Positions 1-42,857 of a stretch of 42,857 nucleotides of DNA are shown here, piece after piece. Each line of letters begins with the position of its first letter. Position 1 is the stretch's first letter. The translations under genes were made by a program, and so were the position numbers. Below the pieces are notes generated by a model, which searched no databases, had not been told where the DNA came from, and was given only the letters and a program-made list of their open reading frames with translations. This stretch comes from a virus (Duplodnaviria > Caudoviricetes): the IMG/VR virus record IMGVR_UViG_3300037127_000016, positions 1 to 42,857 of that record. The stretch is one strand, 5' to 3'.

Positions 1-127
1 CTCCTCGTTCTGGGCGTTTTCGCGCCTGGAGTTGACGACCTGCACGGATAGCGTCTGACCGTTGACTTCGCGATATGGAGATCCGCCAGCCTGCAGAATC
101 AGATCCGGGTTCCAGGACACCGTCGGC
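1..127. repeat. 127-bp terminal direct repeat, copy 1 (circular assembly overlap)
   Basis: 1-127 is identical to 42731-42857 and an ORF continues in frame across the junction. A length of 127 is typical of an assembler k-mer overlap. Confidence 0.97.
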
Positions 128-1095
128 GGCTGTGCGCTGATCACTCGGTTCTCGGTGGAGATCGGCACCGTTCCGCGCTCGCGTTGCTCGGTGTTCAACG
201 CGGCGAGCTGGGCGACGACAAACTCCAGCTCCAGGGCGGGCGAGTCGGCCGGCGCCAGATATGTGTGATTGGTGTCGTTTCTGAGACCGATCACCGACGT
301 GAATGCGGACTCGGCACCCTGGCCGGTGGCGAATGCGGCGATCGGCTGAAACCAGTTGTTCTCGGTGTTCCAGCGGGTATCGCGCCAGGTGGCCAGCGAG
401 TCGAGAAACGCGGTATTGACTTGGTTGTGCAGATACCACAGGTGCGTGGTCTGCCCGAGGTTGGTGGTATCGAGCGCGGCGGCTTCGCCGGTGGCCACGG
501 CGTTGTTGACGACGGCCACCGTGATGCCCGGGACGCCGTTCTCGCCGCGATCCGAGTACTTATCGACCGACACGTCGATCCGGTTGGTGGCGAGACCGAC
601 GAGAGTGGTGGTCGCGGTCACGACGTTGGTCACGACGCCCGACGTCCACGGCACCGAGGACGGTGCGCCGTTGATCGCCGCGTCGATGGCGGCGGCGACT
701 GCGTCCTGGTCCTGGCCCTTGGTCACGGCGACCGGCAACGTGTCCGAACCGAGGCGAAGGAACAGAGTGCCGCTCTCCGTGGCCGTGCCGGCGGCGACGG
801 TCAGGGTGTAGTTGTTCGATGTCCAGCCGGTGGCGTCGAGGCCGAGCGCGAACAAGCCGATGTAGTTGTTGAGGCCGAGCTCGAAGTACTTCCGCGCCGC
901 TCGGGTGCCCTGTGACACATCGAGCGGACCGAAAAACGAGACCGCGTCGGCCAGTGTATTGATTGCCACAGTCTCGCCAGCCGACCCGCCGGCCCCCGCT
1001 CCGAGCTCCGCGCACAGTAGCGCAGTCTCTGGCAGGTCGCCGGCTACGGGTGCGAACCCGAGGCTGACCGTGGTTCGTGGTGCTGTGATTGTCAC
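1..1095 (-). CDS. Contractile tail sheath protein (Mu gpL-like), 5' part; continues across the origin to 42362 (~487 aa total)
   Basis: Not in the ORF track because it is open at the window edge. GTG at 1095 follows an AAGGAG RBS and reads MTITAPRTTVSLGFAP...TATESGTLFLRLGSDTLPVAVTKGQDQDAVAAAIDAAING, in frame with ORF 42362..42850. It lies directly upstream of the tube and tape measure genes. Confidence 0.85.
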   Translation of the reverse strand, partial: MTITAPRTTVSLGFAPVAGDLPETALLCAELGAGAGGSAGETVAINTLADAVSFFGPLDVSQGTRAARKYFELGLNNYIGLFALGLDATGWTSNNYTLTVAAGTATESGTLFLRLGSDTLPVAVTKGQDQDAVAAAIDAAINGAPSSVPWTSGVVTNVVTATTTLVGLATNRIDVSVDKYSDRGENGVPGITVAVVNNAVATGEAAALDTTNLGQTTHLWYLHNQVNTAFLDSLATWRDTRWNTENNWFQPIAAFATGQGAESAFTSVIGLRNDTNHTYLAPADSPALELEFVVAQLAALNTEQRERGTVPISTENRVISAQPPTVSWNPDLILQAGGSPYREVNGQTLSVQVVNSRRENAQNEE

Positions 1096-1106
1096 ACGTC
1101 GCTCCT

Positions 1107-1862
1107 TTACGGTGCGCTGATGACCAGCGCGGTGAGGTTGGAGAGGTTGCCCGCGATCCGTGCACGGTACTCGCCCGGCGTTGTCACGTTCCAGAATGTG
1201 GTCTTGTTGCTGCCTGGATCGACGACGGGCTCTGTCTGCACAACGTTCCCGCCGCTGTCGAGGAGTTCAACGTCGTCGCCAATTTCAGCGTTGGCGTAGA
1301 TGAACACGAGAGTAGCGGGCGCTTGGATTGCGGATAGCGTCTCTGGTTCGACGCTCTTGGCGGTCTGCACCGATGTTGCCGCACCGTGCTCTATCTCGCC
1401 GGTGCTGTCGATGTTGATACCGAGGGCCGGTCCGGGTCGCGAGTCGATGCGGATTGCGTCCTTCGAACGGATCACGCGTACCATTGCGTTGAACGAGCCG
1501 CCCCTGCCTCCCTCGAGCTGGCCCCGGTCGTATGTCGCCCCGTCACCATGTAGCGCTGCGAGTTCGTCGTTGGCGTCGATGCGACCCAGTGCCGCCTGTA
1601 GCAACGCTTCGGACCGACGGAAGCACAGTTCAGGATTTGCGGCGTGGACGAATGCCGTCACCTCGAGCTGAAGCGTACCGGTCGCCCCGGCCCGTCGGTT
1701 GCCCCTCTCGCTGTCGATCACGATGGCGATATCCAACCACGTTGTGTTTTCGGCAGTGTCGAGGATTGGCGCACTTCCGACCGTCAACTGGTCTGACAGT
1801 CCGGCGCACGCGTTGCGCGCCTCAATATGCCATAGGTCGATCTGTGATTGGATGTCGAGCAC
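1107..1862 (-). CDS. Putative tail completion/terminator protein with a C-terminal Ig-like extension
   Basis: Sits immediately upstream of the sheath gene. The N-terminal ~135 aa has the size and beta-rich pattern of tail terminators. The C-terminal 69 aa resembles the C-terminus of 2461..3372. Confidence 0.5.
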   Translation of the reverse strand: MLDIQSQIDLWHIEARNACAGLSDQLTVGSAPILDTAENTTWLDIAIVIDSERGNRRAGATGTLQLEVTAFVHAANPELCFRRSEALLQAALGRIDANDELAALHGDGATYDRGQLEGGRGGSFNAMVRVIRSKDAIRIDSRPGPALGINIDSTGEIEHGAATSVQTAKSVEPETLSAIQAPATLVFIYANAEIGDDVELLDSGGNVVQTEPVVDPGSNKTTFWNVTTPGEYRARIAGNLSNLTALVISAP

Positions 1863-1865
1863 GAG

Positions 1866-1988
1866 TTACTGTTCCTCGGTGTTCTCGGTCGGCGGTGCGG
1901 ACTGTTTCTTGTCGTCGTCTTGCGCGCTCGGTGGCGGTGGCGGTGGCGGTGTCGTGGGGTTCTTGACGTCCTCGTTGTTGGTACTCAT
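1866..1988 (-). CDS. Small Pro-rich acidic protein, 40 aa (position of Mu gp38-like small genes)
   Basis: ATGA overlap with the stop of 1985..2464. Reads MSTNNEDVKNPTTPPPPPPPSAQDDDKKQSAPPTENTEEQ* and fills the gap almost exactly. Confidence 0.55.
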   Translation of the reverse strand: MSTNNEDVKNPTTPPPPPPPSAQDDDKKQSAPPTENTEEQ

Positions 1989-2464
1989 CTGCGGCGCTCC
2001 AGTGCGTCGAGGCGTCGATTGGTTTCGCGCTGATGTGCGGTGTAGTCCAGCAGGCGCCTGTCCAGGTTCTGGTGGTATCGGTCCACCGCTTCATCTTTGC
2101 GCTCACAGCGACCGACGCGCTCGTGTAGGTCTGGCAGCTGGCGATCAAGCTTGTCCGACATCTCGGAGACTGTTCGGCGAAGAGTGCGGTTCTCTTCCTG
2201 CATCTCGTTCAACTGCTGGACAACGGCGTCCAGCTTTGTGGCGTCTACAGCATCGCGACGGGGCAATGCGTAGATACCGGCCATGATCGTCGAGATGATC
2301 GTAGCCACGACAGCGACCAGAGTAACGAGCGGATGCCGTGCAAGCTTCGCGGGAAGTTGCGGGATCTGATCGGGTGCAATCTGAATCCCGGCGTTGCTGA
2401 TGTCGGGTGCCGGTTCCGGTGGCATCGGTGGCACAGTCGGAACGCGTGGCGTTTGCTGGGTCAT
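1985..2464 (-). CDS. Single-pass membrane protein with coiled coil (possible holin or i-spanin-like lysis protein)
   Basis: TM segment LVTLVAVVATIISTIMAGIYAL followed by a heptad-rich C-terminus. ATGA-coupled to both neighbours. Confidence 0.5.
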   Translation of the reverse strand: MTQQTPRVPTVPPMPPEPAPDISNAGIQIAPDQIPQLPAKLARHPLVTLVAVVATIISTIMAGIYALPRRDAVDATKLDAVVQQLNEMQEENRTLRRTVSEMSDKLDRQLPDLHERVGRCERKDEAVDRYHQNLDRRLLDYTAHQRETNRRLDALERRR

Positions 2465-3372
2465 ATGTCGTTCACCACGGAGATGGGTTGTGAGCGGTAT
2501 CCGCGATGAACCAGCGTGTATTCCCCAGCGAGCAGCCCCGTGGCAGTCGAGGGACCCGCGACGGGGTTGGACTGAATCTCGACATCATTCTGGTCGCGAA
2601 CGCTGATATTGTCGCCGGCGAAAGCTCCATAGAACGTGTAGTCAATGTCTGCTGGCGCGCTCTGGTCACCGACGACGGCCCAGTCGACGCGCGGCCAGGC
2701 TGGGTTCCATGCTCCGTTCGTCCAGTAGGTGACCATCAAGCGAAGACTGCGCGCATTGCCTGGGCCGTCGATGCCTGGGCCGCCAACGCGCACTAATGTT
2801 TCGGGCGCGCCGGATAGATTACCTGCCATGAACGCAACCTGGATCGAGAGCGCGTCAAGCGCCTCAGTGACTGAGTAGTACGCGCCTCCGCCATCGTTTC
2901 GCAGGTTGCCAGATGGCGATACTGTGCCGTGGATATCCTGGCCCGTCTGCAGTTCCCATGGAACCTCAATGATCAGGTCGAAGTTTTCAGCCAGAGGGTT
3001 TGTGTTCAGCCACGCCAGCGCGATTTCCATGCTGACCATGCGGCCCATGCGACTCCATTGCCCGCTGGCAATCGAGACATCGGCGACCGGCACGCCTCGG
3101 ATGATCGTCATGGTGTTGAGGCCTGGGCCTTGACGCTGCTCGAAGGCCTGGGCCAACTGGTGGACGTCGTCGACCTGTGGCGCCTGGCCCAGGGCGAGCA
3201 ACTGATTGCGCATTTCTTCGGTGAGCGCGTTCAGGTGAGCCGCATGCAGCGTTGTTTGTGGCCCGGTTGGGTATCCGTTGAACGTGCCCCCCGGCCCCGG
3301 AAGCGGATCAGTCGCTGGCCGAATGCCGGTGCTGCCGTCCGACCGCGTATTGATGTCTCGTGCTCTATCCAT
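2461..3372 (-). CDS. Tail fibre / receptor-binding protein (Mu gp49-type N-terminus)
   Basis: Probable start ATG at 3372 (MDRARD). TTLHAAHLNALTEEMRNQLLALGQAPQVDDVHQLAQA matches the Mu-type fibre attachment motif, and GQWSRMGRMVSMEI is typical of fibre domains. Confidence 0.65.
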   Translation of the reverse strand: MDRARDINTRSDGSTGIRPATDPLPGPGGTFNGYPTGPQTTLHAAHLNALTEEMRNQLLALGQAPQVDDVHQLAQAFEQRQGPGLNTMTIIRGVPVADVSIASGQWSRMGRMVSMEIALAWLNTNPLAENFDLIIEVPWELQTGQDIHGTVSPSGNLRNDGGGAYYSVTEALDALSIQVAFMAGNLSGAPETLVRVGGPGIDGPGNARSLRLMVTYWTNGAWNPAWPRVDWAVVGDQSAPADIDYTFYGAFAGDNISVRDQNDVEIQSNPVAGPSTATGLLAGEYTLVHRGYRSQPISVVNDI

Positions 3373-3385
3373 GGTCGGGTCCCGG

Positions 3386-3742
3386 TCACACGAGCTCAGA
3401 AGACAGAGACAGGCGTAGAATGCTGCCATCCGTCGAGAGGCCGATAATCTTGTACGATTTGCCATCGCTGGTGAGTGTTCCGTGTTCGTAGGCTTGCTTT
3501 GGTAGGTCAGCGACGTCAAGGTCAGCTCTGGGGACCTTGGCCCATGTATCGGCGTGCACATACAGGGCATCATCGCCGAGGTCATCGAGTCGCGAGCGCG
3601 CGTGGAGTATCACGTTGTCGAGCTGAAACACGACGCTGTTGACATTCGTGATCGTCGTCGTCGCCGTGATGCTCGACCCGGCCGTTGCCGTTCCGAAAAC
3701 AGCGTCGTTCAACCGAGCCTCTATGTCAGCACGTAGGGGCAT
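3386..3742 (-). CDS. Head-tail joining protein (gpFII-like)
   Basis: 118 aa, located after the capsid and cement genes. C-terminal pattern GTLTSDGKSYKIIGLSTDG...L.L. Confidence 0.55.
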   Translation of the reverse strand: MPLRADIEARLNDAVFGTATAGSSITATTTITNVNSVVFQLDNVILHARSRLDDLGDDALYVHADTWAKVPRADLDVADLPKQAYEHGTLTSDGKSYKIIGLSTDGSILRLSLSSELV

Positions 3743-3764
3743 GAGCTGATTGGATGTCGTGCGA

Positions 3765-4484
3765 CTAGAACGCCGCCAGAGTGCCTTCGATGATGAGCTT
3801 GCCGCCGTCGATGTTCTCGACCGCGATTCGCATGATGAGGTTCCCGGCGATCGCGATATTGGAGTTCAGCGCGTTCGGGCTGCTGCCGTTCAGCGTGGTG
3901 ATCACGGTGCCGGCCAGGACCTCGGCACCGGTGCCGGCAGAGTCACCCAACGAGATCGTCGCCAGGTCACCGCCGCTGTTCGAGGTCAGGCCGGATGCGC
4001 GGAGACTGCCGCTCACCAGGGTGACCGGACCGAGGTCGAGGACAACGTCGCCGATGACCCCGAAGGGCAGCGTCTCGGCCTTGGAAAAGTCGAGGGTCAT
4101 GAGGAGTGTGGTCGCATCACGACCGCAGCAGTTGAAGAACACGCAACCCTGCACGTCGTTGGCCGGCTTGACCTCCATGACGTGGCCGAGCTTCTGATCC
4201 GTGGCATCGAGTCCGATCTTGCCGGTCACCCGGTTGTAGTAGATCGATGCGCCAACCGTCGGCCATGCTTCGCCCGCGTAGGTGGCGGACTCGCCCGCGG
4301 GGGATGGGTTGGTGCCATCGACGCGACCCTGCAGATGAACGGTCACGATCTCGCCCTCGGCGGCCGATGAGTCCGTCCATCCGACGGGCCCGCCGGGCGT
4401 GACTTCGACGATCTCGTTGGCCACGAGGTCGCGGGGGGCAATGATCATCTGGCGAAATGCCAGCTGCTGAATGTGGTTTGACAT
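3765..4484 (-). CDS. DUF2190-like capsid cement/decoration protein with an extra C-terminal domain
   Basis: Follows the capsid gene. MSNHIQQ...APRDLVANEIV...VGWTDSSAAEGEIVTVHLQG...VGASIYYN pattern, plus ~110 additional residues. Confidence 0.65.
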   Translation of the reverse strand: MSNHIQQLAFRQMIIAPRDLVANEIVEVTPGGPVGWTDSSAAEGEIVTVHLQGRVDGTNPSPAGESATYAGEAWPTVGASIYYNRVTGKIGLDATDQKLGHVMEVKPANDVQGCVFFNCCGRDATTLLMTLDFSKAETLPFGVIGDVVLDLGPVTLVSGSLRASGLTSNSGGDLATISLGDSAGTGAEVLAGTVITTLNGSSPNALNSNIAIAGNLIMRIAVENIDGGKLIIEGTLAAF

Positions 4485-4541
4485 GTCTGTCCTCGTGTGA
4501 GCGGTGGTCGGTCGTTACGGGTGCGAGCGTGAACTTGACAA

Positions 4542-6659
4542 CTACGGCGGCGGTGCCTGGGAGACCTCGAAACCGGTGTTCTTGACGTAATCGACGACCC
4601 ATGTGGTCTCGAGCTTGATCGCCTGGCCGGATACGCGATCGACCGGCGCTTCCGCGATGGTCACGCGGCGCTCGCGACCGGAGACGCGGCCCCACGCCAT
4701 GGGGTCCTGGGGTCCCAAGGGACGATAGTAGGTGTTCGGCGTAGTGGTGCCCAGGTGCAGGAGTTCGAACCGGTTCTCGTACAGTGTCTGAACGAACGGC
4801 GTCCGGATCACCTCCGAGCGAGTCTCGCCCGCGCCCACCGTGGTCAGAATCGGGGTCGCGTACTCGAGCCACGCTTGCTCGGCGGCCACACCGTAGTGAA
4901 TCGCTGTCGGAACCATGTCCATGGTGACGGACTGCGGCTCGCTGGACTTGAGTTGCTTGTTCTCGTCGGCGACCGGAACCGTACCGATCGCCGCGATCTT
5001 GATGCCCTGGATGAAGGCCGCGAAAGCCAGCGGATCAGCCACCTCGACCTTGTAGATTCCCTGGTAGCCGTTGCTCTGGTAGCCAGCGACCAGCCTTTCC
5101 ACCCAGATCCGGGTCTCCTGCTCAGCGACATACGCACCGATCAGGTTCGGCAGCTGTGCCAGGACTCCCACGCGATCATTGGCGATCGCGCGGTCGTCGA
5201 TCCGGAGGAGACCGCCATACTGATCCGCCTCGAGAAAGAAGCCCGCGTCGATCGTCTTGAAGATCGACAGCTCGGCAGAGGTCGACAGCGGCTTCCAGTT
5301 GGCCGCCACGTCCCATCGAGCCACGTAGGTCTTGCGGAAGTCATCCAGCTGCACGCGGTTGCCCATGAGCGATTCTGGCATCATGACGCGCGAGTGACCG
5401 GCCTCGATCGCGAGGTTGACCGTGTCGCGGTAGACCTCCGGCAACTCGTCCGGCCCGAGGCCGCCGGCGGCGGCACTGCGCTTGCGGAGAGTCTCGACGA
5501 TGGCCAACCGGCCGTCGTTCGTGTAGCCCTCGGTCTCGATGCCCAGTGAGCGAGCGGCGTCCGTCAGGAAACCGATCGCTGGGCGGTTAATGTCGATCCC
5601 GCGCTTGGCGGCCTCGGCGATGTATTCCTGGCGCTTGCGGTCGTTCTTGGGCAGCCCGCGCGCCAGCACCATGATCTGCATATCTCGCAGTGCCTTGCCC
5701 GCGTTGGGCGTGCCACCGGTGGCACCGGGGACACCCGTCGGAGTCGGAATCCGACCAGGCTTCTTGGCCTCGCCGGCCGCGTCTGCCATGCGGATCAGCT
5801 GCGCCAGAGAATCGGGGTCGCCGTCGGCTCTCTCACGCATGTCGGTGGCGCGCTCCATGCCGAATGTGCCCGCGGCATCGACTACCATGTCGTTGAAGCG
5901 CTTGCGCCTCTCGGCAGCCTCGATCGCGGCGCGTTGCTCCTGCTCGGCAGCAGTCTGTGCGGCGCGCTCCTGGGTGATTGCGGCTTTCACTGCCGCGTCG
6001 ATTTGCCGCTGCATGTCGGCGGGGTTGTCTTTGTCAGTGCGGAGTTCGGGCGGCATGTGCGGCTCTTCCTTGCTTCGAGAAAATCCAGAGTGTAGATCGG
6101 CTTGGAGGCCCACTACGGAGCCCTCGCCGATGTCTTCGAGTTTTGCGGTGTACTGCGCGCGTTTCGTTCGCGTCGCTTCGGACACGAGCGTCAGGGATCC
6201 TGCCTTCGTGGAGAATCCCGCTGACAGTGGTTCGAGAACGCCTCGGTGAATCGGTCCGATAAGGTCGCGCCCTCGTTCGTCGATGGCCAGCGCCGGGTCG
6301 AGTAGGAACTCGGCCGTGATGACATTGACCGACCGGCGCTTCTCTGCACGGAAGTCGTGCATTTTTCCGATGACCTGGCCAACATTCGAGCGTACATCCA
6401 CGAACAGGTCGCCAGAGTTGCCGTGATTGATGAGGGTGCTACGACCGCCGTTACCGCGCTTCCGGATGCGCCTGACGGTGCTCTCGTCGAAGGTCACGGA
6501 CAGATCAGCGGGTTCGCCATTGATCCGGTGCATCACGGGCGCATCCGAGAACACGACACCGCGCACGACCAACACGCCATCGTCACGGATAACGCCCACG
6601 GTCGGGGTACTGGACAGGTCTGCGCCGTCTGCGCGCAGAAACTCGACCCTGTGGGCCAT
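4542..6659 (-). CDS. Prohead protease-scaffold-major capsid fusion protein
   Basis: N-terminal protease motifs LINHG, LSAGF and EGSVVGLQAD; a charged helical linker; C-terminal capsid motifs VQLDDFR and YGGLLRIDDRAIANDRVG. Start placed at ATG 6659, just after the portal stop. Confidence 0.85.
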   Translation of the reverse strand: MAHRVEFLRADGADLSSTPTVGVIRDDGVLVVRGVVFSDAPVMHRINGEPADLSVTFDESTVRRIRKRGNGGRSTLINHGNSGDLFVDVRSNVGQVIGKMHDFRAEKRRSVNVITAEFLLDPALAIDERGRDLIGPIHRGVLEPLSAGFSTKAGSLTLVSEATRTKRAQYTAKLEDIGEGSVVGLQADLHSGFSRSKEEPHMPPELRTDKDNPADMQRQIDAAVKAAITQERAAQTAAEQEQRAAIEAAERRKRFNDMVVDAAGTFGMERATDMRERADGDPDSLAQLIRMADAAGEAKKPGRIPTPTGVPGATGGTPNAGKALRDMQIMVLARGLPKNDRKRQEYIAEAAKRGIDINRPAIGFLTDAARSLGIETEGYTNDGRLAIVETLRKRSAAAGGLGPDELPEVYRDTVNLAIEAGHSRVMMPESLMGNRVQLDDFRKTYVARWDVAANWKPLSTSAELSIFKTIDAGFFLEADQYGGLLRIDDRAIANDRVGVLAQLPNLIGAYVAEQETRIWVERLVAGYQSNGYQGIYKVEVADPLAFAAFIQGIKIAAIGTVPVADENKQLKSSEPQSVTMDMVPTAIHYGVAAEQAWLEYATPILTTVGAGETRSEVIRTPFVQTLYENRFELLHLGTTTPNTYYRPLGPQDPMAWGRVSGRERRVTIAEAPVDRVSGQAIKLETTWVVDYVKNTGFEVSQAPPP

Positions 6660-6663
6660 GGCA

Positions 6664-8004
6664 TCAGGCTGCAATGTCTTCGCTCCCGTCGTTGTCGGCC
6701 TGGATCTGGCCGTTGGTAACTTCGTAGTCGCGCCCATCACGTTCTATGATTTGGCGCCTGGATACGGTGCCATTGCGCAGATTGATCTCGTCGGCCTGGG
6801 CCGCTTTGAGCTGGTCGGCCTCGAGCGGCTTGCGTGCGCGCCACGTCCATGTCAGTGCGGTCCAGTCGTTGCCAAGTTGGAGCTCACGCTGTAGGAACCA
6901 CATCAGGATCTTCGCCTTCGCGCCCTGCACGTCCGCGCGTTCCACGATGTCTTCGACCGTGCGGCGCTCACGTGCGCTCATCAAACGGGCAGCAGAGAAG
7001 CTGGTATCTGACAGGTCGCCAGTCACCGACTGCACGGGCATGCCGAGACCGGCGGCGACGCGGGCGATACGACTGGCCGGCGTCTGCGTATGACTCGTGG
7101 TCGGTGACCATACGAACTTCTCGATCCCACGAGCGACCATGATCGTATTCTGGTCGAGGTCGCGCGTGTCGTACCCGTCACCGCCTTCGATCGATGGACC
7201 GGTATCCAAGTGGCGGCCCCTAAGTGCTGGGTGTCGGTCGGATGCCAGGGCGATACCAGTGAGCGACGCGCGCAACTCCTCAGAGCCCAGGCGAGCGGCA
7301 TCCGCTCGCGCAACCTCGGCGGCTGGCTTCATCGCTGCCGTACCCCACGAGATCGCCCGTGTTGCGCTGGTATCGTCGGCGATCTCCATGATGTGGAGGT
7401 CACTCGCCGGCAGTAGCACTGGTGCCCAGTCGATCGTGTGGTCGTCCGGGCTGCTGCCCTTGAACCAGATACCGACCAACCGGCCCTCCGCGTTGAACTG
7501 CCAGCCGTCACTTCCTTGGCTGCGATCGATGTCCATGGCGCTAAACGCCTGCAACATCAGGCCATTGCGGTGCGGATCGTCGATGGCGTCCGCGGTCGGC
7601 CGACTCACGATCCTGTGCAGGTACCCGCCGCCCTTGTGCATGAGCGCATGGATCGCGCGGGCGAACACCTGGGTGAGACTGCCGTGCTGGTGTCTGTACC
7701 CGACGTCTGCCGACCACTCGGCAAACCCTCGGGTTGCGATGATGCTGGTCGCGGTCTGCTCACCGTTCGGGCCCTTCGCGCTGGCGTCCATGGTGCCGCG
7801 GATCTCGAACGAGAGCTGGCGAATCGCGTCAGCTACGAAGGATTCGTTCCGCCCCTGGTGGAGCGCGCGCCGTGTCACGCGGTCGCCTTCAATGCGACGC
7901 AGTGCACCGGTCTGCATGGACGGCGGCCGATCATTGACGGTCGTGCTCGCGTCGTATCCAGGCTCAGCGTGCCGGACCATGGCGACTGTGGCGGATGCGT
8001 TCAC
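6664..8004 (-). CDS. Portal protein, lambda family
   Basis: GYDAS at the N-terminus, RVAAGLGMPVQSVTGDLSDTSFSAAR, and DQLKAAQADEINLRNGTVSRRQIIERDGRD. The GTG start at 8004 overlaps the gpW-like stop. Confidence 0.9.
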   Translation of the reverse strand: MNASATVAMVRHAEPGYDASTTVNDRPPSMQTGALRRIEGDRVTRRALHQGRNESFVADAIRQLSFEIRGTMDASAKGPNGEQTATSIIATRGFAEWSADVGYRHQHGSLTQVFARAIHALMHKGGGYLHRIVSRPTADAIDDPHRNGLMLQAFSAMDIDRSQGSDGWQFNAEGRLVGIWFKGSSPDDHTIDWAPVLLPASDLHIMEIADDTSATRAISWGTAAMKPAAEVARADAARLGSEELRASLTGIALASDRHPALRGRHLDTGPSIEGGDGYDTRDLDQNTIMVARGIEKFVWSPTTSHTQTPASRIARVAAGLGMPVQSVTGDLSDTSFSAARLMSARERRTVEDIVERADVQGAKAKILMWFLQRELQLGNDWTALTWTWRARKPLEADQLKAAQADEINLRNGTVSRRQIIERDGRDYEVTNGQIQADNDGSEDIAA

Positions 8005-8201
8005 AGTCGCCGCTTCTTCGGTTTGAGGACCAAAGCCCGCTGACGACTTCCGTTCGCGTCGGCTTCCAGGTCCGAACACAGCGAAATCGCGTCTGTGATC
8101 TCGCTGATGTCGCGCTCTTCTACCTCGCGGCCGTCTTCGCCGCGGATCTTCTTCGGGCGTGACAGTGCGTCGGCGATGATCTCCAGGGGACTACCGGCCA
8201 T
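8001..8201 (-). CDS. gpW-like head-tail adaptor
   Basis: 66 aa between TerL and portal; motif KIRGEDGREVEERDISEITDAI. Confidence 0.7.
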   Translation of the reverse strand: MAGSPLEIIADALSRPKKIRGEDGREVEERDISEITDAISLCSDLEADANGSRQRALVLKPKKRRL

Positions 8202-8242
8202 TGGCTGCCCCCTGTGGTCTGGATTCTACATGATCACTCTCG

Positions 8243-10243
8243 CTACAACTGGAATTTGGCCGGCCGACGTCCGCGACTCCTGGGCCGCGTGGTCGCCACC
8301 CGACCGGGCCGCTTTGGAAGCGGTGGAGGTGGCGGTGGCGGCTGGGCAGTCCCGACGCCAACCGCGGCAAGCGCCGCGGGGTCGCCGATGGCGGCAGCCC
8401 CGTACAGTGCGGCGAGTGCATATTTGGTGTAATCGAGAACTTCACGGCGTCGGCCTTTGACAGGTACGTATTTACCGCCGCTTCTCGGGTCTGTCGAGAT
8501 CCGTTCGCGCCGGCCGAGTAACTGTTTGACCCACCCCTGATCTCTCGTCTTCGGGATATGCAGGTATCTTGGTCCTGAACTCTGTACGGTATACAGGGAA
8601 TCGAGGATTTGACCCGTGAGCTCATCCACTTTCACGTTGGATACAAGTCGAACCATGCCCGTCATCGGGTCGATATTTCCCGATTCGATCGGCTTCGGCC
8701 ATGGCGGACCCGCTCGATCTGCGCCCTTGATAACCCACACCATGATCCCTGCGAGATCAAAATTGCGCTCGTTTTCAGGGTCAAAAAACCTTGTTATCTG
8801 GTTGCAGGTTTCTTGTGTTTGGTCGGCGCCATCAACACATGCGGCGGTGGCGCCCGTGGTTACCAGCCAATCAAACCACCGATTCCAGACGTCGTCTTGC
8901 AAGGTGTCACCGCGGTGCACCATGTGGTCCATGCTCCACCCCTCGCGACCTGGCCCCCATCGCCAGACTCCGGACTCCAGTCGGTTGTGCTGGCGGTCGG
9001 TGCCCGCCGATGACATCAAGCCCCGGGCGAGCGCGTCGTCGATCATCACGGCCTCGGGTTCGCGCCGCTTGAATACCTCGCGGCCTACGCCAGCCAGCTT
9101 GACCAGGGCCGGCGGAGTCCACAGCAGCGCCTCGTCGAGGTTCTTGGAGACCTGCATTGCATTGCCCTTGCCGGTCCTGCGCATGGCCTCGACGGCGTCT
9201 TCACGCGATCGAGCGATGTCCGACCACGACCTGGAGATACTGCGCGCGTAGAATGCCGGGAAATGGTACCCCTCTGCTCTTCCTTGGTACTCCGGTTGCT
9301 TTGGTCGCCACTCGTGCCGCGCGAGCATCCAAGCCTTACTCTGCTCGTATATGGCCTTCCTGCAGTGGATACAGACGAAATGCGCCGTGCTGGGCGCGCC
9401 CTTGGTCCAGCGCAGATTGTCCATTGTCAGAACCTGCTCGGCGCCGCAGTGTGGGCAAGGAACGTAGCATTCGTTCCAACTGCTCTGAGTGAGTGCCGAC
9501 CAGGTGTTATCCGGCTCGGTCGCAGGCGTGGAGACCATGAACACCTTCGCGCCCATGCGCGAGTATGTGTTCGTCCGCAACTCGGCGAGCGCCAGGTGAT
9601 CGCCCTCGGGATTGTCCTCGAATCGCGAGGCATCGTCGAGGATGACCAACACGTAGGGCTTCTCCTGGAAGGTCTCAGCGACCCCGGACGCTGCGATAAC
9701 GATCTCGCCACCTCGGTATGCAATCTGCCCGATTCGGTTTGTCTTGCGCTTCGTGGCGGCCTCTGCGACATCGACGATGGATGAGCCTATGACCAGCCGT
9801 CGTAGCAGTGGCGAGGAGTTCAGGAAGCTGTCGACGCGCCCCATAAACTTGGTCACGTCTTTGTCCCGTGGCACGACCCAGAGGATGTTTCCGGGCTGCT
9901 GGTGCATGAAGTACTCGACGACGTTGAAAGCTGTGACCGTTCCGCCGCTCTGATTGCACTTGACCAGAATGACTCGCCTTGCCGGATTCCCCGGTGAGCA
10001 AGCATCGGCCACCGCGTTGAGTGGTGGGTTGTCGTCCGGGTCGAACTTGCCGGGCGTGCTGCCGTCCGTGATCCAACGGTACTTTGCCGCGTGCTGTGTC
10101 ACCGTCTCGCACAAAGCCTCGTCGCTCAGCTGGTCGCTGTAACCGTTGAGCAACCCGCCATCATCAGGCCACACGGCCATTGCGGGCGGTACTCGTGCGC
10201 AGTCCTCACACCATATCGCCTGACTATGTCGGCACTCGCGCAT
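8243..10243 (-). CDS. terL: Terminase large subunit, GpA (lambda) family
   Basis: Walker A-like KCNQSGGT, Walker B VILDD, EGD..LAE.RT.TY, STP, CPHCG/CIHC zinc motif, nuclease-domain GTDRQ and REVLD. Confidence 0.93.
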   Translation of the reverse strand: MRECRHSQAIWCEDCARVPPAMAVWPDDGGLLNGYSDQLSDEALCETVTQHAAKYRWITDGSTPGKFDPDDNPPLNAVADACSPGNPARRVILVKCNQSGGTVTAFNVVEYFMHQQPGNILWVVPRDKDVTKFMGRVDSFLNSSPLLRRLVIGSSIVDVAEAATKRKTNRIGQIAYRGGEIVIAASGVAETFQEKPYVLVILDDASRFEDNPEGDHLALAELRTNTYSRMGAKVFMVSTPATEPDNTWSALTQSSWNECYVPCPHCGAEQVLTMDNLRWTKGAPSTAHFVCIHCRKAIYEQSKAWMLARHEWRPKQPEYQGRAEGYHFPAFYARSISRSWSDIARSREDAVEAMRRTGKGNAMQVSKNLDEALLWTPPALVKLAGVGREVFKRREPEAVMIDDALARGLMSSAGTDRQHNRLESGVWRWGPGREGWSMDHMVHRGDTLQDDVWNRWFDWLVTTGATAACVDGADQTQETCNQITRFFDPENERNFDLAGIMVWVIKGADRAGPPWPKPIESGNIDPMTGMVRLVSNVKVDELTGQILDSLYTVQSSGPRYLHIPKTRDQGWVKQLLGRRERISTDPRSGGKYVPVKGRRREVLDYTKYALAALYGAAAIGDPAALAAVGVGTAQPPPPPPPLPKRPGRVATTRPRSRGRRPAKFQL

Positions 10244-10403
10244 TTTTTACTCCTTCCCGAATTGACTCACGTAAATTCTAGCAATGATGACTTGTACAGA
10301 TAGTTGCCGCGAAACTGCCGCCACGTGATGTCGTCGCTTCTCTGGAGAGTGCGCTCGATCTATGCTCTGGTGCGCTCGAGTCGTTGTCAGGGCGCCCATC
10401 CCG

Positions 10404-11282
10404 TCATAACCGACACAGCCGACAACTGTTCTCGGTCTGATCGTCGCTGAACAATTCGCCCTGTACCGTTGACGTGCCGCGCGGTATACGTCCACGAATG
10501 AACTCCTCTCGCATAGACTTGAGATCGCTCGGCCAATTCGTAAACTTCCCAGGGCTGAGAAGCGTTCGCCCTGTACGATGCTCGTGGTCTACCGCAGCCT
10601 GAAATCCCGCCGGGTCACGGACCCACAAATCATACCATTCGCCGATGCGTTGCCAGAAGCACATGCGACAATCTGTCCGCTTTGGAATACTGATACCAGC
10701 ATTACGAAGTCCTCCTATTACATCCGCCCTCGTTACTCCCCATTCTCGAAGCGGGTACCGCTCCTGCACCGCACCGCCATATATAACCCCTTCTCGTTCC
10801 TCTTCGTCTGCGCGTAGTCCGACATACAGGTAAGCGTCTCCCAGGAGCGCCAGCAGCGCGTGACATGGGACTATCTTTAGGAGACGTGCGCACCAGCGCG
10901 AGCGCCAGTTCGGGAGGGCGTTGAAAAAGCGAATCCAAAAATCCATATTGCGGTTTCTCACTCGCTCGATTGGCTGTTTGAATATACATTCCAGACGCTC
11001 CCAATGAGCAACCATGTCGGCATATTCATCCCCCGTTGGCGTGCAAAACAGTAGCCACTCACGCTCTGGGAAACGACGCAGTAACTGCAACGTCATGTAT
11101 GTAGAGTCCGCCCCCCCACTGATAGCTACCACATGGGCGCTCCCCTCGGCGCCGAGGCGCTCACGATAGCGTGATGCGATATCTTTGATTCGCGCCAGGT
11201 CATATTGCTCTTCCTCCTTGGGTCCGCGGGTCATGCGCTTGGCCCGCAACTGCACCAACTCCGATTTTGTGTCACGACTCAT
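10404..11282 (-). CDS. Phosphoadenosine phosphosulfate (PAPS) reductase family protein
   Basis: PP-loop ISGGADS, RWCARLLKIVP, VGLRADE, YPL and RTDCRMCF. Confidence 0.85.
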   Translation of the reverse strand: MSRDTKSELVQLRAKRMTRGPKEEEQYDLARIKDIASRYRERLGAEGSAHVVAISGGADSTYMTLQLLRRFPEREWLLFCTPTGDEYADMVAHWERLECIFKQPIERVRNRNMDFWIRFFNALPNWRSRWCARLLKIVPCHALLALLGDAYLYVGLRADEEEREGVIYGGAVQERYPLREWGVTRADVIGGLRNAGISIPKRTDCRMCFWQRIGEWYDLWVRDPAGFQAAVDHEHRTGRTLLSPGKFTNWPSDLKSMREEFIRGRIPRGTSTVQGELFSDDQTENSCRLCRL

Positions 11283-11896
11283 GTGCCGATCTCCCAGTTG
11301 ATGTCCACCTGCCCTTGTGGCAGAAAATTGGTTTCATTGCCCCATGAGTCCATCCATGGCCGATGAGATCGGGCAAACATCTCCAGCCCGTGTCCGGGTT
11401 CAACGGGATACGCACGGTCAATCTGTTCGAGTATTGCTGGAGGCTTCGCGCTGTGCACTCGTTTGCCGGCCTTCTCGTGACCGGTCGGATACCGAACATG
11501 GTCAATCGGGCCACCGAAGTCAGACCGGATCGGCGCTTCCATTGTGCGCGTTTTGCCCATGACGCCAAGCAGACATTGCTCGTGAGCTGAAAACGCATAT
11601 TGCCCCATGCCCTGATGTGGCTTGGTCCATATGAAGCTACGCTTGTACTCGAAACCGAGCCATCCCATCAGGTCCATCGCCCACGGCAAGAAGTTGTCGG
11701 CCACCCAGAGCCAAAGATGACACTGCACGGGATCCGGCCGCCACGCGAAGGCTCCGTTTGCAAACCTCGCATGCTTCATTGTGTGAAACATGTCCGCGTT
11801 TGTCTTGATCGTCGGGTAATGAGAATCTGCGCCTCGGCTGTGCCCGCCGTGTAGTGGCCATGGCGGATCGGCCTCAATTCGATTGTACAGGGTCAT
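11279..11896 (-). CDS. MT-A70 family adenine methyltransferase
   Basis: ADPPW catalytic motif, HYPT, HLWLW, GFEY..FIWTK, GMG, HE.CLLG, HSAKP and LEMFAR...W..WGNE. Confidence 0.9.
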   Translation of the reverse strand: MTLYNRIEADPPWPLHGGHSRGADSHYPTIKTNADMFHTMKHARFANGAFAWRPDPVQCHLWLWVADNFLPWAMDLMGWLGFEYKRSFIWTKPHQGMGQYAFSAHEQCLLGVMGKTRTMEAPIRSDFGGPIDHVRYPTGHEKAGKRVHSAKPPAILEQIDRAYPVEPGHGLEMFARSHRPWMDSWGNETNFLPQGQVDINWEIGT

Positions 11897-12216
11897 GCGC
11901 GCTCACCGCGCGCGGCGTATGCGCGTTGCTCTTGCGCTCGTGTGTGAGCGCTGCACCATGGCCGGTGTGGCTTCCGCGCTCGCGTACAGCCTGCGCGCGA
12001 ACACTGGACGACATGTGTCCGTGGTCCGTACACACTCTCGAGCGCGTGGTCGATTGCCGTTTTGTGGTCGCGGTGGCCGTCACTCTGCACAACGCCATCG
12101 CGCTCGACCAACCATCCCCAGCATTTCTCAGTGTTCCGCCGAACCGTCAACCGCATCCGACGCCAGTGCCAGGCGCCGTTGCTGTCCTTGAACCAACCCT
12201 TGTACGTTGCACTCAT
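11893..12216 (-). CDS. Hypothetical protein with a C-terminal Cys/His zinc-binding-like motif
   Basis: ATGA-coupled on both sides; CSRAGC...WCSAH motif. Confidence 0.55.
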   Translation of the reverse strand: MSATYKGWFKDSNGAWHWRRMRLTVRRNTEKCWGWLVERDGVVQSDGHRDHKTAIDHALESVYGPRTHVVQCSRAGCTRARKPHRPWCSAHTRAQEQRAYAARGERA

Positions 12217-13400
12217 AGCCAGCCCTTCGGGAATTGCTGCCAGCTCTGCGCACCGTAGCCGGGGACGTACAGAGCGGGGCATCCCTTGCGTAGTTTGCCG
12301 GTCTGACCGGGCGTCGCTCGATTCACGATCGCGCACTCACATGAACCGCATGGTTCTCCCAGAAAATTCCGCGCTTTGCCTGTTCCGCTGCACTTCTCGC
12401 ACACGTCCGCCTGCTTGACGAATAGCGCGGGGCCCGATGTAACACGCTCGCCAACCTCCACGCCGCCTATGAAGCCCGCGTACGTTCGATCCTGCGCATC
12501 GAGTACCTGTTTCGCCAGATCCTGGATCCACTCCAGCCTGCACGGCCTCGCCTTGGCGCCAGACTCGGCGCCGATGATGACCTGGTCAATATGCTGTGGT
12601 CGCTTGATTTCCGCATGGTCTGCCTGGCACACCATGCACACGTCTCCATCGAGATTACCTCCGCACGTGTCACAGCAGTTGAGGAGTGTTGGGTCAATCC
12701 ATACGCTCATGTCTACCGGCCCGAGCAACGGTTCCGCGCTCACGATCCGCCAACGGGCCGGTATTTGCGCCAGGAGCGGCAGGCACTTATCGGCGCTCGA
12801 CTGGTCGGATATCGATACCCCGATCGCGACGTTATCCAGTGGGTGCTGAATACTCTGGCCCAGAGTGACCGCGTTACCCATCAGAGCAAAAGCGTGGTTT
12901 GCGAGGAACGCCCCGCGATAGTAGCTCTCTATGGGATTCCCCCGTGCAACCCCAATGGCGACGTTATGCGTCGCTTGCGCAACTCGCGCTGCTACTTCTG
13001 CCTGATACCACGCGAACCACTCCAGGGCGCGCGCTGGTCGCTTCGTGAGCACGACGTACCGGTGTTGCGGCGTCGCTGCCATGACCGCGAACACCGCCGC
13101 GATGAACTCAAACGGAACGCCCTCTCCGAACAGATCCGACATCGAGTTCACGAACCAGCGCTTTCCCTTCTTTTTCTTCAGCGGCTTGTCGAGGGCTGCT
13201 GGCCATGGACGGAATTCGCCCGTCCATCGCGGAGTGCCGTCGCGAATGGTCACCAGTCCGCCGTACTTGGCTTCCTGGCCCATACCCGGAAGTCGAGCGG
13301 TCAACTGCTTTGCGTAGCAGTTGGCGCATCCCGCGTGTACATCCTTGCATCCGGCCACCGGGTTCCATGTGTCATCGGTCCATTCAATCTTGCTGCTCAT
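12213..13400 (-). CDS. Phage Gp37/Gp68 (DUF5131) family radical-SAM-like protein
   Basis: MSSKIEWTDDTWNPVAGC..VHAGCANCYA, FVNSMSDLF, LTKRP, SAEPLLG, GAESG..ARP and FVKQ. Confidence 0.92.
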   Translation of the reverse strand: MSSKIEWTDDTWNPVAGCKDVHAGCANCYAKQLTARLPGMGQEAKYGGLVTIRDGTPRWTGEFRPWPAALDKPLKKKKGKRWFVNSMSDLFGEGVPFEFIAAVFAVMAATPQHRYVVLTKRPARALEWFAWYQAEVAARVAQATHNVAIGVARGNPIESYYRGAFLANHAFALMGNAVTLGQSIQHPLDNVAIGVSISDQSSADKCLPLLAQIPARWRIVSAEPLLGPVDMSVWIDPTLLNCCDTCGGNLDGDVCMVCQADHAEIKRPQHIDQVIIGAESGAKARPCRLEWIQDLAKQVLDAQDRTYAGFIGGVEVGERVTSGPALFVKQADVCEKCSGTGKARNFLGEPCGSCECAIVNRATPGQTGKLRKGCPALYVPGYGAQSWQQFPKGWL

Positions 13401-13561
13401 CGTGTGCCTTTCTCTTCCAATCGTCGCTGCAATGCCCACCATTCGGCGTTCTCGTTCCATTTGCGCCATGCGGTTGCGGCGATGGCCTCGTGCAGCGCGA
13501 TCCCCGGATCGCACTCAGCGCAGTCGCCACACGTGCATGGCGTCTCACAGTTCCCATGCAT
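13397..13561 (-). CDS. Small Cys-rich hypothetical protein, 54 aa
   Basis: Below the track cut-off. Reads MHGNCETPCTCGDCAECDPGIALHEAIAATAWRKWNENAEWWALQRRLEEKGTR*, and its stop overlaps the Gp37/68 ATG. Confidence 0.5.
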   Translation of the reverse strand: MHGNCETPCTCGDCAECDPGIALHEAIAATAWRKWNENAEWWALQRRLEEKGTR

Positions 13562-14585
13562 AACGCTGTGTTTCCGGTTCGTGGTCGTCGCCCGACCACA
13601 GGCCGGCTTGGTTGTAATTCGCCCGTTCGTCGGTCAAGTCGGGCGGCCCGTCCGGGTGGAGATAATGCTCTGCCAGCACCCGGACGCATGACCGGCCCGG
13701 CACCTTGCGCGCGTTGCCGTAGGACATCATGGGCCGCAGTGCCAGGCGCTCGAATGCTCCGAACGCCTGGCGCACGTAGAACTTGCGCCACCACCGCTCG
13801 AAGCTTTGGCCGGCGAAGTACTCCTCGCGAAAGGTCGCCAGGAACCAATCGGCGAGCGCTTGTCGTCCGGCGTCGGTGTCCCCGGTGCGTGCGCGATAGT
13901 GTTCGCGGTAGCCCTCGCCGCAGACCGCGAGAAGTCGGTGGATGTTCACGTTGCTGCCGGTCCGCGTGAAGGTCTCACCGAGAATCAGATCTACCAGGTT
14001 CATGTGCGCGATCCACAGCCGTTGATAGGCTGGCGTCGAGTTCTTCGGCTTGTAGACATTCCGAGGTCGCTGCACGGATACCAGCCGAAGATCCCCAGCG
14101 ACGTTGCGCCAGTCGATCCCAGTATGCGCAACGAGCTTTTGTTCGCGCGCGCGATCGGCGCTGTATTCTTCGTTGCGGGCGATAGTCGCTCGAACCGCGT
14201 CGTCCTCGATGTCGGTCAACATCACTGGTGAACCGTCCACGCTCCGCACCGCGATGAAGTCGCCATCGCGCACCAGAATACCAACCTGCCGCCCGTGGTT
14301 TTCCTCGACCATGAGCACGTAGCATTGATCCCACCCGTCGCCAAGCCACAATGTCCGCTCATTCCGGCTGGCGTCGGGTGGGATCGGTGGTCTCTTGCAG
14401 GGCGGTATGTCGTGCGTTGGTGTGCTCTGGCCGACCCATGGCGCCCAGCTCTCGCCGTGGTCGATGGGCGTCAACCCCGATGGGCACTGGCCGTGCTTCT
14501 TCAGCGTGCCATCGCGCTTGACGCTGGCCAATCGCTTGGAGCACGTCGGGCACTCGTATTGCGGCAGCTTAATTCGCCGGGTCAT
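13545..14585 (-). CDS. Hypothetical protein with an N-terminal zinc ribbon
   Basis: ATGA overlap with the methylase stop; CPTC...H..C motif; strongly coding-like codon usage. Confidence 0.65.
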   Translation of the reverse strand: MTRRIKLPQYECPTCSKRLASVKRDGTLKKHGQCPSGLTPIDHGESWAPWVGQSTPTHDIPPCKRPPIPPDASRNERTLWLGDGWDQCYVLMVEENHGRQVGILVRDGDFIAVRSVDGSPVMLTDIEDDAVRATIARNEEYSADRAREQKLVAHTGIDWRNVAGDLRLVSVQRPRNVYKPKNSTPAYQRLWIAHMNLVDLILGETFTRTGSNVNIHRLLAVCGEGYREHYRARTGDTDAGRQALADWFLATFREEYFAGQSFERWWRKFYVRQAFGAFERLALRPMMSYGNARKVPGRSCVRVLAEHYLHPDGPPDLTDERANYNQAGLWSGDDHEPETQRYAWEL

Positions 14586-15385
14586 GTCAGCGTGCCCTCC
14601 AGCCGTGCCCGAAGAACGCGGAACGCCAGCGCATGAGTTGCAGGTACCTGCCCGTTTCCCAAGGCTGCAACGCGGTCCACCCGACAGGCCATCCCATGTG
14701 CCACTCGAGCCAGTTCGGGTTCGTCGGTCCACCAAGCCAGTCGTTCAGGGTCGGCGACTTCCTTGGCTTCCCGCCGCCCCCCCGTGAAGCGTCGCGTTTC
14801 GTCGGCGTCGTCTGCATGCGCGCGTATGCCGGCCACTTGCGCATGCTGGGTGACATCATGTTGTCCGCCTTCGTGGGCGTCGGCAAATGCCGGATCGGCG
14901 GCAAGTACCCACATCCTCGCGCGGTGGTGCCACGCACCATTGGAGCACGATCCGAGCACGCCCCACTCCGCATCGAACCCGAGCGCGGCCAAATCCCCGA
15001 GAACGGCATCGAGTCCCCGAATAGCGAGATCTGCGCTGTTTTCCACAAAGACGTATCGGGGTCGAACTTCGCGAACCACGCGCACGAATTCCAACCAAAG
15101 TCCCGACTGCTCGCCCTCGATGCCCGCTCGACCGCCGGCCGGGCTGATGTCCTGGCACGGGAATCCGCCCGAAACAATATCCACTCGTCCAGCCCACGGT
15201 CGCCCGTCGAAGGTGCAGACGTCATCCCAGATGGGAAAAGGTGGCAAGACTCCGTCGTTTTGCCGTTCGATGAGGATCTGGCGGCAATACGGCTCGATCT
15301 CGACGGCGCAAACGGGCCAGTGTCCGAGGATGAGCCCGCCGAGAATTCCGCCTCCAGCGCCTGCGAATAGCTCCAGGACATTCAC
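14582..15385 (-). CDS. DNA (cytosine-5) methyltransferase, alpha polypeptide
   Basis: ELFAGAGG (motif I), GGFPCQDIS (IV), FVENS (VI), HHRAR (VIII) and ALGNGQVP (X). Confidence 0.93.
   Translation of the reverse strand: MNVLELFAGAGGGILGGLILGHWPVCAVEIEPYCRQILIERQNDGVLPPFPIWDDVCTFDGRPWAGRVDIVSGGFPCQDISPAGGRAGIEGEQSGLWLEFVRVVREVRPRYVFVENSADLAIRGLDAVLGDLAALGFDAEWGVLGSCSNGAWHHRARMWVLAADPAFADAHEGGQHDVTQHAQVAGIRAHADDADETRRFTGGRREAKEVADPERLAWWTDEPELARVAHGMACRVDRVAALGNGQVPATHALAFRVLRARLEGTLT
14587..15381 (-). CDS. Overlapping alternative-frame methyltransferase beta polypeptide (EcoHK31I-like)
   Basis: 264-codon ORF nested in another frame of the same strand. Carries WPRSGSMRSG, LPTP and motif IX-like NPNWLEWHMGWPVGWT, which is absent from the alpha frame. 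Confidence 0.7.
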   Translation of the reverse strand: MSWSYSQALEAEFSAGSSSDTGPFAPSRSSRIAARSSSNGKTTESCHLFPSGMTSAPSTGDRGLDEWILFRADSRARTSARPAVERASRASSRDFGWNSCAWFAKFDPDTSLWKTAQISLFGDSMPFSGIWPRSGSMRSGACSDRAPMVRGTTARGCGYLPPIRHLPTPTKADNMMSPSMRKWPAYARMQTTPTKRDASRGGGGKPRKSPTLNDWLGGPTNPNWLEWHMGWPVGWTALQPWETGRYLQLMRWRSAFFGHGWRAR

Positions 15386-16323
15386 CGACTCGCCTGCTCA
15401 TCTGCCGACAACCGCGAGGTAACCTTGACCGCCTGGGCGTCGATCGCACGCTGCTCGGCGGCGGTGAACGTACCCCACTGCCCGCGAATCTCAGGGCCCA
15501 GTGCGTTGAACCCGGCCATGGTCTCGGCCTTGCGCATGCGCGCGATGATGTCTGCCGCGACTGGTCCGATCTGCGCCAGATGATCCCCGCGTGCCCACCT
15601 CGCGAATCGCGCCCCCACCTCGCGAGTGAGTAGATTCGGTGCTGGGCGCAGATACTCGGGATTCTTGACCACGTCGCGTTCGCCTTTCTCTGGCTTCCAG
15701 TCCGGCCGGCCATCTGCTCCCGGTTTCAACAGTGCTAGCCATTTCAACGCTTTCAAAATGCGCGCGCCGGTGGTCGGGATCCAACCGCGGGGGTTGAAAT
15801 TGTCGTCCACCTTCTCGGTCGCTGCGAACGTCAGGATCAGATGAATCGACGCACTTTCGAGCGTGGTTACCAGTTCTTTGCGCGCCGGCTTCACCACCCC
15901 CCAGGCAATGCGGCTGTACGCGTCGAAGTTCGGCTCGGCCTTGTTCTGGCGCTTTGCCTTCTCGCATGCCGCCTGGAATTTCTCCTCCTGCACGCGCTCC
16001 TTCTCGTCCAGCATGTCCTGGTGTTCTTTCTCCATGCCGTCGAGAATCAGAACCGTGTACCCCTCGCGCGAGGCATCCTTGATTGCCTCGCTGATCTTGG
16101 CGCTCGTGTACGGCGGTGACATGTGGTCCACGTCAAAATCATACCCGTGATACTCCGAGGAGCGCCGAGCGTCCATGTCCACCATGGCCACGTGGCCACC
16201 GAGCACGTCTGTGATACCAAGAGCAAGAAGAATCGAGCTCATACTCTTGCCGGTTCCCGTGTCGCCGGCAATCCCCAATTTGAGCCACTGCGTTTCCCAT
16301 GTCGCGCGTTTGAATCTAGCCAT
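15382..16323 (-). CDS. AAA-family ATPase (Sak4-like, recombination-associated)
   Basis: Start MARFKRA; Walker A GDTGTGKS, Walker B VLILDG; adjacent to a RecE-like nuclease. Confidence 0.8.
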   Translation of the reverse strand: MARFKRATWETQWLKLGIAGDTGTGKSMSSILLALGITDVLGGHVAMVDMDARRSSEYHGYDFDVDHMSPPYTSAKISEAIKDASREGYTVLILDGMEKEHQDMLDEKERVQEEKFQAACEKAKRQNKAEPNFDAYSRIAWGVVKPARKELVTTLESASIHLILTFAATEKVDDNFNPRGWIPTTGARILKALKWLALLKPGADGRPDWKPEKGERDVVKNPEYLRPAPNLLTREVGARFARWARGDHLAQIGPVAADIIARMRKAETMAGFNALGPEIRGQWGTFTAAEQRAIDAQAVKVTSRLSADEQASR

Positions 16324-17227
16324 GCTGGTTTTCCTTGTGCTCGAGCCATCCTGGCGCTCCCAGGATTGGCGGTTGATAGTACCCGGGCCATTCGTCGAGG
16401 TGAACGCCGCGCGCCCATGCCTCGCACGCCTCGCGCCAGAGTCGGACCCCATGCGCCTTGAATAAGCCGTCCTGCTCGGCCGCTGTTACTGCGTATGGCG
16501 GCTTTGATTCGACGAACACCCATACCCACACGACACGTCCGGCGTAGGCCGGGAACGCGGCCTCCAGCGCCTCGGTGTAGCACGCCGATTGTACCGCGTA
16601 CCCCTCACGCGCGATGTTTTCCGCCATCTTCCGCGGATGCGCGTCACCGCGCTTGCTGCGCACTTTCAGGTCATACGCGATGATCCCACCCCTGCGAAAC
16701 TCCACGTGGTCGAGCCTCGCTCGCACCCAGATCGGGCCTGCGTGCGTCGTGGTCAACTGGTGCAGAATCGTGAGCTCGCTGTATCGCCCTCGGTCGGGGG
16801 CATGCTGGAGATACACGGGGGCCGGGTCGCCGTCACACGTGCGTGCCTCCAGGTTTGCCTTGATACCCGCTGCAGTCATGACCATCGACTCCCACTCTTT
16901 GCGCAGAATCGGCACCTTCCCCCGGTCTCTGGCCTCGCGTCGGGCGGTCTGCGCGGCCTTCGTGCGATAGTTGGCGTAATCAAGAATCTCTACATCTTCG
17001 CTGCTGTCAAGCAGAAGGAGCTCGTGAAAAAGCGCGCCTTCGTCTTTGGCTTTCGTGTGTTCGTCGATGTCGCCGACGCCCGGCCGACCCATGAGCGCGC
17101 ACCCGTCAATGACCATCGCCCTGGCCCGCGTCGATGACAACGACGGTTTCGGGCATGGATCTGCGTGGTATTCGCTCGCAGGCATATCGACGTGGACGTG
17201 CACGCCATCCGCAATCGGCGGCATCAT
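16316..17227 (-). CDS. RecE/exonuclease VIII-like PD-(D/E)XK nuclease (DUF3799-like)
   Basis: EYHADPCPKPSLSST, GALFHELLL, VRARLD, YDLK, GYAVQSACY and FVESKPPY. Confidence 0.88.
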   Translation of the reverse strand: MMPPIADGVHVHVDMPASEYHADPCPKPSLSSTRARAMVIDGCALMGRPGVGDIDEHTKAKDEGALFHELLLLDSSEDVEILDYANYRTKAAQTARREARDRGKVPILRKEWESMVMTAAGIKANLEARTCDGDPAPVYLQHAPDRGRYSELTILHQLTTTHAGPIWVRARLDHVEFRRGGIIAYDLKVRSKRGDAHPRKMAENIAREGYAVQSACYTEALEAAFPAYAGRVVWVWVFVESKPPYAVTAAEQDGLFKAHGVRLWREACEAWARGVHLDEWPGYYQPPILGAPGWLEHKENQHG

Positions 17228-17421
17228 CGCGTTGTTCCCTGCAGGTCGCAAGAACCCTCAAGCGCCACCATATCGCGCCAGAGCTTGTCCACCGTCTGAC
17301 CATTGGCTCGAGCTGTACTCTCGACGACCCGCCGCATTCGGGCGGATAGCGCTCGCAGCCAGTCGTCGGCGCTGTTGTACGCCGATGCGCTGGTCAAGGT
17401 CCTGTGTTGTTCATCGCTCAT
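17224..17421 (-). CDS. Hypothetical protein, 65 aa
   Basis: ATG at 17421; its stop overlaps the start of the RecE-like gene. Confidence 0.5.
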   Translation of the reverse strand: MSDEQHRTLTSASAYNSADDWLRALSARMRRVVESTARANGQTVDKLWRDMVALEGSCDLQGTTR

Positions 17422-17448
17422 TCTGCGCCCTTTGTCGTGGTTTCGTCG

Positions 17449-17494
17449 TTGACGCTGCCACAATCTGCGCTGTACTGTCAAGCCATGATTGACA
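17449..17494. promoter_or_regulatory. Divergent promoter/operator region
   Basis: On +: TTGACG-N18-TACTGT ending 6 nt before ATG 17485 (probably leaderless). On -: TTGACA at 17476-17481. A TGTCAA-N7-TTGACA palindrome straddles the start codon. Confidence 0.5.
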
Positions 17495-17727
17495 AGCATC
17501 TAGCCGGTGACTGGGTCCGGTATTGGAAATACCGTACTCGCACCGACAGCAACATATCCGCATCGATCGTCCTGGGTATCAGTCCATCAAGCCTATCAGC
17601 CCTACTTAGTTCGGCTGGTTGGTCGTCGTCCAGCACGGTGATTCCAGAGAAGCTATGCAGCGCTCTCAAGATCACGATGAGTGAGTACCTGGCAGGGCCA
17701 CCCGACCGCCCGGTGTGTGAGTCGTGA
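17485..17727 (+). CDS. Cro/CI-like HTH regulator
   Basis: ASIVLGISPSSLSALL...EKLCSALKITMSEYL pattern; divergent from the recombination operon. Confidence 0.6.
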   Translation: MIDKHLAGDWVRYWKYRTRTDSNISASIVLGISPSSLSALLSSAGWSSSSTVIPEKLCSALKITMSEYLAGPPDRPVCES

Positions 17728-18314
17728 GCCGCCTTGACGAATACGCCGCACTTGAGCAGAGATATCAGGGGGCGCTCGCTCACATTTCTGCCATGCGCGA
17801 GCGCGGCGCAGCATTACAGCAGAGCGAGTTGTCACTGCGACAGCGAGCCTATGACGCTGAACGACGACTGGCCGCCGTGCGGTTGCAGCCTGCGCACTAC
17901 GTCGGGGACATCGTGGCTCGCGATATGCTGGTTATACTGGCCGCTGTGCTGCTGTATTGGCCTCTGACTGCACGCCTGCGCGCCATGCTGGACCATACGC
18001 ACTTTCCCGGAATGTCCCCATTTTGGGATGCCCTCGTGGCCATGCCGCCAATGAGCGATGATGAGGCGCGTGTTGATTACATCGTGCGCTACATCTGCGA
18101 TCGATGGCCCGCCACTTGTGAGAGTCACGTTCTGCAGGTCATCGTCGACATGGTGCTACAACATGGTCTATGCCGGGATTCCGGCCCTGCGAATAGATGG
18201 GCTGGCGAACGCGCTGCGATAAAGCGATTGGTTCTCGCTCACCGAGCAGTTGCGCTGATGGACGAGATTCAGGCTCGATACGCTCGAAAAATCGAAGGAT
18301 TACTTCACGGCTAA
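17724..18314 (+). CDS. Hypothetical protein, possibly DnaB N-terminal/DnaG C-terminal-like helical domain
   Basis: Coiled coil followed by VILAAVLL...L...L....F.....W.AL pattern; GTGA-coupled to the HTH gene. Confidence 0.45.
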   Translation: MSRLDEYAALEQRYQGALAHISAMRERGAALQQSELSLRQRAYDAERRLAAVRLQPAHYVGDIVARDMLVILAAVLLYWPLTARLRAMLDHTHFPGMSPFWDALVAMPPMSDDEARVDYIVRYICDRWPATCESHVLQVIVDMVLQHGLCRDSGPANRWAGERAAIKRLVLAHRAVALMDEIQARYARKIEGLLHG

Positions 18315-18970
18315 TCATCGGTTTCAATGGCGGCAGCTTCCGGCCCATGCAAGGCGCCAAACACGATCGCAGCGATCGCTTTCAGCGCGTCGTACTGAGC
18401 TTGCTGATCGGCCTCTAGCCCCATCGTGTATAGCCCGGTGGTCTCGTCGCGTATCAGGTCGAGCGCATCCCGCATCGTCAGCCTGACAGGCTGACGATGC
18501 GGGATGGCCTCGGGCGTCGGCGTGTGGCGCTGCAACCACTCCAGCTGCTCGTAGGCGCCGACCGACCACCAAGCATGTTCGGCGTTGATGGCCCGTAGTT
18601 TGTCCTCTGCGGCGTTGCGCTGCTGGCGCAACACCGCAGCCTCGTGGCCGACCGCTTCCAACGCTGCGGCAGCGTTTCGAAACGGGCCCGGCTCGGCCGT
18701 CATCTCCAGCCCGGTGACCAGATCGGCCTGCGCGCGCAAGGATTCAACGAGCTGGCGAATGGAAGGCTGCGGCGTCTGCTCGGCGCCGTCGGCGGTGTTG
18801 GCCCGCTCGAGCAGCTTGAGCGCGGTGTGGCGCAAGTGGTCGGGCCCGGCATCCTCGCATAGGGCATCGATGGCCGTCTGGAGGTGCGCGGGGTCAGCGT
18901 GGGTGCGCAGGTTGCGGATCAGGTCCGCGATCTCTGCGCCGGTCAAGGTGGCGGTGGTCTTGGTCTCCAT
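18311..18970 (-). CDS. Hypothetical helical protein
   Basis: GAGG RBS and ATG; strongly GC3-biased codons. Confidence 0.7.
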   Translation of the reverse strand: METKTTATLTGAEIADLIRNLRTHADPAHLQTAIDALCEDAGPDHLRHTALKLLERANTADGAEQTPQPSIRQLVESLRAQADLVTGLEMTAEPGPFRNAAAALEAVGHEAAVLRQQRNAAEDKLRAINAEHAWWSVGAYEQLEWLQRHTPTPEAIPHRQPVRLTMRDALDLIRDETTGLYTMGLEADQQAQYDALKAIAAIVFGALHGPEAAAIETDD

Positions 18971-19002
18971 GGTTTCCTCAGTGAACGGTCAGCGCTCGTG
19001 TG
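18971..19002. repeat. 32-bp direct repeat copy A (hairpin plus RBS)
   Basis: GGTTTCCTCAGTGAACGGTCAGCGCTCGTGTG, 30/32 identical to 20223-20254. Confidence 0.85.
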
Positions 19003-19196
19003 GGGGCACCGGTGGTTTCGGGCTTGGGAATCCAGATCACATATCGTCTACAGCCCTTGCACATGGCTTGCTTGTGCGTCTTGCTCATGCGTTCGGCCCA
19101 GTCGTGCCAGTTGCGATAACCGACGGGCGCTGGCGTGTGCATGTCAGCCAGCGGACACTCGCTCGGTTGAAGGCCGATGCGCGGGATGTTCATCAC
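18978..19196 (-). CDS. Small hypothetical protein
   Basis: HTPAPVGYRNWHDWAE...HKQAMCKGC motif; coupled to the upstream ORF. Confidence 0.6.
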   Translation of the reverse strand: MMNIPRIGLQPSECPLADMHTPAPVGYRNWHDWAERMSKTHKQAMCKGCRRYVIWIPKPETTGAPTRALTVH

Positions 19197-19408
19197 TTAC
19201 CACCAATCTCGACCGCGTCAGCCGGGGCGTTGGCGCTGAACTGTACGCCGATCTGGTCGTCCTGCGTCCACTCGTGATCACCCTCATGCTCGGCTGCCAG
19301 CATGCATGTGACCGACGACTGGTAATACAGCGCTCGGATATGGGCTGGGCTCCACAAGCCGTGTTGCTCTTCCACGTGCTCGGCGCGGTCCTTCCAGCAG
19401 CGGCTCAC
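19193..19408 (-). CDS. Small hypothetical protein
   Basis: GTGA overlaps at both ends; C..L.AEHEGDH motif. Confidence 0.55.
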   Translation of the reverse strand: MSRCWKDRAEHVEEQHGLWSPAHIRALYYQSSVTCMLAAEHEGDHEWTQDDQIGVQFSANAPADAVEIGGK

Positions 19409-20217
19409 TTCACCACCGCGATCCACTTGCTACGGGACTCAACAGAGCGTTGAACCTTGCCCTGAGACTCGGCCACCTCGAGGGCAGCGCGGACAATGGC
19501 AGCGCTGTTGGTCGCCAGATACAGCCCGCCGATGTCGTCGGGGGCGGGAGACAGCTGTGCCAGCTCGTTGCGCAGCGCCGTGGGAGTGCGGCCTACATTG
19601 TGCGGCTTGCCGTCTGAGTCACACAGACCGGCGACCACTGCACGGATCACGTCCGCCTGCAGCGCCGCAGTCATGCGGCTCCAGTTGGGCGACTCAACCC
19701 ACTTGCTAAGTATGTTTGCGCGGTCATTGGCCGCCCCGACGACCGTCGCCAGCCTAGCCGGAGTGACCCGCACACGCTTGGACGCGGCCACCGGCGTCTC
19801 GTCGGCCGCGTCGTAGATGACCTCGCCAGCGGTGGCGTCCGCAACGGCCTCTTGCTGCGCCAGATATGATGCCTGCAGTTTGTGTGCGACGTCCTCGAGA
19901 GCGTCGTCGGACATGTCTGACGGCGTCACCGGCTCCAGCGGGTGTCTGGCCAGGTCGAGCCGGCGCTGCAGGTTGTCGCGCAAGCACAGCAGGTGGTCGC
20001 GCTCCGCTTCTATCAGCTGGAGGCGCTGCTCTTGCCCCGCCAGCTGAGCGCGCACCTGCCGGGCTTCCGCGTGGGCGATTGCCAACGCGCCAGCCTGGTC
20101 GATAAGCATATCGCCCATGGCAGCGGTGATCTCGCTTTGCACCTTGCGGCGTTGCTCGAGGGTTGTGGCGTTGTCGAGGGTCGCCAGGGATTCAGTGATC
20201 GTCGTAAGGAGTGGCAT
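19405..20217 (-). CDS. Hypothetical coiled-coil protein
   Basis: GGAG RBS and ATG; coding-like codon bias. Confidence 0.7.
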   Translation of the reverse strand: MPLLTTITESLATLDNATTLEQRRKVQSEITAAMGDMLIDQAGALAIAHAEARQVRAQLAGQEQRLQLIEAERDHLLCLRDNLQRRLDLARHPLEPVTPSDMSDDALEDVAHKLQASYLAQQEAVADATAGEVIYDAADETPVAASKRVRVTPARLATVVGAANDRANILSKWVESPNWSRMTAALQADVIRAVVAGLCDSDGKPHNVGRTPTALRNELAQLSPAPDDIGGLYLATNSAAIVRAALEVAESQGKVQRSVESRSKWIAVVK

Positions 20218-20222
20218 GGTGT

Positions 20223-20254
20223 GGTCTCCTCAGTGAGCGGTCAGCGCTCGTGTG
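20223..20254. repeat. 32-bp direct repeat copy B (hairpin plus RBS)
   Basis: GGTCTCCTCAGTGAGCGGTCAGCGCTCGTGTG. Confidence 0.85.
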
Positions 20255-20265
20255 TCTCGTGTCTA

Positions 20266-20871
20266 TCAGGTTGCGAAGTGTGCGCGAACATCGGCCAAAG
20301 ACAATGAACGCGAGTGGTGTACTACGTTAGAGCGCGCAATGCTCGCCGCACAAACCTCGGCGGTGAGATCCCACCCGAGAAACTTGCGGCCGCTTTTGCC
20401 ACCCTGGGCAAGCGGAACCGGTTGCAATCTGCTCATGATCGCGGGCGGAATAGCGTGGCTGTGCTTTTCCCACAGGTCCAGTAGCCGACCGTACTCCAGC
20501 CAGTAGAGGCGCTTCTCGCCCTTGTTGCCTTCGCCACGTGCCCGCCACACGAACAACGCGACCACGGCACAGCCACCGATTTGAGCGACCTCTGCAAGGT
20601 GTTCATGCTGGTGATCGGCAAGTCGCTTGACCGTGAAGCCCGGAACCTGGCCCGAGTCCAGGATGGGCATTTGCTTGGCCTCGACTCGTAACGCTCGCCC
20701 TCCTGGTAGAACGGCCACCAGGTCGCACGGCTTGCGCCGCTGAAATTTCATCGTGCGCCCGGTCGGATCCCAGGGTGAATCCGCAATCTTGTGCAGTCCG
20801 CCGACGCCAGCGGCCTGGAGACTCCGCACGAGAATCGGCGTGAGTTCGGCTTCTTTACGCTGTTTCGCCAT
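20266..20871 (-). CDS. Holliday junction resolvase-like PD-(D/E)XK nuclease (RecU/VRR-NUC-like)
   Basis: E...HKIAD...KPCDLVAV...GRALRVEAK...LADHQHEHL...GGCAVV. Confidence 0.72.
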   Translation of the reverse strand: MAKQRKEAELTPILVRSLQAAGVGGLHKIADSPWDPTGRTMKFQRRKPCDLVAVLPGGRALRVEAKQMPILDSGQVPGFTVKRLADHQHEHLAEVAQIGGCAVVALFVWRARGEGNKGEKRLYWLEYGRLLDLWEKHSHAIPPAIMSRLQPVPLAQGGKSGRKFLGWDLTAEVCAASIARSNVVHHSRSLSLADVRAHFAT

Positions 20872-21793
20872 TGCTGTGATATCGATACCGTTGCTTGGAC
20901 GGCCTCGAAATGCGTGTCTCTGGATTCGTTTCCATGTCCGCCTTGAGTGCCGCTCTGATCTCTGCGCGGCGCTCGTCATCCGTTCCAGCGTCGGTGACGG
21001 GCGCGCCCGGTCCACCCTCTGGCCATTTCGCGCTAATGGTTTTCACTGTCAGGCCTTTATCGCTGGCTTGTCGCAGAATTGCTATGGCGACATCGAGAAC
21101 GGTGGTCGCGTCGTCCGGGTGTTCCGCTGGCGGTTCCTCCGAAGTGACCGACTTGCTTGCGAGCGCGACCCGGTCAACGCCCACCATGACCCATGCGTCC
21201 GACGCCTCGACCAACGCGCGCACCGTCGGCGCGTTTACCTCGATACCCTTGTCCATTGCGGACTCGAGCAGGTCGTAGATAGTCACGCCATCATCACCGG
21301 CGTCGGCGACGAGAACGCCGATGGCTTCGGTCAGCTGGCGGATCGTCTCCGCTTTCTCGTCCTCGACGGTCAGCGGAAGTTCGAGATTCGTTTGGCTTTC
21401 CCGCTTCGTAAGCGGCCGGCTGAACTCCTCGACGACCTCGCCGTCTTGACTGCCGCCGACCCTCACCACGACCTTGCGGCCGAGCGGATATCTGGCCTTG
21501 TCGCGATAGTCGTGCCAGATCTCGACGAGGCCCGGTTTTATCTCCTCGCGCATCCGGTTTTCCTCGCGGATGACCTGGGCCTCCTGTCGCGCACGCTTTT
21601 CGGCCTCCTTCGCCGCTTTGAGTTCGGTCGACGCAAGTAGCACCTTTATGGCCGCCGCTTCTTCGCGGGCCAGGGCGTCGTCACTCCTGGCAGCCATCTG
21701 CTCGAGCGTCAGCTGGTAACTCACGTCGCGGGTTTCTTTGCCCTGACTCACACAGTCCTCGCCATGCTTCGGCGGTACAAATCGCTCACTCAT
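20855..21793 (-). CDS. Hypothetical protein (coiled coil plus possible winged-helix domains)
   Basis: GGAG RBS; long ORF with strong codon bias. Confidence 0.7.
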   Translation of the reverse strand: MSERFVPPKHGEDCVSQGKETRDVSYQLTLEQMAARSDDALAREEAAAIKVLLASTELKAAKEAEKRARQEAQVIREENRMREEIKPGLVEIWHDYRDKARYPLGRKVVVRVGGSQDGEVVEEFSRPLTKRESQTNLELPLTVEDEKAETIRQLTEAIGVLVADAGDDGVTIYDLLESAMDKGIEVNAPTVRALVEASDAWVMVGVDRVALASKSVTSEEPPAEHPDDATTVLDVAIAILRQASDKGLTVKTISAKWPEGGPGAPVTDAGTDDERRAEIRAALKADMETNPETRISRPSKQRYRYHSNGETA

Positions 21794-22115
21794 CGTAATC
21801 TCCAAGCGCGTGATCGATATCCCGCGCTGTCAGTTTGGCCTTCGCCAGGTGTTCGTCGCATCCCTCAAGCAGCGCGCTGGTCGGGATTCCCAGGACATAC
21901 GCGATCGGTACCAGCGTCTCGACCCTGGGCGACTGGCCCCGGTTCTCGATGTTCGATATCGACCCCTGTGATGTCCGCCGGAACATCCCCGGACGGCGGG
22001 CGGCCAGTTCGCGCAGCTTGGCGGCGAGCTGGTTCTGTGTGATGCCGGCGGCCATGCGGTAACGCCTCAGGTTGCGCCCGACTATCCTGGCGAGGCTGGT
22101 TGGCTTATTCGTCAC
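21786..22115 (-). CDS. XRE-family HTH transcriptional regulator
   Basis: VGRNLRRYRMAAGITQNQLA...SQGSISNIENRGQSPRVETLVPIAYVLGI; probable GTG start at 22115. Confidence 0.88.
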   Translation of the reverse strand: MTNKPTSLARIVGRNLRRYRMAAGITQNQLAAKLRELAARRPGMFRRTSQGSISNIENRGQSPRVETLVPIAYVLGIPTSALLEGCDEHLAKAKLTARDIDHALGDYDE

Positions 22116-22269
22116 TGAGATATCACACAACCTGAAATCGGGGAATATGTCAAGCGCGAATAGGGACATAGTAGGCGATTGGCGACCAGTAGATTGGGAG
22201 TCAATCTCACAAAACAGCCCCGTAACCCGCTGGTTTTATTGCTGGTCGATAGTCGCGCGGCCGAGTAAC

Positions 22270-22972
22270 TGGCCACGAGCCGATTTTCAGGCCTCGCACA
22301 AGACGAACCCGGGGATTACCGCATCACCCATACTGGGACACCTGTTGCCAGGTGGCGGCTCGTGGCTCGTTGCCAGCTCGGCGTACCGAGTCCAGCTCGA
22401 TCCCTACATCGGAATTCCGCACACGTGTCGTGCCCAGCGTATCAGCGCTGGCGGTCGCATGACCGCGACGTAACGACAGCTGACAATCAAGGGTGTTTCC
22501 TGTTGTCGCTGTGCGCAGTCGCGGTCGACCATGGCTGCACGGCCGTGAGTCGGCCTGATCGCGGGTCGTCCGGGTGAGACGCCCGACCCCATCTTCCGTG
22601 TAAGGTGAAGCTGTGCACTCCCGATCACCATGGGTGGTCGAGATCCCGCTGCCCCGTGTCGCGGGTATTGGCGTGCACGCCGTCGAGAGGGCCACTCCGG
22701 CCCCATGTCGTGGACCGGGTTTGTTGCGGTCCCGGTGCAGTATACGCGCCCCGTTGCGGGCGTTGACGGTCGCCAGTGCGACCATGCGCGTGTGAGTGTG
22801 GGTATCATCGCGGTATCTGCGCGTCCGCGTTTCGGGCTTGGTTCGCGCGCTCGCAGGCCTGGCACGGTCGCCGTGACCATCGCTCGCGCGACCGCCCGTA
22901 CTCGAGCAAGGCCAGCCGAAAAATCTCGCCCCGGCACTGGTGGCAGCGAAGGATCAGGTGCATGGTCTGATC
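22270..22972. ncRNA. Candidate large structured non-coding RNA (~700 nt), strand uncertain
   Basis: No credible ORF. Contiguous hairpins and long-range stems, e.g. 22272-82/22356-66 (11 bp), 22339-54, 22377-90, 22434-51, 22461-69/22518-26, 22714-36, 22768-83 and 22952-72. Confidence 0.5.
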
Positions 22973-23222
22973 ACCTTTGCCTCGGGGGCGTCGGCTGGAT
23001 CACCCGGGCTGGTGGCAGCTGCGATCGCGCGGCTCTCGCCCGCAATCGGTTGATCGTCAGGAGCATCGGCAGCACTAACGGCCATAAAACAAACGAGCAC
23101 ACATAGACGCTGTCCGAATTGGCACCTGCGGATTCGATCTGGGGTGCCGCGACCACGAGGCACACGCCAGCGCCGACGCCCCAGCCGACCACGCCGCCGA
23201 GGACGATGATCGCGGCGATCAT
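22971..23222 (-). CDS. Small two-TM membrane protein (possible holin)
   Basis: Hydrophobic segments MIAAIIVLGGVVGWGVGAGVCLVVA and VCSFVLWPLVLPMLL with a basic tail; ATGA-coupled. Confidence 0.6.
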   Translation of the reverse strand: MIAAIIVLGGVVGWGVGAGVCLVVAAPQIESAGANSDSVYVCSFVLWPLVLPMLLTINRLRARAARSQLPPARVIQPTPPRQR

Positions 23223-23512
23223 CGGTTCACGTGTTCGATGCACGCGATGGCGGTCACCAGTAGTCGGTCGGTTGTTTCTGCGCGCTCGATCTGGTCACCG
23301 GCCACGCCGGCGGCCACGCCGGCGGCCACGTCAGTCTTCCGCCGGCGAAGAAGCGCGTCCGCCAGTGCAGCACCGCGCGCGCCGATGGCGTCCGGGTCGA
23401 GGCCAGCCTCGCGCAGCTGCTGATCGACATCATCGATCGGCGTGCTCCTGTCGAGCGGGTTGCCAGTGTCAGAGCGATCGGGTACGGTCTCGTTATCTTG
23501 TTGCGTTTTCAT
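23219..23512 (-). CDS. Hypothetical protein, 97 aa
   Basis: ATG 9 nt downstream of a promoter-like element; motif VDQQLREAGLDPDAIGARG. Confidence 0.6.
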   Translation of the reverse strand: MKTQQDNETVPDRSDTGNPLDRSTPIDDVDQQLREAGLDPDAIGARGAALADALLRRRKTDVAAGVAAGVAGDQIERAETTDRLLVTAIACIEHVNR

Positions 23513-23521
23513 AGGCCGACG

Positions 23522-23550
23522 AGAGTGGCACCGAGAGGCGCCAAAGTCAA
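23522..23550 (-). promoter_or_regulatory. Sigma70-like promoter
   Basis: TTGACT-N17-CACTCT on the minus strand. Confidence 0.5.
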
Positions 23551-23576
23551 CAGCCCCCGCCCACCCGGGGGCTGTT
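23549..23576. terminator. 11-bp stem hairpin (terminator or operator)
   Basis: AACAGCCCCCG-CCCACC-CGGGGGCTGTT, overlapping the -35 box above. Confidence 0.55.
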
Positions 23577-24184
23577 CCATTTTCGGCGACTGGCGGCGAA
23601 TTCAGCGCGTTTGGCGGACAGTCTGCGCCCTGGTCTGGTGAGAAATATAGCATCCGCAAATAATTTCGCTTGACGAATTCGGCCGATTTATGGCTGGATT
23701 GAAATTGCCGATGAGAGTTACCGAAACACACCGCGGACGACCTGGCGTACTCCGCGCGAATGGCCATTCTGGCCAGCTCTCGTCGGCGCCGGCCGTGGGC
23801 GATGAATCGTCGCCCAGTTCGCAAGAGCATCGGCCACCGCGCGAAGTTCGTGCCTCACACGCAAGGCCGTTCGTGCCTCACGCCCTACGTCGTCAGCCTT
23901 GTGCTGACCTCGCAGGCCCCCCTGGAGGTCAAGCCGTCGGAGGGAACGCCGATGGTAAGTCGCCTGAGATCCTCGGCTCGGTAACTGCCGCAGTCGGAAC
24001 CGGTGCAAGTCCGGTGGGTGGTTCCGGAGTCTGGAGTGCCGGAAGATTTCTGACTCTGTTGACCGGTCGTGTGAAGCACCCTCGCCGACATCAACACCAC
24101 GGCCGAACACCTGATCAGCGAGATGGGCGGCGATGGCGGCGCCGCGTTGATGGAAGCCGGCCTCGAACTGCAGAAGGCTCGAGG

Positions 24185-24790
24185 TCAACGAGCAGTGCGA
24201 ACGGCCTCGACCAAGCGGCGGCGGAAGTGAGCTGGCAGAGTCTCACGAGCGCGCTCTCGAGCAATTTGTTCGAACGGAAACCGGGCGCGTACTCCCTGCC
24301 GGTCGAGCAACCGGAACGCGAGACGCACACGTCGGCCGCCGCGGCCATATCGCCGGAGCACCAACCGCTCACCGGATCGTCGACCGCGACGGAATCGCCG
24401 CGGCATCTTCGACCGCGACACAATGAAGTGCCGGCCCTTCGCAAGCAACTTGCGAGGCCAGCGACCTCGACCGACCACCCGGTTCTTCGTACCGCGCATC
24501 CGCTGCGACGGGACCGCGGTACGAGTTCGCCGGCCACCCACGACCTGGTCGAGCAAGTACTTGCGGGTATTACCAACCACCGCTTGCGGGTTTGGACCCT
24601 TCCTGGATTTTCGCACCCGATAGCCGCGCTCGAGGTGTTTGCGGCGAATCGTGAAGTGCTTACGGCCTGCGTCAACGAGCGCTTGGCGCGCATCGAACGC
24701 GGCGTCATTCAGCGCACGTGACGCCGCGAACTGCATTTGCTTCAACGCGTTGCGAGGAGTTTGGAATTTGAGCCCCATGACCTTGGCCAT
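24185..24790 (-). CDS. Very basic gpZ-like phage neck/tail protein
   Basis: QMQFAASRALNDAAFDAR...YLLDQVVGGRR...RFPFEQIA pattern; start ATG at 24790. The upstream 200 codons of the track ORF do not look coding. Confidence 0.65.
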   Translation of the reverse strand: MAKVMGLKFQTPRNALKQMQFAASRALNDAAFDARQALVDAGRKHFTIRRKHLERGYRVRKSRKGPNPQAVVGNTRKYLLDQVVGGRRTRTAVPSQRMRGTKNRVVGRGRWPRKLLAKGRHFIVSRSKMPRRFRRGRRSGERLVLRRYGRGGRRVRLAFRLLDRQGVRARFPFEQIARERARETLPAHFRRRLVEAVRTAR

Positions 24791-24842
24791 TGTAGGTATC
24801 CTTCTTCTGACGTGTGCCAACCTGATGATCGCATGGTTGTCA

Positions 24843-25070
24843 ATGTCTGTGTCACAGAAAACGGCGCAAATGTCGGCGGTGGCCACGATTTCAAACCGCG
24901 CGATCACGGCGCTGATCAACAGTCGTTTCGACGTCGACGCCGCCACTCGCGACGTCCTCGCCGACCTGGACCATACCGCGCGCGATATATTGATGCGGCG
25001 AGAGGGGGCCAACTTCGACGCCTGGGTGCGCAACCTGGTGAGGCAGCACGCAGAACAGGTCCCCAAATGA
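24843..25070 (+). CDS. Hypothetical protein
   Basis: Short ORF with coding-like codons, divergent from the gpZ-like gene; start uncertain. Confidence 0.45.
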   Translation: MSVSQKTAQMSAVATISNRAITALINSRFDVDAATRDVLADLDHTARDILMRREGANFDAWVRNLVRQHAEQVPK

Positions 25071-25101
25071 GTCGCCTTGGTCGTCCATTTTAGACGATTC
25101 G

Positions 25102-25278
25102 GCGCAAGTTCTGCGCGCAAGTTGTCGTGGCGCGCAGCTACCCACCATTCCCCCGGGCTCCAGAGAGGACCCGCGGCCAGCTTCCCGGCTGGCCTAAAAC
25201 CGAGACATGAGGCCGCAAGTTCGGCCCAGAAGGAGAGCGTTTCATGAGCCATCGCAGCAGACGGATCAAGCGCAAGTG
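25102..25278 (-). other. Putative cos packaging site (cosQ plus cosN plus repeats)
   Basis: Minus-strand GGGTCCT (25166-72) matches lambda cosQ. About 20 nt downstream is a GTGG-N11-CCAC dyad (25127-45). Four CGCAAGT repeats lie nearby. Confidence 0.5.
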
Positions 25279-25495
25279 GAGGGCACAGCGACTGCCCGGC
25301 CAATCCCTCAAGCAATGGGCCTACCGAGCATTCACGATTGATGTGGACGTTTGCAAATGGTTGGAGGTGAAGACCGGCTTTATCTGGTTTTGACACTCAC
25401 TCAACCTACGGACCGCCACCCGTTCACCATGACCCGCTTTCTAGCACCAGCAACCCGGACAGATGGCACTCGTGTGAACAACGAAAGGAATATGC

Positions 25496-26143
25496 ATGAC
25501 CTGGACAATCAGCGAGAAAAACGGTGTAAGCGTATGCGGTCACATCTTCGGCGGCAATCCATACTGGAAGCGTTACCCGTCTGATCAAATCCCGGATGAT
25601 GTACAGCGGGCGCTTGACGTTCAACCCACAGCCGAAATCAGCACGACCGTGGACGAGTTGCGTGCATTCGCATACCGACGTGGCCTGGCCAGGATATGCG
25701 GCCATGTGGTTCAGCTCGTCCACGTCGATGCGTATTGCGCGCACGTCTCACCCGGGGCGTTGGTGATGCGCGTGGTTCCTGATCCGTCGTCGAATGACGT
25801 CCTCACTATCCGCGACGATACCGGGGTGACGATATTCTGTGGATGGGATATCACCGATTGCTCCGATATCAGGATCACTGACTGGGAGCATCGCGAGGAC
25901 GGTTGTACAGGGTTCGGCCCGCTGCCTGTTGCAATGTGGTTCGATGAGAACGGCTATGGTCCCTCGCCGTTCGAGATTTCCATCCTGGGAATCAAAGGGC
26001 GGCGAGAGGGCTCGATCCGGCTGGTCCGCATGGAGTTCCCTGACTTCCCGATCGAGGGTTGCGGTGGCCTCGACGCCGACCAGTTGCGCGCGCTGATTCA
26101 CCAGGCAAAGCAAGCCTTGGCGTGGTTGGAGGGCGGCCAGTGA
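25496..26143 (+). CDS. Hypothetical protein
   Basis: AAAGGA RBS and ATG; 215 aa. Confidence 0.7.
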   Translation: MTWTISEKNGVSVCGHIFGGNPYWKRYPSDQIPDDVQRALDVQPTAEISTTVDELRAFAYRRGLARICGHVVQLVHVDAYCAHVSPGALVMRVVPDPSSNDVLTIRDDTGVTIFCGWDITDCSDIRITDWEHREDGCTGFGPLPVAMWFDENGYGPSPFEISILGIKGRREGSIRLVRMEFPDFPIEGCGGLDADQLRALIHQAKQALAWLEGGQ

Positions 26144-26240
26144 CGATCATGGTGGACAAGTTGCGCAAATGCCGAGGCGAGCATGGCATCGAGCACGTTG
26201 CTGTTGATCTTGGCACCGCTGGATAATGTGCCCTGTGGTC

Positions 26241-26594
26241 ATGGTGGACGATCGCGAACGAGTGCGCCGCATTGTGGCTCATCGGCTCCAGGTGGCGCGC
26301 GAGCGAGCGGGATACACCCAGAAATCCGCGGCTCAAGCGGTCGGCGTATCGGCACACACAATGTATCTCTATGAGCGGACCATTGGCGGAACGGTGCAAC
26401 CTCTGCACCGGCTTGTCGCTTTGGCGGCTTTGTATCGCGTCAGTCTCGACGACCTGGCCGGTACTCGCTCGGCCGTTCACCAGACCCTATTGCGAGCTCG
26501 CGCAGTTGATGCTGAGCTCGGAACTCGCCTTGCCGAAGAACGCACCAGACCCTTGAAACCGGCCGTTGTGCCACCGAGTAAGAAACATGGCTGA
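26241..26594 (+). CDS. XRE-family HTH regulator
   Basis: RLQVARERAGYTQKSAAQAVGVSAHTMYLYE...LVALAALYRVSLDDLAG. Confidence 0.88.
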   Translation: MVDDRERVRRIVAHRLQVARERAGYTQKSAAQAVGVSAHTMYLYERTIGGTVQPLHRLVALAALYRVSLDDLAGTRSAVHQTLLRARAVDAELGTRLAEERTRPLKPAVVPPSKKHG

Positions 26595-27360
26595 ACCAGC
26601 ATATCAGAGCAAATCCGCAATCATGGCGGCACTCGGGTGCAGCAAGCACACACTAGACGCCGCGATCAAGGCTGGCAAGATCAAGAAGCGCCAAGCGAAG
26701 GGACAGAAGCACGCGAAGTATCACATAGGCGATGCGCGTGCATGGCTGGAGGACAACCCGTCGCGAAAGTACACGAAGCTGGACGCGTCCGAGGTGACGC
26801 TCGCCGAGGCCGCCATGTTCCTCGGGCTCGTCGAGCGCTCGGTGCGGCAACATGTATCTAGCGGATTCTACGAGCTCACATGGGCGAGCCTGAAGGCATA
26901 CAAGGCCGAGAAGGATGCCGGGATCGCGAAGACCGACCCGCGCCAGGATCGGAGCGATATCGCTATCGCTTTGGAGCTGGACCGAAAGCGAGCAGACCTG
27001 GCAAAAAAGCGCGCCGAGGCCGATATGGCCAGGCGGAAGAACGCGCGCGAACAGGGAGACACCTGCAGCCGATCACAGGTTCGGGCGGCATTCGCTCGCC
27101 TGGCAGCAATCCGGGTCGCGAGTGAACAACGGCTACTGCAGCAGCTCGTGATCCACCTCGTGCAGGAGCTACTCCGTGCAGGTATCGGGGTCGGCCGGGA
27201 GCAGGATGTCGCCGGTATAATCCGGTCTGTTGGCGCTCGCGAGATCCAGACCCTTCGTGATGACGATGTGGCCGCTCTCCAGAACCAGGAAGGTCTACCG
27301 GGTCTGGTGGACGAGGCTCGGCGGCTCGCGGCGACTCTGGCAGCATACAGGGTGTCATGA
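26587..27360 (+). CDS. Putative terminase small subunit (Nu1-like) with two HTH repeats
   Basis: SKSAIMAALGCSKHTL...GKI...YHIGDARAWL, a second HTH TLAEAAMFLGLVERSVRQ, then a Nu1-type coiled coil KKRAEADMARRKNAREQGDTCSRSQV. Confidence 0.68.
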   Translation: MAEPAYQSKSAIMAALGCSKHTLDAAIKAGKIKKRQAKGQKHAKYHIGDARAWLEDNPSRKYTKLDASEVTLAEAAMFLGLVERSVRQHVSSGFYELTWASLKAYKAEKDAGIAKTDPRQDRSDIAIALELDRKRADLAKKRAEADMARRKNAREQGDTCSRSQVRAAFARLAAIRVASEQRLLQQLVIHLVQELLRAGIGVGREQDVAGIIRSVGAREIQTLRDDDVAALQNQEGLPGLVDEARRLAATLAAYRVS

Positions 27361-27527
27361 TGGCAATTATCGAAAACCTGCTGGCACTCCTCGCGATCTG
27401 GTACTACCACCGCTGGTGGTGGCGTGTCATCCGTGACCGAAAACCGCCCATAGACATCACACATGCCGAATTGTTCAAGGAATACCGCAAATGGCGACCA
27501 GATCGCGATGAGAAGTATCGACCATGA
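27357..27527 (+). CDS. Small membrane-associated protein, 56 aa
   Basis: ATGA-coupled to TerS; MMAIIENLLALLAIWYYHRWWWRVIRDRK...; below the track cut-off. Confidence 0.5.
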   Translation: MMAIIENLLALLAIWYYHRWWWRVIRDRKPPIDITHAELFKEYRKWRPDRDEKYRP

Positions 27528-27697
27528 ACCAGCTCCAGTTGCCCATCGCCCTTGACCCTCGGCCAGAGACGCGACCAGCGCTACCGTGGCTAGAGGAACA
27601 AGCCGCATGGTGTGCGACCCCGCCGGGGTACCAGTGCCTATATGGCGTCGATGATGCTGGGCGGTTCGTGGCGTTCTATTTCGTGGTGCACGGGTGA
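27524..27697 (+). CDS. Small hypothetical protein, 57 aa
   Basis: ATGA-coupled; MNQLQLPIALDPRPETRPALPWLEEQAAWCATPPGYQCLYGVDDAGRFVAFYFVVHG*. Confidence 0.5.
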   Translation: MNQLQLPIALDPRPETRPALPWLEEQAAWCATPPGYQCLYGVDDAGRFVAFYFVVHG

Positions 27698-27787
27698 CGG
27701 CGCGTGACCTGGCCGGTGCGCGCGGGCAGCTTGGGTTGTTCGCATGAGTCACACCGACCTGTACATAACCGAAAAGGATGAACAAAC

Positions 27788-28618
27788 ATGACACTTGAAA
27801 AACCGACCGAGATCCGCTCACGAGACATCACACAGGAACAGCACCCGCGCTGGCAGTGGTCACCTGACCGTGAACCGCGCGAGTGGCGCGAAACCACCGA
27901 TCGACCGGCGCTAGACTGGATCATGGGCCGCGATCGCGTGCTACGGCCAACGCCTGATGGTAGCGCGCGAAATGCCGCCGCTCTGGCCGTGGCGCAACGC
28001 CAGGGCTTGGTTGAGATGGTAGAGGCTTCATTTATCGACCATCCCCCGCGCTCGCTGTCGGACAAGGAGCGGGGGATGCTTCGCGCAGTCATGACCTCGC
28101 AGGCTATCGAGTGGAGTGGATGGCACGGCCGATTCCGTGGCGAGTGGAACGGTCACAAGGTGTATGCAGAGGAGTGGACGTGCACGGTGGGTGACCACCC
28201 GGAGATTACAATCCCGGCCGGTGACCCGCTGTTCGACGAGTGGGTCGGCTTCTGGCTGCGCCTGGGCCGACAGAGCGCGGGCCATATGCTTTATCAAGCG
28301 TCGCAAGCGGATGCCGACCAGTGCAACTGCGACCAGGCGCGTGAGCTGATGTGCCAATTCGACCGCTTGGCCCAATATTCACGTGGCATGGAGGCAGACT
28401 TGAACGGACAGGTCGAACAATTGGAGCGCGAGGCCGAGCAGCTCCGGGCGAACAATCAGGCGTTGCGCGACGAGCTGGCAGATCTCACACGCAGGTACGA
28501 CGATGCGGTCACGCAAGCCGCGCGCGCGATTTCGAGCTGGGTGGTCGCACAACGTCAAGTGGACGAGTTGCGCGCACAGCTCGCCTGCCATCGTCGCCGA
28601 CCTGGAGGACGACCATGA
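27788..28618 (+). CDS. Hypothetical protein with a C-terminal coiled coil
   Basis: AAGGA RBS; 276 aa; coding-like codon bias. Confidence 0.7.
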   Translation: MTLEKPTEIRSRDITQEQHPRWQWSPDREPREWRETTDRPALDWIMGRDRVLRPTPDGSARNAAALAVAQRQGLVEMVEASFIDHPPRSLSDKERGMLRAVMTSQAIEWSGWHGRFRGEWNGHKVYAEEWTCTVGDHPEITIPAGDPLFDEWVGFWLRLGRQSAGHMLYQASQADADQCNCDQARELMCQFDRLAQYSRGMEADLNGQVEQLEREAEQLRANNQALRDELADLTRRYDDAVTQAARAISSWVVAQRQVDELRAQLACHRRRPGGRP

Positions 28619-29196
28619 GTAGCGAACTGCCGCCGTATGGCCTCACGCTTCTGGCCCCCTGGTGGGCGTGTATTCTGTGGGCCGGCAAGAATGTCGAGAA
28701 TCGTAGCAAGAGCGTGGCCAGCGCGGTCGGTGAGTACCGTGGTCGAGTGTTGCTCACCGCGTCCAAGGCGCACATTGGCAGGTCTGGCAAACGGCGAAAC
28801 TGGCTGACCGCATCGGGCCAGGTACACCCGGACATCGCTGACGACATCAGGGACAAGTACCGGGAGATCGGCGAGTTGGCGGCTTGCTGGCATCCTGACG
28901 CTCCGACACAGAATCTACGGTTTCTGGCCGACCACGCAGGCTGTGTTGTAGGTACGGCTCGGATTGCCGGAATCTACAAGCCGTGGCGCACAAACAAGCG
29001 GTGGCATTCGGCCGGACAGTACGGGATTTTGCTCGAGGATCCCAGGTACTGGGGCAAGCCCGAACCGGCGACCGGTGGCCTTGGGTTCTGGCGCGTCAAG
29101 CGGTGCGATCAGTGTGCTCGGATTGTTGCGCATGGTAGCCGGCACACGTGCGTAGGCGGTGAATCATGCCTGGCATGGATGAGCGGTGAATCATGA
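28615..29196 (+). CDS. ASCH-domain protein
   Basis: LTLLAPWWACILWAGKNVENRS...YRGRVLLTAS...GCVVGTARI...P..GGLGFW. Confidence 0.8.
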   Translation: MSSELPPYGLTLLAPWWACILWAGKNVENRSKSVASAVGEYRGRVLLTASKAHIGRSGKRRNWLTASGQVHPDIADDIRDKYREIGELAACWHPDAPTQNLRFLADHAGCVVGTARIAGIYKPWRTNKRWHSAGQYGILLEDPRYWGKPEPATGGLGFWRVKRCDQCARIVAHGSRHTCVGGESCLAWMSGES

Positions 29197-29441
29197 GCCT
29201 GTACAAACCGATCGCCGATCGCATACGACGGGCGAGAACCGCGCAGGAGATAGACCTGCAGACTCTCGCCGACGATTCGCAGGTGACTGTCGAACAACTG
29301 GCGAACCTGGAGGTCGGCGATCTACGCGCGATGACCGTCGGCGAGTTCCGCCGCGTCTGCCAGGAGCTGAGCACGGGCGCCGACTGGCTCCTGGATCTCC
29401 AGCCGGACCGGGACACCATGCGGCTGATCAAGAGCCGGTAG
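29193..29441 (+). CDS. XRE-family HTH regulator
   Basis: IADRIRRARTAQEIDLQTLA...LANLEVG...VCQELSTGADWLL. Confidence 0.85.
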   Translation: MSLYKPIADRIRRARTAQEIDLQTLADDSQVTVEQLANLEVGDLRAMTVGEFRRVCQELSTGADWLLDLQPDRDTMRLIKSR

Positions 29442-29862
29442 AGTCGCCCTCGGTTTCGTCGTCGATCCACCAGACGTCCCATGGCGCGGCGTACCAGCAG
29501 TGTAGATGACCGTTGCTATCACGCCGTGAGCAGCGCGGCTCACCCCGCTGCTCCTTGAACGCTTGCGCATCGGCGTAACGCTGGTCACGCCGCTGCCACT
29601 CGTAAGCGAGATTGCCGGACAAGAAGTTGTCGGCCCCATTGAAGAGATACGCCGCCAGTTGCCGGCACTCGCTCGCGCTGAGGTGGTCTTCGTCAAGCGA
29701 CATGACCGACATCCGACCAGACAGATCGAACGTGCCGATAGCTACAAGTTTGCTTCCACCGGGCAGCAAGTCGTCGGGCTCGCGCACGGTGTAGCGGCCA
29801 TCGCGCTCGAGGAAAAGTACATGCAGTGGAGTGGTGATCGTAATCTTGGATTTGGATTCCAT
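29428..29862 (-). CDS. Hypothetical protein
   Basis: AAGGA RBS with ATG at 29862. Confidence 0.65.
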   Translation of the reverse strand: MESKSKITITTPLHVLFLERDGRYTVREPDDLLPGGSKLVAIGTFDLSGRMSVMSLDEDHLSASECRQLAAYLFNGADNFLSGNLAYEWQRRDQRYADAQAFKEQRGEPRCSRRDSNGHLHCWYAAPWDVWWIDDETEGDSTGS

Positions 29863-29981
29863 GGTGTGTTCCTTGTCTGTCTGGTCATGGCGCCAGAGCG
29901 CCGGTGTGTGATGAGAAATCTCAGAAAACGCCCATGCCTTCGACGTTCTCACCGCGCGACATCAGCAGATCGGCGCCGACT

Positions 29982-30212
29982 TCACAATGACTCACAGCCC
30001 GTCTCGTCGGCTACCGGCACACACCGCCAGCGCCCGCCTATGCCGCGAATCAGGTCGCCGGGACTCACGCCCAGCCGTTGCGCTTCCAGTTGCAGGGCGA
30101 GCCACTCAGCGTCGCTGACGCGAACCTGGCGCGCCCGTCGCTTGATGCCCGAGGGAGGGCGACCAAGCTTGTTCCCTGGTCGCGGTACTCGTCTGCCACC
30201 TCGACCGCCCAT
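29982..30212 (-). CDS. Ribbon-helix-helix DNA-binding protein
   Basis: GGRR..GRPP basic arm, then RQVRVSDAEWLALQLEAQRLGVSPGDLIR. Confidence 0.7.
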   Translation of the reverse strand: MGGRGGRRVPRPGNKLGRPPSGIKRRARQVRVSDAEWLALQLEAQRLGVSPGDLIRGIGGRWRCVPVADETGCESL

Positions 30213-30955
30213 CACTCTGCTCGCGGAACGCGAATGCGCGGCCCGCGTCGCCAAGGTCTATCTTTCCGTGCGGACTCGTGCGGCACTACTGTGCACGTTG
30301 GCACGGGCGACCCCTGCTCGCGGTCGATACACGTCGCAAGGCATTGGTATGGCAGACCCCAGCATGGCGCCTTGTGATTCTCTTGGTTGCGACGCCGTGC
30401 GCTGATCACTCGGTCGCTGTGCTCTTGCATGCGCCCGTCCGGCGTATCGCTCACACATTGCTTGCGCAGAGCGGCGCAAGCCGAGAGACTCTCGCGCACT
30501 GGGATCCCTTGTCCTCGGAGATCCGATTTGCAGAGCGTCTCGAACTCGTAGCATGCATCAGATGACTGTACGATCCCGGCCCCACAGCCGACACACGCGA
30601 CCATCAAAGCGATCCCGACATATCGAAGCACGCGACCGTGCATCACCTTGGCCGCTCGCAGCGCATCGACGGCGCGGTTGCCGGCGCGGCGATAGTGGAA
30701 ATACCACCGCGACACGGCAAACGGTTCGATCACGATCTCGTCCAGTTCGCGTTGTATTTGGCTTGGAGATGTTTGCTCGATGTCCCGCTCTATTTCGCGA
30801 CCGAGGTCGTCGCGCAAGCAATGATCGGACAGTTCGGCATCTACCCGATTTATCTCAAATCGGTAGAAATACAGATTACGTGACCGTATCTCGTCCGGAT
30901 CATAGGTGCCGTCATCGTATGTGCTCATAATGTTGTCGATGTTGTTCAGGTTCAT
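30212..30955 (-). CDS. Membrane-anchored protein with an acidic N-domain and a Cys-rich C-domain
   Basis: Acidic N-terminus, internal hydrophobic VGIALMVACVGC segment, several paired cysteines. Confidence 0.6.
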   Translation of the reverse strand: MNLNNIDNIMSTYDDGTYDPDEIRSRNLYFYRFEINRVDAELSDHCLRDDLGREIERDIEQTSPSQIQRELDEIVIEPFAVSRWYFHYRRAGNRAVDALRAAKVMHGRVLRYVGIALMVACVGCGAGIVQSSDACYEFETLCKSDLRGQGIPVRESLSACAALRKQCVSDTPDGRMQEHSDRVISARRRNQENHKAPCWGLPYQCLATCIDREQGSPVPTCTVVPHESARKDRPWRRGPRIRVPRAE

Positions 30956-30990
30956 TTGTTATGTTTGCTCTGGTGGTGCAGATGGTGGTT

Positions 30991-31251
30991 TCAGTTCGCG
31001 CCCTGGAGCTGATCGGACAAGAATCCCCAATAGGCAGCTGTGGCTGCGTCGTCATCGCCGTCGACAATCCGTCGGATTGTCGCGCGCAAGGACGCGTCAG
31101 TGGCGTCGTCGTCGTCGAGAGTGCCGTAGTGCAGATCGATCGCGCCGAGGACTCGGCCCTCGAACTCGACCGGGTCGGTCTCGTAGGTCTCGCAGAGTGC
31201 GAGGTACTCGGCGCGTGCGTCGTCGGTAATGGTTGTCCTGGTGGTGTTCAT
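30991..31251 (-). CDS. Small acidic protein, 86 aa (19 D/E vs 6 R/K)
   Basis: AAGGAAG RBS with ATG at 31251. Confidence 0.7.
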   Translation of the reverse strand: MNTTRTTITDDARAEYLALCETYETDPVEFEGRVLGAIDLHYGTLDDDDATDASLRATIRRIVDGDDDAATAAYWGFLSDQLQGAN

Positions 31252-31300
31252 GGTCTGTCTTCCTTGTGTCAAGTGCGGACGCTCAAGAGCGTTTCGGCGT

Positions 31301-31445
31301 TCAGTCGTCGTGCATGGACTCCAGCAGCGCTCGGGCGCGGCGCTCACGTCGGCGCTGGCGCCAAGCACGGGCACGCGCCCGGCCAACAGCGCCCACGACA
31401 ACGCCCAGTCCAAACAGGAGCAGGCTCAAACAGGAGCAGGCTCAT
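31301..31445 (-). pseudogene. Small membrane protein gene frameshifted by a 16-bp tandem duplication
   Basis: Removing one AAACAGGAGCAGGCTC copy restores MSLLLFGLGVVVGAVGRARARAWRQRRRERRARALLESMHDD*. Confidence 0.55.
31412..31443. repeat. Perfect 2 x 16-bp tandem repeat
   Basis: AAACAGGAGCAGGCTC at 31412-27 and 31428-43. Confidence 0.95.
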
Positions 31446-31681
31446 CGCTCCTGCCAGTCGGCGATCGCGTCGTGTGCAGCGTCAACCGCGCGCTGGTTCG
31501 CCTGGCAGATCTCGCGGAACCAGTCATCACGCCAGTAGGCCATCTCGTCCGCGTCGTCGGTGTCCACCGACCCAAGGTCGAAATCGAAGTCGTCGACGCT
31601 GGTGCCGGGCAGTGGCAGGTAGCCGTGCAGATCGGCAGTCATGTTGTCGGTGTGCGAGCCAAAGTTGCTGATGTGGATCAT
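31442..31681 (-). CDS. Small acidic protein, 79 aa (18 D/E vs 4 R)
   Basis: GGAGA RBS with ATG at 31681; first gene after the promoter. Confidence 0.72.
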   Translation of the reverse strand: MIHISNFGSHTDNMTADLHGYLPLPGTSVDDFDFDLGSVDTDDADEMAYWRDDWFREICQANQRAVDAAHDAIADWQER

Positions 31682-31728
31682 GTTGTTCTCCGTAGTTTTT
31701 GTGGCGACCTCGTTGCCGCCATGTCCAC

Positions 31729-31772
31729 AAGGTACACACTGGCGTTTGCTTTGTCCACACAAAAAAGCAAAC
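31729..31772 (-). promoter_or_regulatory. Sigma70-like promoter with an inverted-repeat operator
   Basis: TGGACA-N17-TACCTT; the GTTTGCTTT...AAAGCAAAC inverted repeat brackets the -35 box. Confidence 0.62.
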
Positions 31773-31825
31773 ACACGTCGCTTTTCTTGCAAAGTCGCCG
31801 TAATCACACGGGAAAAACCAGCATA

Positions 31826-32248
31826 TCACCACGAGTCGTACCGACAATCCACTATCCCGACAGGCCCAAACCAGAACGAGTCCGGCCATGCGCCGACCTC
31901 CTGGCACGTCTGGTAACAGCCCGCGCACAGGATCTCCTGCATGGTGTGCGGCGCGCGGTCGAGGCACCGCTCAAAGTGCTGCGTGCAGTTATCGTCGCCG
32001 GAGGTGGTCGGCACATCCTGGGTCACACTGGCGACGTCGCTTGTCGCGTCGGCCGCCGTCTTGAGGGCGACCACGCCACCGACCGCCGTCGAGGTCAGCA
32101 GGACGTCGGCCGCGACCACGGTCCCGACGGTGGTGCCGGTCGCGGCCGCGGTCGCCGTGCCGGCGCCAGCGGCCAGGGGTGCAGCAGCCGGCGCAGCGCA
32201 AGCACTGAGGATCAGGAGAATCGCTGTGATTGAATATCGTGCAGTCAT
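31826..32248 (-). CDS. Lipoprotein with a Cys-rich C-terminal domain
   Basis: Signal peptide with lipobox LSAC, an Ala/Thr-rich hydrophobic stretch, and C...FERC...CAGCYQTC...G.WP...C.Y. Confidence 0.7.
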   Translation of the reverse strand: MTARYSITAILLILSACAAPAAAPLAAGAGTATAAATGTTVGTVVAADVLLTSTAVGGVVALKTAADATSDVASVTQDVPTTSGDDNCTQHFERCLDRAPHTMQEILCAGCYQTCQEVGAWPDSFWFGPVGIVDCRYDSW

Positions 32249-32277
32249 GGGCGGCAGCGTACCACCCAGGATTGACA

Positions 32278-33114
32278 CTACAGGTCAGCGAACCAGGTTG
32301 GATCGGCGTAGTTCAGATCGACATTCGCGGCGCCCTCGATACCTGGCACAGTCCCCTTGTCGGTGTACTGCCAGATTGACCAGTAGGGCCAGCCGGCGGC
32401 CAGCTCCGGCGGAGTCGTGAAGCTGCCCGAGTATCGCGGCGACCACAAGGCGTAGCGGCCAAGCTGGTGATCTGTCGCCAAGTCGCGGTCAACGATGCGC
32501 TTCGAGGTGTACACGGCCGGTTCGGGATCATCTCCGGCGAGCTGGTACCCGCGAATGGCGGCCGTCCACGTCTCGCACCAGGTCGTGTAGTCGCGCGCAG
32601 TCAGCGGCACTTCCTTCTCGATGTCGAGGACGAGCGGCATCCGTGCAGCTGGCAAACCTCGGATCACCTCCAGGAAGTGGTCGATCTGGGCATGAACATC
32701 GCCTCGCCCGGTCTCGTTCAACAGATCCGCAAAGTGGTAGTACCCGACCAGGAGACCCGCTTGAGCGGCACCATGGGCGTACTCCGCGAGCTTGGTATCG
32801 ACGTGTGTCCGTCCCTGGGTGGCCTTCAGCCATGCGAACCGGTAACCCGCCGCTCGTACCGCGGCCCAGTCCTCGACGGTCTCGTGGTGACTGACGTCGA
32901 TCCCGTGGACGTATTCCAGATCCATCGCCGCCAGCGTGGCCGGGCCGACCTTGCCATCACTGACCAGCCCGTTGTCTGACTGCCATTGCGCGACCGCGGT
33001 GGCCGTATATCGTCCGGGTATGCCATCGGGGGTCGTGCCCGCAATAACCTGGATCGCTTTCCAGTGCGGGACCTGGTAGGGCTGGGAAACGTTGTATTCG
33101 ACGGCTGTGCTCAT
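32278..33114 (-). CDS. Endolysin: peptidoglycan-binding domain plus GH25 muramidase
   Basis: PG-binding TAVAQWQSDNGLVSDGKVGPATLAAM; GH25 motifs GIDVSHH, KATQG, YHF, LDIE and WQYT..G.VPGI...VDLN. Confidence 0.92.
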   Translation of the reverse strand: MSTAVEYNVSQPYQVPHWKAIQVIAGTTPDGIPGRYTATAVAQWQSDNGLVSDGKVGPATLAAMDLEYVHGIDVSHHETVEDWAAVRAAGYRFAWLKATQGRTHVDTKLAEYAHGAAQAGLLVGYYHFADLLNETGRGDVHAQIDHFLEVIRGLPAARMPLVLDIEKEVPLTARDYTTWCETWTAAIRGYQLAGDDPEPAVYTSKRIVDRDLATDHQLGRYALWSPRYSGSFTTPPELAAGWPYWSIWQYTDKGTVPGIEGAANVDLNYADPTWFADL

Positions 33115-33122
33115 GCCTCAAC

Positions 33123-33413
33123 CTATGCTGGACGGTCGTCGGGCAGAACCCGCTCGACCTCTGCTGGCGGTAGCGGAATCACCGGATCGGGGTTTGCCGC
33201 TTGGTATGCCGCATGACGACTGATCCTCGTTTCCAGGGCTGCAACCGCTTGCGACTCGGTCATTGAGGATGAATGGTTGTGACCCGGCACCTTGACGCGG
33301 AATCGATTCTCTGGCCACAGCGGAGCCGGAAACTGTAGCCAATAGGCCAAGTAATCGGCCGGCTCCCACGCATGCTCGCCAGCGGATGTTGCTGGATATT
33401 CCCATGGATACAT
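33123..33413 (-). CDS. Hypothetical protein (possible fibre chaperone)
   Basis: GAGG RBS; lies between the distal tail genes and the lysin. Confidence 0.55.
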   Translation of the reverse strand: MYPWEYPATSAGEHAWEPADYLAYWLQFPAPLWPENRFRVKVPGHNHSSSMTESQAVAALETRISRHAAYQAANPDPVIPLPPAEVERVLPDDRPA

Positions 33414-33424
33414 GTTGCAGTCCT

Positions 33425-34042
33425 CTATGTCGTGAGATCGGAGAAGGGTTGGGCGTTGCCAGAGTACGCCTGCAAAAACCGGATTTTGTACGCGTCGACA
33501 CTGGTTACGGCAGGGTTGTCCGTTTCGATGTAGAACTCGACATTCAGGCCAGCAACATCGAAAGCACGCGCCAGCGCGCCGCCGGAAAACAAGATATCGG
33601 ATCCGCCGAGAACGCCGGGGTCAGAGAACGCGATCCAGGTGAACGTCACAAGCCCAGGGCCAGCAAATACGCCAGGAGGGCGCACCACGGCGAACAGGGT
33701 GAAGAGGATAGGAATCGTTTCATTTACGATCCCCTGTATCGATGGTATTCCGATGACTCGACCCAACGATGCGTCGAACTGCAGAAAAGCATTTCCAGGC
33801 CCGACGAAATTGTAAGCATCCGGCGGATTGCTCTGAACCGGGTCAATCTGCCAGATCGAGCCATCCAACGCCAAACCGCCGACTCCTGCAGGGATCTGCA
33901 GATTCAACGGCGGGGCCGCAATCATGCTCAGCTCGAAACCAGACTCCTGACCATTCAGGGCACGACGCACAAGCGCGTCGGACGTATTCCCGCGGATGCT
34001 ACTGCCGCGCCGGGCGAATCCAAGTCGTCGTAGTGGGCTCAT
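33425..34042 (-). CDS. Putative distal tail/virion protein
   Basis: ATGA-coupled within the tail operon; beta-rich. Confidence 0.55.
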   Translation of the reverse strand: MSPLRRLGFARRGSSIRGNTSDALVRRALNGQESGFELSMIAAPPLNLQIPAGVGGLALDGSIWQIDPVQSNPPDAYNFVGPGNAFLQFDASLGRVIGIPSIQGIVNETIPILFTLFAVVRPPGVFAGPGLVTFTWIAFSDPGVLGGSDILFSGGALARAFDVAGLNVEFYIETDNPAVTSVDAYKIRFLQAYSGNAQPFSDLTT

Positions 34043-34944
34043 TGTGGCGACTCCACGAGGTGCACACCGGCCAGGTGAGCGTATAGAGGTAGGGCGACAT
34101 TTCCCCAGATCGTCGGCCCAGCGGTTAGCTGCTCGTAGCCATTTGCGGTGTCCGCGAAAAGGCCATCGAGCTGAGGACCACGCCAGAATGCCGCAAGTGC
34201 AATCTGTGCGTTTTGGATCGCCAATGTGCCACTGCGACCAGCACCGAACGACACAGGACGCTGAGATGTGAGATTGCCAGACAGGGTCTCGCGTGGGCTG
34301 AACTCGGTTTCGTTCCCGAGCTGAATGGTTTGCGAGATCTTGTCGCGATACAGCACCTCGATGTGCCAGCGCCCACCCGGTTCCGTTCGGGTTTCGTCGT
34401 AGAATAGAGGCGCCGTCGTCATCGGCCCATCGGTAGGCGTCCGCCCAGTCGCGATCAGTCGTCCGTCGTTCGCCTGCAGGCCGACCTCCCAGCCTATGGG
34501 GGTGCCTTGGTTGTCTCGGGTGCTGATAGCGAAAGCGATACCTGACGGCGTATCCGGGTAGCGAGCGGCGAGAACTACCAGCGCAGATTCTGTGCCTATC
34601 TGGAAAATGCTCGGGTCCACCGCGTCGATACGGCTGTTTGTATTGGGCAGATAGAACAGTCCCCCGGCCAGTGGACTTTGTACATTCAGGCGCTGGTCGA
34701 GCGGGCTCACATTGAACACTGCGCCGTTGGATGCGATCAGCGACGTGCCCGATATCCGCTCGACCAGAGCATCGCCGAGAATCAGGCCTCCCAGCGGGGG
34801 CAGCGCAATAGGGTATTCCTGTCGCTCAGTGAGGAGGGATTGTATTGCTTGCTCCGGCGTCAGAGACGCGATCGGCGGAATCGGCGGCACGGAACTTGCT
34901 CCACCACTGTAGCCAAACGATGGGTTCCCATAGCCGATTGTCAT
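34039..34944 (-). CDS. Putative tail protein with a LamG/ConA-like jelly-roll
   Basis: GWEVGL, GGRWHIEVLYRD and SFGAG...QIALAAFW pattern; located after the baseplate genes. Confidence 0.55.
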   Translation of the reverse strand: MTIGYGNPSFGYSGGASSVPPIPPIASLTPEQAIQSLLTERQEYPIALPPLGGLILGDALVERISGTSLIASNGAVFNVSPLDQRLNVQSPLAGGLFYLPNTNSRIDAVDPSIFQIGTESALVVLAARYPDTPSGIAFAISTRDNQGTPIGWEVGLQANDGRLIATGRTPTDGPMTTAPLFYDETRTEPGGRWHIEVLYRDKISQTIQLGNETEFSPRETLSGNLTSQRPVSFGAGRSGTLAIQNAQIALAAFWRGPQLDGLFADTANGYEQLTAGPTIWGNVALPLYAHLAGVHLVESPQ

Positions 34945-35342
34945 CGCAGGTCACTCCGCTTGCCCAGGTCGGCATACAACGCGAATCCAGGCAGCGTCTC
35001 GGTGACAGTGATTTCGAAGCGCAGCGAGGTCATGATCCGGTCTGTGAACACGCGGCGCGAATTCAGTGTGGTCGAGCCTGGATTGTCGAGTTGTCCTTCC
35101 GATGGCACTGGGTGCCAGTCGTTTGCCTGGGCGCCACTCGGCCGTACCAGTTCCGTGACGGTGATGGTTGCCGCCGTTGCAGCTGCAGGGGCCGATCCCA
35201 GGCTGTAGCCATAGGTGCCAAACGGAAAGCCTGAAACGGGCAAGTCGAATACATAGGGCGTCGGGTCCGCCTCAAGATCTTGGCCCTCGGACGGGGAAAG
35301 GCCATCTGCGCCTTTGGGCGGCCACAGTTGCACATAACTCAT
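34941..35342 (-). CDS. Hypothetical virion protein
   Basis: ATGA-coupled on both sides within the tail operon. Confidence 0.6.
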   Translation of the reverse strand: MSYVQLWPPKGADGLSPSEGQDLEADPTPYVFDLPVSGFPFGTYGYSLGSAPAAATAATITVTELVRPSGAQANDWHPVPSEGQLDNPGSTTLNSRRVFTDRIMTSLRFEITVTETLPGFALYADLGKRSDLR

Positions 35343-36232
35343 AGCGTGATCGACTCCGTTGCCATGGTGGGGACGCTTCCAAGCGTCGGAAAGTCGGCGA
35401 ACGAGCGCGATGCGTCCACGGTCCAGGTTTCGCCCTGGACGTCGGTCGCCGCGCCTACGCCGGGGAAAATATCGAACCCATATGCCGCGTCGCCCGGCGT
35501 CACAGCGGCGAGAATGGCGGTCTCCTGCAACACCATGCCCGCGTCATATCGACGCACGGTCAAGTCGGTGTCCGCTCGTTGCTCACTCCAGAGCAGGGCT
35601 ACCTCGTCGCCGCGCACCACAGGGGGAGCAGTGGGCGTGATTGACCACACCGCTTGGGGTTGCACCAGTCGGATATCGTTTGAGCCAGGGGCCACCGGCC
35701 GAGCAACGCACAGCACCGTCGATTCCGGGTAAATGAGGGGGCTGTACCAGATCTCGACTACAGCCCACCAGCCATCCGCAGGGACTGGCGGCACGAACGG
35801 CGGCACCATGAGCGGCAGAGACTCGGTCACCTCGACCAGCGGCAGTTGCGCATTGATCCATGAGCGCAGACCGCTCGGAGTGTACACCGGCGCGGCAGTG
35901 TTGGCGCCGACGACAATCGCGCGCAGCGCTTCCAGATCCTCTGGAATCGGCGTACACGTCGGGATCTGCAGGTATTCGTAGTACTGCAGCAGGACCGAGC
36001 GAAACGGCGTCGTTTCCGGTCGCATGTACACATTGAGGCACGATACAAACTCGACAATCCCGGGCTTCTCCGGCGTTCCGAGCACGGCACCAGTGCCATT
36101 CAGAGCAAGCGCGATCGCGTTCACCCAGCGGTCTGCCGCTTCCTTGTACGGGCCGGGCTGGTTCCAGAATGGCCCGGCCGGCAAGTACTGGCGCACTACG
36201 GCGCGAATCTGTTCGAGGGGTACCTGCATCAC
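35339..36232 (-). CDS. Baseplate wedge protein (Mu gp48-like) with a C-terminal extension
   Basis: YLPAGPFW, P.T....LLQYYEYLQIP.C and LC......P pattern; follows baseplate J. Confidence 0.7.
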   Translation of the reverse strand: MMQVPLEQIRAVVRQYLPAGPFWNQPGPYKEAADRWVNAIALALNGTGAVLGTPEKPGIVEFVSCLNVYMRPETTPFRSVLLQYYEYLQIPTCTPIPEDLEALRAIVVGANTAAPVYTPSGLRSWINAQLPLVEVTESLPLMVPPFVPPVPADGWWAVVEIWYSPLIYPESTVLCVARPVAPGSNDIRLVQPQAVWSITPTAPPVVRGDEVALLWSEQRADTDLTVRRYDAGMVLQETAILAAVTPGDAAYGFDIFPGVGAATDVQGETWTVDASRSFADFPTLGSVPTMATESITL

Positions 36233-37377
36233 GTCGGCCAGGTGATGATTCCTACCTGCAGCAGATTGGTGATTGCGGCGACAGCGTCACCGGCTGGCCC
36301 GAGGCCATCGACATCGACGAGCGTATGGTCCGTTACACCCTGCGTATTGGCGATCATCCCGCTGATCTCAGAGTTCGGTATGGTGTAGCCTTCGATTGCA
36401 TACCGCTCACCGAAGCCGGTTTTCAGCGCCGTATCGATCGCGGTGCGAATCTCTGGCGTATCTGGCACCGGAATGATCTCCAGCGGTACGAGACGCTCGG
36501 TCACGGCATCGACAAACACGCGGTCGTTTACCGACCGCACGTCATCAGCTTCGAGCTGCGTCTGCCAACCCGACAACTGACCAGCCGTCGGAATCTTGAT
36601 GAGCCAGGGGGTCGTGCTCTGTTCCTGAGTGGTGAGTCGCAGGAGCGGAAACAGCGAGATAGAGCCGTTGTACGGGTAGGCCTCCAGGCTGTAGACATCC
36701 CCGATTGCCCCGTCGAGCTGTGCGAGCAGAAACCTGTAATTCGCGGCGGTGCCGGCCGCGTTGCTCTGGGCTTTCTTCGCGCGCAGTAGGTCGTTTTTGG
36801 CGCAGTCGTCCGCCGGATCAGCGCCAGGGGTATCGACGGACACCACGACGGGTCGCGGGTCGATGTCGTCGTCGATGATAGCCAGGTTGACGGTCGAGCC
36901 GACTTCGAGGTTGTATAGCGAACCGATCGCAGCGGCCGTGATCTGGACGTTCAGCGTGTTTCCCGCTGGCCCCGGGTCGAAGTCAAGCTGAGCGTTCGTC
37001 GTGTACAGCTGACCTCCGTCGGACGCTATCGTAGTACCAGCCGGCAACGAGAACGCCTCACGACCAGTGACGGCGACCGTGAGAACCGCTACGGCGGCGA
37101 CGGGCACCGCAATGCCCTCGGCTTCGAGCTGGCTGTCGAGGTTCGCACCGGTGGCGCCGAACGGTGTCCCCTGACTGGCGAACTCGCGCGCGCGGACGAA
37201 CACGTCGAAGAACAACCGCCCGAGTGCGGTACCGAGTGGATATAGCGTCGAAGTGTTGTCGAATGCGCTCTCGCCGACCTCCTCATACTCGGAGGTGATC
37301 GCCAGGCGGGTGTCGACCAGCGACTCGTCGATCGTTGGGACCGGCAGATCAAGCAGCTTCGGATCAGACATCCTCAT
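36229..37377 (-). CDS. Baseplate J / Mu gp47-like protein
   Basis: ATGANLD, LPAGT, AAAIGSLYNL, GAD, AGTAANY and ISGMIANTQGVTDH motifs. Confidence 0.88.
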   Translation of the reverse strand: MRMSDPKLLDLPVPTIDESLVDTRLAITSEYEEVGESAFDNTSTLYPLGTALGRLFFDVFVRAREFASQGTPFGATGANLDSQLEAEGIAVPVAAVAVLTVAVTGREAFSLPAGTTIASDGGQLYTTNAQLDFDPGPAGNTLNVQITAAAIGSLYNLEVGSTVNLAIIDDDIDPRPVVVSVDTPGADPADDCAKNDLLRAKKAQSNAAGTAANYRFLLAQLDGAIGDVYSLEAYPYNGSISLFPLLRLTTQEQSTTPWLIKIPTAGQLSGWQTQLEADDVRSVNDRVFVDAVTERLVPLEIIPVPDTPEIRTAIDTALKTGFGERYAIEGYTIPNSEISGMIANTQGVTDHTLVDVDGLGPAGDAVAAITNLLQVGIITWPT

Positions 37378-37708
37378 CCCTCCGTAGGAGACCTTCCGAT
37401 GTCACCATGATGTTGATTCCGATCTGTAGGCCATCGGCGGCGGCGGATACACCCGCGTCGATAGCATGACGATCTACTACGCGTTGCGTTTCTGCAGTAA
37501 TCGCGAGCTTGCCGCCGGGTAGCGTTTGACGAATCTCGGTCAGCCGGCTGCCGTATTCCTCGCCGTTCCAGACCGAGGTCGGATCGTCCGTTTGGTCGGT
37601 AAGCAGCTCGGCGGCAAGGGATGTCACCTTGCGCACGGCCTCGGACTGCGAAGCCGTCGCGCGGCGGGCGAAGAAGCTATCCAGGGTGACCAACTCGGGC
37701 TCGGCCAT
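37364..37708 (-). CDS. Baseplate protein (Mu gp46-like)
   Basis: LLTD......W.G...GSRL motif; synteny. Confidence 0.65.
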   Translation of the reverse strand: MAEPELVTLDSFFARRATASQSEAVRKVTSLAAELLTDQTDDPTSVWNGEEYGSRLTEIRQTLPGGKLAITAETQRVVDRHAIDAGVSAAADGLQIGINIMVTSEGLLRRDEDV

Positions 37709-38139
37709 TACTCTGCCGTCACTTTCTGTGTGCCAACCGGAAACCCGGACATCCCCGTCAGAAACGTCGATTTCAGGCTCGCGCCGCCATCTGCGGCCAC
37801 GACAACAGCGTTCGTCATGGCGTCGACCACGGCCTGGACATCCGACTTGAGCGCAAGGGATACGGCATTCGCGATGGTCTCGGCCAGGATGACCGCTGGT
37901 CCCTGCACAATGCGCGCGTCGGTCTGCAAGGCCTCGCGAATCGGCAACGCGACAAACTCGCCATCAGCTCCGGCAAACTCCAACAGGTGCACGCGAGATC
38001 CGACTGCGACCGGGTACTCGTCGCCACCGAAACGCACCAGGGCGATATCCAGGATCTGAACGCCCTCCGCTTGGACATCAAGCGAGATCCGACCGTCTTT
38101 GTTGTCGATGGCGATGACCTTGGCGGATAGCAGGCTCAT
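37708..38139 (-). CDS. Baseplate spike/assembly protein (Mu gp45-like)
   Basis: Synteny; OB-fold-like N-terminus RFGG..YPVAVGSRV; C-terminal GTQKVTAE. Confidence 0.6.
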   Translation of the reverse strand: MSLLSAKVIAIDNKDGRISLDVQAEGVQILDIALVRFGGDEYPVAVGSRVHLLEFAGADGEFVALPIREALQTDARIVQGPAVILAETIANAVSLALKSDVQAVVDAMTNAVVVAADGGASLKSTFLTGMSGFPVGTQKVTAE

Positions 38140-39152
38140 GCGGCCCCCGGAAGTTGCACGCGGCGTGCGCGGGAATCGTACACGGCCGGCAGCACAAGGC
38201 GCGCGGCATAGGTGGCGGTGGTCGGCGTCAGGTTGGCCTCCATGGACTCGACGATCAGAGTCGTGTCGATCTCGTTGGCAGGGTCGCGCAATCGCACGAC
38301 GTCGCCGGGCTCCGCGGCCCAGGATGACAGCGAGACATCGGCCGAGAACGCCTTGCCCGCCCGCTTGGCAGCTTCCCACAGTGCCAGCCCGATCGCGTCA
38401 GCCTTGCTGTTGGCGGCCGAGTTGGCAATCACGAGTTGGCTGGGCCGCGCCTCGACCGGCGTCGCCACGAAATCCTCGGACACCTGGTCGGCGTCGACGT
38501 CGGACTCGGGCGACGTGTCGGCGGCGACCGCGATTCGCTGGCCACGCACGAGGACGGAATCGCGCCAGTCTACGATCGACTCGTTGCGTGACTGGACCTC
38601 GAGAAGCGGGTGACCGTCCGGCTGCCATGTGCGCGACGCCGGCGCCCCAGTGTAGTCGTACATGACGACACGACCGGCCGCGTCGTCGGTGAGCACCCAT
38701 GTGCCGGCCGCTGCCAGCCGCTGGAGGGCGGCAAGTAGCGTCTCGCCACTCTTCACGCGGAATCGAGAGATCGTCCGCTGTGGCGCGCTTGGCGCGACCT
38801 GGAGGCGAACCTGTGCCGCCAGTGACGCTGTGATATCGGCGTGCGTTCGCGAGGCTTCGCCAGCGTTGCGACGGAAGAGCTGATTGCTCCCAGACTGCCA
38901 GACCCCCAGCGCCGCCGTGAGACTCCGGATCATGGTTGAGTAGCCGCGCGTTCTGGCCCCCTTGGGGGCCTCGGCAACTCCGGTCAACCTGGTCACACCG
39001 CCGTCTGCGAGGACGACGCGCGCGCCGCGGTCGCGAAACGGCGGATCGACGAGAACGGCTTGCGCCTCGCCCATCGGCGTCTCCAGCGAGCGGCGAACTC
39101 GCAACGACTGCCAAAGCACCGGCCGGCCGGCGACCGCGATCGACCATGTCAT
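38136..39152 (-). CDS. Baseplate hub protein (Mu gp44/P-like)
   Basis: W.SLRVRRSLE, F.V.SGET...LQRLA...LTDDAAGRVV and W..EPG..V. Confidence 0.82.
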   Translation of the reverse strand: MTWSIAVAGRPVLWQSLRVRRSLETPMGEAQAVLVDPPFRDRGARVVLADGGVTRLTGVAEAPKGARTRGYSTMIRSLTAALGVWQSGSNQLFRRNAGEASRTHADITASLAAQVRLQVAPSAPQRTISRFRVKSGETLLAALQRLAAAGTWVLTDDAAGRVVMYDYTGAPASRTWQPDGHPLLEVQSRNESIVDWRDSVLVRGQRIAVAADTSPESDVDADQVSEDFVATPVEARPSQLVIANSAANSKADAIGLALWEAAKRAGKAFSADVSLSSWAAEPGDVVRLRDPANEIDTTLIVESMEANLTPTTATYAARLVLPAVYDSRARRVQLPGAA

Positions 39153-39219
39153 AGCGCCACCGCCCACAGCACGATCATCGATATTAGTCTAACCGCCAAT
39201 GAAATCAAGGGTGTACACA

Positions 39220-40164
39220 TCACAGCTGCACCGTCCCGCTCGGGAACCATCGGCGGACGGCCTCGCGATTGCGACTGGCCAGGATGCGCGGGTCAACATC
39301 CTGCGCAACACCGACCGCCTGTAGACTACCGCCGACGACCTCGACACTCTGGGCCAGCGCACCGCCACCGAGACTCGACAGCAGCAGCTTGGCCACCTGG
39401 AGCTGTTTCAGCAGGGTGGCCGAGTTCCGTGCGCTGGCGATGTTCATGAGCTCGGAGTACAGGCGAGTGCGAGCGACCGGCGTATACTCGCCAGCGTCCA
39501 CGACGCGGGTAGCCTGGCCCAGGTCCTGGATCGCGCCAGGAACGCCGCTTGCCTGAATATTCGCATCCTCCAGGAGCTTGGCGGTCGTCAACGTGGCGGT
39601 TTCCGCGTCGGTCGCGCCCACGGTTCCGAGCTCGGTTGCGGCCAATGACAGCTCGTCGAAAGGCACCAGCTCGTCGACGTACGACGACGCAATAGCCGTC
39701 ATCTGCTCGCGCGCATCGGCGCCGGTGCTGGCGACGTCGGTCGGCTGTGGCACTGGACGCGGGAACTCTGCCGGGGCGAATGTCGCGTCGAACTGCACAC
39801 AGCGGACGTGTTGCGTCATGATCTGCGCACGAAATTCGACACACAGGTGATTGGATAGCGCCCCCTTCCATGGGTGGATCAGGGTCTGTGGATTGGGGTT
39901 GTTGACGGCGCGCTCGAGGGCGTCGAAGTCTCGGAGCACGTCGCGCGGCTCGCGACGCGGACCTACCAGGGCCGCCAGATACGCGCGCATCGGCACCTTT
40001 TGCAGCACCAGTGCGCGACGTAGCACCCTCGTCCCGACGCCAACCGCGGTCTGCTCGGCGACCTGGTGTCCGGCCATGGCCCCAAACGACTCGACGCCGA
40101 ACGGAATCCCGGCGAACGATGCCGGCTGAAGCGAGTCGAAGAACTCCTGTGAGAAGTCGGCCAC
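39220..40164 (-). CDS. DNA circularisation N-terminal domain protein (Mu gpN-like)
   Basis: LQPASFAGIPFGV and TLIHPWKG; follows the tape measure gene. Confidence 0.82.
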   Translation of the reverse strand: MADFSQEFFDSLQPASFAGIPFGVESFGAMAGHQVAEQTAVGVGTRVLRRALVLQKVPMRAYLAALVGPRREPRDVLRDFDALERAVNNPNPQTLIHPWKGALSNHLCVEFRAQIMTQHVRCVQFDATFAPAEFPRPVPQPTDVASTGADAREQMTAIASSYVDELVPFDELSLAATELGTVGATDAETATLTTAKLLEDANIQASGVPGAIQDLGQATRVVDAGEYTPVARTRLYSELMNIASARNSATLLKQLQVAKLLLSSLGGGALAQSVEVVGGSLQAVGVAQDVDPRILASRNREAVRRWFPSGTVQL

Positions 40165-41957
40165 TACCTCGCCCCCGTGGACGGCGCATTGCTGGCGACG
40201 TCCGACAGCTGTGCCTGATTGACTGTATCTCGACCGCTGGCCGTGGATGTCTCCAGGTTCTGCGATGCGCGCTGAATGGCTTGTGCGGCCTGATTGAGGC
40301 CAACGGCAGCGGCGACAGCGGCGGCGGCGGCGGCGGCGTCGCGTTGGCGCTGCGCATCCCGCTCAGCGGCGATCTCCTCGATCAATCCGCGCTCCAGTTC
40401 GCCGACCTCGCCGCCGAACCGAGCACGCGGCGCTACTTCGCCGACACGAAGGCCGACGCCTTCTTCTCGTTGCGCCAACAGCGCGGACACGATCGCAGCT
40501 TCCGGCGAGACGTCCGTCGGAAAGCCACGTGACGCCATCGCCTCGGCTTGTGAACGCTCCTCGGCTGTAGCCTCGACGGCCTCGCGGCTGATCACTCCGC
40601 CCCGCAATACGCCGAGCCGAGTGGCTTCCGCTCGCGTGCGCGCCATCTGCTCACGTCGCGCCAGGTCTTCGGCAACCGCTTCTTCGGTGCCGAGCTCTTC
40701 TTGACGACCGGCCAGCCCAGTAGCTACGGCGATTTGACCAGCCAGTTCGCCGATGCCCTCGCCGATACTGCCAACCGCGTCGGCGGCCTCGCCAGCAACG
40801 ACAACGAATGCCGCCAAGGCGGCTGTCAATGCCTCAACGCGTTCCGGTGTGAAAGCGTCATCCATCCTGTTTCGGAGCTCGTTGAGTGAGCGCGAGATTC
40901 GTGCACCGCTCGTTTCCTGTTTGGCGGCGAAATCCTCCTGGATCGTGTTGGCGTTGGCCGCCGAGTTCGCTATAGAGTCCCATTTCTTGCGCACGTTCTC
41001 ATCGAGTAGCGCACCGATGAACTTGACTGCGCCGGCATCTTTGAGTGCTTGCTGCAGCCGTACCGGATCGTCGAGGCCCTTGCGCCTCATCTGGTCGAGA
41101 ATCGTGCGTAGGTCTCGGAGTTGGCGCTTGCCGTCCTTCTTGTCGAACACCTTGATTCCGAGCTTTCGCAGCTTGGGACCACGGGCGATCAGTTGCTTGA
41201 TCGCAGCATTCATACCGGTGGCGGCCTCGGCGGCTTCGCCGAAACCACGCCCCTTGACGACCTGCAGCGCTGCGACCATGTCCGCAATGCCCGCTTTCCC
41301 GGACACGGCGACGTCGTCAAACTGAGTGGCCACCCGGCCGAGCAGGGTGCCCATCTGCGAGAGGGGTACAGAGCCCTCTTTGCCGGCTTGAATCGCGGCG
41401 TTCAGAGCGCCTTCCATATCCTTGGCGCTGCCCTGGCCCTTGAAGAAAGCCTTGTCGAGGGCATCCCACGTTGACGCGAGATCCTCGACCGGTGCACGGG
41501 ACGCGACCGACGCGCGGGCCAGCACATCGAGCTTCTCGTTGAGTTCGCTTGTGTTGCCTTGCAGGTTCGCGATAGCGTCGGCGCCGTCGAGGATGACCGA
41601 GCGGGATACGCCCGTCTCGTTGCTGATATTTCTGATCGCCTGGCGCAGTTCGTGGGCTTCCGGGCGCGTCCTGCCCATCTGAACGCGGACATCTTCGAGA
41701 CGAGTCTCGAATTCGCGAACGCGTGCACCAGCTTGCGCAAGGCCGCCGACGACGCCAGCGCCGAGGACTGCCCCGGTGCCGCCGATGATGTTGCGCCCGA
41801 TTTTGCCTGCGCGCTTTCCTATCCCCTTGCGCAGCTTGGCGCCCATGCGATCGCCGGTCTTCTCGGCGTCGACTTCGGCGCGCCGGAAGATGCGCCGAAG
41901 CTGAGCTGAGAACAGGTCTCGAAGGCGTAGAGCTACGCTGACGGGGAAGGATGCCAT
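40164..41957 (-). CDS. Tail tape measure protein
   Basis: 597 aa, Ala-rich and helical; FETRLEDVR, AGKEGSV.L, EAATG and LGIKVFD..GK..RDL. Confidence 0.9.
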   Translation of the reverse strand: MASFPVSVALRLRDLFSAQLRRIFRRAEVDAEKTGDRMGAKLRKGIGKRAGKIGRNIIGGTGAVLGAGVVGGLAQAGARVREFETRLEDVRVQMGRTRPEAHELRQAIRNISNETGVSRSVILDGADAIANLQGNTSELNEKLDVLARASVASRAPVEDLASTWDALDKAFFKGQGSAKDMEGALNAAIQAGKEGSVPLSQMGTLLGRVATQFDDVAVSGKAGIADMVAALQVVKGRGFGEAAEAATGMNAAIKQLIARGPKLRKLGIKVFDKKDGKRQLRDLRTILDQMRRKGLDDPVRLQQALKDAGAVKFIGALLDENVRKKWDSIANSAANANTIQEDFAAKQETSGARISRSLNELRNRMDDAFTPERVEALTAALAAFVVVAGEAADAVGSIGEGIGELAGQIAVATGLAGRQEELGTEEAVAEDLARREQMARTRAEATRLGVLRGGVISREAVEATAEERSQAEAMASRGFPTDVSPEAAIVSALLAQREEGVGLRVGEVAPRARFGGEVGELERGLIEEIAAERDAQRQRDAAAAAAAVAAAVGLNQAAQAIQRASQNLETSTASGRDTVNQAQLSDVASNAPSTGAR

Positions 41958-41960
41958 GAC

Positions 41961-42365
41961 TCAGTTGTCGGTTTTCAGTTCCTGAGCGAATGTCGTGAAC
42001 GCGACGATGAGCTCGTCTGACAAACCAGTGACCAGGTTGGTTTCTGGCAGTGCATCGCCTTGAATGAGAATGCACAGGTTGAACGTCATCGTGCGCCCAA
42101 TGCTCACCCACGTGGCGGTTGCCGCGCGCATGTCGCGCAACCAGGTGAGATCCTGGTCGGCCACCGGAGTGAACTTAATCTTTCCGTAGGACGTCTTTCC
42201 CATGTAGCGCGCGACACCATGCACGTCTGGGATCTCGTCGAAAACAACGCCGGTCGGCGACCACTTGAATTCCGATGCCAGCGTCACAGAATAGTCGCGG
42301 TCAAGGTTGGGTCCGGAGAATGTCAGGCTACCGTGGGAAGCCGGAATTCTTGAAATCGTGCTCAT
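41961..42365 (-). CDS. Tail tube protein (Mu gpM-like)
   Basis: 134 aa, beta-rich, ATGA-coupled to the sheath gene; G...G motif DVHGVARYMG. Confidence 0.65.
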   Translation of the reverse strand: MSTISRIPASHGSLTFSGPNLDRDYSVTLASEFKWSPTGVVFDEIPDVHGVARYMGKTSYGKIKFTPVADQDLTWLRDMRAATATWVSIGRTMTFNLCILIQGDALPETNLVTGLSDELIVAFTTFAQELKTDN

Positions 42366-42857
42366 ACGACGACCTCCTGCAGGAATACAACGGCTTCCAT
42401 GACGCGGGCGATATTCGTCAACGTCGGGTCATACTGCTGTCGGAAGCCCTTTGCGATGTTTCCCTCGACCACGAGAATGGTGCCGACGAGAACCGCCTCG
42501 ACCGTCTGCTGATTGGGTGCGGTGATGATCTGATCGACCCACGCCTGGACGAGAACCGCGCGACCTTTGGTGGTAACTAGATCCTCGCTAGTCACGAAAG
42601 GCGCTTGCTCGGGCGCGATTGGACCTCCGGTGTTGATGGCCTTGCCGCGCTCGCCATCGAGCATTGCCTTGATACGGGTGAGCAACTCGCGTGCAGACAG
42701 CACCAGCGCGATGTCGAAGAAGCGCAGATCCTCCTCGTTCTGGGCGTTTTCGCGCCTGGAGTTGACGACCTGCACGGATAGCGTCTGACCGTTGACTTCG
42801 CGATATGGAGATCCGCCAGCCTGCAGAATCAGATCCGGGTTCCAGGACACCGTCGGC
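42362..42857 (-). CDS. Tail sheath protein, 3' part (continuation of 1..1095)
   Basis: In frame through the terminal overlap; GGSP and EDLRFFDI motifs resemble the Mu-type sheath C-terminus. Confidence 0.85.
   Translation of the reverse strand, partial: PTVSWNPDLILQAGGSPYREVNGQTLSVQVVNSRRENAQNEEDLRFFDIALVLSARELLTRIKAMLDGERGKAINTGGPIAPEQAPFVTSEDLVTTKGRAVLVQAWVDQIITAPNQQTVEAVLVGTILVVEGNIAKGFRQQYDPTLTNIARVMEAVVFLQEVVV
42731..42857. repeat. 127-bp terminal direct repeat, copy 2
   Basis: Identical to 1-127. Confidence 0.97.

Follow-up and report, generated by a model that had tools for sequence, protein, structure and literature searches.

A long gene-free stretch in a compact phage genome

The window analysed here, 42,857 bp in length, is the whole of an IMG/VR virus record and carries terminal repeats. 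Its genes include those for a GpA-type terminase, portal, baseplate and tape-measure proteins, a GH25 endolysin, methyltransferases and XRE regulators, which make it the genome of a contractile-tailed dsDNA phage, in which transcription, according to a codon-model gene map, runs mostly on the minus strand. Only three close non-self terminases were found (48-69% identity, all from Logan), and those from IMG/VR and GTDB reach at best about 26-35% identity. The one hint of a host is a single ESM Atlas structure row, commonest in Myxococcota and coming from a low-confidence model. Both sequencing runs that contain the stretch 22260-23000, hereafter the element, are labelled wetland metagenome, and the record may derive from one of them; no RNA run is among the runs listed as containing it. 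Models for tyrosine integrase and resolvase had no match in the genome (controls positive in 14/14 and 13/14 cases), and neither had the reverse transcriptase model PF00078 (4/14 controls positive) nor the HNH model (11/14), in line with the earlier statement that no reverse transcriptase or homing endonuclease lies alongside the element. ARAGORN reported no tRNA genes in the whole window, and an Rfam search found no tRNA or tmRNA in the element.

Several observations concern the genome at large. There are two XRE regulators and a third, weak one, yet no integrase or resolvase match. A terminase-small-subunit-like gene (PHROG 57, HTH_17 region) at 26587-27360 (+) lies 16 kb from the large subunit at 8243-10180 (-), on the opposite strand. 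A minor tail gene (PHROG 1924, 24185-24793, minus strand) stands isolated in the regulatory region, distant from the tail block, and a plus-strand ORF begins across its start codon. A PAPS-reductase-like gene adjoins a DNA methyltransferase at 10404-11896, possibly forming a DNA-modification module, and further methyltransferase frames overlap at 14582-15385.

The initial annotation had described 22270-22972 as the longest gene-free part of the genome, and the codon-model gene map, family matches and the sequence together bear this out: 22116-22970 is free of genes, followed in length by 23513-24184, and 855 gene-free bases are unusual for so compact a genome. All nine candidate ORFs overlapping the stretch were negative under a codon model trained on the phage itself, and the stretch scored as non-coding in all six frames, with the nearby HTH and 97-aa ORFs clearly positive and the 83-aa ORF weakly so. 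The ORFs 22324-22785, 22404-22937 and 22630-23106 have no PHROG match. Nor did a conserved protein, which by the annotation's own account would refute its proposal, emerge from the overlapping ORFs, as scans of viral and metagenome contigs gave no confirmed relative; one match to an overlapping ORF, in contig L288, falls at a terminase junction and was dismissed as chance. The 740-base stretch is likely to be without an encoded protein. Of the 703 bases in 22270-22972, 458 are G or C (about 65%).

The positions of the features are given in Table 1. The HTH gene heads the leftward block of genes, and the element is flanked by two inverted CGCTTGAC sites (22143-56 on the minus strand and 23667-80 on the plus strand), each followed by CCGATTT, between which lie the minus-strand promoter-like site, the 97-aa ORF, the 83-aa hydrophobic ORF and the element. 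The 97-aa protein had 10 non-self matches, mostly to a weak motif of 35-65 residues (approximately P(I/V)xxVDxELRxxGxDPxxIGxRGxxL) that is common to unnamed proteins of 97-369 aa; an ESM Atlas search with the 97-aa and 83-aa ORFs gave sub-threshold leads only.

Table 1. Features at the locus, with domain z-scores given as plus/minus strand.
Feature	Position	Strand	Remarks
XRE-type HTH regulator	21786..22115	-	PHROG 8, Pfam HTH_31 and HTH_3; frame open to 22169
TTGACA-bearing site before the HTH gene	22143..22156	-	inverted repeat of the TTGACG site at 23667-23680 (+)
Weak candidate promoter TTGGCG-17-CAATCT	22179..22207	+	rank about 271 in sigma70-type scan; would read into the element
Candidate large structured ncRNA, ~740 nt	22260..23000	+ (tentative)	non-coding; folding z; no Rfam match
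Domain 1: multi-arm junction closed by 11-12-bp stem	22260..22400		z -4.05/-3.04
GNRA hairpin, loop GCAA, 6 bp	22339..22354	-	arises in 2.2% of 500 shuffles
UACG-loop hairpin, 5 bp, G-C closed	22377..22390	-	arises in 7.4% of shuffles
Domain 2: long bulged hairpin and short hairpin	22434..22531		z -5.8/-6.4
Domain 3: nested multi-way junctions	22534..22741	+	z -3.2/-2.8
T-loop-type hairpin CGGG-UGAGACG-CCCG	22571..22585	+	arises in 4.6% of shuffles
Domain 4: weakly defined	22745..22910	+	z -0.4/-1.1, at chance
Domain 5: long interrupted hairpin	22912..22998		z -3.6/-2.9
83-aa ORF, two hydrophobic stretches	22971..23222	-	weak PHROG 11608 (E 0.003) and 4955 (E 0.005)
97-aa ORF	23219..23512	-	good codon score
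Promoter-like site TTGACT-17-CACTCT	23522..23550	-	9 nt before the ATG at 23512

Two kinds of repeated site were noted in this region. A motif of the CCGATTT/CGATCATCAGG type recurs at 22141 (-), 22280 (+), 23683 (+) and 24832 (-), following TTGAC sites, and in palindromic form at 30845-30863; one of the three XRE-like proteins may use it as an operator. AACAGCCCC opens a hairpin beside a minus-strand TTGACT at 22213 and again at 23549-23576, the second being an 11-bp GC-rich hairpin, and the two sites look like a duplicated promoter-plus-hairpin module. The locus resembles the lambda-type immunity region, with its PL, PRM and PR, in that two divergent TTGAC sites enclose a small leftward unit and XRE regulators lie close by, but differs in that no repressor gene lies between the sites, no integrase was found, and a 740-nt folded stretch occupies the interval instead.

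Predicted folding and loop motifs

All nine stems that the initial annotation listed are present as exact reverse complements. Its description of the stretch as almost continuously self-complementary was not sustained: this is largely an effect of GC content and perfect stems are at chance level, just as its own caveat, that high GC inflates the number of short stems, had anticipated. With a 40-nt limit there are 9 perfect stems of 6 bp or longer, against 5.8 in shuffles (9 was reached by 7/40 shuffles and 16/57 tiles), and with a 220-nt limit there are 12 stems of 7 bp or longer, against 10.7 in shuffles; palindromes and single-mismatch stems are as frequent as in shuffles and other tiles. 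An array of restriction-site decoys was considered and rejected, there being 21 six-base palindromes where the tiles have a mean of 15.5 and a maximum of 25.

A folding z-score, one of the checks that the initial annotation had proposed, came to -2.46 (plus) and -4.44 (minus) for 22270-22972, with none of 20 shuffles per strand folding as well. For 22260-23000, bounds picked post hoc once helices had been seen, z is -4.42 on both strands, and none of 112 plus-strand or 150 minus-strand shuffles is as good; under DNA parameters the value is -4.41. Among 28 other 741-nt tiles (56 strand values, with three shuffles per tile and a pooled SD) none reaches -4.42, the best being -4.29 and -3.76, and none lies below -3 on both strands at once. 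When the pair span is limited to 150 nt the region attains a z of only -2.2/-2.3, and 9 of 55 other tiles do as well or better on one strand or both. Without that limit it comes out, narrowly, as the most structured of the tiles tested, and its predicted folding is only modestly exceptional. Two coding stretches, 13170-14569 and 17814-18769, are also strongly folded by prediction (z -3.5 to -4.3). Shuffling nulls, as a passage of PMC11234323 cautions, may mislead covariation tests.

These results bear directly on an explanation that involves no selected RNA function at all, in which the stretch is a GC-rich regulatory spacer or a decayed gene and the stems follow from its composition. Stem and palindrome counts at chance, the want of a known family, the post hoc bounds, and the existence of other tiles, mostly coding, with similar local z and of one at -4.29 globally speak for it, and the related fragment described below has indels that are in-frame on balance. 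We nonetheless regard this explanation as unlikely, given a fold better than all shuffles on both strands, three canonical loops within the element, changes in the related fragment that mostly keep pairs in the drawn helices and have no codon bias, and the unusual length of the gene-free interval.

The predicted structure can be divided into five modules. Four have z-scores of roughly -3 to -6, domain 4 folds no better than chance, and all of these z-scores rest on post hoc bounds. In domain 1, positions 22377-81 may pair either with 22261-65 or with 22386-90, giving two predicted folds. Domain 3 is predicted to be closed by the helices GCTGCAC/GTGCAGT and GGCCG/CGGCC, and its plus-strand helices contain G-U pairs; domain 4 has an 11-bp helix with five G-U pairs that is predicted on the plus strand only, and domain 5 overlaps the final 28 nt of the 83-aa ORF. 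Many of the helices are Watson-Crick and could form on either strand. Complementary loop-loop matches of at least 5 bp number one on the plus strand and two on the minus strand, which is the shuffle level in this single-sequence test.

Three of the genome's 18 canonical-loop hairpins fall inside the element, which makes up 1.7% of the genome and would be expected from shuffles to hold about 0.3; the loop definitions are our own, and at least one match elsewhere is a plain DNA palindrome. The two minus-strand loops reported in the initial annotation were confirmed as CACCTG-GCAA-CAGGTG and CTCGG-TACG-CCGAG, the latter being closed by G-C, where a loop of the UACG type is normally closed by C-G. 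The third is the T-loop-type hairpin of domain 3. In FMN and cobalamin riboswitches the T-loop core is YGNRA, with the consensus (YGNRA)NY, according to a section of bioRxiv 10.1101/2022.12.26.521914; the element's 7-nt loop UGAGA-CG has this core followed by two bases that would be bulged out, but departs from the consensus in its last base, which is G rather than Y, and no riboswitch model matches the element.

The rightward TTGACG site is closely followed by another gene-free stretch with predicted structure, 23705-24184. Its plus-strand fold is a nested domain (z -2.3, 0/100 shuffles as good; minus strand -1.7, 7/100). The stretch contains a T-loop hairpin at 23999-24015 (ACCGG-UGCAAGU-CCGGU) with the full (YGNRA)NY and a 13-nt direct repeat at 23846/23869, and has no Rfam or phage match. 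It may be a further structured RNA or a leader for antitermination.

Searches for relatives and comparison with known RNA families

Blastn of the element against phages gave no match, and against plasmids it gave 11 records with matches of 24-57 nt, four of which were inspected and none of which extends; a 40-nt match before a PPE gene in Mycobacterium was treated as chance. Viral contigs selected by the HTH gene, a gpZ-like tail gene, the terminase or the overlapping ORFs held no relative of the element (the best terminase alignment was about 33% identical), and the same was true of viral contigs selected by two DNA patterns, the first giving 120 loci from 12/64 parts, none of them similar by blastn or nhmmer, and the second 12 loci. 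In metagenome contigs 190 and 597 pattern stretches yielded no confirmed relative. The element was found in none of 80 GTDB terminase loci at 28-35% identity, and DNA searches of 1,404 bacterial GTDB genomes from four phyla were likewise negative (0/401, 0/401, 0/301 and 0/301). The longest exact match elsewhere in the phage's own genome is 15 nt, which was treated as chance rather than as an antisense target. Literature listings and the openings of abstracts contained no description of the element, and two of its hairpins are absent from six supplementary files of the phage structured-RNA catalogue PMC10690425 (files 1, 2 and 4 lay outside this search and may bear on novelty).

A pattern built from the element's own T-loop hairpin picked out look-alikes, which are therefore a selected set. 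The hairpin GGG-UGAGACG-CCC is co-oriented with neighbouring tRNAs in an unrelated phage (contigs L291, L294 and L300, near-identical) and in a Nonomuraea plasmid, whose tRNAs were identified by eye. In L291 the T-loop hairpin is followed by GTGCAC-54 nt-GTGCAT, a spacing equal to that in the element. L291 was rejected as a homologue, since the blastn E is about 0.2, the topology differs and the Nonomuraea copy is without the second domain. As an observation in its own right, a tRNA-like element that lacks annotation and has a UGAGACG T-loop occurs at L291:638-830 (-), in an IMG/VR phage, and at about 1460-1545 (+) of L307, in a Nonomuraea plasmid, each time within a tRNA array and with 43 nt identical between the two; in L291 it is followed by a second folded module of 66 nt, and L291 has no Rfam match.

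The initial annotation could not assign the element to a family, and this holds at the level of Rfam 15, where no match at gathering falls in the element and a search at E<=10 gave six weak matches, all outside it. GOLLD and ROOL are described in parts of PMC12286853 as large phage RNAs of open function that form nanocages and are often near tRNA islands, many GOLLD RNAs exceeding 800 nt and ROOL RNAs, from phages and prophages, measuring about 600-660 nt with many helices and multiple pseudoknots. The element shares with GOLLD its large size, of a similar class, its phage origin and its freedom from ORFs, but the GOLLD model (RF02032), which represents the conserved 3' domain, has no match at gathering, at E<=10 or in a single-family search (controls weakly positive, 5/14), the genome has no tRNA, and the cage and covariation are features of GOLLD. 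It resembles ROOL in being, at about 740 nt, a phage-encoded stretch with many predicted helices; in contrast to the multiple pseudoknots of ROOL its loop-loop complementarity is at chance in the single-sequence test, and the ROOL model (RF03087) has no match at gathering or at E<=10, with a single-family search blank for the element and the controls alike. By sequence, the element is outside the GOLLD and ROOL families, and what it has in common with large ornate non-coding RNAs is its size, its lack of ORFs and a predicted multi-junction structure.

A catalytic RNA was also considered, whether a self-splicing intron (permuted or lacking an ORF) or a large ribozyme of some other kind. Domain 5 of group II introns is marked by an AGC triad and an AY bulge, and circularly permuted forms without a reverse transcriptase exist, according to portions of PMC8637638. 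Likeness to these introns is confined to the size and the multi-junction, multi-domain architecture of a large RNA without its own reverse transcriptase. Against it, the group II model RF00029 has no match at E<=10, with four candidates scored (controls positive 10/14), nor has the group I model RF00028 (controls positive 8/14), inspection by eye found neither a domain-5-like hairpin with the triad and bulge nor an interrupted gene, and reverse transcriptase and HNH matches are missing from the genome, so that we consider a catalytic RNA very improbable.

Strand, transcription and possible function

The sole related sequence comes from another wetland run (X2) and consists of two overlapping 151-nt pieces of depth 2, probably one duplicated read pair, which cover 22616-22888. 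The first piece has four differences (147/151 identical over 22616-22766), and the second has 11 differences and eight gap positions, with a cluster of indels in domain 4. Of 13 listed substitutions nine were scored, the four within the re-aligned interval 22821-22846 being left out. The nine show no codon bias, no more than 3/8 changed codons being synonymous in any of the six frames, and the indels sum to +6, which is compatible with coding. Eight of the nine fall on paired positions of three hand-drawn helices, where, on the plus strand, six keep or create pairs (four G-U to Watson-Crick, one U-A to U-G and one C-A mismatch to C-G) and two break them; two-sided compensatory changes are absent from the scored substitutions. 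An unbiased test on the window's own ensemble placed 2/9 changes at G-U sites (p 0.15-0.18). In the G-U helix of domain 4 the X2 piece has A-U in place of two G-U pairs. On the minus strand the window's helices have A-C mismatches at four of the changed positions, and the helix 22796-22822 is unformed. The preservation of pairs is suggestive and falls short of covariation. X2 pieces elsewhere are partial (20/20 on 1-20000, and no other full-length piece in 20000-26000), a cover that gives no ranking of the element against genes and hence no claim of greater conservation than in its flanks.

Evidence on the strand is divided. The plus strand has the T-loop hairpin, which is co-oriented with tRNAs elsewhere, the G-U exchanges in X2 and the plus-only 11-bp G-U helix, and the minus strand has the GNRA and UACG hairpins, unpaired bases richer in A (37% against 25% on the plus strand) and the better promoter, and it is also the strand on which most of the genome is transcribed. 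Counts of G-U pairs were rejected as a strand test, since they are below the shuffle level on both strands (29 against 33.7 on plus, 14 against 20.5 on minus). As the plus-strand clues lie in domains 3-4 and the minus-strand clues in domain 1, both strands are possibly used. The initial annotation leaned towards the minus strand, and this stands in part, for the loops and the promoter; tentatively, we give the plus strand an even chance and the minus strand a slightly smaller one, with a small chance that both are used. As for the promoter itself, the site at 23550-23522, from which transcription would cross two ORFs before reaching the element, ranks 11th (tied) in a genome-wide sigma70-type scan and is missing from a stricter scan, which returned no promoters at all in 21900-24300.

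A minus-strand transcript from this promoter would consist of the two small ORFs and a folded 3' trailer of 750 nt acting in cis, where it might stabilise the mRNA or set read-through into the leftward HTH, recombination and packaging block, perhaps with the two alternative pairings of domain 1 as a switch. Such a trailer would make use of the good promoter match, the minus-strand hairpins and A-rich unpaired bases, the prevailing direction of transcription and the minus-strand z of -4.42, as well as a weak hairpin followed by U's at about 22211-22238 and a location between two inverted TTGAC sites that is reminiscent of a phage regulatory switch. It leaves the plus-strand T-loop unexplained, its helices accommodate the X2 changes poorly (the four A-C mismatches and the unformed helix), and a terminator scan found nothing within or just beyond the element, and we hold it to be somewhat unlikely.

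Clues on both strands could also point to a sense/antisense pair resembling a type I toxin-antitoxin system, with the 83-aa hydrophobic ORF carrying a folded minus-strand 3' UTR and being silenced by an overlapping, convergent plus-strand RNA, and the overlap of domain 5 with the end of this ORF would suit such a pair. Typical type I parts are smaller than 83 aa and 740 nt, and toxin families have no match here in Pfam or PHROGs; the arrangement is improbable. Even more so is an element acting as DNA, whether a single-strand origin, a cruciform array or a packaging site, by extrusion or by folding in single-stranded form. The z under DNA parameters, the many Watson-Crick helices formable on either strand and a mode of replication left open by the lack of an integrase or resolvase would be in its favour. 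Yet 22270-22972 contains no iteron-type repeats, it is GC-rich and lacks an AT-rich core, the phage is a tailed dsDNA phage with a GpA-type terminase, and G-U-type exchanges and RNA loop motifs suit RNA better, so that the ssDNA replication origin offered earlier as an alternative finds no support.

Our preferred reading, itself tentative and held at clearly less than even confidence, is that the element encodes a structured non-coding RNA that stands by itself, about 740 nt long and with five predicted domains, probably on the plus strand, acting in trans in the manner of GOLLD and ROOL and belonging to neither. It would be transcribed from the weak promoter at 22179-22207, divergently from the HTH gene and convergently with the two small minus-strand genes; the T-loop in domain 3 might mediate tertiary packing, and the RNA might serve as a compact scaffold or decoy, as has been proposed for GOLLD and ROOL. 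This reading is supported by the non-coding frames, a fold that beats shuffles, the lack of Rfam matches, the three canonical loops and the X2 pattern; against it count the presence on the minus strand of two canonical loops (GNRA and UACG) and of the better promoter, the chance level of stems and loop-loop matches, and the lack of tRNA genes. That the element has a functional RNA structure of any kind we consider probable. The structured-RNA candidate of the initial annotation thus holds for its non-coding nature, its above-shuffle folding, its canonical loops and its lack of an Rfam match, and not for covariation, the comparison consisting of one fragment with one-sided changes. The case rests on one genome and one related fragment, and the strand is tentative; this ORF-free, well-folding locus outside all Rfam 15 families can reasonably be put forward as a candidate new large phage RNA, a new class not being demonstrated.

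Known large ornate phage RNAs are few, namely GOLLD and ROOL. A bolder version, which we find doubtful, would make the element the founding member of an undescribed class of ornate phage RNAs of about 740 nt, packed by a T-loop and self-assembling, placed in a regulatory switch region and paired with a second T-loop RNA at about 23705-24184, so that a phage with no integrase would settle its life-cycle decision partly through two large RNAs. If true, a new large RNA in a GC-rich, tRNA-free myovirus, between divergent regulatory sites, would widen this kind of RNA, and the fact that it lies there and not within a tRNA island would suggest a regulatory setting.
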